A stretch of 58,080 nt of DNA, the filler included, from Bdellovibrionales bacterium RIFOXYD12_FULL_39_22 (GTDB lineage Bacteria > Bdellovibrionota > Bacteriovoracia > Bacteriovoracales > Bacteriovoracaceae), in the NCBI GenBank assembly GCA_001770205.1. It is 2 parts of 2 records of this genome, joined end to end, with 100 filler letters (N's around TTAATTAATTAA, not from the genome) between each part and the next. Parts side by side here need not be neighbours in the genome. Positions count along the whole stretch, not along the records: positions 29,831 to 58,080 come from MEQL01000045.1; 1 more part is not named here. One strand, 5' to 3'. This document shows positions 1 to 58,080 of this stretch, piece by piece. Numbering within the stretch: the first letter of the stretch is position 1; every line of letters starts with the position of its first letter. The position numbers and the translations under genes were made by a program. The notes under the pieces are model-generated. The model made no database searches and had not been told where the DNA came from. It worked only from the letters and a program-made list of their open reading frames with translations.

Positions 1-1
1 G

Positions 2-559
2 ACCATAACGCCGGACGAGGTGTTATCAGTCGCGGAAAGTTTATATCAATTCGCGGAAGAGATTGAAAAGGACGATTTTTACAAAAAGGCGTCTGATTTA
101 TACGTCAGAATGATTAATAAGGAATTCCAGGGTAAATTGCCGCGCCAGGAAACCTGGCTGATTCAATGGAAGTTAGCCAAGACCTATCGCGCCTTGAAGG
201 AATATGAAAAGGCCGTGGCGATTCTTGAAAAGCTGGATGCCGAAAAAACCAATAATATTGACATCGGCCGGGAATTGGCTTTTGCTTATGAATCTGCCGG
301 TTCCAGGGAAAATGTTACGCCCTGGCAATCAGCCAGGAAACAGTGGGCGAAAGTGAGCGGNNNNNNNNNNNNNNNNNNNNNNNNNNNNNNNGAGACCAAA
401 TACCATTTCGTAAATATGGAGTATCAGATAGGTAATTTCAAAGAGGCGCTTTACGCTATGACGATGATGGAAAAAGCCATCAGCCCGGAATACGACAATA
501 ATAAATGGGGTTATAAGGATAAATTCAAAGAGCTGAGAAAGAAAATAGAGGCAAAATGA
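2..559 (+). CDS. TPR-repeat protein, 3' part (5' end outside window; N gap at 361-391)
   Basis: Open frame from the window edge; helical TPR-like motifs (LAKTYRALKEYEKAVAILEKL, YQIGNFKEAL). Confidence 0.7.
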   Translation, partial: TITPDEVLSVAESLYQFAEEIEKDDFYKKASDLYVRMINKEFQGKLPRQETWLIQWKLAKTYRALKEYEKAVAILEKLDAEKTNNIDIGRELAFAYESAGSRENVTPWQSARKQWAKVSXXXXXXXXXXXETKYHFVNMEYQIGNFKEALYAMTMMEKAISPEYDNNKWGYKDKFKELRKKIEAK

Positions 560-582
560 GATTGTTGACAAAGTCAACACTT

Positions 583-693
583 TCACCCTGAACGAAGTGA
601 AGGGGCTTCCCACGACCCTGAGGGGTCTCTGGGAGAGAACCCGAATGGGCCAAAACTATGTTTGGCGAGATTCTTCGTTTAGTTCAGAATGAC
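583..693. repeat. REP-like imperfect inverted repeat with an internal insert
   Basis: TCACCCTGAACGAAGTGAAGGG ... GAGATTCTTCGTTTAGTTCAGAATGAC; the ends pair with 2 mismatches in 11 nt; intergenic. Confidence 0.55.
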
Positions 694-800
694 GCCGTTG
701 AAAGGTTTTTACGGGATTAAATAGAGGGAAAAATAGGCGCATAAAACTTGACAGAGATCATATTTTAATATTTTTTGGAACGGAAAGGAAAGGGTGTGAA

Positions 801-1922
801 ATGAAAGTATTGAAGATATTAGTTGCCCTGGCGCTCCTGGTTTTTTCACTGCCTTCTTTATATCTAATGGCCCAGGAAACAGACGTGGTCACTTCTGTAG
901 GGGCCGACAATAAAATAAACGATAATCCAGGTGATATCTCCAACGAAACATACAATGGCGTGGAGATTAAAGTAAAAGGCGGTCCTGTTATAACTGTTAA
1001 GTTAGACGCGATCAAAGCCATCACCTATCGCGACGAGCCCAGGGATTATATCAATGCCAAGCAACTCCAGGAATCCGGTAAATATACCCAGGCCGTGGAG
1101 TCGTATAAAAAAGCGTTGAATGATACCCGGCTGAGGGCTATCTTTAAACAGCATATTCTTTATAATATCGCCGTATGTTATCATAATGCCAAGCAGTTTG
1201 ATGAGGCCATGACGGCCTATGATGAAGTGCTCAAGGCATTTGAGAAGACGCGCTACTTTAAGCAGGTCTATTTTAATAAAAGCGATTGCGCCGCGAAAAA
1301 GCCTGACTTGGCAACGGCATTGGGTATCCTGGATGAAGCCAAGGTCAAAGGCCGTGACATCGGAGAAAAATTCCTGTTAGAAGTTGATTTGCGCAAAGCC
1401 AATCTTTTGGAGGATAGCAAGAAGCCTGACGAGGCCAAGGCCATTTATAACCAGCTTAAAACCAAGGCCGCAATGCAACCGGCCATATTATACCGCGCGC
1501 TTATCGGGCTGGGCCGGGTGGAATTAGCCGGTGGAGAGCCTTCCCGGGCGGAAGATGCGTTTAACGAGGTGATTGCCAAGTCGGACGATGCCGTGGCCAA
1601 GGCCGGCGCCTATAATGGCAAGGGCGATTGCCTTATGGCTAACCCCAAGGCCGATTATAAAACAATAAAGAACGCCCTGTTTGCCTACCTGCGTTCTAAA
1701 TTACTTTATCCGGCTCCGGCCGGCGAACCGACCATTGAAGAGGAAAAGGCCATTTATAACGCCGGAGTATCCTGCGAGAAATTAGCCCAGGCGCTGCCTC
1801 AGGAAAAGAAAAAGGTCTATATTAATAATGCCAAGCTCCTTTACTTGGAGTTGAAGCAGAAGTTTCCCGGTTCCAGATTTGCCCCGGAAGCAAATAAGAG
1901 ATTGTCTGAACTCGGGAAGTAG
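801..1922 (+). CDS. Secreted TPR-repeat protein
   Basis: Signal peptide MKVLKILVALALLVF; several TPR motifs (YNIAVCYHNAKQFDEAMTAY, YNGKGDCL); C-terminal KFPGSRFA. Confidence 0.85.
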   Translation: MKVLKILVALALLVFSLPSLYLMAQETDVVTSVGADNKINDNPGDISNETYNGVEIKVKGGPVITVKLDAIKAITYRDEPRDYINAKQLQESGKYTQAVESYKKALNDTRLRAIFKQHILYNIAVCYHNAKQFDEAMTAYDEVLKAFEKTRYFKQVYFNKSDCAAKKPDLATALGILDEAKVKGRDIGEKFLLEVDLRKANLLEDSKKPDEAKAIYNQLKTKAAMQPAILYRALIGLGRVELAGGEPSRAEDAFNEVIAKSDDAVAKAGAYNGKGDCLMANPKADYKTIKNALFAYLRSKLLYPAPAGEPTIEEEKAIYNAGVSCEKLAQALPQEKKKVYINNAKLLYLELKQKFPGSRFAPEANKRLSELGK

Positions 1923-1932
1923 CAACGAATTC

Positions 1933-1972
1933 CACCCGCCCGAACGAATGAACTCGTTCATTCGGGCAGGTG
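1933..1972. repeat. Imperfect intergenic palindrome with 18-nt arms
   Basis: CACCCGCCCGAACGAATG-AACT-CGTTCATTCGGGCAGGTG; 3 mismatches. Confidence 0.5.
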
Positions 1973-2023
1973 AGGGAAAATAGATTAACTGTAAAGAAAG
2001 CAGCAAAGAGAAGGAGAGCGTCT

Positions 2024-2791
2024 ATGTTTTACAGAAACAACAGGAGTAGTAAGACCGTTGTCATATCGACCATTGTATTGGTTGCGTTTTTTATTGGTGC
2101 GGTAGGTTTTAGTTATGTTTATGCCCAAGAGGGCGGGGGGAGTAAATCATCCGGAGTCGCAGAATCAGGTTTTATGGACCTGGTTAAATCCGGTGGTTGG
2201 GTTGGTCATTTTATTATTCTTTGTAGTGTGGTAGGTATGGGTTTTGTCATTGAACATATCGTGAATATTAAGAGAGATAAATTATGCCCACCGGAAATAG
2301 TCGCCGAACTGGAAGCGCTGGTGGAAGAGGGTCGTTACGAGGAAGCTGTTACATTATGCAGCGCTAACCCCAACTTTTTCTGTAATATTATGGGTGCGTC
2401 TCTTTCCAAGGTGAACGAAGGTTATGATGCCATGGTAGAAGCCATGAGCACGTCCGGCGAAGAGGAGTCCGCTAAGTTGAATATGAAAATAAGTTATATT
2501 TCTCTTATTGGCAACATCGCCCCTATGTTAGGGTTGACCGGAACAGTCACCGGTATGATCGCGTCATTCGGTATTATCAAGACCAAATTGTCTCCTTCTC
2601 CGGCTGACCTGGCCAGCGGCGTAGAAGCCGCTCTGGTTACCACGGTCGAAGGACTTCTCGTATCAATGCCTCTGATGACCGCATTTTTCCTGTTTAAAAA
2701 TAAAGTAACACTGTATATTATTGAAATTGGGATTATGGCCGGTGAGTTTGTCGATAGGTTCAAGAATATGTCAGCTGAACAACCTCAATAA
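2024..2791 (+). CDS. exbB: MotA/TolQ/ExbB proton channel family protein
   Basis: IGNIAPMLGLTGTVTGMIASF and LASGVEAALVTTVEGL motifs; start placed at the ATG after AAGGAG. Confidence 0.9.
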   Translation: MFYRNNRSSKTVVISTIVLVAFFIGAVGFSYVYAQEGGGSKSSGVAESGFMDLVKSGGWVGHFIILCSVVGMGFVIEHIVNIKRDKLCPPEIVAELEALVEEGRYEEAVTLCSANPNFFCNIMGASLSKVNEGYDAMVEAMSTSGEEESAKLNMKISYISLIGNIAPMLGLTGTVTGMIASFGIIKTKLSPSPADLASGVEAALVTTVEGLLVSMPLMTAFFLFKNKVTLYIIEIGIMAGEFVDRFKNMSAEQPQ

Positions 2792-2820
2792 TTTAAAATT
2801 AATTATGGGGATTTAATACT

Positions 2821-3304
2821 ATGAAAATAAAACGGAGAGCAATGCTGGAAAATACGGGTCTGAATATGACCCCGATGATTGACATTGTCTTNNNNNNNNN
2901 NNNNNNNNNNNTTGCCCAAGGCTGACGCGGCATTAGCTGATGATCATCCTGATAAAACACGGCTTATGGTAAATATTAATCATGAGGTTCCTCAAGGGCA
3001 AGATTGTCCCCAGTTAAAATATAAGAATGGTATTTTATTGCAACCATGCCAGATTGATGAACATTGGGTCATAAAAATACGCGGCAGCGTTCTAACCATC
3101 CCGGAATTGGAGCAGAGGCTGGTGGTGGAGGGAAATATGGACCGGGAAACCAAGGGTAATCCCAAGACTCCTTCAAATCGTCCGGTAATGATAAGGCCTG
3201 ATGGCAGCGCGCCATTCAAAAAGATTACCCAAGTATTGGAAGCCGCCGGTAAGGCGTTGGTTTGGAAGATAGAAATCGGGGCTGAAAAGCCGCCGGAGGA
3301 GTAA
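2821..3304 (+). CDS. exbD: ExbD/TolR family protein (frame interrupted by N gap at 2892-2911)
   Basis: N-terminus MKIKRRAMLENTGLNMTPMIDIV; C-terminal VMIRPDGSAPFKKITQVL. Confidence 0.85.
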
Positions 3305-3306
3305 TT

Positions 3307-3783
3307 ATGGCAAGGCGTGCGAAACGTGCTTTTGAAGAAGCAAGGCAGGATTTGGAAATGACCCCCATGATTGATGTCATATTCCAGTTGATTATATTTT
3401 TTATGTGCTCTATCCATTTTAAGTCCTTGGAAGGTAAGCTGTATTCCTATCTTCCCAAAGATAAGGGAATGTCGTCAACTACTGTAACGGATCCGATTTT
3501 AGAAGAGGTTCGGATAAAACTGGCTTATTCCGCAAGCGCGCCTCTTTTAACCAGGATAAAAGTTGGAGAGAGAGAGTTTGCGGATTGGGATGCGTTGCTT
3601 AAGCATATGCAAGGCCTTTCCTCAAGTTTGGTAACGCTTAGTGGCGATGTAATTCCGGTTAAGATAGATTCTGACGAACAAATACCAACGCAATCCGTAG
3701 TTAATGCTCTTAATATATGCAAAAAAGCAGGCGTGCAAAAAACTGAATTTGCGGCTAAGACCTCAGCGCCTCCTAAAAAATAG
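3307..3783 (+). CDS. exbD: ExbD/TolR family protein
   Basis: MTPMIDVIFQLIIFFM motif with the conserved Asp; VKIDSDEQIP..SVVNALN. Confidence 0.9.
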   Translation: MARRAKRAFEEARQDLEMTPMIDVIFQLIIFFMCSIHFKSLEGKLYSYLPKDKGMSSTTVTDPILEEVRIKLAYSASAPLLTRIKVGEREFADWDALLKHMQGLSSSLVTLSGDVIPVKIDSDEQIPTQSVVNALNICKKAGVQKTEFAAKTSAPPKK

Positions 3784-3834
3784 GGCGGTTTTAATTGGCC
3801 TGCAGGCCGACAGGAATTTCATATAATATACCGT

Positions 3835-4423
3835 ATGCATAAAATACTCTTGGCAAAGAAATCAGTGTTACTGGTTGGTATGGCCCTATTCTTTTCTTTC
3901 AGCATTATTCATTGCGGAGGTCCAAAGGCGACCTCAACGCGTAAGATGTCTATTAAGTCCCAGATCCCGTCCCGGGTTTCCGGCACAGCTGTGGTAATGG
4001 AGAGCGTGGCGCCGGAATCTGTTTCTCCGAATTCATCCAATGTTCCGACGATTCATTTTGCCATGGCTACTAATCAGCCTGATATTGTTTTAAAGTCGCT
4101 TAAATTTGATNNNNNNNNNNNNNNNNNNNGAATTCAAGTTAGAACAGCCTATTATCAGCCGGGTTCAATCGTTTTTTATAACCGTTGATTTAGCCAGCAG
4201 TATTGTCGGCACCATCTCATTCTTATTTAATGAGGAATCATTTGGCACTACGGACATTGTCGGCGTGATTGGTAAATACCCGTTTTCCTCGAATTCGGTG
4301 AATGTGTCGGCCACAACGGCTTTATCTCCCGAGAGTGTTCCCGAAAAAACTTTAGTTAAGACGGGTGAGGTGCCATTTAAGGAATCTTCCGGAGAATCCG
4401 GTGACATTATGTCAGAGCTGGAA
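3835..4423 (+). CDS. Hypothetical exported or lipoprotein, partial (N gap at 4111-4128; runs into the scaffold gap)
   Basis: Hydrophobic N-terminus ending IIHC; the two track ORFs are joined across the N run. Confidence 0.55.
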
Positions 4424-4535
4424 NNNNNNNNNNNNNNNNNNNNNNNNNNNNNNNNNNNNNNNNNNNNNNNNNNNNNNNNNNNNNNNNNNNNNNNNNNNNN
4501 NNNNNNNNNNNNNNNNNNNNNNNNNNNNNNNNNNN
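4424..4535. other. Assembly gap (112 N), contig junction
   Basis: N run; composition and gene style change across it. Confidence 0.95.
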
Positions 4536-5096
4536 GGTTGGATTTCTTTATCGGTACTGGATGTCCATGCCAATGAGGCTATTTTAAAAGAAGATTACGA
4601 TGCTAAGGAAGTTTCTGTTCATTCGGGTGACATAGTTGCTGTTTTAAAAGAAGATAATGGCTGGTGCTATGTCAGACGCAATGACGGAGAAATTGGTTGG
4701 ATACCAGCAGAGTGCTTGCATGCGGAGGATATTAAGAAGACTCCCGTTTGGCTATCGTGGAGCAGTGGTAAAGACAGCGCATTTGCGCTGATCGAACTTA
4801 GCAAGCACCCCAAATATGCAGTTACCAAATTATTTACTGTTGTAACTGGTGAATTTGAACGTGTTTCCATGCACTCGACAAGAATTGAGTTATTAAACAG
4901 GCAAGCAGAGATGCTGAATCTTCCACTAGAGACAGTAGTTTTACCATTTCCTTGTTCAAACGAAGAATATGAACAACAAATGCTTAAGCTGATAAACAAG
5001 GCCAAGTCTGAGAATATTACTACAATGGCATTCGGTGACCTTTACCTGGAAGACGTTCGTTCGTATCGTGTGACAAAACTTGATGGTACTGGTATA
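4536..5096 (+). pseudogene. SH3-like domain fused to the N-terminal half of a PP-loop (diphthine-ammonia ligase/MJ0570-like) ATPase; truncated at both ends
   Basis: EDYDAKEVSV...GWCYV...GEIGWIP (SH3-like); SWSSGKDS PP-loop, RVSMH, AFGDLYLEDVR; family similarity ends at GTGI. Confidence 0.7.
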
Positions 5097-5413
5097 GGGC
5101 AGCTCGCCTCTGTCTGGAAGATAATTTGGAGAAGTTCAAGCGTGGATGGAAGAAGGCCAATCCTATTGTGCAAAAAAGGTTACTCAGGAGGATGCTTGAT
5201 TGCCTGATTTTCACCTCAGAAGGGGTCAAAACTTTTTATTTTTTGGACACTCAAGCTGCGCTACCTGACCAAAACGATCAGTCTACTCGGGCCAAGGGAG
5301 AAAATCCCTTGGCCCCCTTATATTTAGGGGTCAACCAAACCATCCGTCGGATGGTGGCAAGTTCGAATTTGATGATTTTTGGTGCGTCTGATTTTGTAAA
5401 TGGCGCGGCCTGA
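5096..5413 (+). pseudogene. C-terminal remnant of a probable large serine recombinase; stop codon lies inside the tRNA 3' end
   Basis: KRLLRRMLDCLIF..GVKTFY resembles the C-terminal motif of large serine recombinases; the ORF ends NGAA* overlapping the tRNA acceptor end. Confidence 0.5.
5289..5315. terminator. Perfect 11-bp hairpin, possible terminator
   Basis: GGGCCAAGGGA-GAAAA-TCCCTTGGCCC, about 85 nt downstream of the minus-strand tRNA; no clear U tract. Confidence 0.35.
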
Positions 5414-5477
5414 GGGATTCGAACCCCCGACCAACAGGTTCGAAGCCTGCTACTCTATCCAGCTGAGCTAAGACCGC
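5401..5477 (-). tRNA. tRNA-Arg(TCG)
   Basis: Acceptor GCGGTCT/AGGCCGC, anticodon loop CT-TCG-AA, T loop GTTCGAATC, encoded CCA. Confidence 0.95.
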
Positions 5478-5555
5478 GTACTTGGTTATCCAATCGATAT
5501 CGGTGATGGACATGATAAACGCGAATAAGAGTTTTGGCCACAAAATTTTAGCTAA

Positions 5556-6029
5556 CTATGCTCTCTCCAATGCGGCCAACGCAATCTTGGAGTACTCATC
5601 AATTTTTCTGGCCAAGTCATTCGATATTCCTTCTGCCAACTTGATCTCTTTGGGTTCAATAATCAATAGGTCTATAATTGGCAATTCTTTATAGAGAGTG
5701 CGAGCAAAATCTAAAACTTTAAATAAATCTGTGGAATGCACATCCACACTGACTTTTGGTAGTCGTTTTTTACTGCTTCGTGCCTGCTCAAGTCTAATAA
5801 CTTTATAGTCACCAGCATCTAGTCCCAAACGGCCAGTGTCCACAATTACAATGTGAGATGTCTTATTATCACAGTATGATATTAAATCAAAAACTCGGTT
5901 AGAAAGGTCCACAAAAAAAATACCCGCACGGTGATAGTTCAAACAGTTCTCTAAATGATTGGCCACCCGGATACCAACGCTATCATCATACATTAGGTAG
6001 TTACCTACTCCAATAACATACTTCTTCAA
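5556..6029 (-). CDS. Hydrogenase maturation protease
   Basis: VIGVGNYLMYDDSVG, VIVDT and H motifs; last gene of the hydrogenase operon. Confidence 0.9.
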   Translation of the reverse strand: MKKYVIGVGNYLMYDDSVGIRVANHLENCLNYHRAGIFFVDLSNRVFDLISYCDNKTSHIVIVDTGRLGLDAGDYKVIRLEQARSSKKRLPKVSVDVHSTDLFKVLDFARTLYKELPIIDLLIIEPKEIKLAEGISNDLARKIDEYSKIALAALERA

Positions 6030-6081
6030 TGGCCACTCTCAAAGCTATAAGACAGACTCTCCAACTGCATAACTACTAGCA

Positions 6082-7638
6082 CTATTCTTCTATAATAATG
6101 TCTAGATAATGTGTAGAACAAGAAATACAAGGGTCATAAGCTCGCACTAACATTTCAAATGCCAGCTTTATTTCGTCATTGTTATAATTAAGATTCATTA
6201 CAAATGGTAACAGGGCCTCAAAATCTTTTTGAATATTGGCATGATTTTGATTCGTTGGAATTATACAGTTTCCACTAATGCACATTCCATCTTTGTCGTA
6301 CTCATATTCATGAAACAAAATACCGCGTGGTACTTCTACCGCTCCAGCTCCCTTAGAAAATTTTGTTGGCCTTACTAGCGGCTCATCCTTGATTCCATCT
6401 TTTAAAATTTGATCAATGAGTGCTACTGATTGATAGACATCATTCACCACTTCTACCAACTGCGCCACACTATTCATAAACGGGTTGGTGCAAATAGGCT
6501 TAAGTCCAAATTTTGTGGCAACAGCAAGTGCCTTCTCATGAAGTTTGTCATAATTATTATTAAAGCGTGCCAGTGCACCGGCGGCATAGCTCTCATGGCG
6601 ATTTTTTGTCCACTTAGCAGTAGACTGTGGTGTGAGATATTCGTTTGTCACTGAACGATAGTCGGCCACCTTATAGGTTGCGATACTGCCATCATACAAT
6701 GTCGATTTTATTTCTCCACTGTACAATTCATAGTCATCATCTGAAGAAAGTGCAATATACTCCGTCGGCCGATTAAAGTTAGGAATTTTTCCGGCCAGAG
6801 ATAACACTAAATCAGCGGTCGTAACTAAGTCTTGTTCGTGTGCAAGAATTTTTGCTCGCAACTCGCGCAGTTCAATCTCCGTCGGCAACTTTGTAAAACC
6901 ACCTGGAACAACCGTGGTAGGATGGGTAGTTCTTCCTCCAATTAATGCACCCCATTCATGGCCCAAGCGTTTTAACCTCAGCGCCATGGCCACTACTGGC
7001 CCATGCTTTTCTACTAGAGGAAATACGGAAGGCGCCCCCAATAAATCAGGAGCAACGAGAAAAAATATATGCAAAATATGAGAATCAAAATTTTCTGCGT
7101 GCTTCAATAGCTTCCTTAAATTTCTCGTCTGCTCAGTTATATCAATACCGAGTGCGGCCTCTGATGCCTTAACCGATGCCAAAGTATGGCCAACTGAACA
7201 AATACCACAAATGCGACTTGTGATACGCGCTACCTCTGAGTAATGACGATCTCGCACCATCGCCTCAAAAAAACGTGGGGCCTCAGGAACCTGCCATTGA
7301 CATTTTTTTACTATTCCATTTTTTACATCGATAACAATATTCCCATGGCCTTCAACACGGGTGAGGTGATGGACATCTACTTTTATATTTCTCTTCTTGC
7401 TTGTTCCAACGGCCTTGGCCTTTCTAAAGGCCGGTTTTTTTCCGGCATTTTGTTTCTTAGGTAGTGAGACTTTCTTTTTTTTGGGCACCACTTTTTTAGC
7501 GGCCTTCTTTTTCACCTTTATCACTTTTTTAGCGGCATTCTTGGTATTTTTTTTCTTCACCCCTGCCTTTTTCATGGCCTTTTTTACTGTTTTCTTGGCC
7601 TCTTTTTTTACCAGTTTCTTTTTTTTCTTAGCTGTCAT
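6082..7638 (-). CDS. hyhL: Group 3b NiFe-hydrogenase large (alpha) subunit with a Lys/Ala-rich N-terminal extension
   Basis: TRVEGHG, L1 RICGIC, L2 DPCISCSTH plus a cleavable tail; ATGA overlap with the upstream gene. Confidence 0.93.
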   Translation of the reverse strand: MTAKKKKKLVKKEAKKTVKKAMKKAGVKKKNTKNAAKKVIKVKKKAAKKVVPKKKKVSLPKKQNAGKKPAFRKAKAVGTSKKRNIKVDVHHLTRVEGHGNIVIDVKNGIVKKCQWQVPEAPRFFEAMVRDRHYSEVARITSRICGICSVGHTLASVKASEAALGIDITEQTRNLRKLLKHAENFDSHILHIFFLVAPDLLGAPSVFPLVEKHGPVVAMALRLKRLGHEWGALIGGRTTHPTTVVPGGFTKLPTEIELRELRAKILAHEQDLVTTADLVLSLAGKIPNFNRPTEYIALSSDDDYELYSGEIKSTLYDGSIATYKVADYRSVTNEYLTPQSTAKWTKNRHESYAAGALARFNNNYDKLHEKALAVATKFGLKPICTNPFMNSVAQLVEVVNDVYQSVALIDQILKDGIKDEPLVRPTKFSKGAGAVEVPRGILFHEYEYDKDGMCISGNCIIPTNQNHANIQKDFEALLPFVMNLNYNNDEIKLAFEMLVRAYDPCISCSTHYLDIIIEE

Positions 7639-8384
7639 TTGACATCACCTCTTTGATTGTTGGTAAACATTCTAGACTTATTCCAGGCCCGCGAAGAATG
7701 CATTCCCCCCTTATTGATCAGCGTTTTTACCAATGAATCAACATTGGGAGTAGAAACAAATCCTCTACACGCTTCACAAGGGATTCCATCTTTCGGACAA
7801 GGAGCTCCACATCCCGCACGTGCGACCACTCCAAGGCAATGATCACCATCATGAAAACGACAAATGGTTTCATTTAATTTACATTCCATACAAACAGGAT
7901 GATTGGGGATAATTGGTTGTTTATCATGTAAAAGGTGCGAGACAATGCGAATAAATTCATCACGACTCATGGGACATCCATACACCGAATAATCAACTTT
8001 TATTGCTGCAGAAATTGGTAGGGCAATATTGGATGCCAAATGCGGTGCCTTTGCATCTTTGCCATAAACACACTCATGGTAATCATGCTGGTGATTCTTT
8101 AGCGCATTGATTCCACCAGTGGCCGCACATGCTCCATAAGCAATAACGATCGCCGATCGCTTACGTATCTCCTCCAATCGCTTCCGATCACTCTCGCGTG
8201 TGAAACTGCCTTCTATGAAAGCAATATCTAACTTGCCTGCCTTTTCACTCATCGCTTCACGAAATTCCACAATATCAATGTGATTTATTAATTCTAAAAA
8301 TGCAACATCGCCAAAGTTAGTGAGTTCAATCTGGCACCCTTCACAGCTGGCAAAGTCAAAAAATCCGACCTTGGGTTTACTCAT
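7635..8384 (-). CDS. hyhS: Group 3b hydrogenase small (delta) subunit
   Basis: SCEGC, GACA, GCP, CMEC, CLG...GCGAPCP...CEACRG. Confidence 0.92.
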   Translation of the reverse strand: MSKPKVGFFDFASCEGCQIELTNFGDVAFLELINHIDIVEFREAMSEKAGKLDIAFIEGSFTRESDRKRLEEIRKRSAIVIAYGACAATGGINALKNHQHDYHECVYGKDAKAPHLASNIALPISAAIKVDYSVYGCPMSRDEFIRIVSHLLHDKQPIIPNHPVCMECKLNETICRFHDGDHCLGVVARAGCGAPCPKDGIPCEACRGFVSTPNVDSLVKTLINKGGMHSSRAWNKSRMFTNNQRGDVK

Positions 8385-9217
8385 ATTGCCTCCTCAAGAT
8401 GCTTGATAGTGTCTAGGGAAAAAACTGGCCCATGTATACAAGCGTAATGATCATTAATTTGACAATGGCCACACTTACCTACCCCACACTTCATTCTGCG
8501 CTCTAAATCCAAATAAATATCTTCGTTTTTAATTTTTAGTTTTTGCAATTCGAAAATAACAAACTTAAACATAACTGGAGGGCCACAAATTATAACTTTT
8601 GTATTACTCTCCACTTCTAAATTTTTAAACAAAGTAGTGATTAGGCCCACATTACCTTTCCAGCCAGGAATTCCTTGATCTACCGTCTCATGAAAATCAA
8701 CATCACTACTCTTGGCCCAGACCTCTAAATCATCAACAAACATGCGCTGATTAGGATTTTTGGAACCATATAACAGAGTAAATTTTTTAAAATCCGATCG
8801 CTTATCCAAAATATATTGAATCATACTGCGAGTAGGACAAAGGCCGATACCTCCAGCGACAATCATGACGTTTTGATTTTTAAAGGCCTTGAGATCAAAA
8901 CCATGGCCCAAAGGCCCGCGCACATAAAGAGAATCTCCTTTTTGCAATTTATTAATCGCTTTAGAAACTCTTCCCACACTACGAACAACAATATCAAAGC
9001 TATTTTTTCGCGTTGGAGAACTGGCAAAACCAATGGGAATCTCTCCGTACCCAAATAGAGAAACTTCCATTATCTGTCCAGGAGAAAAAGTCATCTGCTT
9101 ATCATTAGCGAGCTTCAAAGAAAAATGTCGTTCTAGCTCAGTGACTTGTTTGACATTTAAAATTTTGGCTTCCATTGGGTAAAAAATGTTATTTTCGTAA
9201 GAATTATAATCTAACAT
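8381..9217 (-). CDS. hyhG: Group 3b hydrogenase gamma subunit (FAD/NAD(P)-binding, 2Fe-2S)
   Basis: RGPLGHGF, VAGGIG, ICGPP, ERRMKCGVGKCGHC...C. Confidence 0.92.
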   Translation of the reverse strand: MLDYNSYENNIFYPMEAKILNVKQVTELERHFSLKLANDKQMTFSPGQIMEVSLFGYGEIPIGFASSPTRKNSFDIVVRSVGRVSKAINKLQKGDSLYVRGPLGHGFDLKAFKNQNVMIVAGGIGLCPTRSMIQYILDKRSDFKKFTLLYGSKNPNQRMFVDDLEVWAKSSDVDFHETVDQGIPGWKGNVGLITTLFKNLEVESNTKVIICGPPVMFKFVIFELQKLKIKNEDIYLDLERRMKCGVGKCGHCQINDHYACIHGPVFSLDTIKHLEEAI

Positions 9218-9232
9218 AATATAGCTCCTATC

Positions 9233-10270
9233 CTATAGCTCCATTATTCTATTGATGGCCTTGGCCGGGTCTGCGATATCTGCAGTACAGGCCGAAGAAC
9301 AACGTCCGCAGCCAACACAGGCCGGTCCTCCCAACGTTTCATTTAAATAAGTACTCTTGCGCATAATACGGTGACGAAAACGCTGGGCCTTTGACTCTCT
9401 GAAATTTTCCTCATGCCCTCCGCCCAAAGAAATTTTAGCAAAATCTTCCGTCATACAAGCATCCCAGGTTCGTTCACGTCGACCCGAAACTTGATCAACA
9501 TTCCAATTATCTTGAACATCAAAACAGTAACAAGTTGGACAAACAGTATTACAAGATCCACAAGAGAAACAGTCATCGGCCAACTCTTCCCATAATTGCT
9601 TTTCTTTGAAAGTACTACGTACTTTCGTGGCAATTTCTTTAGAAGAGTGATTTAACTTTTCTGGGCATTGCTTAAGCACTCTTTCGTTAATGTCCATACT
9701 CGCCGCAATTTGCGCTGGAGAGGCGTTGGAAAAATCACCAGACTTTAAAAGCGCACTACCTTTATCGGTATAACATTCATAAACATACCCTTCTCCACCA
9801 TCTAGTTTGATAATAAACCCATCGTACCCATGCGGTCGAACATCTTTTCCAACACTCCCCCAAAAAGCACGCTTACTTATTTTCTGAATATTTGCTCCGA
9901 TAATAGTCGTTGCTGCACGATTGGCCAAATAGTTTGCATCGCTATTATTTGCAGCAAAAAGATTATCCAACATATCAATGGCCTTAAGATCATAAAAGTG
10001 CACCCCTAGTAAAATTTTATCCTCCGGTGCAATCAACGAATTATGCCCTTGTTTGTCAAACGTTAACAATCCCTGTCGCGGTGGAAATATATATTTCTTA
10101 GGTGGTAGAATTGTCACATCATAATCCAAGCGCAGATCATCGAAAGAGGTTAATTCATCAAAAATAAAACTTTGCTTCTTAGAGACTGGAGCATAGATCT
10201 TTTTCTTTGCCTGAATTAATTTGACGATAAATTTTTCAAAGTTTGCTCTAGTGATAAAATAGGAGGACAT
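9233..10270 (-). CDS. hyhB: Group 3b hydrogenase beta subunit (4Fe-4S, AsrA-like)
   Basis: CFSCGSCNTVCPTCYC and CVGCGRCSSAC. Confidence 0.92.
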   Translation of the reverse strand: MSSYFITRANFEKFIVKLIQAKKKIYAPVSKKQSFIFDELTSFDDLRLDYDVTILPPKKYIFPPRQGLLTFDKQGHNSLIAPEDKILLGVHFYDLKAIDMLDNLFAANNSDANYLANRAATTIIGANIQKISKRAFWGSVGKDVRPHGYDGFIIKLDGGEGYVYECYTDKGSALLKSGDFSNASPAQIAASMDINERVLKQCPEKLNHSSKEIATKVRSTFKEKQLWEELADDCFSCGSCNTVCPTCYCFDVQDNWNVDQVSGRRERTWDACMTEDFAKISLGGGHEENFRESKAQRFRHRIMRKSTYLNETLGGPACVGCGRCSSACTADIADPAKAINRIMEL

Positions 10271-10369
10271 ACAAAACCTCGCTCTACGTGTTAGTTGGAA
10301 AATAGTTGAGTGAGATAACGGTACCGCAGATTATTTAGCGTGTCTATAACAGTCGTGGCAATTTACCCA

Positions 10370-12085
10370 CTACTGCCTATTGATCGATTTGTTGTATTCA
10401 AAGATGCGATTCGCTTTTACTTGAAATTTAGAATATAAATACCTGAGCGCAAAAATAGAGTAATTGAGTCTAACCCTAACAATCTCCTCTTTTCCTATTT
10501 CACGAGATTCAAAAAAATCTCCATAATACAGCGCCATCTGCTCTAATAATTCTTTGGAAATAACCTTTTCAATCTCTCCATTCCACGCTGGAACGATAAA
10601 TTTTGTACGTATCTTTTGTATTTGCCCATTAATATGATCTTTTAGCAAGTTAACTATTTTATTCGTTTCCGCGGGACTCTGCTTGTCGACCTCTAACCAA
10701 CGCTTACGTATCCAAATCATATAATCCTTATGTAAGCGTATTGAAAAATCTACTCCAACTTTTCCGACTGACTGATTGATGCGATCAAATTCCCCCCAAT
10801 CAACGTCTAATTGAACAATAAAGTTTGAACTATATTTATCAAAATATATTTGCCGATCTACTTTTTCCACTGATAAATAATCTTCATAAAAAAGAAAATT
10901 AGATCTATTCTCTAATAAATCGGCTGCCCAACTTCGCCAGTTTCCCTCAATATTTTGCTCAATAATTTTGCTAATCTCTCCAACGTTTTTGGCCCTGGCG
11001 AAAAAATTAGGAACACCGGCAAAAAGCGCAGACAATTGGCCAGCAACCAAGATATCCTCTTCTGGCGTTGTATTATCAATCCAGCTTTTGATTTTTTCAT
11101 TTTGCTTATAAAATATATAGTCCTTCTTACTAAAATCTTGGCAGTAAACTCTTTTTAAATTATCCATCAAACCAAAGTGGCCAACATATTTGCGAATTTT
11201 TTGTAAAAACTCTGTATATGCCACCTGTTTGCAATCAAAATTTTCACAAAGAACTTGTTCCTTGATCTTCCCATCGACTAATTGCAGGCCATTTTCCTGC
11301 TCCAAAAAGCGTATCTCCTTATTGGCCATTTTGCGAAAAACATAGGCCATAATATCTGAAGATCTCACAAGAGGTACCATGGCCGCTACATCGTTGACAT
11401 CAACTCCCCAGGAGCACAATGCCCGAAAGGCCTTAACAGAAAGCAATATCTCTCGCTGATATACTTGTTCTAATGATTCCAGGCCTTCTAAATCGCCAGA
11501 AAAAAAAACTGAATTTAAAACGTTAGGAATAACCGACAACTCTGAATTCCTAAAATATTTTCCGATTTCATTGCGAATAAAATCCTTAGTATATACCAAT
11601 AAATTTTTTGAACAATAATTATTGGCCAATCGATTGGACAAATTTGTTACTTCTATTTCCGAAAAATTTAATAACCTTGCATATTCACCAATGGCCTGAG
11701 ACAACTTCAAAATTCCTTCGCTTTGAAGATTCTTTAATATATTTCGCTTTATCTGCTCATCGTTCCAATAAACGCCCTTGGCCGTTCCACTATCTCGCAC
11801 ATAGTTACAAAACTCTTTTAAGTTGCGCCCCTCCTCGACATATCCCCGATAAGCAACAAATTGTTGCAATTTCTTTTCATCTTTATTTATATTTTTATGG
11901 AAATTATCATCGAGTAGGTTGGCAAAAACATCTGGCCCATCACTTTTTAATTTATTGTAAATAGGCTGCGTGTAATCAATCACGATTAATGGAGCAGGAT
12001 TTTCTTCCGCCCATAATAGACCGAAAAGAAAAGTACCCGACATAATAAGTTTTGACATCCATTTCTGCGGCATAAATCTCCACAT
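10370..12085 (-). CDS. Hypothetical exported protein
   Basis: 571-aa ORF with a hydrophobic N-terminus; no recognised motif. Confidence 0.75.
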   Translation of the reverse strand: MWRFMPQKWMSKLIMSGTFLFGLLWAEENPAPLIVIDYTQPIYNKLKSDGPDVFANLLDDNFHKNINKDEKKLQQFVAYRGYVEEGRNLKEFCNYVRDSGTAKGVYWNDEQIKRNILKNLQSEGILKLSQAIGEYARLLNFSEIEVTNLSNRLANNYCSKNLLVYTKDFIRNEIGKYFRNSELSVIPNVLNSVFFSGDLEGLESLEQVYQREILLSVKAFRALCSWGVDVNDVAAMVPLVRSSDIMAYVFRKMANKEIRFLEQENGLQLVDGKIKEQVLCENFDCKQVAYTEFLQKIRKYVGHFGLMDNLKRVYCQDFSKKDYIFYKQNEKIKSWIDNTTPEEDILVAGQLSALFAGVPNFFARAKNVGEISKIIEQNIEGNWRSWAADLLENRSNFLFYEDYLSVEKVDRQIYFDKYSSNFIVQLDVDWGEFDRINQSVGKVGVDFSIRLHKDYMIWIRKRWLEVDKQSPAETNKIVNLLKDHINGQIQKIRTKFIVPAWNGEIEKVISKELLEQMALYYGDFFESREIGKEEIVRVRLNYSIFALRYLYSKFQVKANRIFEYNKSINRQ

Positions 12086-12141
12086 CAGACACTTCGACTA
12101 TTATTCATATCACTATAAATGTTATCGTCACTCTCTCCGAT

Positions 12142-13581
12142 ATGTTTAGCGTGAAATTATTAACTTGCATCATCGTATACTTTTTTCCTCTCCTCCTTTG
12201 TGCCGGCCAAAATATTACGGAAAAAAATCTATTTGAAGAATATCGACTGAATATGGCAGAAGTCGACGAACTGATCCTTAACGAGCAATCCATCGAACAC
12301 TCCGACGCCCTTTCGCTTTTAAAGCTGGCCAAGTACTATCTCATAAATGGGGATCTGGCCAAGGCCGAGTATCTTTTAAAAAAAATCAATCCTCCCTCTA
12401 ACTCAGCAGGCCTTGTCCCAATCATTTCCAATTATCTGGCCATAACTAATTTTGCTAAGGCCAATTTTGCTCGCAGTTTGGAAATATTGGAAGAAGATTT
12501 TGCCGAAGGTTCTAAATGGTGGGGGCGGCCAGCGCACTACAAAGAGATATGTCTATTGAAACTAATCAATCAGCTCTCCATAGGTAGGCAACAAGATTTT
12601 TTAAAAGAACTACCCTTCTGTCTTTCGGCCACTCGTAACTTTTCAACCAACCAACAATTCTGGGCAAGATCGCTTGCTACCGTTTTAAATCCAAATATTT
12701 CCGATTGGCAAAAGACCAACTCCTTGGCCTATATTGATTCTTTTAGCAACGAAGATAGCACCAAACTCTGGTTAAAATTTGCACTCTTCACCGACAACGA
12801 TAAATTTATCTATCAGGATTTGGAAAAAATTCCTGCTCAGGCCTATACTTCCAAAAGAGTTCGCGAACTACTAGGATTAATCCATTTTCGACAAGGAAAT
12901 AATGAAATAGCCGCCAAATTTATTGATGATATTTACCTGCCCAATGCTGAAAATATTAAAGGAGAAATTTCTCTGAAGAAAAAAGAGTTCGAGGTTGCCT
13001 TTGGCCATTTTCAGTTAGCACTTAAAAATAATAGCAGCTCGTTAAATGCTCTAAAAAAAACCATCCCCTTGGCCTTTACGTTGAGACAGTGGCCGGCAGG
13101 TTTAGAGTTAATTAATACCATCTCGCCCACTCATCTAAAGGATGAAAAAAAACTTACTATTCAAGCGGCATTCTTGATCCTAAATAATGAATTCGCTGCC
13201 GCCAAAGAAAAAATTAGACTTTTGGAAATATTATTTAAGGACAAAATTCCCGCCCGGGTAAACCAATTGGCGGCCTACCTCGCCTTCCTTGACAATGATC
13301 GTTCTAAATTTGAAATGCACTCTGCGACAGCTTGTCAGAAATATGAAGGCGTTAGTTGCTGGCTTTTTCTACAAAGTTATAGCTGGCACAATCTAAATAA
13401 ACTTGCCAAAATTAATCCTGATCAGCTTTCTTCGCTAAATGATAGTTCGGGCCTGACCTTTGATGAACTAAAGGAAGAAGTCCCCGCAGACCCAATTCCG
13501 GAAGAAGACATTATCCCTCAAGATATCGTTCTGGGGGCCATAAACTCGGAAACAGAGGTACACTATGGCGAGACTGAGTAA
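12142..13581 (+). CDS. Exported TPR-like protein
   Basis: Signal peptide; TPR-like helices (LAKYYLINGDLAKAEYLL, LGLIHFRQGNNEIA). Confidence 0.75.
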   Translation: MFSVKLLTCIIVYFFPLLLCAGQNITEKNLFEEYRLNMAEVDELILNEQSIEHSDALSLLKLAKYYLINGDLAKAEYLLKKINPPSNSAGLVPIISNYLAITNFAKANFARSLEILEEDFAEGSKWWGRPAHYKEICLLKLINQLSIGRQQDFLKELPFCLSATRNFSTNQQFWARSLATVLNPNISDWQKTNSLAYIDSFSNEDSTKLWLKFALFTDNDKFIYQDLEKIPAQAYTSKRVRELLGLIHFRQGNNEIAAKFIDDIYLPNAENIKGEISLKKKEFEVAFGHFQLALKNNSSSLNALKKTIPLAFTLRQWPAGLELINTISPTHLKDEKKLTIQAAFLILNNEFAAAKEKIRLLEILFKDKIPARVNQLAAYLAFLDNDRSKFEMHSATACQKYEGVSCWLFLQSYSWHNLNKLAKINPDQLSSLNDSSGLTFDELKEEVPADPIPEEDIIPQDIVLGAINSETEVHYGETE

Positions 13582-13933
13582 CCTCATTGTTCCTCTGGCC
13601 ATGGCATTAATCGTACTTTCTTCGCTGGCGCTCTATCAAATATTCTTTGTCACCAACCTGGCCATCGGTTCCTGTCATTTAGAGACAAATAAACTATATT
13701 TTAAAGACGCGGATATCGGCACTATTTATAGGATTGATAACATCATCGATGATGTTATCTTGGTGTCAACCTACACAGAAGGAAAATGGAATTTTTTGGC
13801 CGATAGGCCCCTTGATTACTTTGAGGAAAGTGACACCTTTATTTACACTCTAGTCGAATGTCCGATCGCTATTAACGAACCTGTTACTAACAAAAACAAA
13901 ACAAATTATCTCAAAGCACTTGAGGTAAAATGA
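13565..13933 (+). CDS. Small membrane-anchored hypothetical protein (paralog 1)
   Basis: N-terminal TM helix; GSC..ETNK, TIYRID, PLDYF and CPI motifs shared with the next gene. Confidence 0.75.
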   Translation: MARLSNLIVPLAMALIVLSSLALYQIFFVTNLAIGSCHLETNKLYFKDADIGTIYRIDNIIDDVILVSTYTEGKWNFLADRPLDYFEESDTFIYTLVECPIAINEPVTNKNKTNYLKALEVK

Positions 13934-13946
13934 CAAAGGAGATTTT

Positions 13947-14312
13947 ATGATAAAAATAATTATCATTATAGTATGCGTGGCACTTATTGGAGGATTGTTT
14001 TATTACTCCTATAGCAAAAGTGGAGGTATAGTAATCGAAGTGGGGTCATGCATGTCTGAAACTAATAAAAAATATTATTCTACTTCCAAAATAGAGACGA
14101 TATATAAAATTGATGCTATCAAAAACAATCAACTATCAATCTCTTCGTACAACGGAGAAACCTGGGATTTTGTTGATCATAAACCGATGGATTACTTTAA
14201 AGACAATGAAACCTTTAAATATGATAAAATAGATTGTCCTATCAAAGAAGAAGAACGAAAATCTAGTAATAGTATGAACTCGGCAATCAAAGGGATGAAA
14301 TCTAGGCATTAG
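13947..14312 (+). CDS. Small membrane-anchored hypothetical protein (paralog 2)
   Basis: SD AAGGAG; TM helix; GSC..ETNK, TIYKID, PMDYF, CPI. Confidence 0.8.
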   Translation: MIKIIIIIVCVALIGGLFYYSYSKSGGIVIEVGSCMSETNKKYYSTSKIETIYKIDAIKNNQLSISSYNGETWDFVDHKPMDYFKDNETFKYDKIDCPIKEEERKSSNSMNSAIKGMKSRH

Positions 14313-14331
14313 TAATTTTTCATGTGCCACT

Positions 14332-15882
14332 TTACATTTTGAGCGTCTTGAATTCCTTTCCATCGTGAACAAAATAGGCCTCGCGGCCTTCAGAGATCGT
14401 CACCAAATTAATAGGCCTTTTCCAGATAAAGAATATATTTTTCATGGTTTCGCTGGCCATTTGCAAGTCCAACTCAACGCCATTGTGTTTGTGTCGAAGA
14501 AGCAATTCTCCGCGATTGGCAAAATTTGCTTTTTCAATTTCAATTACCGGTGTCCCATAATTGGTCAGCTGTGATAGCAATTTTGCCTTGATTACTTCAA
14601 AATCCCGACTAGTTATTTCGTTTCTGCCAGTATTTGGATTGAAGGTATAAGTAAAAATCTTTTGTCGCTCACAAAAATCTTTGGTGAAAAACTCATCAAT
14701 AAAGGTGATATCATTATGACTTTTTCTAACTTCGAAAATCTTCTCTCGCCCTAAACCCAACTTCTTATCCCACTCTTCGAGCATTCTCATATCGGTACAA
14801 TCATTATATTCTTTGCCAAAACGGCCACTGTTCCATCTATATTCGATATCACGAAATAACTCCAGGCCGATTTTGTAAGGATTTAACTGTTTGCGACTCA
14901 TGGCCATAACTCCGGCATGGTGATCTGCGAAATCTACAATTTCGCTAGAGCGCAAGGCCTTTTGAGTCATTATCGTAGAGTGCCAATAGCTGGCCCAGCC
15001 TTCATTCATAATTTTAGTTAGACGCTGCGGCAAATAGTAATAGGCCTCTTCCCGCAAAATACCAATAATATCGGCCTGCCACTCTTCAATCGGAGCGTTC
15101 TCTAAAAGAAATAGCATTATATCCCGATAATTCTTTTCAATTTTTTCACTGATTTTAGGAGGTGCTTCGTCTTCTTTTGGTTTACTGGCATCCTTTTTAC
15201 GTCGATCATCACGATCTTTGCTGCTCATAAAAGATTTCAATGCACTGCTCATACCCTCATCTTGTCGCTCTCCTTCTAAATCTTTTTCTTTATCACCATT
15301 TTTATTATTCCTATTACCCTTTTTCCCGAGACCTCTTTCAAATAAAATATTTACATCCAATAAATTTTCCAACGATAAAACACGATCAATAAATTCCTCG
15401 ACCTTATCTTGCCCATATCGATCAGAGTAGCGGCGAATCTTTGTTCCATGATTGGCCATAACATCCATCATATTGCGATCAGAGCTAGCAAACCAATAGT
15501 TATTCTTAAAAAAATCAGCATGGCCATAGACATGTGCCATAACAATTTTTTGATCAACAATATTATTTACATTTAAAAGATAGGCATAACAGGGATTAGT
15601 GTTTACCACCATCTCATAGATTTTTTGCAACCCGTAAGCATATCCTTTGTAAAGCTGATCATACTCCATTCCAAAACGCCAATGAGGATATCGGTTTGGA
15701 AAGCCTCCATGGGCGGCCAAGACATTTATGGTCTCATAATCACAGACTTCAAAAATAACATCGTAAAAATCTAGGCCATAATCGAGCGCATACTTGAGAA
15801 TTTCTTCTTTTAATCTTAACAACTCTCCGCTTATAGGTTTTGTACTTTCCAAAAAAAACTCCTGATTATTTTCCCTTTCCAA
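14332..15882 (-). CDS. spoVR: SpoVR family protein
   Basis: [41 protein letters not shown]. Confidence 0.95.
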
Positions 15883-16972
15883 GGAATTCTTTAATCGAGT
15901 TCAATATCGCACTCTTATTCTCAATTTTGCTCAATATTACCTTGTCCGCTTCTGTTCCATATTTCTTCATCAAATCATTATAAAACTGGCCAGAACCGTA
16001 GCGACTCTCCACTTGCCCGTAACAGAACATATTGGCCGCCGGGATTAAGTCATTGTCTAAAATATCCAAACACTCTTTTGTATCATCTGTTGACCAATTA
16101 TCTCCATCGGAAAACTGGAAAGGATATATGTTCCACTCTTTTGGATTATAATCTGCCTTAATTATGTCTCGACATAATTTATAAGCGGAAGAAATTAAAG
16201 TTCCACCGCTTTCTCGTGTTTTAAAAAAAGTTTCCTCGTCAACTTCCTTGGCCGTCGCATCATGAATGATATAACGAATCTCAATATCCTTGTATTGATG
16301 CTTTAACCAAAGATTGATCCAGAAACTCTCCGTCCGAACGATCTCTTTTTGCTCATCACCCATAGAACCTGAAACATCCATGATATAGATCACCACTGCA
16401 GCATTCTCATACTGCACAGTGCTTTTGGCCGAACGAAAACGAAAATCTCCGCGCACTGGAACAATCACTGGATTTTCTGGGTTATAGGTGCCAACAGCAA
16501 TTTGTCTTTTTAAGGCCTCTTTATATGAACGTTTAAAATGTTTTAATGAATCTGGCCCCACCAACCCAATGCTGGTATAGCGATCAGTTTGCGATTGAAT
16601 TGTTTTTTTGCCTTTGGGTTCTATATTAGGCAAGGCCAACTCTTCGCCTAAAATACTGGCCAGTTCTTCTATAGAAACTTCGACTTCAACTTCCTTTTTT
16701 CCCTCGCCTTCTCCCGCTTCTCCTTCTCCTGGTTGTGGTTCGCCATCCACCGGATCGCCTTGATTCCCTTCTCCCTGGCCTGTTCCACCACCTTGATTAT
16801 CACCAAAGCGAAAACGTGGTGTTTCAATTGACGGCATAGGTATCTTTACCGTGCCATCGCCTTTGGGCGTGGGCATTTCTCCCCGCGAAATGTATTGCCG
16901 AAGATTGGTACGAATTCTACCTTTGACAATTTTTCTGAATCTCGCATGATCTCTTTTAATCGAATGTCCCAT
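15866..16972 (-). CDS. yeaH: DUF444 (YeaH/YhbH) vWA-like protein
   Basis: [23 protein letters not shown]; lies between prkA and spoVR. Confidence 0.93.
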
Positions 16973-17011
16973 ACTACATTTCCCCCGAGGAAAGTCTAAT
17001 ACTCATATAAC

Positions 17012-19069
17012 CTACTGGGACTTGGCCGAATCACCTTTCGCAAAAATTGAGGCAACAAAATTAAGCGCATCTGTCGCACAAATTTCACAATAGCCATGAT
17101 TTTTTATCAGCCGCGATTTAACTACTTCAATTTTTTCCTGGGTATCTTTGTCTACCACTTTAGCTATGATATTTGTCAGTTTAATTGAATCCTTCTGATC
17201 TTCAAAAAGTTTCAACTCTAGCGCTCTGTGTAGTCGCTCATTCATTTTAAAATCAAAAGTTTTTCCTTCAATGGCCAATGCACCAATGTAGTTCATAATT
17301 TCTCTTCTAAAATCATCTTTGCGCGACTCAGGAATATCAATTTTTTCCTCTATAGAACGCATAAATCGCTCATCAGCATCTTCCAGTTTATTAGAAAACC
17401 TGTTTCTAATTTTTTCCTTTTGAGTATACGCTTTAACGTTATCAATATAGTTGGCACACAAAGTTTGAATGGCCGTTTCATCTACACTGATGGCCTTTTG
17501 CACATCGTTTTTAACGGTGTCTTCGTACTCTTGACGTGCCACCGACAACATCTCTCGATAGTGTTCCTGCATCTCTTGAGAATTAATTAGCGCATGATGT
17601 TTTAATCCGCTCTCCAATTCATTAAACACCATAAAAGGATTTAAACATCCGGTATGGCCATTTTTAACCAAAGAGTTGGATAGCTTATCTTGAATATAAC
17701 GCGGAGAAATCCCCTCTAGTCCTTCGCGCATGGCCTCTTTGCGCAATTCTTTTACGTTATCCTCATTGTACCCCGGTAATGTTTTACCATTATATAACTT
17801 GAGCTTTTGTAATTTTGTTAGATCTGATTTTTTTGGTTCCTCTAATCTGGTTAGAATGGCCCATAAGGCCGCCATCTCTATAGTATGCGGAGCAATGTGA
17901 ATATGAGGAATTTTATCTGGGTTAAAATCTTTGTGATAGATTTTGATTTCGTTATCCAAACGCGTAATATATGGAATGTCTATTTTTACAGTCCTATCCC
18001 GCAAGGCCTCCATAAACTCATTGCTTTGCAGTTTTCTAAATTCTGGCTCATTAGTATGGCCAATGATCACTTCATCAATATCTGTCTGCGAAAATTTCTT
18101 GGGCTTAATACACTGCTCTTGGGATGCTCCTAAAAGGTCATACAAAAAAGCAACATCTAGTTTGAGCATCTCAATGAACTCAACTAATCCACGATTGGCG
18201 ATATTAAACTCCCCATCAAAGTTGAAAGCGCGCGGATCTGAATCTGATCCATATAGTGCAATCTTTCGATAATTAATATCCCCAGTAAGTTCCGTGGAAT
18301 CTTGATTCTTTTCATCCTTGGGCTGGAAAGTTCCAATACCAATTCGATCCTTTTCTGAAAGCACCAACCTCTTGACCCGAATATGGTCGGCCAATTTAGT
18401 CCAGTTACCATCATATTTTTTCATATACTGATTATAAATATAGCGACAGGCCGGACAAATATCACCTTTGATGGATACTTTTCGCTCCTTACTTCCTCTA
18501 TTGAGTTCCGTAAGAAATTGCGGACGTAGTGTGGTCGGAATTAATCTGATTGGTTCTTCGTGCATGGGACAAGGAAAGGTAGATTCTCCACCCAAAATTT
18601 CTGTTTTCTCATTATCAAACCACTCATACGTATAGAGTGCTCCGGCATCCGTACGCGAATAATGCTCCAATCCTTTTTTTAACAACCTGGCGATAGATGA
18701 TTTAGCTGAACCGACTGGGCCATGCAGCAGCAATACACGTTTTTCTGTTCCATACCCTGAAGCTGCGGCCTTAAAAAAATTGACCAACTTCATTAAATGC
18801 ACATCAATACCAAAAACTGCATCCGCACCATTGTCAAACGGATCATCAAAGAAATTGTAACGAACCACTTCTTTTTTGTATTCGTTATAAGTGCGCGAAC
18901 CATAAGAAGTGATCATATCGTATATTCGCTGAAAGGCATTTCTGGTTACTTTGGGATTATTCCCAACTGTGTTCAGATAATCCTGAAAAGTCCCCTCCCA
19001 ATGAAGATAGGCAAAGTCTGAGACTTTAAAATTATTTTTGATAAAATCTTTAATATCGATGTGGCCCAT
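17012..19069 (-). CDS. prkA: PrkA/YeaG family AAA+ serine protein kinase
   Basis: [41 protein letters not shown]. Confidence 0.95.
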
Positions 19070-19212
19070 TTATTTCCTCCAATCGTTAACATTCGTCAAT
19101 TTGTTCCATCATTCGTTCATGGTAACACGATATTGATTGTTGACAATAATTAAAAGTGGTCGGAAAATTGTTACATATTGAGAATTATTTCTCTTTTTGC
19201 CGGAGCAAAAAA

Positions 19213-19956
19213 ATGGCACTTATTTCCTCGGGATTAACCGATATTGGAATGAAACGGACAACTAATCAGGATTCTATTTATCTAAATCCTGCGAAAAATA
19301 TTTACATTGTGGCCGATGGTATGGGTGGCCATAGCGGCGGAGATATCGCCTCCAGCGTTGCTGTTACTAAAATACCAGAGTTTTTACTGGCAAATTTACA
19401 AGCAGATCCAGTGAATGCACTAGGCGAGGCCATTCGTTATGCCAACTCCATTATCCATCAACGAGGGGCCGTCGAACCACAACTAAAAGGAATGGGAACT
19501 ACCGTCACAAGTTTATATTTTAAAGGCGATACGGTTTACGTGGGTAATGTGGGAGACTCTCGAACATATTTAATTAACCAGCACAAACTTTTTCAACTAT
19601 CAAAGGATCACTCTCTAGTTCAAGAAAAATTAAATTTAGGAATTTACAGCCGGCAAAATGCCGCTGATGACCCCATGAAAAATGTTCTAATTCGCACTGT
19701 TGGCTATGAAGAAAATGTCGATGTAGACGTCTTCACCTATAAAGTTTTACGTAATGATATTTTTCTACTTTGCTCTGATGGACTGCACGGGAAAGTAAGT
19801 GATTCCGACATTACCTTCATTATCAACAAACATCTTTCTGATCCCAAAGCTGTTACAAAAAATGAATTGAATAGTGCAGCAGCGGAGTTGATTAAACAGG
19901 CAAACGCTAATGGTGGACAAGATAATATTTCTGTCGTTTTAGTTCTCGCCCAATAA
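19213..19956 (+). CDS. PP2C-type (Stp1/PrpC) Ser/Thr phosphatase
   Basis: NQDS, VADGMGGH, GMGTT, NVGDSR, LCSDGL, GGQDN; ATG at 19213 preferred over the track start. Confidence 0.95.
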   Translation: MALISSGLTDIGMKRTTNQDSIYLNPAKNIYIVADGMGGHSGGDIASSVAVTKIPEFLLANLQADPVNALGEAIRYANSIIHQRGAVEPQLKGMGTTVTSLYFKGDTVYVGNVGDSRTYLINQHKLFQLSKDHSLVQEKLNLGIYSRQNAADDPMKNVLIRTVGYEENVDVDVFTYKVLRNDIFLLCSDGLHGKVSDSDITFIINKHLSDPKAVTKNELNSAAAELIKQANANGGQDNISVVLVLAQ

Positions 19957-20004
19957 CTTTCTGCTTGCTAAGTAAACTCCCAGGCAATAGAATTTCCAAT
20001 TGTA

Positions 20005-21222
20005 ATGAGCAAGTATTTTACAGTCATGGTAGTTCCGGAAAGAGACAAAGGCGTTCGTTCCTTTCGAATTCCGACGGTTTTTTTTAATGCCGCACTATTT
20101 TTCTCGGCCATATCTGTTTTCGTTTTTTTAGTTCTGGCCTATGACTACTGGAATCTAGTACGACAAGTTTATAAATATGATCTTCTCAATCGAGAAAATC
20201 AGCAATTAAAGGAACAAATTGGCCTATTCCAGATGAAACTAAATTCTTTGGAAGATGACATCGATCGAATCAGCATTTTTGAGAAAAAATTAAGAATAAT
20301 TACCGGGGTAGAAAAAACTGATCTGACAACCCCCATTGAGGCAAATTTGGTTGGTCGCCCACGGCCTTCCTCTGGCAGGGCCCCGAACAGTATTGGCGAA
20401 CCAATTGAAGCAACTGGCCCAGAACCGACGAATGGCCATAATAATCCCGCCTCATCAACAAGCAATCATGGGGAGATTGATGGGGAAGTTGAAGAAGATT
20501 TTGCCGAAAGCTATGATACCTTTGAAGAGTATGAGAACAATATGCAAGAACAAATTGATTCAAATGAATCTAGCGCGCAAATACAAAAAAATGCCGAGTT
20601 CCTAAAACTAAAAAGTCTTTACGAAAAAAAAATTGCTTTAAAGCATGGACAACAAATCGGCTACACCTATACTCAACAATGGTCTGATGCCATAAAAAAA
20701 GTTTTTGCTATGGCAAAACAATATGCGCTATTTGACTACAAGTTTAATTTATTGCGCGAGCGCGCAAAAAAATTAGAAGTCGATATTCACGAAATAGATA
20801 TTGCCCTGCTAGATCGCGACTCTTTTCTGAGCTCAACCCCAACCCTCCTTCCTTCACAAGGATGGATAACTAGTTATTATGGACACCGCCAAAGTCCTTA
20901 CTCTGGCCGAGTAAAAATGCATGAAGGACTTGATATTGGCGGAACGATCGGCTCACCAATAGTTGCACCAGCGGATGGAGTAGTTGTTTTTTCTGGACGA
21001 AAACCAGGCTTTGGAATTCAAGTACAAATCGATCATGGTTACGGGGTAGAGACCATCTACGCTCACGCTCAGGCGGCAAACGTCCGATCCGGCCAATTAG
21101 TTAAACGTGGAGATATCATTGCTCAAGTGGGAAACACTGGTTATTCAACAGGCCCCCACCTTCATTACGAAATTAGAGTTAACGGCATTCCAGTTGATCC
21201 TTATTATTACATACTGGATTAA
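20005..21222 (+). CDS. M23 family metallopeptidase with TM helix and coiled coil
   Basis: [22 protein letters not shown]. Confidence 0.93.
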
Positions 21223-21275
21223 TAATCACGGCAAAAACCGCTCAAGGCCATGGAGAACAGGCAGGAGAAAATTAC

Positions 21276-23819
21276 ATGATTGATCTTTTACGAACAGTTT
21301 TTGGAACTAAGCAAGATAGAGATTTAAAAGTACTCCGTCCAATAGTTAGTGTTATCAATAGTCTCGAACCTCAAATGCAAAAGATGAGCGACAGCGAATT
21401 ACAAGCTCAAACAGCAAAATTTAGGGGCCAGCTGGCCAATGGAGCAACGCTGGACCAGATTTTACCAGAGGCTTTTGCTACTATTCGCGAAGCATCTATT
21501 CGTGTTTTAAAAATGCGCCATTTTGATGTCCAATTAATGGGAGGTGTGGTTTTACATAATGGAAAGATAGCGGAGATGAAAACCGGAGAGGGAAAAACTC
21601 TAGTGGCCACACTCCCACTATACCTACATGGACTGGCCCAAAAAGGTGCCCACCTAGTAACTGTAAATGACTATCTGGCCCAACGCGACTCTAAGTGGAT
21701 GGGCGAACTTTTACAGTGGCTGGGCCTATCCGTTGGCTGCATCATCTCTGATATGAGTGAAGAGGCACGTCATGCGGCGTATCAAGCAGATGTTACCTAT
21801 GGAACTAATAATGAATTTGCGTTTGATTACCTCCGCGATAATATGAAATTCTCGTTAAAAGATTATGTTCAGCGAGAGCATGTTTTTTGCATCGTTGACG
21901 AGGTTGACTCCATTTTAATTGATGAGGCCAGAACACCACTACTTATTTCTGGCCCCAGCGAAGGCAAATCTCATCTTTATAAAACCGCCAATACCATTAT
22001 TCCCAAACTAGAAAAGGGAGTTCATTTTACGCTGGATGAAAAGGCAAAATCGACTATTTTTACTGACGATGGTATCAGTAAAGTGCAAGAGCTTCTCAAA
22101 GTCGATAATCTTTTCAATATGCAAAATAATGAACTCTTGCACCACCTCAATCAGGCCCTTCGCGCCCATCACCTCTTTACCAAAGATGTTGACTATGTCG
22201 TCCGTGATGATCGCGTTATTATTGTCGATGAATTTACCGGCCGACTAAAAGATGGCTCTCGCTGGTCCGATGGATTACACCAAGCGGTAGAGGCCAAAGA
22301 GGGAGTAGTTATCAAGGCAGAAAACCAGACCTTGGCATCTATCACCTTTCAAAATTATTTTAAACTTTATAAAAAACTGGCCGGTATGACCGGTACGGCC
22401 GACACTGAGGCGGAAGAATTTCGCAAAATTTACAACCTCGACGTAGTTGTTATTCCAACCAACTTGCCAATGATAAGAGACGATCAGGCGGATGTTATCT
22501 ATAAAAATGAAGATGCCAAATACCGTGCAGTAGTGACGCTTATTGAAGAATTACATCAAAAGGGCCAACCAACTCTCGTAGGTACTATCTCTATTGAAAA
22601 TTCGGAAAAGCTTAGCGCCTATCTCCAAAAAAAGAAGATCCCTCATGAAGTTTTAAATGCAAAAAATCATGCTCGCGAAGCACAAATTGTTGCCAATGCG
22701 GGGGCCAAGGGATCGGTAACAATTGCTACTAATATGGCCGGAAGAGGAACCGATATAAAACTAACTTCCGAAACGGCCCAACTGGGCGGCCTTTGCATTA
22801 TAGGAACCGAACGACACGAATCAAGACGTATTGATAATCAGCTCCGAGGCCGATCCGGCCGGCAAGGAGATGCTGGCCGCTCTAAATTTTTCCTCTCTCT
22901 GGAAGATAATCTTATGCGAATTTTTGGTTCGCAAAGAATTTCTGGAATAATGCACACTTTAGGAATGCAAGAGGATGAACCTATTGAACATAAAATGATC
23001 TCAAAGGCCATTGAACGAGCGCAGAAGAAAGTTGAGTCACATAACTTCGAGATTCGAAAACACCTATTAGACTACGATAATGTGATGAATGATCAACGAA
23101 CGGTAATCTATGCCTTACGCCGAGATATTCTATCCGACAACGACAATATTGGATTAGTAAACGAAATGGTTGAAGATGTGGTAACCACATTAATTGAAAA
23201 TAATAAACCACCACGAAAAGTTCCACTCGATCAATGGGATTGGATGGCCATCACAAAGGCCTTTCAGCATACCTTTAATAATAAACTAGAACTAAGCTCT
23301 TCCGAGTGCTACGAAAAATTTGATGCCGATGTAGAAAAATACTTGGCCACTACTGCCAAACAATTATTAACAGACAAGTTTGCGAGATATGAACCCACTC
23401 AAGTAAGTAATGCTTTACGAGAAATTTTGCTATCAATACTTGATCACCATTGGAAAGAGCACCTTCTCTCCATGGATCATCTAAAAGAAGGAATTAATCT
23501 TCGCGCCTACGCACAAAAAGACCCCTTGAACGAATACAAAAGAGAGGCCTTCGAATTATTCACCTCTACAAAAACAGTTATTAAGCAATCTATCGTTAAT
23601 AACATTTTCTATGTTCAGCTATACACACAAGAAGAAGTTGAAGCACTAAAACGCAAACAGCAGGAGATGCTTAATGCTCAAATGGAGGCACATAAGCGTG
23701 CCCGCGCTGCCGAAGAAGGAAAATCGCAAACAGTTAAACGATCTATCCAAAAAGTCGGCCGCAACGATCCTTGTCCATGCGGATCAGGAAAAAAATTTAA
23801 GCAGTGCCATGGAGTCTAG
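21276..23819 (+). CDS. secA: Preprotein translocase subunit SecA
   Basis: [44 protein letters not shown]-terminal SEC-C motif [13 protein letters not shown]. Confidence 0.99.
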
Positions 23820-23852
23820 TTGAGGAAGGCCTTAATAAGCTAGGAGTTTTAG

Positions 23853-25088
23853 GTGGTAGATAAGAAGGACTTGACCAGGATTGAAGATCTCTCTGAATAT
23901 TTTCATGAGCTATCTGCGCAAGATCCAATTGATACCGACGAATCCTTCGCCGATCAAGAGTCCATTGAAAAAACAGAAACTTCTCTAGAACAAAGCTCAC
24001 TAAATGACCTAGATGATATTCCAGAACTTCCTCCTTCTGAAGAAGACAATGCTGATTTTTCTACTGATAGCGGCCATGAGGATGATTCATTTGAAATTCC
24101 ATCTATTGATACGCTATCTGCGCAAGAAGAAATTGCAGAAATCAACGCAGAAGTTGATGCAGAAGTTGATGAAAATCAAGCTGACAGGCCCTCACCACAA
24201 GAGGAATTTCTTTCGCCTGAACCATTGATAGTCCCAACTGCTGATGAGAACCCTGCCACGCAAACTCCCCAGGCAACTCCCCAACAAGATTTTTCTGATC
24301 TAAAAACATTTGCGCAAAATATTGCTTATGGCGAAATTTCCTCTAGTGGCAATCCTCCTTATAGCATTGTTATAACCAACATAGCTTTCAAGGAGGAGGC
24401 CGAGGAAATTTTTGAAATATTAAAAGAACATAAAATTATAACCAAAGATAATGAATTAATATTAAAACAAGGCCTCGATCATGGCGCAATACTTATTTCC
24501 CAGATCGGGGAATATTCAGCCGTCTACTTGGCGCATCAGCTTAGACGTTTTAATATTTCAATGAAAATGGGCCTCTCGGAGGAATTGCGCCCCAGTTCAA
24601 CTACGCAAAATACTTTCAAGGGGCCAATTAGTCGACACAACATCAGACAAAATAAAACTACGGCCATGAATCTAACTCAAAAGATGGCCTCTATTGACTC
24701 CATTCTGGTGTCAACTACTCCCTCTCTGCCCAATTATAATATTTTAAAATATATCGATATAATCACTGAGCAAACAGTTATCTCAGAAGCAGAATTAATT
24801 GCTCTTTCAAACCGTCAAGAAGATGATAAGGCAATAGAACAAAATCCTTTCGAATCATCCAAAGATGGCCTATCCGAGGGAATAAATCATATCTATCATT
24901 ACCTGACTAACAAGCTCAAAGAACATGCACTGCGCCTAAATGGCAATGCCGTCATAGGCATTACTTACCAATTAACTCCGCTTCCCAATCTGGCCAGTGA
25001 TAATAAGAATAAAAAAATTACAAACTCTGTTAATTATAAAATAACCTGCACCGGCAACGTCGTGCTATTATCAGATTATGGGCAATAG
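23853..25088 (+). CDS. Hypothetical protein with an acidic disordered N-terminus and a YbjQ/UPF0145-like C-terminal domain
   Basis: ILVSTTPSLPNYNILKY ... LKEHALRLNGNAVIGI resembles YbjQ; SD AGGAG before the GTG. Confidence 0.7.
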   Translation: MVDKKDLTRIEDLSEYFHELSAQDPIDTDESFADQESIEKTETSLEQSSLNDLDDIPELPPSEEDNADFSTDSGHEDDSFEIPSIDTLSAQEEIAEINAEVDAEVDENQADRPSPQEEFLSPEPLIVPTADENPATQTPQATPQQDFSDLKTFAQNIAYGEISSSGNPPYSIVITNIAFKEEAEEIFEILKEHKIITKDNELILKQGLDHGAILISQIGEYSAVYLAHQLRRFNISMKMGLSEELRPSSTTQNTFKGPISRHNIRQNKTTAMNLTQKMASIDSILVSTTPSLPNYNILKYIDIITEQTVISEAELIALSNRQEDDKAIEQNPFESSKDGLSEGINHIYHYLTNKLKEHALRLNGNAVIGITYQLTPLPNLASDNKNKKITNSVNYKITCTGNVVLLSDYGQ

Positions 25089-26529
25089 TCTTATTGATAT
25101 TGATGGTGAGTATAATACTCTTATTATTGGTGGCGGTATCGTCGGGGCAGGAATTTTTCGCGATCTCTCTTTACACTCCGTTAAAGCGCTTTTGATTGAT
25201 AAATTCGATTTTGCCTCACAAACTAGTTCCTCTAGCTCTAAGATGTTTCATGGCGGTATTCGTTACTTAGCATCTCTAGATTTTGGCCTAGTTTGGGAGG
25301 CGCTGCATGAAAAAAACCTATGGCTAAAATTAGCACCTCATCTTTGCATTGAGCGACCTTTTTTAATCCCCACTTATAAACAGTCTGCCAATGGCCTTTT
25401 GGCCATGCACCTAGGTGTTAAGCTATACGATCTACTCTCTTCTTTTCAAAACTCTCCCTCTAAAGCACTTTCACGTACAAATATCAAAAAAGCATATCCA
25501 TGTCTGACACAAGAGAATTTAACTGGTGGAGTAATCTATTACGATGCCATCGCCGATGATTGCAAAATAACATTGGAAAGCATTTATGATGGAATCCTTG
25601 CCAATAAAGCTTCTCGGGCACTCAACTATGTCGAAATAACTGCCCTGCAAGAAGATAGCGAAGATGGCCACATTGTTGAGCTATATGATAATCTGGCCGC
25701 AAAAAAAAGAACCATCCGTGCTAAAAACATAATTTTTGCTACTGGCCCATTTACTGATACTCTTTTGGCCAAGCTTGGATTTAGCAATTGGTCTCCAGCA
25801 ATTTTACCTACTAAGGGTTCGCATATCTGGCTAAAAAAATCATCGCTTAACATTGACACTCCAGCAGTTTTACAAACCAAGGATGGAAGAATAATTTTTG
25901 TCATGCCATATCCAGATAAAATTCTTGTTGGAACTACCGAAATTATTTTGCAAAGTGCTGATTTTAACATTCGCCCAACAAATGAAGAAATTGACTATAT
26001 TTTAGACAACATTGCCGCTTATTTCCCCGACTTCGAGGCCAACCACTCCCAGATAATTTCTAGCTATGCAGGAATTCGTCCTTTAGTGCTAGAAAATAGT
26101 ACCGGCGCTGCAAAGAATGCTCATAAGGTATCTCGCAATCACAAAGTGTTTACCATCGGTACAAATATTTCTGTAATTATCGGAGGCAAACTAACCACCT
26201 ATCGCACCATGGGACAAAAACTCTCGGCCAAAATTGTTAAACAAAATGGCAGAAACTACGATGCTTCTAAATCCAAACAACCCCTAAGTTACCGCTCTAA
26301 AATCTTGCCATTTGAGCGTAAAAAAAATATCTCTCCAGAAGATATTTTTGATATTATTACTAATGAAAAAATTCGAACTTTTGAAGATTTGGTAAAACGA
26401 AGAATGGGAATATATACTCTTGCTCACTGGCACTACCAACAAGATTTCAAAGGTCTCTTCCTCTCAATCTTTGAAAAAATAAAAGATCGTATTAAAATAT
26501 CAAAAGAAGAAATAGAATCATTTAACTAG
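25078..26529 (+). CDS. glpD: FAD-dependent glycerol-3-phosphate dehydrogenase/oxidase
   Basis: IIGGGIVGAG, DFASQTSSSSSKMFHGGIRYL, KGSH, YAGIRPL, GGKLTTYR. Confidence 0.9.
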   Translation: MGNSLIDIDGEYNTLIIGGGIVGAGIFRDLSLHSVKALLIDKFDFASQTSSSSSKMFHGGIRYLASLDFGLVWEALHEKNLWLKLAPHLCIERPFLIPTYKQSANGLLAMHLGVKLYDLLSSFQNSPSKALSRTNIKKAYPCLTQENLTGGVIYYDAIADDCKITLESIYDGILANKASRALNYVEITALQEDSEDGHIVELYDNLAAKKRTIRAKNIIFATGPFTDTLLAKLGFSNWSPAILPTKGSHIWLKKSSLNIDTPAVLQTKDGRIIFVMPYPDKILVGTTEIILQSADFNIRPTNEEIDYILDNIAAYFPDFEANHSQIISSYAGIRPLVLENSTGAAKNAHKVSRNHKVFTIGTNISVIIGGKLTTYRTMGQKLSAKIVKQNGRNYDASKSKQPLSYRSKILPFERKKNISPEDIFDIITNEKIRTFEDLVKRRMGIYTLAHWHYQQDFKGLFLSIFEKIKDRIKISKEEIESFN

Positions 26530-26545
26530 TTGAGACATCTTAGAT

Positions 26546-27262
26546 ATGGATAAAAATAATACCAAGTACTACTTAAAAAATTTAGATCCCGACGAGGTAA
26601 CTTCTTTTTTAGCAAAACTTAAACAGGCCCAAGTGGATATCTACATCTGGGAAAAAGAGTCCTCTCTGGTGGATACTTATCAGGTAGAACAATTTGACAA
26701 AAACATCAAAGATAAAATTTTCCTAACTCCCACCAAAATTAATTCGCAAGCTACTTTTGAACACGCCTTTACCAAAGATGTCTTAATAAAAACACAGCTG
26801 GATAAAACCCAATATTTTTCTAACACTACGCTGCACTTCACCGGTATTGATTATATCATTCGCCTGAATAATCCTATTTTCAAAGGCGTTCAGCGGGCAA
26901 ATTGTCGACTTAGTGCAGATAATAAATTTTTAAAAGTTTCGGTTGAAATAGAAAAGAGCAAATTCCTAGGCAACGATATTTCTGCTGGCGGAGTTAGCTT
27001 CTGGGTTCCAGAAAATGAAGTTAACAACTTCAATGCGGGACAATTGTTACATAATTTCACTGTTCAATTTAACAATGCTAATTACCAAATTATTCTGGCC
27101 AAAATTGTCTGCAATAATAAGAGCGACTTTAAGGATGAAAGTGGAAAGCTTTGCAACAAAGTGGCCGTAGAATTCATAGACCTACCTCCGCATATCGATG
27201 AGCAGCTTTATCGTCAAATCAATAGCGAGATGCGCTCTCTGGCCATTCGTAACGGATTTTAG
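26546..27262 (+). CDS. PilZ domain protein (c-di-GMP effector)
   Basis: QRANCR (RxxxR) and DISAGG (DxSxxG). Confidence 0.85.
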   Translation: MDKNNTKYYLKNLDPDEVTSFLAKLKQAQVDIYIWEKESSLVDTYQVEQFDKNIKDKIFLTPTKINSQATFEHAFTKDVLIKTQLDKTQYFSNTTLHFTGIDYIIRLNNPIFKGVQRANCRLSADNKFLKVSVEIEKSKFLGNDISAGGVSFWVPENEVNNFNAGQLLHNFTVQFNNANYQIILAKIVCNNKSDFKDESGKLCNKVAVEFIDLPPHIDEQLYRQINSEMRSLAIRNGF

Positions 27263-27275
27263 CACTGAAAAAAGC

Positions 27276-27343
27276 CTAGACTATTTTGGATAGTATTCCC
27301 AAAAAGTCTTGACTTTTTGGGAATACTATCCAAAATAGTCTAG
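27276..27343. repeat. 68-bp palindrome (perfect 33-bp arms, TT centre) over the putative promoter of the next gene
   Basis: CTAGACTATTTTGGATAGTATTCCCAAAAAGTC-TT-GACTTTTTGGGAATACTATCCAAAATAGTCTAG. Confidence 0.95.
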
Positions 27344-28506
27344 TGAAAAGATATCTAGCAATTCCCATACTGAAAGATTTACCCAACAAAATAGTTCTAC
27401 TCTCTGGCCCACGCCAATCAGGAAAAACGACTCTTTCAAAAATGCTCTTTACCAATTATGAGTATCTAAATTATGACCATGGACACCATCGTACTCGTAT
27501 AGAAAAAAAAGATTGGGATCGAAAAACCCCACTCGTGATCCTTGATGAGCTACATAAAATGTCGCAATGGAAAAGATGGTTAAAGGGAATTTTTGACGTC
27601 GAAGGCATTCCTCCCTCTCTGCTGGTCACAGGTAGTGCTAAGCTTGATACCTATAGAAAAGTAGGGGATTCTCTGGCCGGACGATTTTTTGCTTTTCGCC
27701 TACATCCATTAGATTTGAAAGAACTTAAAAATTTTTCTCCGGATGATAACAAATTTGATCTGCAAAAATCTTTTGAAACTCTTTTGCAAATTGGTGGGTT
27801 CCCTGGGCCATATTTAGAAGGAAGTATGGCCTATTACAAACGCTGGAGGAATTCTCACTTGGACATTATTGTCCGGCAAGATCTTATAACTTTGGAGCGC
27901 GTTACCAATATCACGGGAATAGAAAACTTAATCAGACTCCTTCGAAATAGAGTTGGATCAACTATTTCTCACAATAATTTGGCCAATGACTTAGGTATTG
28001 ATCCAAAAACAGTAAAAAACTGGCTAGATATTCTTGAACGCCTTTATGTTATTTTCAAGGTCACTCCTTTTTCAAAAAAAATAAAAGATTCTATTCTCAA
28101 GGCACCCAAATATTATTTTTACGACAACGGCCAAGTTGAAGGAGATAATGGCGTAAAATTAGAAAATTTAGTGGCCTGTGCCCTATTAAAAGAATTGCAC
28201 TTTATTCATGACATCTATGGGGAAGATGTTGAATTGAATTTTTTACGCACTAAACGTGGTGAAGAGATAGATTTTCTTGTTTCCATAAACCGAAAACCAA
28301 TGATGATGATAGAAGTTAAGTGGGCCGAAGACAGTATCAGTAAAGGTTTTTATCTCTTTGAAAAATTTATACCGAATATTCCCAAAATCCAATTGGTGGG
28401 AATGCTAAAGCGAGAAATATCTTTGGGCCCTTTAACTGAGATTAGGGCGGCGGCCAAGTGGCTGTCCAATATGTCCTTATGGGATGGCGGGCAACAGTTA
28501 AAGTAA
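27343..28506 (+). CDS. AAA_14 / DUF4143 ATP-binding protein with a C-terminal PD-(D/E)XK-like motif
   Basis: GPRQSGKT, ILDELH, TGS, SLAGR, GGFP, KYYFYDNG, EIDF...IEVK. Confidence 0.92.
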   Translation: MKRYLAIPILKDLPNKIVLLSGPRQSGKTTLSKMLFTNYEYLNYDHGHHRTRIEKKDWDRKTPLVILDELHKMSQWKRWLKGIFDVEGIPPSLLVTGSAKLDTYRKVGDSLAGRFFAFRLHPLDLKELKNFSPDDNKFDLQKSFETLLQIGGFPGPYLEGSMAYYKRWRNSHLDIIVRQDLITLERVTNITGIENLIRLLRNRVGSTISHNNLANDLGIDPKTVKNWLDILERLYVIFKVTPFSKKIKDSILKAPKYYFYDNGQVEGDNGVKLENLVACALLKELHFIHDIYGEDVELNFLRTKRGEEIDFLVSINRKPMMMIEVKWAEDSISKGFYLFEKFIPNIPKIQLVGMLKREISLGPLTEIRAAAKWLSNMSLWDGGQQLK

Positions 28507-28636
28507 CCTCTGCTTGTTTGCACCAACAACAATCTCTATTGGTGTGGTGGTTCAGAAAAAGGAAAAAACTTTGAATTTTAGTCGATTAACAATTTATAAA
28601 TCATAATTATAAATTACGCCAAAGGTGAATTTGTTC

Positions 28637-29647
28637 CTATTCTTCCACAAATTTTTTAATCGTAGTGCAAAAATCTTGTCTGGATTTTTCCCAGGTATAG
28701 AACATGTGTCCTCCATTGAAATTTTTAAGCGAAATCTTCTTTTTTTGTTCTGGAGTTAGTCGCATCTGACTTACTAGTCGCTTAGAGGCAAAATATGGGG
28801 TTACCATGTCGTGGTTTCCATGAACGATTATTATTTTCATGTGCGGATTAAGCGCCATTCCAAAACGAAGCTCATCGGTTGCCCCAACTTGTCGGTTAAA
28901 GGCATGAGTCTCTTCCATCTTCCAGGCATGATTTACCTCATGACTTAAAAGATGATATTCTCGTTCAGTGTCTAATTTTAAATAATGTCGGATATGAGCA
29001 TTAATGCCAGAGGCAAATAGACGTTCAGGTCCTGCCAGTGATGGATCTGGATAGGGAAGGCCTTCGCGATCTGGGAAGGGATTTAGTGCTTTAACAGAAG
29101 AATCATAAAAGCCAATAACCATCTGTTCTTTTTTCAATAACATCTTGGCATAATGCCAAAAAGGAAGGCGGCCATTGGCAAGCTTAACTTCTTCATGGTC
29201 CAGACCTAAGTAATCTGCCATCTCTTCTAAAATAGTGCTTCGTTCTTTTTCAGGTATAGTATCACCTTGAGACAAGAGGCGCATCATTTTGTCTTGAGCA
29301 AAATTTTCGGCACTGGTCAATATTTCTGCAGTTGGAGTTTTTACACTAAATTTTTTCGACTTTCCATGCCAGTACGCAGTTAAGGCAAGAGTGGGAAAAA
29401 GATCTGTCCAAGGAGAGATATCGTAATCGAAAGGATCAAGTAGTACGAATTCAAGGGCAGGAGAGATAATGATTACCCCACTTAGTCCAACGCCATAGTT
29501 TTCCTGTAAACGTTTGGCAAGAGCGGCACACCTGAACCCACCATAGCTTTCTCCGGCAATATATACAGGTGATTCCCAGCGACTATGCTTGGAAAGAAAC
29601 CGTTGAATAAATTCGCCAAAGGACTCTAGATCCCTATTTAAAAAACT
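28637..29647 (-). pseudogene. Peptidase S10 (serine carboxypeptidase), 5'-truncated
   Basis: The frame is open upstream of the track start through YIAGESYGG (catalytic Ser) to an in-frame TGA at 29648-29650; HGNHDMVTP and GGHMFY. Confidence 0.8.
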
Positions 29648-29730
29648 TCAAGGACTTGTGGCCCATAAAAAAACCAAACTCTCCACCGAAGATTTATTAG
29701 ATCAAATGTTAGATGAGGCCATCAAAAAAG

Positions 29731-29830
29731 NNNNNNNNNNNNNNNNNNNNNNNNNNNNNNNNNNNNNNNNNNNNTTAATTAATTAANNNNNNNNNNNNNN
29801 NNNNNNNNNNNNNNNNNNNNNNNNNNNNNN
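29731..29830. other. Artificial contig linker N44-TTAATTAATTAA-N44
   Basis: Self-complementary 12-mer with stops in all frames, centred in a 100-nt spacer. Confidence 0.95.
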
Positions 29831-29832
29831 TA

Positions 29833-29904
29833 AAGTCCTTAGGTGTTGAAGTAAATCACTACACCAAAGAAAAGATTGAAGCGGTGACAAAGATCTCTGC
29901 ATAA
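29833..29904 (+). CDS. 3' end of an unknown gene cut by the gap
   Basis: Open frame KSLGVEVNHYTKEKIEAVTKISA*. Confidence 0.35.
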   Translation, partial: KSLGVEVNHYTKEKIEAVTKISA

Positions 29905-30125
29905 GTTGGTTTAACATTTTAAAATTGTATGAGAGTGTACAAAATACAACAGCGTAAAAAAAAATAGTCGTTTTTCCAGTTTTTATCTAAAAAATACCCA
30001 CCTTCGGCAGCTATTTCAGCTTAGAGCACAAAAAGCATTCGAACTCTCTGCCATCCAAACAAGATTTGAAAAGTTTTGTGACATTCAAAAAAAAATAGTT
30101 ATAATGGTTTGAATAGCTTGATAAG

Positions 30126-30215
30126 TGGTGCCTGAGGCGAGACTTGAACTCGCACGGTCTTTTTAAAACCGAGGGATTTTAAGTCCCTTGTGTCTACCGA
30201 TTCCACCACCCAGGC
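30126..30215 (-). tRNA. tRNA-Leu(TAA)
   Basis: GCCTGGG acceptor start, anticodon loop CT-TAA-AA, long variable arm, GTTCAAGTC, CCA. Confidence 0.95.
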
Positions 30216-30271
30216 GCTGTTTAGGAATGAGAGATATGTTGAACTATTCACGGGCCAATTGTCAACACAAA

Positions 30272-32017
30272 ATGAGGCAAAGTCTCAGAATATATTCTTT
30301 GGCCTGGCCCATCTTTGTAGTTGGAGTAGTTGGAAATTTATTACTTTTTTTTGCATGCAGCACTACTGGCCAAGAAAAAGATTCGGCCTCCGAGGATAAG
30401 CTTTTGGCCACTGAGATGCCGGAGCCTTTTTGGCTAAAAGTAGATGAACGTTTTTCTTTTACTGATAGAGATGGAAATTATTTGTATCATCCCTTTTTTG
30501 ATAATGGCCCGTTTGTGAAAATGCAAGAGGCCAGTGACTCTGAAAAAATTTTTGCGGAACCAGCTGAGGCGGAAGAGGCCGAACAGGTAATTAACGAAGG
30601 GCAAGAGCTAAGTGAGACGGTTGATGTTGATGAGTTAGGAGTAGGGGGGGAAGGGGCGACAGAGGCAGATAGCAGTTCTGCGCCAGATCCGGCGATGGAG
30701 GTGGCACAGCAAAGTATTACCGAGCAGTTGGAGATTACCCCTGTTGACGGAAAACTAATTTTGAATTTTTTTGTAACAACTCCCGCCGATAGTGCATATC
30801 TTTACGATTTTGATCTAGTTTCGGGAAAATTATTTACCAAGTTTAAATATTGTGAACAAAAAGATATTTGGAAAAACTACAAAAGCACTATCGAGCGACC
30901 GATGTTTACCAGCGGAATCGTTCCTCGCATTTTAGACCAATTAGGTCATCCGCAGCAAATTATTGTATTTGGCAATGATGATTTTTTTAAAAAAACTTTT
31001 GATGAGAATAGTGATTTACCCATGCGACAGGCCAAAATTGTGGGCGGAGTGGTTGAGCAGTATTGCGAAGTTTATCCCTGTTCAAGCAGCGGAGAGTGGT
31101 TATCTAGACAGATAATGGTGGCGGTGAGTGTTGATGATCAAGAGTTTTTTGAAGTGGATAATTTGGAGCAACTAAAGCGAAAAGTAGATTGGCCAGAGGT
31201 CTTGGCATTTTTGCAAAATGGCCAAGGACGGGCCATATTAAATAGTGTTAGTTATGTAGGGGCCCGAGAAGAACGACGAGAAGAAGAGAATCCGGCCTTT
31301 CGCTACATTGGGGAAATATCTGTTGAAAACGTTATTACTTACGCCAATAAAGTTGGCCATATTTTTGGCCTTTCAGAATTGCAAGCACTGAGATCGAGTT
31401 GTCATAAACTTTATGATTTTTTATGGAGTATTGCAGATAAGGCAAAGTTAAAAAAATTGCAAAAGATGAACATCGATAATGCCTCTCTTTTTGCGGCCAA
31501 CTTTGGTAGCTTTTATAGTAAATATGGCAAGGAATTGGCCATCTGTTCAAAATATGTGCGGGCCGCGAATATAAATCAAAGTATTGAGCGACACTGGTTT
31601 TTTGCTTTTCTTTCTGGATTTATAAAGCTTACTCAGCAAGGCAATATCTATTTTTGTAATCAACGGGTTTGGACAGAGAATATTATCGACAATAATGGGA
31701 AGTTACAATTTAATCCAGCGGAAAATTATAAAAGTTGTACGGATACTGATATGGAGTTTGGATTTAATATGATGAGTAGTTATCTAGAACAACAACAAAA
31801 GGCCGGGCGTACTCATCTTCGTTATATAACCTACGATAGTGGAATTGGGCGCACCCATAATAAACTCTATTCCTGGGCCCAAATGAGTGGAAAGCGACTT
31901 AGTTGTACAGATAAAAAGGAGCAAGAAGTGGCGGATCTTCCCTACGAAATATTTCCAAAAGATGTTCGGTGGACAAAGTTGGATAGTTCGGCGACACGAG
32001 ATGATTTGATTTATTAA
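30272..32017 (+). CDS. Hypothetical lipoprotein with an acidic insertion and several Cys
   Basis: Lipobox-like LLFFAC; the track start at 30188 overlaps the tRNA, so ATG 30272 is preferred. Confidence 0.75.
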   Translation: MRQSLRIYSLAWPIFVVGVVGNLLLFFACSTTGQEKDSASEDKLLATEMPEPFWLKVDERFSFTDRDGNYLYHPFFDNGPFVKMQEASDSEKIFAEPAEAEEAEQVINEGQELSETVDVDELGVGGEGATEADSSSAPDPAMEVAQQSITEQLEITPVDGKLILNFFVTTPADSAYLYDFDLVSGKLFTKFKYCEQKDIWKNYKSTIERPMFTSGIVPRILDQLGHPQQIIVFGNDDFFKKTFDENSDLPMRQAKIVGGVVEQYCEVYPCSSSGEWLSRQIMVAVSVDDQEFFEVDNLEQLKRKVDWPEVLAFLQNGQGRAILNSVSYVGAREERREEENPAFRYIGEISVENVITYANKVGHIFGLSELQALRSSCHKLYDFLWSIADKAKLKKLQKMNIDNASLFAANFGSFYSKYGKELAICSKYVRAANINQSIERHWFFAFLSGFIKLTQQGNIYFCNQRVWTENIIDNNGKLQFNPAENYKSCTDTDMEFGFNMMSSYLEQQQKAGRTHLRYITYDSGIGRTHNKLYSWAQMSGKRLSCTDKKEQEVADLPYEIFPKDVRWTKLDSSATRDDLIY

Positions 32018-32085
32018 AAATAAAATAGATACTGATACTGAGATATGTAGACTGTAGATGATGAACAAAAAAGCGAGATAGAGAG

Positions 32086-32586
32086 ATGATTTCCAAACAT
32101 TATATAAGGGATGATACTTTAGCGGAACGTTTTGCAAAATTGTATCAACCGAATTTAATTAAAGGTAAGTTTTTGGAATGGCTTTACGCTAGTGGACTTA
32201 ATCCTTTGGTGATTGGAGAGAGTTGCTGTGTGCAGGAATTTTCTTCGTTATTAGATATGGAGAGTTTGGATTTTTTACTAGATAGTGGTGGAGTGTCAAG
32301 TAGGATGGAGTTAGCGGATGTTTTAGTAGTGGCAGGGCCTATTACGGTAAAATTTGCGGACAGATTTAAAGAAATTTTTGATTCCATGTCACGGCCATTT
32401 TGGGTGATAGCAATTGGTGCTTGTGCCTCGTCTGGAGGAATTTTTCGTTCAGAAAAAGTTATTCAAGGGATAAGTGCTATTGCTCCTGTAGATATTTATA
32501 TTCCTGGGTGTCCACCTACTCGTGAAAGTATCATTGATGGATTTTATAAATTACGGGAGCGTATAACTAAAAGGGAGCGGCCTTGA
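32086..32586 (+). CDS. nuoB: NuoB-like Fe-S subunit (divergent)
   Basis: SCC tandem Cys, ADVLVVAG, GACASSGG, VDIYIPGCPP. Confidence 0.85.
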   Translation: MISKHYIRDDTLAERFAKLYQPNLIKGKFLEWLYASGLNPLVIGESCCVQEFSSLLDMESLDFLLDSGGVSSRMELADVLVVAGPITVKFADRFKEIFDSMSRPFWVIAIGACASSGGIFRSEKVIQGISAIAPVDIYIPGCPPTRESIIDGFYKLRERITKRERP

Positions 32587-34199
32587 GTTTAGAAAAAAAA
32601 TTATTAGATTATTTTTCCGATCGATTAATCGCAGGAGTAGCTAGTTTTGAAATAACCTTAAGCGATGTTGTTTATGTTGAAGAGTTACAATTTTTACGCG
32701 AGGAATGTAATTGTCTTATATTGAAAGATCTTTGTGCAGTAAAAAGTAGTTCTGATTTATCCAGGCCTTCTGTGTCAAGCGGAGTGCCGGCCATCGTTTA
32801 TATTTTATATAGCTTTGAGATGAGTACCACAATTTCCGCCAAATTATTGCTGAAGGATGAATCACAGGCGTTCTTTTTAAAGTCAGTTAATCGGATATGG
32901 CCAAATGCCAGTTGGTATGAGCAAGAAATTATTAACTATTTTCGCTTGGAAAGTAAGAGTGCAACCAATCAAAAAATATCTCTTGCGGAGAAAGAAGGAG
33001 AGATGGAAATTTCTCCATTAATTAGTAAGTATGAAGGCCGCCGCCATAAGTGGATACCTATGGGCCCAAATAATAGCGGTAATTTGGGAAATTTTAAAGT
33101 TGATTTTTTATTGGATGCTGAAAAAGTAATTGATGTAAAAATTGAAACGGGCATGGCGCACCGAGGGATAGAAGAGTTATGTGAAACTTTACGCTATGGC
33201 CAGATCGTCGCGTTAATGGAACGTCTTGATTGTAACTCCCCCTATCCTCCGGCCATTGGTTGGTGTCGTTCGGTGGAGAGTATGATGCAATTGACAATTC
33301 CGCAAAGAGCACAGGCCTTGCGAATGATTTTTTTGGAGCTAGCTCGCGTGGCCGATCATCTTTTTTTCTTTTCTATATTTTTGGATAATTTGGCGATTGT
33401 TGATGCCAAGAAATTTTTTCTAAATTTACGTGCGCAAGTAGTAGGGCTCTATCGTAGCTATGGAGAAGGTCTGGTGTTATCTTCTTCGGTGGTAATTGGC
33501 GGAATGGCGCGTAATTTACCAACTGGATGGATTTCAGAATGTTTCAATATGATTAAAAACGTAGCGGAGGGAATCAATCGCTTTGATAAAAAAATCGTTT
33601 CTTCGCGAATATTTAGAGAGCGAACAAAAATTTGTGAGATCAGTGGTGCTCAGGCCATATCCTGGGGGTATTCAGGCCCAAATCTGCGAGCAAGTGGTGT
33701 CAACTATGATTTGCGCAAAGTATCTCCGTACTATTTTTATAAAGATGTTGATTTTGAGATTCCGCTGGGTATTTATGGTGATTGTTATGATCGCTATTTG
33801 GTGCGAGTAGAAGAGGTTAGGCAAGCTTTGCGCATCATTGGACAAATTATTGACTACATTCCTACAGGAGCGTTTTTACTTGAAGATACGCAAGTTATGT
33901 TGTCCGATAAAAGTAAAATTAAAACAAGCTTTACTCACCTTATCGATTTCACCTCTTTGGGATTAGGTGGAGTGAAAGTTCCTCCTTCAGAAATTTATCA
34001 GAGCGTAGAGACCAGCGCTGGTGAGTTAGGATTTTTTATTGTTGCGGAAGGAACAGAGCGGCCTGCTCGCGTTAAGATTCGTTCCGCCTCCTACGCTCAC
34101 CTACAATCTTATCGTTACATCGCGCAAGGTTTTGACTTAAGTGGCGCGTTAACTATTTTAGCGTCTTTAAATATTAGTGCTAACGAAATGGATAGATAA
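32583..34199 (+). CDS. nuoCD: Fused NuoC/D-like subunit (divergent)
   Basis: WPNASWYEQE (C part); HRGIE, ELARVADH, GPNLRASGV.YDLRK, GDCYDRY, GELG, C-terminal EMDR. Confidence 0.85.
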   Translation: MSLEKKLLDYFSDRLIAGVASFEITLSDVVYVEELQFLREECNCLILKDLCAVKSSSDLSRPSVSSGVPAIVYILYSFEMSTTISAKLLLKDESQAFFLKSVNRIWPNASWYEQEIINYFRLESKSATNQKISLAEKEGEMEISPLISKYEGRRHKWIPMGPNNSGNLGNFKVDFLLDAEKVIDVKIETGMAHRGIEELCETLRYGQIVALMERLDCNSPYPPAIGWCRSVESMMQLTIPQRAQALRMIFLELARVADHLFFFSIFLDNLAIVDAKKFFLNLRAQVVGLYRSYGEGLVLSSSVVIGGMARNLPTGWISECFNMIKNVAEGINRFDKKIVSSRIFRERTKICEISGAQAISWGYSGPNLRASGVNYDLRKVSPYYFYKDVDFEIPLGIYGDCYDRYLVRVEEVRQALRIIGQIIDYIPTGAFLLEDTQVMLSDKSKIKTSFTHLIDFTSLGLGGVKVPPSEIYQSVETSAGELGFFIVAEGTERPARVKIRSASYAHLQSYRYIAQGFDLSGALTILASLNISANEMDR

Positions 34200-35680
34200 T
34201 GGAAAAGGATAAAGGGAGTGAAATAGTTATTGAGTTGGATGGACTCATGATAAAGTGTTCGGAAGGAGAAAATCTTGCGGAAGTTTTGCAAGGTGCTCAG
34301 ATTCCCATAATTCGTCTCTGTTGCGAAGAATCCACTAACAATCGTGGCCATTGTAATCTTTGTCTGGCGGAAAATTGCGTTACCGGAGAAATCTTTCGCA
34401 CCTGCGAAGTGACGATAAACTCGGAAATGCATCTTTCGGTAAATTCTAAACAAGTGCAGATTGCCATTAAAGAATCCATGGCAAAATTGTTGTCTGGCCA
34501 TCCGGCACTTTGCAATGAGTGTATTAAGTTAGGGGAGTGTCAATTGCAGGAAAGCTTTCGCAAGTTACCATTTGAATTAGCGCAGAAAATTACTATTTTT
34601 GCAAGCAAGGAGTCTAAAGGCCAGATTGTGGATCTGGGAAAAAATATTGTCTTTGATGAAAAATTTTGCATTGCTTGCGGACGTTGTGTGGCGTTTTTGG
34701 CCAATTTTACAAAGAGCAATGAAATTAGGCCACCAGTTGAAAATGAAGATGAATGGCGTCGTCCTTTGCCTTCACCTTTAAAAAATGAGTATGTATTAAA
34801 TTTGCCAGAGCTTTGTCCAACTGCCGCGTTATCAGAAGTTACAAATAGTCGCCCTTCTCCTCTTCCTTTGCCTTATTCTCACACCACTATTTGCATTGGT
34901 TGCCCTGCTACTTGTCCGGCCACCTTAGAGTTTGATAATTGGGGGCCAGTCCGTCTACGTCCGATTCCATCCTCGATGAAAAAAAGTCGCTGGATGTGTG
35001 ATTTTGGGAGAAAAATTGTTGGTGGATACAAATATACCCAGCGGTTACATGAAATTGTTGAAAATTATAACGGATCTTTTTCAGTAACGGAGGTCGGCCC
35101 TTTAATTGAAAGAATACGCAGAAGAGATTTGAAACTAGTTTTACCGCTGGATTTGTTCAACGAGGAGTATGAATTTTTCTTCAAGATGGCAAAAAAGTAT
35201 TCTTTTAAAATATCTTTTTTTAAATGGCCCAATAGTGGAGCAGATTTTGATGGGATTTTAAAACGTGGAAGTCATAATTGTAATGAAAAAGGAATGGAGG
35301 CGGTTTGGAAACGTTTTCGTGATTTTGGGTTAGTCTTAGCGGAAGAGCAATTTTTTGAAGGCCTAAGTAAGACAGATGTTGTTTTGATGGTATTGCCGGA
35401 GATTATTAGCGATTCCAACTTCCTTTTTGATTATGTTGGGCGACTGGGGCGAGCAGATTTTAAGGTGGCCTTTTCAGTTACTGATTCGTTGCATGTTCAG
35501 AAAGAATTTAATTATCTTTTTCCGGCCAGTGCTTTTTTTGAAAAAAATGGCACAGTGACAAATGTTTATGGAGAGGATTCTGTTTTGCGTTTTGCAAACT
35601 GGCCATTTGAAAAACAATTTTTTAAAGAGCGAGGGGAGAGTTTGATTACCAGGCATCTCTCCTCTATATTGGGAACCTAG
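34199..35680 (+). CDS. nuoG: Shortened NuoG-like Fe-S protein
   Basis: GHCNLC, HPALCNEC..GECQLQ, CIACGRC...CPTAAL, CIGCPATC...C; weak C-terminal PASAFFEKNGT. Confidence 0.8.
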   Translation: MEKDKGSEIVIELDGLMIKCSEGENLAEVLQGAQIPIIRLCCEESTNNRGHCNLCLAENCVTGEIFRTCEVTINSEMHLSVNSKQVQIAIKESMAKLLSGHPALCNECIKLGECQLQESFRKLPFELAQKITIFASKESKGQIVDLGKNIVFDEKFCIACGRCVAFLANFTKSNEIRPPVENEDEWRRPLPSPLKNEYVLNLPELCPTAALSEVTNSRPSPLPLPYSHTTICIGCPATCPATLEFDNWGPVRLRPIPSSMKKSRWMCDFGRKIVGGYKYTQRLHEIVENYNGSFSVTEVGPLIERIRRRDLKLVLPLDLFNEEYEFFFKMAKKYSFKISFFKWPNSGADFDGILKRGSHNCNEKGMEAVWKRFRDFGLVLAEEQFFEGLSKTDVVLMVLPEIISDSNFLFDYVGRLGRADFKVAFSVTDSLHVQKEFNYLFPASAFFEKNGTVTNVYGEDSVLRFANWPFEKQFFKERGESLITRHLSSILGT

Positions 35681-35685
35681 ATTTT

Positions 35686-36159
35686 ATGATTTTGAAAAAA
35701 AAATTATATAGAAAAGTTGGAATGTTTGCAGAGATTTTTTTATCTTCTGTGCAGAGAGGGATGGCCTTTGTTTCGTTTTCTTTGAAGAGGACTAAGCATG
35801 ATCAAACTAAAACACAAAAAATAGATGAGAAAAAAATAGATGCTTGGCCAATGTTAATTAAGAAGGAAGATGAAAATGGCCAGGAGTCACTGCTGTGTAA
35901 CGGTTGTATGCTTTGTCAGATAAATTGTCCTTCTTCGGCCATACACATTATACCCTATGATGGAAATATTTTGGCATCTCCTCCTCAAACGCGGCAAGCA
36001 CTTAGTTTTGAATTAGAAGTCTTAAGATGCGTAAATTGTCGGCAATGCGTAGAGATATGTCCGATAAATGCTATTAAGTTTACCACGCACGATTATTTTT
36101 CTGCGGGAGATATGTCTAAGGAGTGGATGCTAGATCATTATAAGCTAATTGGTGAGTAA
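35686..36159 (+). CDS. nuoI: NuoI-like 2x[4Fe-4S] protein
   Basis: CNGCMLCQINCP and CVNCRQCVEICP. Confidence 0.8.
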   Translation: MILKKKLYRKVGMFAEIFLSSVQRGMAFVSFSLKRTKHDQTKTQKIDEKKIDAWPMLIKKEDENGQESLLCNGCMLCQINCPSSAIHIIPYDGNILASPPQTRQALSFELEVLRCVNCRQCVEICPINAIKFTTHDYFSAGDMSKEWMLDHYKLIGE

Positions 36160-36370
36160 CTGACACCAGTTTGGCAAATTTGGTTTCAAAGTGACACTGA
36201 ATTTCTAATAAAAAATCTTATCCTGTCAAAAATCTTTACAGCAATTTTGTAGGTGTGTAATGTTTTCTTGCTTGTGGTGAAAAACACCTACTGAAGATCA
36301 TTTGTATGATATAAACGGGGTGATTGGCACCGGCCAGCATTCAACAGTTTTTTTGCCATTAGGAGACTTT

Positions 36371-39300
36371 ATGATTACCAAAACTAAATTTTTTCTTCTC
36401 GGGTCCTTAGTATTTCTGCTCTCCTCAAATCTATTTGCGAGATTTGATGTACGCCACGATAGTTGGCAGCGAGAGTTTATTGGAACGCCAACCTTTAGGT
36501 TAAGCGATGATCCGGAGCTCATGAATAAAGAGCGTGCAGTGGCAGAACATCAGGAAAGATTAAGAAGAGCGCAAGCAGAACTTAGCACTTTACAACAAGA
36601 AGTGGAGCGAATTCGTGAAAATCTGGAACAGCATCGCACAACACTACAGACAGTAGTGGCAAAAGAGGCAGAATTGGCCGGACAAAAAAACCAGCTACAA
36701 CAGAGTATTCAGGCCGCCCATCAACGTGTGACGGCCTTGGCCGCCACTATCGAAGAGCAAAAGCAGGCATTAGCAACTGCAACTGCCGCTATCGCAGAGG
36801 CGCAGCAACAAGTGGCCACCGCAGAACAAAGTGTAAAACAATCAGAAAATCAGTTAGAAAAAGTTAAGGCCGAGTTGGCGGCCGCAATGGCCGAGTGTCA
36901 AGCAACTGCAACTCAAAATTGCGCGCAAACAGAAAAAGTTAAAAAAGCACAGGCGAGAGTCGATAATGTGACTACCAAAATTGCTAACCAAAAAAGTTTG
37001 CTCAAGTTGGCACAAGATAATCTTGTAAAAAAGGAAAATCAAAAAAACAAGGCCGAAGAGTTGTTAAAGAGAACGCAAGTAGAAAGACAAACTTTGATTG
37101 CTAGCGTTCCAGCGATGAAAGCACAAATTGACGCCATAGAGGCACAAAGAGAGCAAAATCGCCAAAAACAAGCACAAGTGGAACAAAAGATTGCAACTAT
37201 TCAAAGTAATTTACAAAATAAGCGGCGAGAAATGGAGGCCGCGCAAAATTTGCAATCAAGAGCACAGTTTGCTTTGGATAATGCCATCAACCAAAAAGAG
37301 GTTTATCAAGATGAACTCATTCAACGAATTTTGGAAGTTAACCATCTAGGTGCCAATCATGGTGCTCAATCCGGCGATTACGACGGATACGAGATATCTC
37401 GAATTGAAGGCGAGCGTTATGGTAATCAAGATGGATTAAGAGACGGAGAAGATGATGGCCGAACACGCGATTATCGTGCAGGTTATCAGGAAGGTTTAAA
37501 AATAGGAAAGGAGCGAGCACGTGTACAGGGTGAAATTGATGGTACTCGAGAAGGTAAGATCCGTGGAAATCAAGAGGCCGCAAGCAGAGAAGGCGCGGTG
37601 GCCGGAACTATTCGAGCTAAAAATTCTGATGCTTCTTTGGTGGGGGATAAGCAGGGCGCAGTTGCTGGATTAAAACGCGCAGAGGTAACTGGTGAGCGAG
37701 TAGGAACACCGCAAGGTGAGAAGAAGGCCATTGATCAGTACGAAGCAGTTCCTCTTGCCAATAAAGAGATTCAAGGTGATTTTGCCGGACTATTTTCTCG
37801 CAATGTTCCAAATTATCCCGGCCCATCATATCGTTCATATAACACCAATGAAGCAAATCGCTACCCACGAAGAGTGGTGCAGTTGGCGTATGTAAACGGA
37901 TACGACTTTGCTTATATCGATAGATCTAGTTCAATTTTTTATAATACAATCGCCAACAACTACAACGGGCGATATGATGTGGCGTATAACGATACTTATG
38001 CTCGTTATTACAAAGACAGCAATGATGCGGGAACAAAGGCCGGAGATTTAGAGGCCTACAATACCAATTATCCAACATATAAAAGTCAATATTTTGAAAG
38101 TGCCAGACTATACTATGAGATGAATCCTGAGCGCAGCAGCAGTGAGTATATGTCAACGTACAAGACTGTTGAGCAGAACTCTTTTGCTGCAGAGTATGAG
38201 CGAATTAGACTTGAAAGCTACAAGGCATCAGAACAAGCAACCTTTAATAGTAACATTGCGGCGCAAACAGAAAAATTCAGCGCCAAACGATTTGCGGAAG
38301 TTGAATCTATTTACAAAAATTTTCCAGTGCTAAAATTTGTTTCACGCTCCTTGATTGATTCTGGAATTAGTGGCGTGGCCGGAAAAGATGGAGTCTTCCA
38401 GCCAGGAGAGAGTATAATAAGTGATATTACAGTTATTAACTATGGCCAGAAAATTGCGGCCGGATTGGCGCTAGATGTAGATGGCAGTCAAATAACCATT
38501 AATGGCGTAGAAGGTAATTCTATGACCACCGTTAAAGGTGCCCTAAAGTCAAGCTTGTCGGCCAGTGCCCCAATTGGTTCAACGATCAAGACTGAAATGA
38601 TTTTAAAGTATAGTTTGAAGTCTAATGATAAAAAAATTGAAGGCCGTTATTTTGTTTCGGCAGAAGGCCTGCTAGGAACGGATTCAAAACAGCTACGAGT
38701 GGCCTATCCGCTAGCTATGACTGGTTTAACAACCAAGGGACAATTAATTTTTGAAGAGAAGAATGGATTAAAATTACGAGTGGTGAATAATTCTTCTCGT
38801 AGTTATGTTGGACCCATTACCGTTACAGTTGAGGCCGATAGTGTAGATAATATTATTACTAAGGATTTTTCGGCCATTGCACAATTGGACAAGGCCGTTG
38901 ATTTGGCCGATGCAGAGGTTATTGTTTCTAATGATCGCGATCTTTATCGACCACTAACTTTCCGTGCCAAATTATCGCAAGCTGGCGTGACACTTGGAGT
39001 TTTAGATGCTCCTCTTACTACCATGGTGAAGGCGCAATATATTGAGCGCGGCGATGCGCCAGTATTAGTGGTAAACTCAGATATTACCACTCGAGATCTT
39101 TTGGACATAGTTGCTGAACTGGGAGGCCCTGCTTCCGTATCAGTTCTAGATACTTCATTAGAAAGCAGAAATGCCCAGTATTTGAATAATGGTTTTACCA
39201 ATAAGGCCATAATGGTTTTAGATGACGGAAATCGTTCGGTTATTTCTAAAGTGGGTAACATTGTAGAAAAATCAGTCTCCTCTTCACTAGTTGCTATTAC

Positions 39301-40039
39301 CCGCACAGAAAATGGCCTAGCACTAATGGAGCAATTACCAGGACTAGTTGACGCGAGCAGGTTGTTGTTGGCCATCCCAGGAATCGGCGATAAAATTCGC
39401 TTGGATAGTACTAACCCACACCGAGTACCACGTCTTAAGGCCCCGATGATTATTTTACAAGCGACAATGGATGACTGGGAGAAGAAGTTGGCGGTAAGCA
39501 AGATTATGAAAGTTAGTGCTACTGCTCACCTGAATATGATTCGTGAGAAGATAACCAGACAAAACTTTTTCAATGCAGATGTCGAAGAAGCTCAACTGTT
39601 ACAACTTTTCAATATTAGAATGTTGGCCGAAATAATGATTTTAAACATAGCTCATGACAAATCTAAAGGCGGCCTATTTAATATGGGGAAAGATCCAAAA
39701 TGGGTCAAGATTATGGAGAACGATAGCAATATGTCGCTTCATAAGTTGCGCGCAGTGGTTCAAGGTGAAAGATTAAATGAGCAGAATTTGGCAATTAGTT
39801 TACTAGCAAAAAACAGTGTCTTCACTTTACATAATGCTTTTAATCTCTATGAACCTTTGAAAAAAGAGATAACTTCCGGTATGGCCGGCGCGATAGAGAA
39901 GATTCGTCGAGATATGGATGGTTCTGCGGAAGAAAAGTTAAAAAACTATGATCGCGGAATGCTTGATTTAATCAAAAGAAAGCTGGCAATCTATACTCCC
40001 TTTGTTCCGGGAGTAGAAGCACCAAGCTACGATCAATAG
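36371..40039 (+). CDS. Large secreted protein: coiled coil, GxxxG repeats, Tyr-rich helix and beta-rich C-terminal domains
   Basis: SD AGGAG before ATG 36371; signal peptide; long Q/A/E/K heptads; G at every 4th residue (GDYDGYEI, GNQDGLRDGEDDG). Confidence 0.85.
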   Translation: MITKTKFFLLGSLVFLLSSNLFARFDVRHDSWQREFIGTPTFRLSDDPELMNKERAVAEHQERLRRAQAELSTLQQEVERIRENLEQHRTTLQTVVAKEAELAGQKNQLQQSIQAAHQRVTALAATIEEQKQALATATAAIAEAQQQVATAEQSVKQSENQLEKVKAELAAAMAECQATATQNCAQTEKVKKAQARVDNVTTKIANQKSLLKLAQDNLVKKENQKNKAEELLKRTQVERQTLIASVPAMKAQIDAIEAQREQNRQKQAQVEQKIATIQSNLQNKRREMEAAQNLQSRAQFALDNAINQKEVYQDELIQRILEVNHLGANHGAQSGDYDGYEISRIEGERYGNQDGLRDGEDDGRTRDYRAGYQEGLKIGKERARVQGEIDGTREGKIRGNQEAASREGAVAGTIRAKNSDASLVGDKQGAVAGLKRAEVTGERVGTPQGEKKAIDQYEAVPLANKEIQGDFAGLFSRNVPNYPGPSYRSYNTNEANRYPRRVVQLAYVNGYDFAYIDRSSSIFYNTIANNYNGRYDVAYNDTYARYYKDSNDAGTKAGDLEAYNTNYPTYKSQYFESARLYYEMNPERSSSEYMSTYKTVEQNSFAAEYERIRLESYKASEQATFNSNIAAQTEKFSAKRFAEVESIYKNFPVLKFVSRSLIDSGISGVAGKDGVFQPGESIISDITVINYGQKIAAGLALDVDGSQITINGVEGNSMTTVKGALKSSLSASAPIGSTIKTEMILKYSLKSNDKKIEGRYFVSAEGLLGTDSKQLRVAYPLAMTGLTTKGQLIFEEKNGLKLRVVNNSSRSYVGPITVTVEADSVDNIITKDFSAIAQLDKAVDLADAEVIVSNDRDLYRPLTFRAKLSQAGVTLGVLDAPLTTMVKAQYIERGDAPVLVVNSDITTRDLLDIVAELGGPASVSVLDTSLESRNAQYLNNGFTNKAIMVLDDGNRSVISKVGNIVEKSVSSSLVAITRTENGLALMEQLPGLVDASRLLLAIPGIGDKIRLDSTNPHRVPRLKAPMIILQATMDDWEKKLAVSKIMKVSATAHLNMIREKITRQNFFNADVEEAQLLQLFNIRMLAEIMILNIAHDKSKGGLFNMGKDPKWVKIMENDSNMSLHKLRAVVQGERLNEQNLAISLLAKNSVFTLHNAFNLYEPLKKEITSGMAGAIEKIRRDMDGSAEEKLKNYDRGMLDLIKRKLAIYTPFVPGVEAPSYDQ

Positions 40040-40080
40040 TAGTGAGATAGTGTTTGGAGATTAAAGCTATTAATGCAACA

Positions 40081-40962
40081 ATGATTTCAACAAAGGGTAA
40101 GTTTAATGCTTACCCTTTGTTGCTTTTTTTTATCCTTTTTTTATCCTACGATGCGTTAGCTGTTGGGCCGCAGGCCATATCGCTGGCACTTCTAGACACC
40201 GGCCATTGCATAAAAAAGCTTGCAAATTTAAATAACGATAGATCTGTAATTAAAATTGTAGAGGCGCAAGATGCCACAAGGGGAAGGCCGGCAGTAGTAG
40301 ATTGTGAAAAGGCCCAGGTGCGAGATAAAAAATATCATGGATATTTTATGCTGCAATCATTAGTGGGGGAGTTAAAAAAATTATCAACTCCAGCGTATTT
40401 GATTACTATTGTGCCTATTCAAATTTTTGATAAAGAAGGCATAAGTAAAAGTGCCTATTGGGAGACGGCCTTGCAATTGGCAAAAAAAGAAAAAGTAGAT
40501 TTTGTTATCGCTGCCGCCGGAATTGCCTTTGATCCGCATCAAAAGCAACAATTAGAAAGCACTTTTTGGCAAGATTTTACTTTGCCCATTTTTCTTTCTG
40601 CCGGAAATTGGGGAGGAAAAATAAAAGAGAAGATGCAGTTATGGCCGCAAGTTTTGCATCGGCCCAACATGATTGTGATTGGTGACTATCTGGGGCCCAA
40701 CGGGAATGGGCAGATTTTTTTTAATAAAAGCTTGCTTAACGTGGAGATAATTGATTACTACTTTCCTTCTCAGCATCCGGACTATTTGCTAACTGGAAAT
40801 TCACTCGCAGTTAGCTTGGCCTTTTCTGGCATGTTAAAGGTGTGTAGTAGCGCGGAGGTGTTAGGAGAAGGGAATAAGCTTGAAGGTTGTTTAAAGGCGA
40901 AAAAGAAAACACTTAAAATTTCAGCACCGGCAAAATTTCCAGAAAAGTATTTTACATATTAA
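40081..40962 (+). CDS. Subtilisin-like (S8) serine peptidase, divergent
   Basis: LLDTG, YHG, SAGN and TGNSLA in S8 order; signal peptide. Confidence 0.7.
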   Translation: MISTKGKFNAYPLLLFFILFLSYDALAVGPQAISLALLDTGHCIKKLANLNNDRSVIKIVEAQDATRGRPAVVDCEKAQVRDKKYHGYFMLQSLVGELKKLSTPAYLITIVPIQIFDKEGISKSAYWETALQLAKKEKVDFVIAAAGIAFDPHQKQQLESTFWQDFTLPIFLSAGNWGGKIKEKMQLWPQVLHRPNMIVIGDYLGPNGNGQIFFNKSLLNVEIIDYYFPSQHPDYLLTGNSLAVSLAFSGMLKVCSSAEVLGEGNKLEGCLKAKKKTLKISAPAKFPEKYFTY

Positions 40963-41096
40963 ATAATAGTTTCAGCTATTGCTCTTTTATCAAATACCGA
41001 AAATTTTGTACTAGATAAATCTACTTGACTTGTTAAGAACAAATGGCCATCCTTTTTTTTATATAAAATAGTTTAGTTTTTTATGTAAAGGATTAT

Positions 41097-42413
41097 ATGC
41101 AAAACCAAAACATCAAGTCTGGCAGACAATTTTTTGTTATTTTACTATTTTCTTGCCTATTTTTTTCTTTTACTCCTAAGCGTTTTTCTTACCAATCGTC
41201 AGATTGGAATGAATGGGAAGATGGCAAGATTTGTCGAGGAACCTGGTACCATGTTGCTCCGGATGGTGATTTGTATGGGCTTGCAGAGGCCGATATTCGC
41301 AATAACAAAGATACTTGTTTTTTGTGGTGCAATAAGCGCATTGGAGACCCGAATGCAGGCGAGGTAGATGGTGCCTATGGCCGGGGCTGTCAGTGGTATG
41401 AGATGGATGGGGTGAAAAATTGTAGAGTAGGGGAATCGGAAAAATGCGAAGTATGGAGTGGTGGAACAATTTTGCAGTGTCGAGGATTAAAAGATAGTTC
41501 AGTAATATATCCTCCCGCGGCAATTGATAAAAGTCCGAACTGGGCCTGGGTTGATGGACATAGATGTCCTGGCCAAGAGCAGAAAAAACTTAATCCAAGC
41601 GCAACAGCACGCTTTGATGCTTTTGATCTAGGCCTAACGACAGAGAAGATGGGATCTGCAGATTGCTTGGAGTGGTGCGCCTACGTTATAAATAATGGAA
41701 CGTCATCAGATCGAGAAAAATATCGGACTGCCAACGGCTGTCAATTTAGTAGCAGCGAGAAATCTTGCATACTATTTAAAAAAGAATATTCAGCTGATTT
41801 TGATCTTGCCACGGATGCTGACACTTCGGCCCCTGGAGTTTCATGTAAGTTTTTTCCACCCACAGAAAATCCTCCTCCTCCCAGGGCGCGAGCGGTAGGC
41901 GGCAAAGGGGCCTCCGAGCCGGCCAAAAAAGATCAAGTGACACAGTTGGCAGGAAAATTTGATGAAATTATTAACGATCCCGCTATGGCCTCAAGCATTG
42001 CTTCTTTATTAGATGCCGTGACTGCCATAAAAGCAAAAATTAATGCAGTAAGGGGAACAGATTATGGGGAAAATCATTGTGGTAAGACGACCGCAATAAC
42101 AGCTCCATCTGAATTTTTGGTAAAAATGGTTAGCGATATTCCGTTAGCAGAGGATTGTCAAAAAAGTTGGTGTCCAGTTAGTACCGCGGATATTGAAGAG
42201 TTAGGCCAAAAAGCGAGAAGTCTTAAGAGTTTTAATTTTCCTGGAAAGGTGCAGGCACTAACTGCGTGGCTAGAGGCCGTCAAGGGACAGATGGAGAAGT
42301 TCAGTTCTTGTCATAGCGGCATCACCTGTCCAGATTTGCGTAACAACCCTATGGCCGATTGCACAGATAAAGAGACAAATGAGCCGCCTTGTTATTTTTA
42401 TTGTGGCGATTAA
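41097..42413 (+). CDS. Secreted Cys-rich protein with two internal repeats (PAN/apple-like)
   Basis: Repeated W.W.DG..C.G ... C..WC ... GCQ ... C; signal-like N-terminus. Confidence 0.75.
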   Translation: MQNQNIKSGRQFFVILLFSCLFFSFTPKRFSYQSSDWNEWEDGKICRGTWYHVAPDGDLYGLAEADIRNNKDTCFLWCNKRIGDPNAGEVDGAYGRGCQWYEMDGVKNCRVGESEKCEVWSGGTILQCRGLKDSSVIYPPAAIDKSPNWAWVDGHRCPGQEQKKLNPSATARFDAFDLGLTTEKMGSADCLEWCAYVINNGTSSDREKYRTANGCQFSSSEKSCILFKKEYSADFDLATDADTSAPGVSCKFFPPTENPPPPRARAVGGKGASEPAKKDQVTQLAGKFDEIINDPAMASSIASLLDAVTAIKAKINAVRGTDYGENHCGKTTAITAPSEFLVKMVSDIPLAEDCQKSWCPVSTADIEELGQKARSLKSFNFPGKVQALTAWLEAVKGQMEKFSSCHSGITCPDLRNNPMADCTDKETNEPPCYFYCGD

Positions 42414-42461
42414 TTTTTATCGTAGAGTATTTTATTTATTAGATGTGTGGAGAAAAATTAT

Positions 42462-43034
42462 ATGAAAAAGGGATCTAAAATAATAGGAATGTATTCAGTG
42501 GTGATATTTTTACTTTTACATATTACCCCTTCTATTGTGGCCGCTGGTACATGCTCTGCAGTGCCTCCTAACTGTGGAAGTGGAACGCCCAAGTGCGGAA
42601 GTACTGGATGGCTCTGCGAACCCAGTTACGAAAAAATTATTGAGGGGCTAACAGCATTAGAAAATGCACTTAAAGGAACTCTGCCAACGGGAAATGCCGT
42701 TAAATCCTGGGCAAATCCGTCTGGAAAAAATCCTGGTGGCGGGAGTGCTCTTTCTACCCAATCTCTTAATTCGCTAATTGGTGAGGTGAATCGTTTCATT
42801 AGTTTTTATAATGGTATTATGCAAGAAGTTAAAGATTCACAAATTACTCCAGATATTAAGGCCTCAGTTGACGTTTTTATAAACAGTGGTAATTATGAAA
42901 AGCATACTGCCTGCAGAATTGGAGCAACAGTGGGCGGTTTTAGCTGTCAAGAATGTTGTCAGACAAGTCCATGTTATTCTGGATGCTCTTGTAATCCACC
43001 GAAGTATAATACTCTTCCATGCTCTTCTAATTAA
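42462..43034 (+). CDS. Secreted Cys-rich hypothetical protein
   Basis: Signal peptide; Cys clusters at both ends. Confidence 0.75.
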   Translation: MKKGSKIIGMYSVVIFLLLHITPSIVAAGTCSAVPPNCGSGTPKCGSTGWLCEPSYEKIIEGLTALENALKGTLPTGNAVKSWANPSGKNPGGGSALSTQSLNSLIGEVNRFISFYNGIMQEVKDSQITPDIKASVDVFINSGNYEKHTACRIGATVGGFSCQECCQTSPCYSGCSCNPPKYNTLPCSSN

Positions 43035-43057
43035 TAAACTAATCTAAATTAAAAAAA

Positions 43058-43762
43058 CTAATTTTCAGTGTAGCGAAAACCAGTGTTAACTCTTCCGTGA
43101 TTGGGAAGACAGATATAAATCCACTTAGTGGTTAGATTAGACCACGGGCTTGTTGGCCCTGTAATTTCTTCATTTTCATAACACTCCATTTTTTCACCAT
43201 CGCTATTTATACAATCGCAAACAATGGTGGAGGCGGTTATTGCTTGGCATTTTTCAATTAACCCAGATTCATCAGTCCAGACCGCAATCTTAATTTTTTT
43301 AAAAACACGATTTTCAATTTTCTTATCCCCATCTCGCAAGAAGGTTACCAAAAGATCCGTTGATCCCAGTTCGGCATCTACGTTATCGGCAGCATCCGAT
43401 AAACGATAATTTTCAATTCTAATTTTACCATAGCGAGTGCCAACAATATAACGAGGCACTTTGTTAACACTATCTTTTGCCTCAAAGAGCTGTCCAATGG
43501 TTTCAGCTGCTGCGGAGGTGCTATCCTGAGGATTTTTCCCAAAAAAACTTTCTTTGCATGATGCTGGAGTGGCCAAAATTTCTTGCATATTCGTAATCAC
43601 TGAGTTTATATCTCGATCAGCAAGAATTTTAGATCCTTTATTGGTAACATCTTTGATCAAACTCCCGGCGGCCGCCAAAATCAGAGCAAAGATAGCAGTA
43701 CCTGTAAGTAAATCTACTAAAGAGACTCCATGATTATTTTTAATTCTACAGCTACTACTCAT
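43058..43762 (-). CDS. Type IV prepilin-like protein
   Basis: NNHG|VSLVDLL followed by a hydrophobic helix; paralog of the two neighbours. Confidence 0.75.
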   Translation of the reverse strand: MSSSCRIKNNHGVSLVDLLTGTAIFALILAAAGSLIKDVTNKGSKILADRDINSVITNMQEILATPASCKESFFGKNPQDSTSAAAETIGQLFEAKDSVNKVPRYIVGTRYGKIRIENYRLSDAADNVDAELGSTDLLVTFLRDGDKKIENRVFKKIKIAVWTDESGLIEKCQAITASTIVCDCINSDGEKMECYENEEITGPTSPWSNLTTKWIYICLPNHGRVNTGFRYTEN

Positions 43763-44417
43763 TTGCTTCCCCCCAATCAGATCCTCGTAGCCAGCCCACA
43801 GGCATTAGTCCAAAATCTGGTAAGCAAATATATTTCATATCGTGTTCTTCGGCAGAAAAAGTAAAACTATTTTCCTCGAAGCAAGCAGTTGCATTACTGC
43901 CAATACATTCGCAGTCAAATTTATTGTAATAGACGAAGGAGTTGCAGGTAACAATTGCTTTAGAATCAGGATTAATTTCAATCAGTAATTTTATGCTGCG
44001 CGAGTGAGTTTTTTTCTTAAATTCAAACGCCACTAGCAGGTTGGTAGATCCATAATCTATATCAACCTCATCATTTTCCGAATCAAGAAGTTGGTAGTTT
44101 ATAATTTTAACTCCGTTGTAGGCCTGGCCAATTCGAAACTTTCCCCCCAGACTACTTAATGGTTCATCCACAGTATCGTTACGAGAATTGCGTTCTGCAA
44201 AGATGGTAGTACAGTTTTCAGATCTGGATAGATGTCGTTCAATATCTGCCGTCAGGGCCGCGATTTCCATTTGTGATTCACTTTTTTTTATCTGAAAAGA
44301 TAATCGGCCCATTATATCTATTGCAAAATATAATATCAAAGACCCCAATCCCAAGGCCAAGACAAGTTCCAAAATTGAAAAACCATTTTTAAATTTGACC
44401 AAGTTTGTCCACCCCAT
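43755..44417 (-). CDS. Type IV prepilin-like protein
   Basis: KNG|FSILEL class III signal with E5. Confidence 0.85.
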   Translation of the reverse strand: MGWTNLVKFKNGFSILELVLALGLGSLILYFAIDIMGRLSFQIKKSESQMEIAALTADIERHLSRSENCTTIFAERNSRNDTVDEPLSSLGGKFRIGQAYNGVKIINYQLLDSENDEVDIDYGSTNLLVAFEFKKKTHSRSIKLLIEINPDSKAIVTCNSFVYYNKFDCECIGSNATACFEENSFTFSAEEHDMKYICLPDFGLMPVGWLRGSDWGEANE

Positions 44418-44436
44418 TTTTTTATTATAGCGCCAA

Positions 44437-45027
44437 TCACTCAGCGTAAGTTTCCCCAGTATTTACCCAACCCTTCCTCGGAAGACAGGCCCGAATTACG
44501 CGGATATCTTCATCAGAAGGCTCTTCGCTAGTAGGAAGCTGTTCTACTGTAAAGCAGGCCTTCCCATCGCAATCACATATGGCATCTGGGTTTACCACCG
44601 ATCTGCAACTGTTAGTGTCTGTTAACAAATGAAGAGCTATTTTCTTTTTAATGTTTGACTTAGAGCTTTTGGTTTTAAGGGTTAAGACTAATGCGGCTTC
44701 CGCATTTTCTGGGATTACTTCAAAATCCGTAATGGTTACTCCGTCATAGATAGCACCTTTTTTATACAAAGGAGCAGAGCTGCCATCAACTACAGCAAAG
44801 ATTTCGTTTATTTTTCCAGTACCGATATTAGGAAAACCAGAAACACTAGAGAGTGATTTATTACAAGATTCTTCCTTGGCCAGGATGATCCTTATATGAT
44901 TGGCCATGCTTTCAATTTCGTAGTGAGTATCATCGTGAGATGCATCTTTTATCTGAGTATCAATGTAATTGATCATAGGAATTGTTAGTGCCGCCAATAA
45001 TCCAGCAATGAATAAGATTTGAACCAT
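44437..45027 (-). CDS. Pilin-like protein lacking a prepilin leader
   Basis: Hydrophobic N-terminal helix; shares the L...SC and C.C...CF...CLP..G motifs with its neighbours. Confidence 0.7.
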   Translation of the reverse strand: MVQILFIAGLLAALTIPMINYIDTQIKDASHDDTHYEIESMANHIRIILAKEESCNKSLSSVSGFPNIGTGKINEIFAVVDGSSAPLYKKGAIYDGVTITDFEVIPENAEAALVLTLKTKSSKSNIKKKIALHLLTDTNSCRSVVNPDAICDCDGKACFTVEQLPTSEEPSDEDIRVIRACLPRKGWVNTGETYAE

Positions 45028-45201
45028 TTTCTATCTATCCTTTATTTGTGCGTATAAAGGTTAACACGCTAGCACTTTTTTGCAAAGTGAAGAGAAAATG
45101 AAAGACAATTTATGTGTTATAAATGTTGCAACAAATCAGTTTCACATTTAGAATTTATAGTGCATATAAAAAAGAGATAACAATTTCCCAAGGAGGGGAT
45201 T

Positions 45202-46101
45202 GTGAAAATTATCGCAACCATATTTGCCATTTTTCTTATTACCAGTATGATGATGATGATGACGACTACTAGCAAGGTAGATACTTTTGTGGAGGAAAAC
45301 AACCTCTGGTATGGGCCAGAAGACAAAAGCAACCCGCAGATGACCGAAGAGATATTCGATCATGTAATTGGCCGAGTTGAGCAAATATACGCCCCCATCA
45401 TTCGTTATCGTGGGTTTGCCTTTACTTTATATCGCGATTGGAATAGCGGTACGGTTAATGCTTCGGCACGCAGATGGAGTGGGGGGAATGTTTGGGAAAT
45501 TTATATGTATGGAGGCATGGCAAGACATCCTTCAATGACCCCAGATGGTTTGGCGTTGGTTTTGTGTCATGAATTTGGCCATCATTTAGGAGGGGCACCA
45601 CTAATTACCGTATGGCCTCGAAAAGTATTGTGGGCATCAAACGAAGGACAGTCGGACTATTTTTCTGCGCTAAAATGTATGAAGCGAGTATTTGCCTCAG
45701 ACGATAATGTCTCGCTAATGAGCTCGGCGGTAATAGATCCTACTGCTGATCGAAAATGTGATAACTTTCATGCTGATGAACAAGATCGTGCTTTGTGTAA
45801 GCGAATTTCTATGGCAGCTATGGCCGTAGTTGGAGTTTTTAAAGATGTTGCTAATGATCGAAACCGAGTTAGCTTTAGTACACCATCTAAGAAAAAAGTT
45901 CGAAAAACTAATCATAAACACCCAGCACCTCAGTGTAGGCTTGACTCGTATTTTGCGGGGGCCTTGTGTGATAAAGATTATCTCGAGGATGTTAGCGATG
46001 AAGACGTAACTAGGGGAGTATGCGTTGCCGCTGAAGGAGAGGATGGAAATAATAATACTAACGCCGCGGCCAAACCAAGGTGCTGGTATAGGCCAGAATA
46101 G
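45202..46101 (+). CDS. Secreted zinc metalloprotease (HExxH)
   Basis: VNA, CHEFGHHLGG, EGQSDY, HPAPQCR; SD AGGAGG. Confidence 0.85.
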   Translation: MKIIATIFAIFLITSMMMMMTTTSKVDTFVEENNLWYGPEDKSNPQMTEEIFDHVIGRVEQIYAPIIRYRGFAFTLYRDWNSGTVNASARRWSGGNVWEIYMYGGMARHPSMTPDGLALVLCHEFGHHLGGAPLITVWPRKVLWASNEGQSDYFSALKCMKRVFASDDNVSLMSSAVIDPTADRKCDNFHADEQDRALCKRISMAAMAVVGVFKDVANDRNRVSFSTPSKKKVRKTNHKHPAPQCRLDSYFAGALCDKDYLEDVSDEDVTRGVCVAAEGEDGNNNTNAAAKPRCWYRPE

Positions 46102-46212
46102 AGAGGGATCGTGCTGCTTAAATAAAGACTAGATTTATAACTACGTTGATGCTATTTTTTTGATTGAAAATCAACTAAAAAAATTCCTAAAGTTATAGGG
46201 TATTTTTTTATC

Positions 46213-46288
46213 GGTCCCATAGTTAAAACGGATATAACGGGTCTTTCCTAAAGATCTATTAGAGGTTCAATTCCTCTTGGGACCGCCA
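46213..46288 (+). tRNA. tRNA-Arg(CCT)
   Basis: Acceptor GGTCCCA/TGGGACC, anticodon loop TT-CCT-AA, GGTTCAATTCC, CCA. Confidence 0.93.
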
Positions 46289-46289
46289 C
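46271..46289 (+). repeat. att core (tRNA side)
   Basis: TTCCTCTTGGGACCGCCAC. Confidence 0.9.
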
Positions 46290-46341
46290 TTACGCGCTAT
46301 CTATTTTAAATTATTCAACTTCCGCTCTGAAATTTCGAAAA

Positions 46342-46367
46342 TGGTCAGGTTTGGTCAGGTCAGTTTG
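46342..46367 (+). repeat. Tandem TGGTCAGG motifs, putative integrase arm-type sites
   Basis: TGGTCAGGTTTGGTCAGGTCAGTTTG; recurs at 55510-55536. Confidence 0.7.
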
Positions 46368-46399
46368 GGTTTTGATACAAATTTTTTTCTAAAATTTAG

Positions 46400-46432
46400 A
46401 AGTGGTCAGGTCGAAAACCTGACCACTTTTTT
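46400..46432 (+). terminator. Intrinsic terminator-like hairpin built from the TGGTCAGG motif
   Basis: AAGTGGTCAGGT-CGAAA-ACCTGACCAC followed by TTTTTT; between the convergent tRNA and integrase genes. Confidence 0.7.
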
Positions 46433-46436
46433 AAAA

Positions 46437-47688
46437 TCAATCTTTATCAACTAATCTTAACACTCGCTGATCACTATTTGCCTTTGCCTTTTCCACTCCC
46501 CTATCACTTTTTTCTTCTAAATTTCGCATGTACAAATTCACCTCATTGACTGCTTTCTTGTTAGTATCCGTCGGCATCGAAGCGTAGTGCTGGGCCATTT
46601 TAATATCTTTATGGCCTGTCACCGCTTGCGCTGCATCTAGACTACCTGTAACTCTCCTAGTGATCGTTCCCATCGAATGCCGCATAATATGCGTGGAACT
46701 AAATCTAGGATAGAGTCCGGCCTTTTTCAGTGCATGGTTGTATTGATACTGGATCACTCGATAAGTCAGAGGCAATCCATTTTCATGAAAGACATATCCA
46801 GATTTTGCGCTAGCAATTCTGCGACTTAGTATCTCAAACAACTTATCATTCAAAAAAATAAATCGCTCCTCGCCATTTTTAGGAACATCTTTTAGATAAT
46901 CAAACGCCTTTGATGTCCTAGCAAACACGGCCACATGCCTTACAACAATTACCCTCTCAAAAAAATCGACACTCTCAACTTGCAGGCCGGCAACCTCACC
47001 AACTCTGGCGGCCATATAAAATTGAGTCTCCGCAAAATCCCTCCAAAAAGGAGAGAGCTGCTCGAAAAACTTCAAAACCTCATCGGCTGACATCTTTGTT
47101 ATCACGCTTAACTAGCTTACGAATCACGCCGACCGTTTTATGCCGGCGAAGCACTGGATTAACAAACATCGGATCATAATTTTCTCTATACCAGTTAAGC
47201 ATCGACTTAAGACACTTCAAATCATCGTTAAAATTGTATCGCCTGCTTTTTAGTTTGATGGCATCTTTCTTGTGACTTTCAATAAATCTATCAAGCAAAT
47301 CAGCAGTAATCTCCACCATCTTAAATTCAAACAGAGGATATAAAAATCCTTCTTTGGCCAAGCGATGTAGTGCGGTAGATCGCTCAAGAGAAGGAAGGTA
47401 TAATTTTTTATATAACTCCCACACATCTTTTAAGCGATATCCAAAATCCTCTCCATTTTGCCTGACTTTTATGTTCGGTAATAATTGCGACCTGGCCTCA
47501 ACAACTTTTTCTGGTAACGATGGATGAAATACATTCTTCCAATTAATCGCGTCTTTTAACAGCAAAAACTTTTTAGAATACTCTCTACCATTGATGTATT
47601 TGGTTACCAAAAACTGCCCATTGTCCAAATCCTTCCTAATACCTTTGTAATCTGCGACCTTCTCATATCTTCTTTTATTATCACTCAT
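46437..47688 (-). pseudogene. int: Tyrosine integrase split by a frameshift near 47095
   Basis: N-part 47080-47688 and catalytic part 46437-47105 (R in ARVGE, K, HIMRH, GH, HY); removing one A in AACAAAGATG fuses the two frames. Confidence 0.85.
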
Positions 47689-47944
47689 ACTTTTCTCCTT
47701 CTAAAATCCAACTAAGGATTTCATTGGGAATAAAAAATAGAAGTCCACCTTTTTTCTTCTTCGGAATCTTCTCTGATGCTACAAGATTATAAATATGGCC
47801 GACTGAACAGCCCAAATATTTTGCAACATCCCTCACTCGCCATATTCGATTGTAAAAGAACTCACCATCATCTTTCGATTCAGGTACCCCACTATAACGC
47901 TTCGATGACACTTTGTAATCTAAATCTAAAATACCCTCACTCAT
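47681..47944 (-). CDS. xis: Excisionase-like helix-turn-helix protein
   Basis: WRVRDVAKYLGCSVGHIYNLV...IPKKK.GGLLFF; overlaps the integrase start. Confidence 0.85.
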   Translation of the reverse strand: MSEGILDLDYKVSSKRYSGVPESKDDGEFFYNRIWRVRDVAKYLGCSVGHIYNLVASEKIPKKKKGGLLFFIPNEILSWILEGEKYE

Positions 47945-48049
47945 AACCTCTCCTCTCCAAATACCCCTAATTGATTTTACCCCGCACCTTTTTTAATATT
48001 TTTTTTTACAATAATACCTCCTTTGCTCTGTTAATCTTTCTTCCCTTTT

Positions 48050-48180
48050 GCCCCGATTCATCCGACTAATTTTCCACTTTCCAGCACCGTTTTTGACTAT
48101 ATCCTCACAACCTTGGTTGGGGGGATATAGTCAAAAACAAGGTGCGCCGAACATTTGGAAATCAAACGACAAATCGGGGC
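48050..48180. repeat. Nested inverted-repeat structure, candidate origin (oriT/ori)
   Basis: Perfect 16-bp IR GTTTTTGACTATATCC (48089-48104)/GGATATAGTCAAAAAC (48123-48138); inner CAACC/GGTTG; outer GCACC/GGTGC and GCCCCGATT/AATCGGGGC. Confidence 0.8.
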
Positions 48181-48203
48181 ATCAAAAATGACTCCTAAAC
48201 TAA

Positions 48204-48231
48204 TTCAACCCTGCTTCAACCAGGGTTCAAC
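48204..48231 (+). repeat. Three TTCAAC hexamers with an 11-bp period
   Basis: TTCAAC at 48204, 48215 and 48226. Confidence 0.65.
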
Positions 48232-48241
48232 TTTTGAAATT

Positions 48242-48973
48242 CTACTGGTGAAAAATACTTCTCAGTGTGGTAATTCGCCCTTCAAAAAATGCTGGCGAAT
48301 CCATTAGATCAAATTGTCTGTTTTTAATTTCTGGCGCTAGGAGCAAAATAATATTGTCCTGACAGCGCCTGTTTTTCATTGCATCAACATGAAAATCAAC
48401 TCGTTCGATACTCCTTTTGTACGCCTCAAAGACCGGTGTCTTTTGAATGATGTACAACACTTTGCTGTATGGTGAGTCTTTATTCATGTAGTCTCGAAAC
48501 TTATTTTCAACTCTGTCATAGCTTTTTTGCGTAATCTCCACTTCAATGGCCAACTCTTTCCCCTCCCAGAAATTTGGCTGCATGGTGAGTGCGCAATCTG
48601 GCCTGCGATCGGCACCTGCCAGGTCGAGGTAGATGCGGCCTTCTTTCACCTGTGGCAGCTTTAATAGATACTGGAAGACATTTACCGTAATGATGTCATG
48701 GTGAATAATCTCCTTGTTCACACCCCAAGCATTGTTCAGTCCGGCCTCCGCTAATCCTTTCTCAGTGAGAAAAAGATACTTGCGGTAGTTTTGAAAATAG
48801 ACCGACGCAAGATATCCAAAATCCTCCAGCTTCTTTACTCTTTTTGCAAATGCCTGATGTGAATAGTTGTAGTCGACCTTTTTTAAAAGCGTGGTCAGGT
48901 CTAAAATTATCCACGATGCTAACGTTTGAATAATGTCCTCATAGGTGCCAGAATACATCATCATTTTGTCCAA
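48242..48973 (-). CDS. Replication-relaxation (Replic_Relax-like) wHTH plus PD-(D/E)XK protein
   Basis: wHTH ending YLFLTEKG, HHD, RPD...AIEVEITQKS..R; SD AGGAGG before the TTG. Confidence 0.7.
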   Translation of the reverse strand: MDKMMMYSGTYEDIIQTLASWIILDLTTLLKKVDYNYSHQAFAKRVKKLEDFGYLASVYFQNYRKYLFLTEKGLAEAGLNNAWGVNKEIIHHDIITVNVFQYLLKLPQVKEGRIYLDLAGADRRPDCALTMQPNFWEGKELAIEVEITQKSYDRVENKFRDYMNKDSPYSKVLYIIQKTPVFEAYKRSIERVDFHVDAMKNRRCQDNIILLLAPEIKNRQFDLMDSPAFFEGRITTLRSIFHQ

Positions 48974-48994
48974 TAAGTACCTCCTGGTTGTTGG

Positions 48995-49555
48995 TTAATA
49001 TTTTGATGCATCTCTTTTTTTAATAAGCTCCTCGATGGATTTTTCAAAGTACCAGCCGATATAACCTAGTGTAGCAAAGTTATAAATAATATAGAGCAAT
49101 GCCACCCAAATACTAGGTGTCGGCGTTACAAAAATGTATGCCACTGCATAAATGGCAAAGGGTGCATAGAAAAAATAGCGCATCCTCTGCATAAGTTTTA
49201 TCTGTCCGTAGAATAAATTGTAGCGATACTTAAAAAAATCTGTCACAGCAAGCGCACAATCAATAGAGTCTGTCGCGCGATTTGCCCGCAGTTGCATAAC
49301 CGTTAAAGTCAGCACACTCAAAAATGGAAGCGAGTAGAAGACTCCTCCAATCATCGATGAGGCGTAAAAAATACGCACAAAAAAATACAAGGACGCCAGT
49401 GGCAGTACAATATTTTCCATTCTGCTATCACTCTTCCAGCTGCCCTGAAACTTTTTAATACTATCCTCAATGTACTTGCGATCTTCTACGTAGCTTGCCT
49501 TGGACTCTTCATCCATCTGTTTAACTAATTTATCCATATAGTGACTATTTGACAT
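48995..49555 (-). CDS. Multi-TM membrane protein, putative anti-sigma factor
   Basis: About four hydrophobic segments; overlaps the 3' end of the ECF sigma gene. Confidence 0.7.
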   Translation of the reverse strand: MSNSHYMDKLVKQMDEESKASYVEDRKYIEDSIKKFQGSWKSDSRMENIVLPLASLYFFVRIFYASSMIGGVFYSLPFLSVLTLTVMQLRANRATDSIDCALAVTDFFKYRYNLFYGQIKLMQRMRYFFYAPFAIYAVAYIFVTPTPSIWVALLYIIYNFATLGYIGWYFEKSIEELIKKRDASKY

Positions 49556-50057
49556 CCTCTGCCCCCTTGTTCATATACTCATCAATTCTTTTCCATAGTC
49601 TGTTTAGCTTTGTTGAGACGTTGGTCAGCGATAATCCCAAGACATCAGCGATATCCTGCTGACTCTCCCCAATCAAATAGAGATAGATCAACTCGCGATC
49701 AATCGGTTTAAAGGTGGACGCGTAGTTGATCATAAAATTAAAATCTATCTGATCCTCCACCGAAATTTCGGGAGGGATCTCAATCGAATCGACATCTACA
49801 TCCAGATCGCGCAGCTTCTCAAATTCCTCGGCCTCCACATGTTTCAAACAAGTATTGAGCGTAACCCGATACGCCCAAGTTGAAATTTGGCAATCTCCAC
49901 GGAATGAGTCCATGGACCGATATAACTCACAGAGTATCGTTTGATGAAGTTCTTCTCGCTTGCTTGGATTTTTCTCATGGAGGTGGCAAAGTCGCTTAAT
50001 CTGCCTATCACTGCCTCTTATCATCTCAAAAAAACGCTCTTGCTTACTTCCGCTAAT
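49545..50057 (-). CDS. ECF RNA polymerase sigma factor (start ATT 50057 or ATG 50024)
   Basis: Region 2 (ELHQ...SFRGDCQISTWAYRVTLNT); region 4 (DRELIYLYL.GESQQDIADVLGLSLTNVSTKLNR). Confidence 0.88.
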   Translation of the reverse strand: MSGSKQERFFEMIRGSDRQIKRLCHLHEKNPSKREELHQTILCELYRSMDSFRGDCQISTWAYRVTLNTCLKHVEAEEFEKLRDLDVDVDSIEIPPEISVEDQIDFNFMINYASTFKPIDRELIYLYLIGESQQDIADVLGLSLTNVSTKLNRLWKRIDEYMNKGAEDVK

Positions 50058-50469
50058 GAAATCCTCCTTGTTCGTGTTTTTGTTGTTCCTATTAGTATTA
50101 GTACCTATTTTTCAGGAAATCTCACGGCCGTTTTTAAAAAAAATGCAAATATTCAATAATTACAAGGAAATATGATAGAAAAAAGTTCTATGAATTTGGT
50201 CGCCGCGGGCCAATTATGAGGCCCAAAGCGGCGAGGGCCTGCTTGATACAAATATTTAAGGACAATATAAACGTATGGGATTTGTAGGCATTGGGCGAGC
50301 GAAAACCATTTCGTTTTTACTCACGCTTCAAATTAAATTGCATAAACTTCAATTCCTGATATATTGCGCGACAAATATTCCTGCACAATTTAACTCTGCC
50401 AAAGCTTATTGTTAAGTTGCCAGGAAATGAAGTTATTGTGATGATCCTGTCTTGGTTTAGGAGAAAAAT

Positions 50470-53067
50470 ATGAAATTACTAATTATACTGTTGTGCCTAT
50501 CTGTTGGTTTTGTTGGTTGTTCCGGTGACAATCATGGGGGGATAAAAAGTACCAGCGATTTAAATAAAACAGAAGGAATGAGTGATTTGATTCTATCAGA
50601 GACTGCGCATCCAATTATTTATAGTTTCCCGGGTTGCAAGTCTGAGATTCTAAGTGACGAGAATACATTCATCCTTTGCTCTGATCGGGTAGCCTTATTG
50701 AGTAATGATGGTAAAATTCTTTTTAACTACGAACAATATTATTCTAAATACTCCAATCAATTTGAACGCATCGAAGGAGATATTTTTTTAATTAAGTTCC
50801 TGACGCGAAAGCTTGTGAGTCCCAAGGGTGAGATAAAGCTGGATAAAGATTTACTTTATTCCGATTATCTTGGAGTAGAAGATGGGATTATGTACTTCTT
50901 TGAAAATGGTGTTTTGTACCATGTGTCTGTGACTTCTGGTGAAATACTAAAAAAGATAGATGGTTTGCCAAAGGGAGAGAAAGTTTCTCTTCTTGATGGT
51001 AAATTATTAATTCAAAGCACTTCAGATCGATGGCACATTTCTCTTAATGACCCGAAAACTGGAGATAATATTTACTTTTATTCTTATGAAGATTTTCCTA
51101 GCGAAATCGCTAAACTTAAATCAACGATTAAGATAAATGAAGACCTTACGGTTGCAATCTTTGAAGCCAAAATTGCCTCAGGTCAATCCTACGAGTTCTT
51201 ACGATTTTTCTTTAGAAATGGAGACCACAAGGACTTTAAAACTGAGCTTCGAACCAAATTGAACGTGGCAAAGACGTCAAAAAATGAAGTTATTGCGTTT
51301 ACCGATGGTGAAATGGAAACTTCAAGGTTAATCAAATTTAACCTTGAAGGCGAAAAAGTTGGTGAGACGCCACTTGATATTCCAGGTACATACCTCAAGC
51401 AACTAGGATCTGTTTTCTATCATCAAAGTAGTGGACCACTTAGTGTATACAACTCAGAAGGTAAAAAAATTGTTGAAATTGACAATAGTGATGTTGTAAA
51501 TCCAAGCGTTTTTGCAGTAACGACTAAATTTGCGCACGTTCTAATTACTGACAAGGCCTTTGTCGCAATTGATCTTGAAGGTGTAGTTCTTTTTAAAAAG
51601 CAATTTGAGTTTTCATTAGCCAATAGTGCATATCTTGACCAGAAATCTGAATCATTATATGTCGCCAACAAAAATGCCATTGACAAGTATGACCTAAATG
51701 GGAATAAGGAAGTTTCCTATCTGGATTCTCCAATACAGCTGACCAACGTCGTTGGTGTTGATGGCCAAAAAGTATTTGTGCAAACAAATAAGAATGAGGT
51801 ATTAGCTGTCAATTTTGATTCACAAAAAATAGTTTGGAAATATCAAGTTTCAGCACTTCGCCCTATAAAGTTAAAGAGTCCATTTCTAAGGTTACCTTTC
51901 AACTCGGGACTTGCATTCGTTCCCGTTTATGAAAATGTAAGTCCAATATATATAAACACGGCTTCTTCCAATTTATTATCCACTTACAACCAGGGAGCTG
52001 TTGTCGTAACAGGAGATGGACTTAGGTTGTATAACTTACAAAACAAACTTATTAAATTCTTTCCGGTAGCAGGTCTTCATTATTGCCAGGCCTACGATGG
52101 GTTCGTGTCTTGTCGTCAATTTGGGCGTGTTTTTCTATTCAATCTTAAAGATCAGACCTTTAGTTCGAACACAATCCCTGGCGACGCCCCATTGTTATAT
52201 TCTAATGGTCAATTCGTTACCATCAATAACTCAAAATTATATTTTATAAATCGAAGTGGAGAAATTGTAGATACAAAGGATTTAGGGAATGGGTTTTATT
52301 TGTCGGATATGGCCCAATTATTGCCCAATGGTAACTTCCTATTTATAGATACTAGATATGCAGAAATGTTGATAGTCAAACCTAGTGGAGAGGTGGTTAA
52401 GCAATTATATCTTAAAGGTAATGGTGACATTAAAGACGTCAATGTAATAGGTGACGTCCAGCAAGGAAGCATATATGTGAAACAAGTTGATGGATATTAT
52501 TCTCGAACTATTAAGTACGACCTTGCAGGTAATCTTGTGCGAATGTACATGAACTTGATTAATTATATTCCCGTAAACAATTCTGAAATTGACGTTTTGT
52601 GTAGAGAAAGAGGAGACATAATCACTCTATACAATCAGGCAGGCGAAGTCCTGGCCCAAAAGGACTACTATAGTCAATACCCAAATCAGGTGATGCTTTT
52701 TGAAAAGGATGAGAAAAACCCCTGGGTAGCTATTACTCACGAAGCAGCGTACCAAAAAAGAAATTTGTGGTTTTATAATTCACGTTTAGAGAAACAGTTT
52801 GGAATAAAAGGATGGCCCGATCCCGCTGAAGGTACCAGTGGAGATCTTGGAGTTGGTGCACTAATTATCGATGGGAGACTTGTAGACTTTGGTAAAAAGC
52901 GAGTAATTGGTTTGCCCGAAAATGGGGACTATAAACTGAACAGCCAGGCCAACAAAATCTATATTAGCCATAGACTATATTCGTATGAGTCAGCAATTTT
53001 AGCGCTCGACCTTGATCAGATAATTGGTTTAAACGCAGTGAAGTTCGAACTTTCAGAGGAGGAATAA
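50470..53067 (+). CDS. Large lipoprotein, probably multi-beta-propeller
   Basis: Lipobox FVGC; recurring blade-like motifs (KFNLEGE, VYNSEGK, IDLEG, KYDLNG, LYNQAGE); SD AGGAG. Confidence 0.8.
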   Translation: MKLLIILLCLSVGFVGCSGDNHGGIKSTSDLNKTEGMSDLILSETAHPIIYSFPGCKSEILSDENTFILCSDRVALLSNDGKILFNYEQYYSKYSNQFERIEGDIFLIKFLTRKLVSPKGEIKLDKDLLYSDYLGVEDGIMYFFENGVLYHVSVTSGEILKKIDGLPKGEKVSLLDGKLLIQSTSDRWHISLNDPKTGDNIYFYSYEDFPSEIAKLKSTIKINEDLTVAIFEAKIASGQSYEFLRFFFRNGDHKDFKTELRTKLNVAKTSKNEVIAFTDGEMETSRLIKFNLEGEKVGETPLDIPGTYLKQLGSVFYHQSSGPLSVYNSEGKKIVEIDNSDVVNPSVFAVTTKFAHVLITDKAFVAIDLEGVVLFKKQFEFSLANSAYLDQKSESLYVANKNAIDKYDLNGNKEVSYLDSPIQLTNVVGVDGQKVFVQTNKNEVLAVNFDSQKIVWKYQVSALRPIKLKSPFLRLPFNSGLAFVPVYENVSPIYINTASSNLLSTYNQGAVVVTGDGLRLYNLQNKLIKFFPVAGLHYCQAYDGFVSCRQFGRVFLFNLKDQTFSSNTIPGDAPLLYSNGQFVTINNSKLYFINRSGEIVDTKDLGNGFYLSDMAQLLPNGNFLFIDTRYAEMLIVKPSGEVVKQLYLKGNGDIKDVNVIGDVQQGSIYVKQVDGYYSRTIKYDLAGNLVRMYMNLINYIPVNNSEIDVLCRERGDIITLYNQAGEVLAQKDYYSQYPNQVMLFEKDEKNPWVAITHEAAYQKRNLWFYNSRLEKQFGIKGWPDPAEGTSGDLGVGALIIDGRLVDFGKKRVIGLPENGDYKLNSQANKIYISHRLYSYESAILALDLDQIIGLNAVKFELSEEE

Positions 53068-53402
53068 CTTCAAGACGGATCTGACATAATTGATTGCAAT
53101 TTCTGTGTATGCTGGTGATCGCTTTAATCTCACTGTATGTCATTACCTAATAAGGTTTTATAAATTTGAGGTCGATAAAACTAAGCTCAGTGATTTAGGA
53201 CTAGGATTGTAAGCGGTTTGTGCTCGGGAACATTGGCGTATAATGGATCATGTGCAGAAAGGCGAATATTTCTGAGCACGATCACGAACGTTTGAATATG
53301 ACGAGCATTTCCCAGATTTCTAATATTCTTTTCTTTATACAACCAATCTAGTGCCTCAAAATCAATTTCTAACTCATTAATTAAAGATAATTGAATCTTT
53401 TT

Positions 53403-53432
53403 GATGCTTTATGCATCTTATTGGTGTATAAT
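53403..53432 (+). promoter_or_regulatory. Putative TA operator GATGC-N5-GCATC and TATAAT -10 box
   Basis: Arms are conserved in the second copy (57807-57821) while the spacer differs. Confidence 0.6.
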
Positions 53433-53448
53433 AATAGCAGGAGGATTT

Positions 53449-53679
53449 ATGAGTAAAGCAAGAACTGTCAGACTAGATGATGAAATCGATCCACTTGTTG
53501 ATCAATTCCTCGAAAAAAACTCCATCAATCTTAATAAAATGGTAAATATGGCCATCAAAGAATTTATTACCAAGCCACACACGATCGAGCTTGAGCCAAT
53601 CTCTGATGTAGAGTGGGAAAAGGCCACTAAGAAATCTTATAAAAAACATAAGAAGGCCATGATAGAACTATCAAAATGA
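53449..53679 (+). CDS. Ribbon-helix-helix-like antitoxin
   Basis: RTVRLDDEI...NLNKMVNMAIKEF; SD AGGAGG; ATGA overlap with doc. Confidence 0.8.
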   Translation: MSKARTVRLDDEIDPLVDQFLEKNSINLNKMVNMAIKEFITKPHTIELEPISDVEWEKATKKSYKKHKKAMIELSK

Positions 53680-54095
53680 AAATTAAAATCCCAAATGTCG
53701 ATTTGATAATTAAGACAAATAACATTGTAAGTGAAGAGCAGGGCCAAAAATCTGTACTGCTTGATCGAGGTAAAATAGAAAGTGCCCTCTCTACTGCCTT
53801 TTACCCTGGCTCAGAACCTTTTCAGAATGGTGGTGTTGCCAAAATTGCCGGAGTGCTCTGCTTTTACTTAACAAAGGCGCATGCATTCCAAGATGGAAAC
53901 AAAAGAACCGCCACATTAACTGCTATCACATTTATGAATTTAAATGGATGGGATCTTACCTATCCAGAAAATGATGAAGAAAATTATTCAGAACTTGCAC
54001 TTGTGATAAACCAGGCCACGGCCAGCGAAATAACAAAAGATCAATTGATTGCCTGGTTCGATCTACACAAAATTCCATACGACGAAGAGGAATGA
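53676..54095 (+). CDS. doc: Doc (Fic family) toxin
   Basis: HAFQDGNKRT Doc-type motif. Confidence 0.92.
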   Translation: MKIKIPNVDLIIKTNNIVSEEQGQKSVLLDRGKIESALSTAFYPGSEPFQNGGVAKIAGVLCFYLTKAHAFQDGNKRTATLTAITFMNLNGWDLTYPENDEENYSELALVINQATASEITKDQLIAWFDLHKIPYDEEE

Positions 54096-54105
54096 TCATC
54101 CACAT

Positions 54106-54720
54106 TCAGCTAGTTGGTCTTATCTCTACCTTGACATCAAAATGTGCACGTCGAACCATGTCGTTAAGAGCTAAGACAACCCATGATTCTACGGGTTCGC
54201 GCAAACACTTTGCAATTCTCATTGCACGTTCAACGCTGGGAATCTTGCGGCCTTTTTCGAGATCGCGAAGGCCTTGTGGAGTGATCCCCAATTTTTTTGC
54301 AAATTCTCGCTGGCCTTTTTCATCCGCAAGTCTATAGGATTTGAGAGCATTGCCAAATGTTAGTGCGCCAAACTCAGCTTCAAAATCCGAAGTTGTGTAA
54401 TGTTTAGTGGCCATGTTTTGAGACCCCTTCAAAGGAGTGCTCTTGTCGGCCGAATAGTGCTTTTTCTCATAATCGGAAACAAGTTCTGAAAGAGTATTGA
54501 GGTATGTTAAAAGGCCATCGTCCTTTGCCAGCACAACCGATGTACTGCTAAATGTTATTAACTTTTCAATTACCTTAAGTGCTTCTGTGTGTTTGGCCTT
54601 TGTTGTAATAGCAAGAAGTGGATATAAGGCCACAAGCTGTATATAAGAATCACTGACCTTGGCCCGCGCGGTCGGAAGATCCTCTTTCAACGTATCAATC
54701 AATTTTTTTGCGATGCTCAT
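54106..54720 (-). CDS. HigA-like N-terminal fragment fused to an XRE HTH protein (internal ATG at 54414)
   Basis: YLNTLSELVSDYEKKHY (HigA-like); GQREFAKKLGITPQGLRDLEKGRKIPS (XRE HTH). Confidence 0.75.
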   Translation of the reverse strand: MSIAKKLIDTLKEDLPTARAKVSDSYIQLVALYPLLAITTKAKHTEALKVIEKLITFSSTSVVLAKDDGLLTYLNTLSELVSDYEKKHYSADKSTPLKGSQNMATKHYTTSDFEAEFGALTFGNALKSYRLADEKGQREFAKKLGITPQGLRDLEKGRKIPSVERAMRIAKCLREPVESWVVLALNDMVRRAHFDVKVEIRPTS

Positions 54721-54835
54721 AATCTCTCTTTATTCCATTTGTTTGTTTCTGCTGGACCAGTCAAACCACTAACAAAATCTACTCAAGCTCTATCTAGAGA
54801 ATAATCATGTGCGCTTGTCTCCAAGCACTCATCTG

Positions 54836-55162
54836 CTACAACGCAAACGTTGCTTGAAGATGCTTGCTGGCGGTGGCCATCTCCTCGGCCGTGGCCTTGC
54901 CTAATTTTTTTAGAAATCTACTTTTTGAAATTGAACGAATATGCTCTATGCATGCCTGACCTTGTTCATCATTTAGTTTTATAGCTACTCTCGACGGCCA
55001 ATCCTTTAATGATCTTGTCATTGGTAAAACAATAACAGTTCCAAGACCGTTATTCATTGAATTAGGCCCAACGACCAAGCATGGCCTAACGCCATCCTGC
55101 TCACTATCCCGAACTGGATATAATTTAACCTTCCAAATCTCACCATACTGGGGCGTAGTCAT
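54836..55162 (-). CDS. mazF: PemK/MazF family toxin
   Basis: GEIWKVKL.PVRDSEQDGVRPCLVV, VIVLPMT, EHIRSISKSR. Confidence 0.92.
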   Translation of the reverse strand: MTTPQYGEIWKVKLYPVRDSEQDGVRPCLVVGPNSMNNGLGTVIVLPMTRSLKDWPSRVAIKLNDEQGQACIEHIRSISKSRFLKKLGKATAEEMATASKHLQATFAL

Positions 55163-55388
55163 TTTCATCCTCTAGATCAGCATCACTCCATTCTTTATCA
55201 AGTGATGCCTTGCCATTAAATTTCCATTTTGAGTTGTGCGGTAAATAACTCTCTAGCAATACTTTTTTGTTGTCAACGTTGGTAAACTCAAGAAGATCGC
55301 CTTCTTTAACCTGAAGTGACTCCTGAATCTCCTTTGGTAAAATTACTCCTAGTGAATTTCCGATCTTTCTAATTTTAATTGCAGACAT
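55140..55388 (-). CDS. mazE: AbrB/MazE family antitoxin
   Basis: KIRKIGNSLGVILPK...LQVKEGD. Confidence 0.9.
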   Translation of the reverse strand: MSAIKIRKIGNSLGVILPKEIQESLQVKEGDLLEFTNVDNKKVLLESYLPHNSKWKFNGKASLDKEWSDADLEDENDYAPVW

Positions 55389-55405
55389 AATCACCTCTTA
55401 GTATA

Positions 55406-55425
55406 GTTATAACACATGTTATAAC
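55406..55425. promoter_or_regulatory. Putative mazEF operator (two GTTATAAC palindromes)
   Basis: GTTATAAC-ACAT-GTTATAAC directly upstream of the antitoxin SD. Confidence 0.65.
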
Positions 55426-55509
55426 CTAAATCAAGAAGATATTCAAGGCCACAAACAGGCACAATCAACGGTGTCAGTCCCCGAATAGTACCGACCAAGA
55501 TTCAAAATC

Positions 55510-55536
55510 TGGTCAGGTTTTGGTCAGGTCAGTTTG
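55510..55536 (+). repeat. Tandem TGGTCAGG motifs, distal putative arm-type sites
   Basis: TGGTCAGGTTTTGGTCAGGTCAGTTTG; same as 46342-46367 plus one T. Confidence 0.7.
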
Positions 55537-55643
55537 TTAAATCAAATGAAAATGAATGAGAAAAAATGAAGAAGAAAAATGGCAACCCGCTAAATTTATT
55601 CCTATCTTGTTAATATTAAAAACTAAATTTTTCTCAATTTGCT

Positions 55644-55662
55644 TTCCTCTTGGGACCGCCAC
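55644..55662 (+). repeat. att core (distal copy of the tRNA 3' end)
   Basis: Exact match to 46271-46289. Confidence 0.9.
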
Positions 55663-55775
55663 ACACCCGCTAAATACCTGTAATTATTCATAAAATTTCT
55701 AAAAATTACTTGAGCTGTCTGGTTCTGTCTGTTAAGTATCGCGTCAATTTGGTACGAACCTTTTTCAAAAACAGG

Positions 55776-55802
55776 GCTGTCTGGTTTTTAAAACCAGACA
55801 GC
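55776..55802. repeat. 13-bp inverted repeat built from the CTGTCTGG motif
   Basis: GCTGTCTGGTTTT-T-AAAACCAGACAGC; the motif is also tandem at 55714-55731. Confidence 0.7.
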
Positions 55803-55856
55803 TCGGTTTATTCGGTTAATAAGTATAAAATTGAATGCGAAGAGACTTAACAAACA

Positions 55857-56171
55857 CTAGCAGACTTTTTTCAAACGAACTTGTAACTCTAGTCCTAGTG
55901 CCTCTAGAATTTTCACAATGCTTTTGTAAGATGGATTACCATTTTCAGAGAGCATTTTATAAAGTGCCTGCCTATTAATTCCACTCTCATCTGAGATTTT
56001 ACTCATGCCATTTGCTTTTGCGACATCATTTAAAGCATGAACTAAAAACTCACTGTCATTTTCTTCTACCGCAGAATTAATATACTCGGCCGCAAACGCT
56101 GCATCTTGCAACTCCTCCATAAGATGATCTTCAAACCTAATATTCTTTTTAGCTTTTAATAAATCACTCAT
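55857..56171 (-). CDS. Addiction module antidote protein (HI1420-like HTH)
   Basis: AAEYINSAVEE..LVHALNDVAKANGMSKIS..SGINRQALYKMLSENGNP. Confidence 0.9.
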   Translation of the reverse strand: MSDLLKAKKNIRFEDHLMEELQDAAFAAEYINSAVEENDSEFLVHALNDVAKANGMSKISDESGINRQALYKMLSENGNPSYKSIVKILEALGLELQVRLKKVC

Positions 56172-56517
56172 GATCTTGCTCCTTGTACTCTTGATAAAGG
56201 CCAATCGCTTTTACGATATCTCTACCTTGCGTCGATTTGTCTCCACCTATCAGGAGCAGCAACAATTCATTCTCTCTGGTTATGGAAAAATACAATCGAA
56301 GGCCTGGCCCGTATGGTATTCTCATCTCGTAGACCCCTTCGCGAAGATATTTGTAGTCGCCAAGATTTCCGAGGGATGCCCTTTTTATTCGCACCAACAC
56401 TCGGGCCTTTGCGATATTGTCCTTTAATGACCGGAGCCAATCAAGAACAAAGCACCTTCCATCTTTTGTCGTTAAGAACTCTACTTCCCGATTTCTACTC
56501 TCTTCTAATTTTACCAT
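56164..56517 (-). CDS. RelE/ParE-family addiction module toxin (HI1419-like)
   Basis: GNLGDYKYLREGVYEMRIPYGPGLRLYF, LLIGGDKSTQGRDI. Confidence 0.92.
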   Translation of the reverse strand: MVKLEESRNREVEFLTTKDGRCFVLDWLRSLKDNIAKARVLVRIKRASLGNLGDYKYLREGVYEMRIPYGPGLRLYFSITRENELLLLLIGGDKSTQGRDIVKAIGLYQEYKEQDHE

Positions 56518-56751
56518 CACCTATCTCCACTGTCAACTATAGGCGACACGAGTGTAAGTTTTCCACGTGCTACTGTTTTGGGATTTCCATTCACCGTTGC
56601 CATAAAACGCAGGGCTTCGTTCACCGCATTTTTATTGGCCTCACACCGTTCGATGTCTTTTTAGTACTGGGTATATATACATAGGATCATAATTTTCCCG
56701 ATACAAGTTAGAAATTGCTTTTAAGAATTTTAATTCGGATTCGAAACTACA
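56517..56751 (-). pseudogene. Internally deleted remnant of a second integrase, not in the ORF track
   Basis: LKFLKAISNLYRENYDPMYIYPVLKRHRTV matches integrase 1 LKCLKSMLNWYRENYDPMFVNPVLRRHKTV; directly followed in another frame by EANKNAVNE, matching DTNKKAVNE. Confidence 0.85.
56531..56548. promoter_or_regulatory. Imperfect palindrome, putative TA operator
   Basis: TGTC-AA-CTATAG-GC-GACA just upstream of the toxin start. Confidence 0.5.
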
Positions 56752-57283
56752 ACTCTATACCGTTGCCTTGTGGCGGAGAACAAGGCGTACTCATTCCCGC
56801 TTACGTTTGTTGTCCTCGGCCATCTGGAATTTAATCGGTCGGACCTGTCTGACACGAATCTTCTTTTGAAATCGGCTCAACTATAAAAGAAAAATGCCGA
56901 GCGAAACAATCCCTATCCCTGCGGTAGTGGCCCACCACCAGATTCGATTCATTATGAACCAGAACCGGACGGATGGGATTCTGGCTACAAAGGGGCTTAA
57001 CCACCCGTTTATTTTAGCAATATAACAGAGGTTTCAGCTAGAAGCTCGTGAGAGCTTTGTCTTCTGGCCGGCCAAATCCAAGGGATTTCATACACGCGCG
57101 CGTCTTTCGGACTTTTTTCAGTTGGCCAACAATTTTAGTTCTATGATTTTAGGATTTCTGGTAGGATTTCAGAGCGGAGGGTATTTTGAAGACCCCATTT
57201 ATAATTCCTTAACACGTTGTGCAGAACAACAATACAATTCAGCGAGCGATCAAACGTGACGACGCCCAACTGCGAGGTAACTC

Positions 57284-57610
57284 ATGCGAGTGAGCAAGTG
57301 TCACATACGGAGTTTAGGCATCTACGCCCTGCTAATCGTGTATTGGTTAGTGGTGGGGGGGGGCTTTCGAGAACATGGAGGAGAAAAAATGCTCACACAA
57401 GACGAGGTAATTGCAGTCGCAGTAAAGGAGTTGGCCAAACAAGGACACGTAGCCATCGAGTACGACATCACTGTTGAGGCCAACCCTGGCAACGAGAATG
57501 AGTTGATCGTCTGGTTCGATCTAAAGGGTGCATTTCGGATTCCGGGAGGTAAACACGCCGTGATCGTTGACAAGCGCACCAGGCATGCCGAGTTCATGGC
57601 CGGTGAGTGA
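57284..57610 (+). CDS. Small hypothetical protein (alternative start 57389), possibly immunity-like
   Basis: GC-richer than its flanks; GGAGGAG before ATG 57389; PGG.HAVIVDKRT C-terminus. Confidence 0.55.
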   Translation: MRVSKCHIRSLGIYALLIVYWLVVGGGFREHGGEKMLTQDEVIAVAVKELAKQGHVAIEYDITVEANPGNENELIVWFDLKGAFRIPGGKHAVIVDKRTRHAEFMAGE

Positions 57611-57852
57611 TAGTAGCCTCCATCAGGGGCTCATGCCGTAGTAGTGTTGGTATTAGTCTGTCATTGGGGCCCCGCGTCTACGGCCCTGCGTCAAAAAAAA
57701 ATCAGCAAAAGATGTGGGTTAAGCTAAGAATCACAATTATTCTTTTGCAATTCTTCCTTCGAACCAACACCCTAAGTCATTAGTTTATGGCAAATTAAAT
57801 CTTTTTGATGCAAAGTGCATCTTATTGGTGTATAATGACAGCAGGAGGATTT

Positions 57853-58080
57853 ATGAGTAAAGCAAGAACCGTCAGACTAGATGATGAAATCGATCCACTT
57901 GTTGATCAATTCCTCGAAAAAAACTCCATCAACCTTAATAAAATGGTAAATATGGCCATCAAGGAATTTATTACCAAGCCACATACGATCGAGCTTGAGC
58001 CAATCTCTGATGTAGAGTGGGAAAAGGCCACTAAGAAATCTTATAAAAAACATAAGAAGGCCATGATAGAACTATCAAAA
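57853..58080 (+). CDS. Second copy of the RHH-like antitoxin (stop codon just beyond the window)
   Basis: Protein identical to 53449-53679; 4 synonymous nucleotide differences. Confidence 0.85.
   Translation, partial: MSKARTVRLDDEIDPLVDQFLEKNSINLNKMVNMAIKEFITKPHTIELEPISDVEWEKATKKSYKKHKKAMIELSK

Follow-up and report, generated by a model that had tools for sequence, protein, structure and literature searches.

In complex I, ion pumping is coupled to quinone chemistry at the end of a wire of Fe-S clusters, by a mechanism that is still under debate. In the complex I of Campylobacter jejuni, two genes replace nuoEF within a single operon that includes all the membrane subunits, and the quinone site is canonical. 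The Ehr complex is made up of subunits resembling NuoD and NuoB whose genes cluster with those of membrane subunits resembling NuoH and NuoL. The C. jejuni enzyme, which lacks NuoE and NuoF, is described as receiving electrons from flavodoxin (PMC4453560). According to PMC4758237, the quinone is hydrogen-bonded by H38 and Y87 (Thermus numbering), and H38 in turn is paired with D139; Fpo lacks H38 and D139, and in the NuoD proteins of Sulfolobus, Nautiliales and Desulfurobacteriales H38 is absent and Y87 and D139 are replaced; a ferredoxin-to-NADP role, rather than quinone reduction, is proposed there for these ancestral complexes. The same paper terms the nuo operon of Bdellovibrio split, and PMC13147790 describes a separate nuoAHJKLMN cluster in all Bdellovibrionota that it covers and reports a second nuo cluster in the predatory ones.

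When examining the 58-kb window, that is, the whole stretch of DNA analysed here, we found four nuo-like genes that follow a gene, denoted X:

30188-32017, plus strand: gene X, predicted lipoprotein, 609 aa as the ORF was called; conserved upstream neighbour of the module
32086-32586, plus strand: nuoB-like gene, 166 aa; Pfam Oxidored_q6, 1.6e-21
32583-34199, plus strand: fused nuoCD-like gene, 538 aa; TTG start with AAGGGAG ahead of it
34199-35680, plus strand: short nuoG-like gene, 493 aa; Pfam Fer2_4, Fer4_Nqo3 and NADH-G_4Fe-4S_3
35686-36159, plus strand: nuoI-like gene, 157 aa; Pfam Fer4 families

The nuoB and nuoCD genes overlap by 4 bases, with the TTG start of nuoCD overlapping the nuoB stop, nuoCD and nuoG overlap by 1 base, and 5 bases separate nuoG from nuoI; the four genes are translationally coupled and their reading frames are intact. 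Among the PDB chains, the best matches were those of NuoB to NuoB/PSST/NdhK (1.8e-27), of the NuoD part to complex I 49-kDa/NuoD (2.6e-66) and of NuoG to 75-kDa/NuoG (3.5e-16), and NuoI matched NuoI/TYKY chains at 1.8e-9 to 1e-4; NuoCD showed weaker matches to MBS (6e-43), MBH (3e-20) and HycE (1e-19). In Pfam, NuoCD matches Complex1_49kDa (9e-71; 238.5 against a cut-off of 24) and Complex1_30kDa (2e-9). NuoB clears the NCBIfam NuoB subfamily model NF005012 (120.4 bits, cut-off 116), and the CD, G and I proteins miss the NCBIfam cut-offs, NuoCD with 324.2 against 360 (NF004739) and 308.8 against 459.35 (TIGR01962) for NuoD, and NuoI with 55 bits against 113. The full-length identity of NuoCD to any protein is 37-38% at best.

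The ligands of the Fe-S clusters are kept without exception (28/28 across NuoB, NuoI and NuoG), so that the claim of the first-pass annotation that four coupled genes retain all of them is confirmed. In NuoB, none of the cysteines that bind the terminal [4Fe-4S] cluster is missing (C47, C48, C113, C142), NuoI has two complete CxxCxxCxxxCP motifs (C71/74/77/81 and C115/118/121/125), and NuoG has 16/16 ligands for one [2Fe-2S] and three [4Fe-4S] sites (C41/52/55/69, H101/C105/108/114, C157/160/163/206, C232/235/239/267). In sequence, the four proteins show the features of the Q-module plus NuoG, and no ligand is missing for a chain of seven clusters (N2, N6a/b, N1b, N5, N4 and N7), the last of the chain being the NuoB cluster beside NuoD. 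A partial ortholog of NuoG with 51% identity (P0127) retains all 12 ligands that it covers.

By contrast to the intact wire, the residues of the quinone site in NuoD are replaced:

33063-33089, plus strand: codons of the beta1-beta2 loop GPNNSGNLG (residues 161-169), with N164 at H34 and L168 at H38
33222-33233, plus strand: codons of RLDC (residues 214-217), with C217 at Y87; R84 is retained
33387-33389, plus strand: codon of N269, which aligns with D139 of Thermus (paired there with H38); D in 46/47 reference rows

In Thermus numbering, the substitutions are H34N, H38L, Y87C and D139N; the 47 reference rows have His at position 34 and Tyr at position 87 throughout, and His at position 38 in 44 cases. 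These rows bear out the earlier reading of GPNNSGNLG and RLDC in place of the canonical loop and RLDY; D139N is a further lost site, absent from the earlier list. With H38, Y87 and D139 replaced and the curated cut-offs missed, the protein falls outside the quinone-reducing NuoD/49-kDa class. The CxxC motifs of NiFe enzymes had likewise been said to be missing, and the corresponding segments indeed read RLDCNS (N-terminal part) and NISANEMDR (C-terminus); a large subunit of a group 4 [NiFe] hydrogenase is ruled out by the lack of RxCGxC and DPCxxC. Hence, the earlier conclusion stands that the module is no hydrogenase and differs from a standard, quinone-reducing module of complex I: the wire is intact and the quinone-site residues are gone. 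A separate group 3b-like hydrogenase, with intact RICGIC and DPCISC, is encoded in the same window. In the MBS sulfane reductase and Ehr, too, the NuoD-like subunit is devoid of NiFe cysteines and of a quinone site; however, the NuoD of the window is clearly of the complex I type in overall sequence (2.6e-66, compared with 6e-43 for MbsL and 3e-20 for MBH) and has no linked antiporter-like genes. No NuoH- or NuoL-like genes are adjacent, which sets the module apart from Ehr by the gene content that defines that complex.

The erosion of the quinone site extends to many relatives. Of the 150 cluster representatives nearest to the protein, 132 span the four sites; none of H38, Y87 and D139 is kept in 58/132 of these, only some in 31/132. 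The four columns vary almost randomly among 88 eroded cluster representatives (entropy of 3.2-3.75 bits), with no conserved replacement residue across the family. At 42 other positions, the 88 representatives are at least 85% conserved, and the protein from the window keeps 41 of these. At 50% identity, the eroded family comprises 88 or more clusters, most of them full-length, and by these comparisons the module in the window is a member of a large, so far unremarked family of altered complex I copies. The suggestion of the first-pass annotation that a different acceptor is used gains no positive support; random variation among relatives had been named there beforehand as an outcome that would speak against it, and at the four quinone-site columns this is largely what was found. 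As for the other suggestion, that of a paralog under relaxed selection, relaxed constraint at the quinone site and long branches agree with it, although the proteins are not simply decaying, because all 28 ligands remain, as do all but one of the 42 positions conserved in the family.

Neither the input of electrons from NADH nor the membrane arm is encoded next to the module, as had been noted before. In a Pfam scan of all ORFs of at least 100 aa, minus shorter ORFs overlapping them, no nuoA, nuoE, nuoF, nuoH or nuoJ-N was detected in the 58-kb window, and tblastn with E, F, H and J-N references at 1e-6 produced no match there; for nuoA, which had no tblastn reference, the absence from the window is by Pfam. 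Accordingly, the N-module genes for NuoE and NuoF (FMN and NADH site) are lacking within the window, and no donor gene or soluble partner gene linked to the module was seen in it. The replacement genes, the complete single operon and the canonical quinone site of C. jejuni, mentioned above, have no counterpart in the module, which nevertheless shares with that complex, as it is described in PMC4453560, the retention of NuoG without the NADH-binding subunits, a pattern that implies a donor other than NADH.

One of the closest known systems is the split complex I of Bdellovibrio, with which the module shares the fused CD, a NuoG of about 490-540 aa and G directly followed by I (as described in PMC4758237 and PMC13147790), along with the phylum and the distance from membrane genes. 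All 13 Bdellovibrio-type loci have the arrangement (B)-CD-E-F-G(short)-I, without H or J-N in the examined flanks, and G-I with no H between them, fused CD and short G are common to these loci and the module; over its full length, the short NuoG aligns with the NuoG proteins of these loci, which have 488-538 aa. Thus, apart from the missing E and F, the module has the features of the split peripheral-arm operon of Bdellovibrionota, where the absence of adjacent membrane-arm genes is the usual layout. The differences are the lack of nuoE and nuoF, the presence of gene X upstream, and N, L, C and N in the window where Bdellovibrio has H34, H38, Y87 and D139; the NuoD part is only about 37% identical to that of Bdellovibrio, compared with 59% for P0014, a NuoD labelled Halobacteriovoraceae.

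The SecA protein shares 69-76% identity with proteins labelled Bacteriovoracaceae, Halobacteriovoraceae and Bacteriovorax, which places the organism, a predatory-type bacterium, among the Bacteriovoracia (Bdellovibrionota). In the NuoG tree, the NuoG of the window belongs to a starred set of 14 rows together with the short NuoG of Bdellovibrio type, apart from 25 other NuoG. The CD tree is an unresolved bush in which the CD of the window joins P0016 through long branches; a single clade of this CD, the 13-row Halobacteriovorax group and the CD' of Bacteriovorax stolpii was not rejected by the AU test (p 0.569), the tree as inferred being 1.99 log-likelihood units better. The end branches are 1.1 (CD) and 1.51 (NuoG) changes per column, with a NuoG stem of 3.47. 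Columns that are invariant in canonical proteins are kept at 26/40 in NuoB (22 in Halobacteriovorax marinus, 7 in B. stolpii), 20/26 in NuoI and 64/92 in NuoD, the latter among the lowest values of the rows shown; the NuoD has lost residues that every other group retains (K198E, S415A, Y495A, P502A). Also altered are the N-terminal TxxYP residues of NuoI and the part of NuoB that follows the CC motif; both are close to the membrane arm and the Q cavity, so that their change could mean an altered or lost docking surface.

Gene X links the module to a second type of locus, X-B'-CD'-I', for which no published description was found in a literature search. Homologs of X lie directly upstream of nuoB' in H. 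marinus (L001; 35% identity, 6.6e-95) and in B. stolpii (L026; 29%, 4.6e-65), and all three X proteins have, by eye, a signal peptide ending in Cys. The module in the window has both features by which we define this type, namely, X directly upstream and replacement of H38 and D139 in CD, and resembles these loci also in the fused CD, in the lack of E and F and in the N-terminus of NuoI (MILKKKLY), which is similar to that of the I' proteins. It differs in possessing nuoG, which is absent from both of these modules, and in its cysteines: in B. stolpii, 0/4 NuoB and 5/8 NuoI cysteines are left. The latter ortholog shows, at the level of sequence, that a module of this kind is able to lose its clusters. 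In the H. marinus group, H34 is present in 13/13 rows and position 87 is Tyr or Phe. The B. stolpii module directly follows nuoH-I-J-K-L-M-N, and that of H. marinus has no membrane genes within 10 kb. By consensus match only, the best promoter-like site of the region (30078-30105) is upstream of gene X, and no terminator-like site was found between X and nuoB.

We propose, with about an even chance of being right, that the module is the heavily diverged copy, in this lineage, of the split peripheral arm (nuoB-CD-E-F-G-I minus nuoE and nuoF), with a working Fe-S wire, a donor other than NADH and a defunct canonical quinone site, probably docked on a membrane arm encoded elsewhere. NuoB, CD, G and I would form the same assembly as in complex I, and electrons would still run along the wire. 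The donor, most likely reduced ferredoxin or flavodoxin, or another dehydrogenase, would act at NuoG or NuoI; without the flavoprotein NuoF, NADH could not be the direct donor. The canonical quinone-reduction chemistry of H38, Y87 and D139 would be gone and, because the quinone-site positions are free to vary across the family, the old site would be defunct rather than retuned. As in the relatives, the module would most likely be seated on a nuoAHJKLMN arm. The complete ligand set on such long CD and NuoG branches, P0127, the coupled genes and the 41/42 positions favour a working wire, and gene order, the NuoG tree, SecA, gene X and the AU test point to a common origin with the Bdellovibrionota operon. 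The signs of relaxed constraint, namely, the long branches, the lost invariant residues, the 64/92 NuoD columns, the missed cut-offs and the loss of clusters in the B. stolpii ortholog, count against this proposal, as do the altered NuoI and NuoB segments, the lack of a linked donor gene and the bush-like CD tree. These same branches and lost residues, the near-random variation of the quinone site, the stepwise losses across relatives (first E and F, next G and finally, in B. stolpii, the cysteines) and the second nuo cluster reported for predatory Bdellovibrionota (PMC13147790) would be expected of a decaying remnant, left without function after the lineage had acquired a further NADH dehydrogenase, either Nqr or a second nuo set, and nuoEF and the quinone site were lost. 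We regard this as unlikely given that no ligand is missing even though the branches exceed one change per column, that 41/42 conserved positions are retained, that the frames are intact and coupled, that P0127 keeps its covered ligands, and that the eroded family, unlike dead genes, is large, old and mostly of full length.

Instead of docking on a membrane arm, the proteins might form a truly soluble, stand-alone Fe-S complex that shuttles electrons between cytoplasmic partners, in line with the lack of membrane-arm genes in the 58 kb and within 10 kb in H. marinus, and with the altered NuoI motif and NuoB loop, which face the membrane arm. The chance of this appears slim: the canonical Bdellovibrio-type operons lack the same neighbours in 13/13 cases, their membrane genes being elsewhere according to PMC13147790, the B. 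stolpii module directly follows the membrane genes, and no soluble partner gene is linked. The word "soluble" in the first-pass annotation had this lack of neighbours as its sole basis and is not supported. There is also a small chance that the module still reduces a quinone or a quinone analogue bound through other residues, as R84 and the N2 ligands are retained and Fpo and the NuoD of Sulfolobus, Nautiliales and Desulfurobacteriales do without the same residues (PMC4758237); yet the family has no conserved replacement residue, the NuoB loop after the CC motif is altered, and the same paper favours the ferredoxin-to-NADP role for the ancestral complexes. The module resembles Fpo and the 11- and 10-gene Nuo of these taxa in lacking the quinone residues and keeping the NuoB and NuoI Fe-S chain, but those are described in PMC4758237 as ancestral and without NuoG, some with vestigial NiFe cysteines at 86 and 403, whereas here the loss is secondary, within a NuoG-bearing lineage, and the Cys is at 87, which is not a NiFe ligand position.

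Under the preferred reading of a diverged peripheral arm, the loci may form a graded series, from B-CD-E-F-G-I (Bdellovibrio) through the intermediate B-CD-G-I of the window to B'-CD'-I' (Halobacteriovorax) and B'-CD'-I' without the Fe-S cysteines (B. stolpii), which would lead from an ordinary split enzyme, step by step, to copies devoid of clusters. In nature, this lineage has preserved the whole wire while the NADH input (within the 58 kb) and the quinone residues are gone, and if the proteins still sit on a membrane arm, they could reveal what arm and wire do without quinone chemistry. It is conceivable, although rather improbable, that the nuoAHJKLMN arm present across the phylum is capped by eroded NuoB'-CD'-(G')-I' modules, and that arm and cap together make up a new class of complex I superfamily machines without quinone reduction; in members like that of the window, a wire fed by ferredoxin or flavodoxin would end at a remodelled pocket (Cys for Tyr87) and drive or gate ion translocation with a non-quinone acceptor, and in cluster-less members the cap would be purely structural, on a redox-independent cation/proton transporter, with lipoprotein X as the periplasmic partner. 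To judge from the survey of cluster representatives, a canonical quinone site is impossible for many of the proteins entered in databases as "NADH-quinone oxidoreductase subunit C/D", a point of importance for metabolic prediction from metagenomes. Gene X itself has no Pfam or NCBIfam match; its internal Met at 30236 is the start in the Atlas record, and its Atlas match, to a pyrophosphatase-like protein, is weak (score 0.85; TM 0.73 by hit, 0.36 by query).

The best-supported reading of the four-gene nuo-like module is that it is a derived peripheral arm, apparently under continuing constraint, from the split complex I of Bdellovibrionota, in which the NADH module and the quinone site have been lost, and that it is one member of a large family of similarly eroded forms. 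The module and the open reading frame preceding it are as follows.

30188-32017: X, a 609-aa ORF upstream of the module, with a lipoprotein-type signal
32086-36159, + strand: four-gene nuo-like module
First gene of the module: nuoB-like, 166 aa
Second gene: fused nuoCD-like, 538 aa, with a TTG start and an AAGGGAG ribosome-binding site ahead of it
Third gene: short nuoG-like, 493 aa
Last gene: nuoI-like, 157 aa

Between successive genes there is first an overlap of 4 bases, then one of 1 base and finally a gap of 5 bases. In searches of Pfam and of solved structures, each protein was assigned to its own complex I subunit (structure matches of 2.6e-66 for NuoD, 1.8e-27 for NuoB, 3.5e-16 for NuoG and 1.8e-9 for NuoI). 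In its overall sequence, the large subunit is of the complex I type; its matches outside complex I were 6e-43 for the sulfane reductase MBS, 3e-20 for membrane-bound hydrogenase and 1e-19 for HycE. Against NCBIfam, CD, G and I fall below the cut-offs, and NuoB alone passes, with one subfamily model. All 28 cluster ligands are retained (4 Cys in NuoB, 8 Cys in NuoI, 15 Cys and 1 His in NuoG). The module thus has these four subunits and every ligand of a wire that would lead from the NuoG clusters by way of NuoI to the cluster of NuoB, where NuoB meets NuoD.

By contrast with these ligands, the canonical quinone-site residues of the NuoD part, in which the Thermus number equals the window residue minus 130, are replaced.

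Quinone-site residues (Thermus numbering) and their counterparts in the window
H34: N164 in the window; H in 47 of 47 reference rows
H38: L168 in the window; H in 44 of 47 reference rows
Y87: C217 in the window; Y in 47 of 47 reference rows
D139: N269 in the window; D in 46 of 47 reference rows

In the accessible part of PMC4758237, the quinone is described as hydrogen-bonded by H38 and Y87, with D139 as the partner of H38. The Pfam and structure matches, the ligand count and the reference rows bear out what the first-pass annotation had said of the genes, the ligands and the quinone site, which it slightly understated because D139, a site not listed there, is lost too. H169, considered as a further lost residue, proved uninformative, the reference rows having T in 39 of 47 and H in only 5 of 47. 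No NiFe motifs were found in the window NuoD part, and Cys217 does not occupy a NiFe ligand position because the first and third ligands are placed at positions 86 and 403 (PMC4758237, accessible part). With the quinone-site residues replaced and the NiFe motifs absent, the proposal that the module is neither a normal complex I nor a hydrogenase is supported.

The window NuoCD is, over its full length, at best 37-38% identical to any protein, the ceiling being the same in a word-indexed search of 5.8 billion clusters and in an exhaustive search of 1.84 billion representatives; a few C-terminal fragments reach 42-48%. The four quinone-site columns are covered by 132 of the top 150 representatives, a number that counts the window itself. 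Of these, 43 look canonical, with H38, Y87 and D or E at position 139; another 31 retain part of the trio H38, Y87 and D139, and the remaining 58 none of it, most of the 58 being 500-570 aa long, the size of a fused CD. In the 88 eroded representatives that remain when the window is set aside, these four columns have an entropy of 3.2-3.75 bits, so that almost any residue occurs in them; elsewhere in the NuoD part, 42 positions are conserved at 85% or more, of which the window keeps 41. Because the former are near-random while the latter are conserved, the quinone site appears to have been abandoned, rather than rebuilt on a new conserved motif, with the remainder of the protein still under constraint. 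Inside close groups, replacements are fixed, as with K at position 38 in 13 of 13 rows of the Halobacteriovorax group; three eroded proteins are named Halobacteriovorax by their sources. Cys217 as a designed new ligand was rejected, since Cys is found at this column in 5 of the 88, among many other residues.

For the module as a whole, the signs of constraint have to be weighed against those of rapid change. All the ligands are kept although the branches exceed one change per column. The coupled genes are intact, and P0127, a NuoG ortholog 51% identical to that of the window, keeps all 12 ligands that it covers. The window retains 26 of 40 canonical-invariant columns in NuoB and 20 of 26 in NuoI, compared with 22/40 and 13/26 in Halobacteriovorax marinus and 7/40 and 14/26 in Bacteriovorax stolpii, so these two subunits appear less eroded than their counterparts. 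Against constraint stand the NuoD part, with 64 of 92 canonical-invariant columns kept, among the lowest of the rows shown; the changes K198E, S415A, Y495A and P502A at residues that every other group keeps; and the long NuoG lineage (a stem of 3.47 plus an end branch of 1.51). The SecA of the window has a best match of 76% and is 69-72% identical to proteins named Bacteriovoracaceae, Halobacteriovoraceae, Bacteriovorax and Bdellovibrionales, which places the organism in Bacteriovoracia (phylum Bdellovibrionota); compared with about 70% for SecA against Halobacteriovoraceae, window NuoD is only 37.5% identical to that of H. marinus, and P0014, a NuoD labelled Halobacteriovoraceae, is 58.6% identical to Bdellovibrio. 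The module thus evolves much faster than housekeeping genes, which also speaks against constraint, as do the low NCBIfam scores of CD, G and I.

The first-pass annotation called the module soluble. Within the 58 kb, no nuoE, F, H or J-N was detected (Pfam on ORFs of at least 100 aa, and tblastn), nor nuoA (Pfam only). When genomes were scanned with aligned NuoCD relatives as the query, 80 loci were obtained, none of them from the genome of the window, and nuo genes were mapped by tblastn on the 15 Bdellovibrionota-like ones; the gene-order counts come from tblastn because our own ORF calls were unreliable in GC-rich loci. The order CD-E-F-G-I is found in 13 loci of the Bdellovibrio type (L002-L012, L033 and L044; two of them cut by contig ends), with B in front in 9 of the 13 and a G that measures 488-538 aa; tblastn detected neither H nor any of J-N in their examined flanks. 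The Bdellovibrio operon is termed split in the accessible part of PMC4758237, and a nuoAHJKLMN cluster is reported at the same site in all Bdellovibrionota studied, in the portion available of PMC13147790. That no membrane-arm genes lie beside the module is thus normal for this phylum and gives no evidence for a soluble complex. Directly after nuoI in L044 (9068-11923) lie both subunits of a 2-oxoacid:ferredoxin oxidoreductase, which hints at a ferredoxin-linked input near such operons.

The B-CD-G-I order of the window is that of Bdellovibrio minus E and F, and G abutting I, with no H between them, is a mark of the split operon. A 39-row NuoG tree joined the window to P0127 (support 100; a 417-aa fragment and the only close relative among 7 matches) and then to P0128 (99), and this trio fell within a starred 14-row set that includes the Bdellovibrio-type short NuoG and lies apart from the 25 other NuoG. 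The 90-row NuoCD tree is bush-like and unresolved; in it the window sits on an end branch of 1.1 beside P0016, where long branches meet. The AU test did not reject (p 0.569) a clade that unites the window with the 13-row Halobacteriovorax group and B. stolpii, a grouping named from synteny but only once the tree was known. The N-terminus of NuoI is common to the window, H. marinus and B. stolpii. At the H. marinus locus, a 129-aa two-cluster ferredoxin comes after B-CD, and tblastn detected no E, F or G there and no membrane genes; in B. stolpii, nuoH-I-J-K-L-M-N is followed by a second, odd B-CD-I set.

An X homologue lies directly upstream of the odd B-CD-I genes in H. marinus (7695-9212 of L001; 35%, 6.6e-95) and in B. 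stolpii (8012-9490 of L026; 29%, 4.6e-65) and is absent from the Bdellovibrio-type loci. X, which belongs to no known family and has many conserved cysteines, thus precedes the eroded module in three distant genomes. A fold search (Atlas) gave a weak pyrophosphatase-like lead (sub-threshold, 0.85). X and the nuo genes may share one transcript; the promoter and terminator scan is a weak hint, its sites being no commoner than in shuffled sequence (20 versus 17.3 and 6 versus 6.4, respectively). The linkage of a predicted periplasmic protein with a cytoplasmic Fe-S module is an oddity.

These loci form a series that leads from B-CD-E-F-G-I in Bdellovibrio through X-B-CD-G-I in the window to X-B'-CD'-I' in Halobacteriovorax, with 12 of 12 ligands kept, and finally to the B. 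stolpii form of X-B'-CD'-I', where NuoB keeps 0 of 4 Cys and NuoI 5 of 8. This last set (L026, 9436-11883), directly after the membrane-arm genes, has intact genes despite the lost cluster cysteines and may serve as a complex I cap that lacks redox centres. P0007, P0014 and P0026, one of them named Halobacteriovoraceae, are short-branch, otherwise canonical-looking NuoCD or NuoD proteins that keep Y87 and D139 and in which only H38 is replaced (N, Q and K); H38 may be the first residue lost in this lineage.

The four proteins would assemble in the manner of a peripheral arm and dock onto a membrane arm encoded elsewhere, the canonical quinone chemistry having presumably been lost. The direct donor would not be NADH because the flavoprotein is missing; the likeliest input would be reduced ferredoxin or flavodoxin, by analogy with Campylobacter jejuni, whose complex I without NuoE/F is a precedent (PMC4453560, available portion). 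NuoD without H38, Y87 and D139 has precedents in Fpo and in the Nuo of Sulfolobus, Nautiliales and Desulfurobacteriales; these forms are described, in the accessible part of PMC4758237, as ancestral and without NuoG, unlike the window module, in which the loss of the quinone site is secondary. Published work covers the split operon of Bdellovibrio and a pair of nuo clusters in Peredibacter; in the main-text literature, with few subscription journals, we found neither the X-B'-CD'-I' modules nor the eroded family nor a B-CD-G-I form described.

Elsewhere in the window, the following were observed.

5556-10270, - strand: five-gene group 3b-like [NiFe] hydrogenase cluster (sulfhydrogenase-type beta, gamma, delta and alpha subunits and a HycI-like protease), every score being under the NCBIfam equivalog cut-offs
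14332-19069, - strand: PrkA kinase-like, DUF444 (YeaH-like) and SpoVR-like genes in a row
36302-40039, + strand: 1245-aa protein that has a signal peptide and a long coiled coil rich in Gln and Ala, without a family match except weak SMC-like coiled-coil similarity, followed by three ORFs without a family match, up to 43034
46437-56204: patch with an integrase-family ORF, apparently split (46437-47105 and 47080-47688), an ECF-type sigma factor, a Fic-domain ORF, a HigA-like antidote gene and a PemK/MazF-like toxin adjoining an HTH protein

In the hydrogenase alpha subunit the RICGIC and DPCISC motifs are intact, and there is a very Lys/Ala-rich N-terminal extension of about 85 aa; the start of this subunit overlaps the stop of the preceding gene. 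The 46437-56204 patch is probably a mobile or addiction-module island.

Follow-up and report, generated by a model that had tools for sequence, protein, structure and literature searches.

The present analysis revealed, in the predatory bacterium Bdellovibrionales bacterium RIFOXYD12_FULL_39_22 (Bacteriovoracales; assembly of 3.95 Mb), a compact element inserted in the 3′ end of a tRNA-Arg(CCT) gene, which is probably an integrative mobilizable element (IME) from an ICE/IME family of Bdellovibrionota that has not been described before. It lies on contig C45 within the window, i.e. the whole stretch of 58,080 nucleotides of joined contigs that was analyzed, position 58080 being the end of this contig. 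This reading is based on the anatomy of the element, on the remote homology of one of its proteins to relaxases, on a synteny shared with other genomes and on a conserved palindrome; the integrase gene of this copy carries a frameshift. The backbone comprises, in this order and in the same orientation, a promoter-like motif, the genes encoding an ECF sigma factor, its 4-TM partner and a wHTH + PD-(D/E)xK protein, the palindrome, xis and the integrase gene.

Borders and gene content

The target tRNA gene (46213..46288, plus strand) was detected by ARAGORN and by the Rfam tRNA model (57.6 bits). A repeat search found an exact 19-bp core, TTCCTCTTGGGACCGCCAC, at attL (46271..46289), overlapping the 3′ end of the tRNA gene, and at attR (55644..55662). 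These are the only two copies in the 3.95-Mb assembly, their spacing delimits the 9373-bp unit announced in a preliminary description of this DNA, and two exact 19-mers of this kind would occur about 0.006 times by chance in 58 kb (hand arithmetic). The similarity of the repeats runs on to 47 nt at 81%. A second motif, TGGTCAGG, occurs eight times in the window (0.81 expected), including seven times inside the element: two tandem copies followed by an inverted pair (46342..46425) are putative arm-type Int/Xis sites, and two tandem copies by attR (55510..55528) could be those of the other arm. The inverted pair forms a terminator-like hairpin right after the int stop codon (46428-46400, minus strand).

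The genes encoding the integrase, Xis, a 243-aa protein, a 186-aa protein and the ECF sigma factor are all carried by the minus strand and are therefore oriented toward the tRNA gene, as previously noticed. Capsid, terminase, T4SS and coupling proteins gave no match in Pfam (all 12 element ORFs of at least 75 aa accepted as genes) or in PHROGs (10 of these ORFs). The earlier view of a compact tRNA-integrated element devoid of T4SS, coupling-protein and phage structural genes is thus supported.

The tyrosine integrase gene (46437..47688, minus strand) consists of two overlapping ORFs in different frames, one for the N-terminal part (47080-47688) and one for the catalytic part (46437-47105), the latter matching PF00589 (2.7e-17). 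Compared to two intact paralogues, L004 (394 aa) and L001 (427 aa), it displays a +1 frameshift due to one surplus base near position 47095, which recurs without any difference in the Logan contigs of runs X1 and X8. Therefore, this 9.4-kb copy is probably unable to excise autonomously and, as sequenced, would probably stay where it is in the absence of an integrase supplied in trans. The upstream gene (47681..47944, minus strand), whose stop codon overlaps the int start, encodes an 87-aa Xis-like HTH_17 protein (PF12728, 37.8 bits; TIGR01764 excisionase, 24.3 bits, under the cut-off of 28.8). The Int-Xis assignment is thereby retained, except that "Int" is a disrupted gene.

A putative relaxase of a family linked to conjugation genes

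The 243-aa protein (48242..48973, minus strand) had been assigned to Replic_Relax. PF13814 does not match it even at E ≤ 10, NF041423 ("MobC family replication-relaxation") gives 19.7 bits for a curated cut-off of 200, and tblastn retrieves no counterpart of it from 72,556 plasmids. However, NF041423 does recognize 10 of the 16 family members (best E = 5.8e-7), PF13814 recognizes 5 of the 48 distant representatives that were sampled (three exceed the gathering score), and hhalign aligned the family profile with a "replication-relaxation family protein" from a Bacillus plasmid, typed MOBC by MOB-suite (probability 94%, E = 1.5e-7, 128 columns). By profile methods, the gene is therefore a remote Replic_Relax/MOBC relative. 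Seven residues (H92, D93, D126, E144, E146, Q149 and K150) do not vary among 16 sequences, nor among 38 C-terminal domains. In the full-length model (pLDDT 88.5), the N-terminal wHTH resembles MarR-type proteins (Z = 12); for the C-terminal domain (pLDDT 91.4), the best matches are nearly all PD-(D/E)xK nucleases (Z = 6-8.2), scores (about 8) that fall within the common range of the tool for models without clear match. The same wHTH + PD-(D/E)xK architecture is reported for TraX of pAD1 in the available portion of PMC12857230. The protein would thus be a divergent MOBC/Replic_Relax-like putative relaxase, distantly related to restriction-enzyme-like conjugation nickases and presumably able to nick DNA.

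Relatives of this protein are nearly all found within Bdellovibrionota. A coupling-protein gene, confirmed by Pfam in L002, L023, L041 and L063, lies directly upstream of the homologue in 32 of 50 loci, the homologue occupying the position expected of a relaxase gene, and both domains are fused in 2 of the 48 sampled representatives. Downstream, an integrase gene is present in 42 of the 50 loci, most loci of the family carrying a xis-int pair, and an SSB gene lies within six genes in 21. Two other contigs of the same genome, C46 and C11, each encode a VirB4-like P-loop_TraG ATPase (5e-18), CagX-like and TrbI-like proteins, a coupling protein and a 243-aa homologue; on C46 the latter is followed by SSB, xis and int genes, and C11 stops at the homologue. 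These ICE-like elements are possible helpers. In the phylogeny, the window protein groups with those of L009 to L013 in one clade (support 93/94), all devoid of coupling-protein gene. The gene set does co-occur in other genomes.

A conserved palindrome downstream of the putative relaxase gene

The hairpin origin candidate of the preliminary description proved to be conserved throughout the family. In the window, it is a 50-bp palindrome (48089..48138) with 24-nt arms that are 92% complementary (DNA folding, -20.2 kcal/mol; z = -7.7). A strict pattern retrieves it 60-116 nt past the stop codon of the 243-aa-family gene in 39 of 50 loci, and the addition of an inverted-repeat scan brings this number to about 45. 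Among 32 sequences, 83.1% of cells are paired, slid controls giving 38-48%; both sides have changed in 16 of 20 pairs, G-U states are almost absent and none of 500 shuffles reaches the score. This recurrence and these compensatory changes make the palindrome a candidate oriT or relaxase-binding site, but it might just as well serve as an operator for a regulator that binds as a dimer. According to the accessible part of each source, the oriT of characterized MOBC systems lies upstream of the relaxase gene (bioRxiv 10.64898/2026.01.13.699239) and TraX binds direct repeats located 70-120 bp from nic (PMC12857230), unlike the site conserved here, a palindrome downstream of the gene. A terminator-like hairpin also follows the 243-aa gene, so that xis and int may belong to a separate transcript.

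Sigma module

The ECF-type sigma factor (49545..50024, minus strand; 159 aa) possesses regions 2 and 4 (TIGR02937, 57.9 bits for a cut-off of 42.9; PF04542, 32.9 bits). Its stop codon is overlapped by 11 nt by the start of the gene encoding the 186-aa membrane protein (48995..49555, minus strand), a putative anti-sigma partner whose N-terminal 45 aa or so are hydrophilic and precede about four hydrophobic segments. The sigma/anti-sigma assignment thus stands for the sigma factor and for the pair, which recurs upstream of relaxase-like genes, but the partner matches no known family and no anti-sigma domain, and has no invariant column among relatives; "anti-sigma" and "signal-controlled" are labels that we infer. 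As formerly stated, 21 nt separate the stop of the 186-aa gene (48995) from the start of the 243-aa gene (48973).

Nine other loci (L009, L012, L013, L014, L039, L041, L048, L049 and L050) carry an ECF gene, followed in every case by a membrane-protein gene of this kind; next comes either the relaxase-like gene itself or a coupling-protein gene and then the relaxase-like gene. The motif GTGAGAT-N16-TACTAA (50098..50125, minus strand) precedes the ECF gene; it is conserved ahead of ECF genes, as GTGAGAT-N16-TACTAAT, in L009, L012, L013, L014 and L041, and variants are found in L039, L048, L049 and L050. Since the sigma factor, the membrane protein and the motif recur in other genomes, they belong to the backbone rather than to the cargo, and this recurrence fits a control of the mobility operon by the sigma factor. 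On C13 and C19 of this genome, the motif also lies ahead of sibling elements that lack a sigma gene, and it could therefore be read by a host sigma factor. A GC-rich hairpin of the regulatory region (50201..50233) is common only to sibling elements of this genome.

Cargo and adjoining tandem remnant

The largest cargo gene (50470..53067, plus strand) encodes an 865-aa lipoprotein with tandem beta-propellers (BamB/PQQ-like), whose sequence includes a signal peptide and a lipobox; its Pfam and NCBIfam matches are weak, and Atlas matches serve as leads only. It is followed by genes encoding a Phd-like antitoxin (53401-53679) and a Doc toxin (53676-54095), both on the plus strand (53401..54095); Doc matches Fic/Doc (31.8 bits), TIGR01550 (39.0 bits for a cut-off of 38.65) and phrog_577 (1.3e-16). 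On the minus strand, a 204-aa XRE-family HTH protein (54106..54720; PF01381, 42.2 bits; PHROG repressor families), which has a paralogue at 63% identity on C7, may be the repressor of the element, and MazF (54836-55168; PF02452, 82.5 bits) and MazE (55140-55394; PF04014, 44.4 bits) form a second pair (54836..55394). Beyond attR, repeats and profile matches revealed the remnant of a second, tandem element (55663..58080). This remnant has its own repeat motif, CTGTCTGG, associated with a hairpin (55769-55809), and further retains a HigB/HigA-like pair, 35 aa of an integrase (56644-56748) and, where the contig stops, another copy of phd.

Alternative explanations

The element could also be a decaying chromosomal remnant that is kept for its cargo and whose mobility genes are inactive, which we consider possible although doubtful. 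The reproduced integrase frameshift points in this direction, as do the clearly decayed adjoining element, the two toxin-antitoxin pairs, which favour retention, and the lack of any attB or attP junction in the Logan contigs of four runs; however, contigs drop rare forms, so that rare excised molecules cannot appear in them. Furthermore, the backbone genes other than the integrase gene are intact ORFs that retain all family-invariant columns, and the frameshift looks recent since the att cores are identical (19/19) and the arm repeats intact. Integrase paralogues at 70-80% identity are encoded elsewhere in the genome, albeit at other tRNA genes. A quite different proposal, that of a phage satellite (PICI-like) mobilized by a helper phage, agrees with the small size, the Int-Xis genes at a tRNA gene and the absence of structural genes, but is extremely improbable: the only PHROGs families found are integrase, excisionase/HTH, sigma, repressor and Doc, packaging, primase and capsid-redirecting genes are absent from these matches, and the informative relatives are all T4SS-linked. 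The label "satellite-type", previously proposed, was therefore abandoned, the relatives being ICE-like and a link to phages absent.

Other alternatives concern individual components of the IME. ECF/anti-sigma pairs beside lipoprotein or outer-membrane genes are common, and the pair could be ordinary cargo, an envelope-stress module serving the divergent lipoprotein gene located 445 nt away and unrelated to mobility. Within the clade of the window protein, L010 encodes neither protein; in L011, the membrane protein is encoded but the 913 nt upstream show no detectable ECF gene. This explanation is nevertheless unlikely, because the divergent neighbours of the pair in the nine other loci are all different, the lipoprotein never travelling with it, because the single occurrence of the promoter-like motif in the element is ahead of the ECF gene rather than the lipoprotein gene, and because overlapping genes and a 21-nt gap suggest that the pair and the 243-aa gene form one operon. 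Slightly less plausible still is that the 243-aa protein has another role as a sequence-specific regulator or nuclease, for instance in repressing xis-int by operator binding or in defence. The palindrome would then be its dimer operator, and any transfer would rely on the oriT and relaxase of a helper. A covarying Watson-Crick palindrome without G-U states, located between the 243-aa gene and xis-int, does resemble the operator of a dimeric wHTH protein, and restriction and CRISPR-ancillary nucleases fit the fold scores as well as anything. Against this stand the profile-level homology with MOBC-typed relaxases, the constant pairing with coupling-protein genes without any rival relaxase candidate among the ICE genes scanned, and the invariance of catalytic-type residues, which a pure repressor would not need. 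We give little credit to the idea that this protein acts in replication initiation or plasmid maintenance, the element being an integrative plasmid that, once excised, uses the palindrome as its replication origin and is not mobilized by conjugation. The family name "replication-relaxation" mirrors an unresolved role, the palindrome could be an origin, and the best PDB sequence match of the profile is TubR, a wHTH protein of plasmid partition (E = 0.011; fold-search Z = 10.4). However, this match is confined to the generic wHTH, a tblastn search of 72,556 plasmid records with the 243-aa protein gave no match, and the family is linked to coupling-protein genes by adjacency and fusion and, in ICE-like relatives, to upstream T4SS genes.

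Proposed mobility and relation to known elements

If the element is indeed an IME, the sigma factor, once freed by its membrane partner, would autoactivate the operon, and Xis and Int would recombine both 19-bp cores to generate the 9373-bp circle. The relaxase-like protein would bind and nick at or near the palindrome, a helper, for which the elements of C46 and C11 are candidates, would take over the DNA with its coupling protein and T4SS, and the element would reintegrate in a tRNA-Arg gene of the recipient. The beta-propeller lipoprotein, Phd/Doc, the XRE regulator and MazEF would stabilize it. The preliminary description did not recognize this combination of genes. It is indeed new in its details but not in kind, since an element-encoded sigma control of xis-int has already been described for Tn916, and MobC-type IMEs are also known.

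Integration site and organization of the element

Positions 1-29730 of the window correspond to contig C43 and positions 29831-58080 to the entire contig C45, which ends at 58080. The host genome (3.95 Mb in 62 contigs, 39% GC, 94.6% complete, 1.4% contamination) has Bacteriovoracales and Halobacteriovorax-like Bdellovibrionota as relatives, and the stretch is found in sequencing runs of groundwater and soil metagenomes, which are possible sources. ARAGORN located a tRNA-Arg(CCT) gene at 46213-46288. The 19-bp att core is present in exactly two copies in the assembly, one in the 3′ end of this tRNA gene (46271-46289) and the other at 55644-55662, with a spacing of 9373; except for one unrelated site on contig C55, no third copy was found in the assembly at up to three mismatches. 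In locus L027, where a close integrase is encoded at a tRNA-Arg(CCT) gene, the tRNA sequence differs and the att core has no match.

The list of genes and their orientations given in the preliminary description were correct on checking. From attL to attR, the element successively carries arm repeats, int, xis, a palindrome, the gene of a 243-aa protein (48242-48973, minus strand), the gene of a 186-aa membrane protein (48995-49555, minus strand), an ECF sigma factor gene (49545-50024, minus strand), a 445-nt regulatory region and cargo genes. The xis-like HTH_17 gene overlaps the start of int, and the 186-aa gene is 21 nt upstream of the 243-aa gene. A terminator-like site (48227-48207) comes after the 243-aa gene, and xis and int may therefore belong to a separate transcript. 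No gene of the element matches a T4SS or coupling protein (CP) family of Pfam or PHROGs. A search of Rfam on 45900-58080 retrieved the tRNA alone, so that neither the palindrome nor a GC-rich hairpin matches any RNA family. The arm-type repeat TGGTCAGG occurs eight times in the window compared to 0.81 expected, and seven of these eight copies are within the element: two tandem copies and an inverted pair near attL, two tandem copies near attR and a single one inside the 243-aa gene. The inverted pair also constitutes a terminator-like hairpin located immediately 3′ of int. The lone copy found elsewhere (position 5264, minus strand, C43) is 130 nt from a tRNA-Arg(TCG) gene (5401-5477); no integrase gene was detected near 5264 on C43, and N runs are present nearby.

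The integrase catalytic domain was identified by PF00589 (63.5 bits) and phrog_1 (2.5e-27), and int is split into two ORFs in different frames (47080-47688 and 46437-47105) instead of the single intact ORF of about 400 codons found in its relatives. When aligned with L004 (394 aa) and L001 (427 aa), two intact paralogues encoded elsewhere in this genome, int shows one extra base near 47095, which does not lengthen a homopolymer. Contigs assembled in Logan carry the same sequence, frameshift included, with no difference over 45000-53528 for run X1 (contig of 20,380 nt) and over 45000-48647 for run X8; therefore, an artefact of the deposited assembly is excluded. The agreement between X1 and X8 does not amount to independent biology, as both runs may be source samples. 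The excised circle predicted in the preliminary description was looked for in the Logan contigs of four runs over 45000-58080 (X1, X8, X9 and X10, the last two giving short scattered pieces only): no joint between 46289 and 55662 was found in either direction, such contigs being blind to rare forms. One skip, from 54727 to 55470, corresponds to a paralogous element of contig C7 devoid of mazEF. Overall, the integration/excision module retains its att cores and Xis but has a frameshifted integrase ORF, and the window copy is probably immobile on its own. Since the att cores are perfect and the rest of the backbone is intact, the integrase lesion looks recent. As the integrase is broken, the practical importance of this copy is limited.

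Cargo genes and neighbouring sequences

The cargo is ordinary. It encodes an 865-aa lipoprotein with tandem beta-propellers, a Phd-like/Doc pair, an XRE-type HTH protein and MazEF. Phd/Doc and MazEF are type II toxin-antitoxin systems, each encoded by two adjacent, overlapping genes. MazEF was identified by PF02452 (82.5 bits) and PF04014 (44.4 bits). Doc was recognized by PF02661 (31.8 bits) and by TIGR01550 (39.0 vs 38.65), and its Phd-like partner had no family match.

Past attR, on its right side, comes another sequence that resembles an integrase-proximal end and is 81% similar to the stretch that follows attL. This region, which is a decayed tandem neighbour element, harbours a HigB/HigA-like pair and an integrase remnant of 35 aa, along with a repeat motif and a hairpin of its own; another copy of phd stands where the contig ends. 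The two phd copies (53389-53676 and 57793-58080) are 96% identical, and C45 ends inside the second one. Contig C51 starts with the 3′ end of a Doc gene (97% identity) and probably continues the phd locus of C45. A repeat of about 185 nt (57015-57202) is found on at least eight other contig sites (C28, C1, C46 twice, C54, C62, C47 and C52), its word depth in Logan is 3-4 times the baseline, and it may be a MITE-like element. Each phd copy is preceded by a short repeat: that at 57652-57731 is found again at contig ends, or close to them, in C47, C35 and C19 and thus breaks the assembly, and that at 53200-53327 recurs on C49, C51, C54, C47, C27 and C4. Furthermore, positions 1-1861 of C7 (locus L006) are the right end of the paralogous element lacking mazEF. 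Its XRE gene is 63% identical to that of the window, its DNA is 89-90% identical to 54455-54743 and 55470-55656, and it has the first 13 nt of the att core in common before diverging.

The 243-aa protein defines a divergent family of putative relaxases

The preliminary description had considered the protein encoded by 48242-48973 as Replic_Relax-like. Direct membership in PF13814 was not retained, since the protein has no match among Pfam families, and relaxing the threshold to E ≤ 10 did not bring up PF13814; likewise, NF041423 ('MobC family replication-relaxation') gives 19.7 bits for a curated cut-off of 200. The Replic_Relax-like nature is nevertheless detectable at the profile level or via intermediates. 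A word-indexed search retrieved 14 relatives, which were aligned with four paralogues of the same genome (alignment A1), and the resulting profile matched 797 representatives at E ≤ 1e-3, including 104 at E ≤ 1e-30. Among the family members, NF041423 matches 10 of 16 (best E = 5.8e-7) and PF13814 only one of 16. Among 48 sampled distant representatives, PF13814 matches five, three of them above the gathering score (25.3 bits). One distant representative, P0100, matches 'replication-relaxation family protein' genes of four Bacillus plasmids typed as mobilizable by MOB-suite, and the relaxase of H2, the only plasmid record opened, is typed as MOBC. A comparison of A1 with the H2 protein using hhalign (probability 94%, E = 1.5e-7, 128 columns) pairs the HD motif and the E-x-E...K block with counterparts in the Bacillus protein. 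A tblastn search of the 243-aa protein against PLSDB gave no match, and a PDB sequence search with the family profile retrieved only TubR (0.011) and PadR (0.41), which are generic winged helix-turn-helix (wHTH) matches.

The AlphaFold model has a pLDDT of 88.5 for the full protein and 91.4 for the C-terminal domain. In this model, the 80 N-terminal residues form a winged helix (Z = 12 with MarR-type proteins, rmsd 1.3-2.8 over 65-77 residues). Because wHTH proteins filled the match list of the whole model, the C-terminal domain was modelled and searched apart. Its best matches are almost all PD-(D/E)xK nucleases, with Z = 6-8.2 (Can2, R.BspD6I, PaqCI, VC1899, BstEII, Cdn1, SdaI, YaeQ and FokI). 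This predicted fold rests on the consistency of the match list and on the motif, the Z values being modest by the yardstick of the tool. The invariant columns of the family are H92, D93, D126, E144, E146, Q149 and K150, and they recur in 38 C-terminal domains; we take D126, E144, E146 and K150 to be the residues of the PD-(D/E)xK catalytic motif. The 243-aa protein would be a putative MOBC-like relaxase, predicted to nick at a cognate oriT with site and strand specificity. According to the accessible text of PMC12857230, MOBC relaxases are PD-(D/E)XK enzymes. In TraX of pAD1, the N-terminus is a winged helix; this protein binds repeats at 70-120 bp from nic, and no covalent intermediate is seen with it. 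In the portion consulted of PMC5357655, PF13814 is equated with the MobC superfamily.

Genomic context of the family

A scan at one genome per species provided 53 loci, 44 of which are from Bdellovibrionota lineages, six from Elusimicrobiota and one from Actinomycetes. The family is thus almost wholly confined to Bdellovibrionota. Context was counted on the 50 loci having a callable homologue, including five in the genome of the window. A CP homologue is encoded directly upstream of the 243-aa homologue in 32 of these 50 loci, an integrase gene is found within six genes downstream in 42 and an SSB gene downstream in 21; moreover, CP and 243-aa domains are fused in two of 48 sampled representatives. 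In the loci checked, Pfam confirmed CPs (TraG-D_C, TrwB_AAD_bind, T4SS-DNA_transf), TrbI/VirB10-like, CagX/VirB9-like and VirB4-like (P-loop_TraG) proteins, SSBs, HTH_17 Xis and PF00589 integrases. No other relaxase family was found among the ICE genes scanned.

Three organizations were observed. The first, ICE-like, has the gene order T4SS, CP, 243-aa homologue, 134-aa gene, SSB, xis and int, and was seen in about 20 loci, two of them (C46 and C11) in the genome of the window. Five loci (L039, L041, L048, L049 and L050) successively carry ECF sigma, membrane protein, CP, 243-aa homologue, xis and int genes. The last organization, ECF sigma, membrane protein, 243-aa homologue, xis and int, characterizes the element of the window, which is devoid of CP gene, as well as L009, L012, L013 and the fragment L014, so that the gene order of the element does recur in other genomes. 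In a maximum-likelihood tree of 48 homologues, the window protein groups with L009 to L013 in one clade (support 93/94), and ICE-linked proteins are mostly in another clade. Within the clade of the window, L011 keeps the membrane protein and has no ECF gene in the 913 nt upstream, and neither gene was seen in L010.

A search of the window's genome for VirB4/CagE (PF03135) gave no match; the VirB4-like ATPase of the ICE-like elements matches PF19044 (P-loop_TraG) instead. The ICE-like elements of C46 (1-23759) and C11 encode a P-loop_TraG ATPase, CagX-like and TrbI-like proteins, a CP and a 243-aa homologue, followed only on C46 by SSB, xis and int. The cargo of C46 includes an Eco57I-like methylase, a BsuBI/PstI endonuclease, GmrSD, and RelA/SpoT-like, ORF6N and AbiGi-like proteins. 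The relaxase-like proteins of C46 and C11 are homologous to that of the window (about 25% identity) and are accompanied by their own palindrome variants. L012 carries two xis-int modules (5327-6774 and 10692-12325), the second one having two adjacent HTH_17 genes, which suggests tandem elements. In L012 and L041, the integrase gene is followed by fpg (MutM), and no tRNA gene was detected within 5.5 kb of the 243-aa homologue.

A conserved palindrome downstream of the relaxase-like gene

A 50-bp palindrome is located at 48089-48138. The 300-400 nt that follow the 243-aa gene were surveyed in 50 loci, the window included. The strict pattern T(T/C)GAC(C/T)...(A/G)GTCA was found 60-116 nt past the stop codon in 39 of the 50 loci (it overlaps the called stop in L044), and an unbiased scan for inverted repeats added six loci (L009, L019, L021, L024, L029 and L031). 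Both the pattern and the inverted-repeat scan were negative for L005, which is a pseudogene, L052, L053, L056 and L057. For the alignment, 32 of the 39 pattern matches were used, leaving out near-duplicates (L003, L028, L046 and L049) and longer sequences (L015, L023 and L025). The 20-pair helix leads to pairing of 83.1% of cells in these 32 sequences, compared to 38-48% with a slid partner column. Changes on both sides affect 16 of the 20 pairs (118 cells), and the covariation score was reached by none of 500 shuffles. TGAC...AC...GTCA is invariant, single-side (G-U type) states are almost absent, and no T-run follows the palindrome on either strand. Paired changes with almost no G-U type states point to a DNA palindrome rather than to an RNA hairpin.

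The sigma module

The ECF (group 4) sigma factor contains only regions 2 and 4 (TIGR02937, 57.9 bits for a cut-off of 42.9; PF04542, 32.9 for 24), the match with PF08281 (24.1 bits) being slightly below its cut-off of 25.7. In the window and in all nine other ECF loci, the next gene encodes a protein of 182-207 aa, whose N-terminal 45 aa or so are hydrophilic and which contains several hydrophobic segments; in most cases this gene overlaps the sigma stop codon, by 4-14 nt (11 nt in the window). The 186-aa protein matches no family of Pfam, NCBIfam or PHROGs, and hence no anti-sigma domain such as the zinc-binding type, and nine membrane-protein homologues have no invariant column. Modelling of the sigma factor in complex with the N-terminal part (residues 1-52) of the 186-aa protein gave a score of 0.06 (mark 0.32), which counts neither for nor against binding. 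In ECF homologues, conserved and alignable codons are found upstream of the first ATG, GTG or TTG: 67 in L009 (6133-6333), 51 in L012 (8680-8832) and nine in L014 (241-267). This suggests either an unusual start codon or a protein shorter than implied by the alignment.

The promoter-like motif GTGAGAT-N16-TACTAA(T/G) upstream of the ECF gene is common to five loci from different genomes. Variants are found in L041 (GTGATAT-N...-TACTAA), in L039 and L050, and probably in L048 and L049. The genome of the window has three copies, one in the element (50098-50125) and the others on C13 and C19 before 243-aa homologues. Since a loose version of the motif is not enriched (seven matches genome-wide compared to 7-16 in shuffles), the argument in favour of a promoter comes from the orthologous position and not from counts. 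On C13 (L001, 8743-8895) and C19 (L003), no ECF gene is present, the motif is about 600 nt upstream of the 243-aa homologue and the intervening stretch has no convincing ORF; tblastn of this interval for a decayed ECF or CP gene gave nothing below E = 0.03. No second ECF of the window type was found in the genome. The sigma factor of the window may control the sibling elements of C13 and C19 in trans; as these sigma-less elements carry the same motif, the sigma factor of one element could co-ordinate the excision of several islands. Upstream of this motif, the window also has a GC-rich nested hairpin (50201-50233), which is shared only with sibling elements of its own genome (C13, C49 and, in a variant form, C19) and was found in none of the 53 loci of other genomes.

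Discussion

The feature reported here is real, and the element is most likely an integrative mobilizable element (IME) that relies on its own ECF sigma factor to activate its mobility operon. This factor would turn on the operon of the relaxase-like, xis and int genes, and the MOBC-like protein would then process the palindrome region for transfer via the T4SS of a helper, the ICE-like elements of C46 and C11 with T4SS and CP genes being candidate helpers. On a bolder reading, the membrane partner might keep the sigma factor bound until something is sensed at the surface, for instance contact within a mating pair, the helper T4SS being assembled, or prey or envelope stress; once freed, the sigma factor would activate the relaxase, xis and int genes. 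Taken as a whole, the combination of an envelope-gated, self-amplifying ECF/4-TM mobilization switch with a family that would be an unrecognised conjugative relaxase of Bdellovibrionota acting on a palindromic oriT is tentative, and we would put it at well under an even chance.

The palindrome follows the relaxase-like gene and, in ICE-like elements, precedes an SSB gene, a typical gene of leading regions. It is a candidate oriT or relaxase-binding site, a role to which we give about an even chance. The main alternative is that the palindrome is the operator of a dimeric protein. In described MOBC systems, the oriT is upstream of the relaxase gene (bioRxiv 10.64898/2026.01.13.699239, accessible part) and TraX binds direct repeats, not a palindrome (PMC12857230, accessible part), whereas the family studied here has a conserved palindrome downstream of the gene; both features count against carrying the MOBC model over unchanged.

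The 243-aa protein resembles MOBC relaxases (TraX of pAD1, MobC of CloDF13; PF13814) by its winged helix, its predicted PD-(D/E)xK domain, a size within their range of about 230-250 aa and the frequent pairing of the gene with a CP gene. However, it fails PF13814 and is far under the NF041423 cut-off, and its family is almost entirely from Bdellovibrionota. NBU1 and NBU2 from Bacteroides integrate, like this element, at tRNA genes. From what PMC5704250 reports in its accessible sections, they are also small IMEs having their own relaxase and oriT and mobilized by a co-resident conjugative element, but their relaxases are MobP and no sigma module is described for them there. The helper T4SS of the window's genome has a Bacteroidetes-type VirB4 signature (P-loop_TraG), which recalls NBU-type IMEs. 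The streptococcal IME_Class_8, with a MobC relaxase, a VirD4 and a serine integrase (Coluzzi et al. 2017, PMC5357655, accessible part), shares a compact relaxase-excisionase-integrase module and the borrowing of a T4SS by a small integrated element. Unlike it, the element of the window encodes a tyrosine integrase and is integrated at a tRNA gene, has no CP gene of its own, although sister lineages have one, possesses an ECF sigma and membrane-protein module and resides in a Gram-negative, predatory host.

Sigma-controlled excision has a precedent in the Sig7-8 switch of Tn916 (Gomberg & Grossman, bioRxiv 10.64898/2026.10.01.756105). As far as the accessible part of that preprint goes, element-encoded sigma gene(s) with their own promoter lie there upstream of xis-int, co-oriented with them, at the element end. 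Because the sigma/promoter/xis-int layout of the window element parallels that of Tn916, an autoactivating excision switch is, by analogy, plausible. The sigma factor of Tn916 is nevertheless described there as split into two subunits, without membrane partner, and its relaxase as MOBT, whereas the window encodes a single-chain ECF sigma factor of 159 aa followed by a 4-TM protein. According to the same source, SigN of pBS32 is another sigma factor of a mobile element with positive feedback, but its gene is carried by a plasmid, and SigN reacts to DNA damage and leads to cell death instead of excision or transfer.

IMEs with MobC-type relaxases (PMC5357655) and sigma-controlled excision (bioRxiv 10.64898/2026.10.01.756105) are thus already described, as judged from the accessible parts of these sources. 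What is new is a divergent relaxase-like family missed by standard models and almost all from Bdellovibrionota, the conserved palindrome downstream of its genes, and a single-chain ECF and membrane-protein module ahead of relaxase-xis-int genes. In a search of the main text of openly accessible literature, nothing relevant was found on such elements in Bacteriovorax, Halobacteriovorax or Bdellovibrio, nor on ECF/anti-sigma control of conjugative elements.

Predatory Bdellovibrionota are being considered as living antibiotics, and the gain and loss of DNA by their genomes are poorly known. In 2025, the genome of Bacteriovorax sp. As-1 was reported to carry genomic islands but 'no tra/mob genes' (PMC12642874, accessible part). 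The 243-aa family escapes the Pfam relaxase model yet adjoins CP and T4SS genes in dozens of Bdellovibrionota genomes. The family and its palindrome are concrete candidates for the relaxase and the oriT that had been missing in these bacteria, and they provide a handle for annotating their ICEs and IMEs. If true, control by the sigma factor and its membrane partner would extend the sigma switch of Tn916 to Gram-negative elements and to gating by envelope signals.
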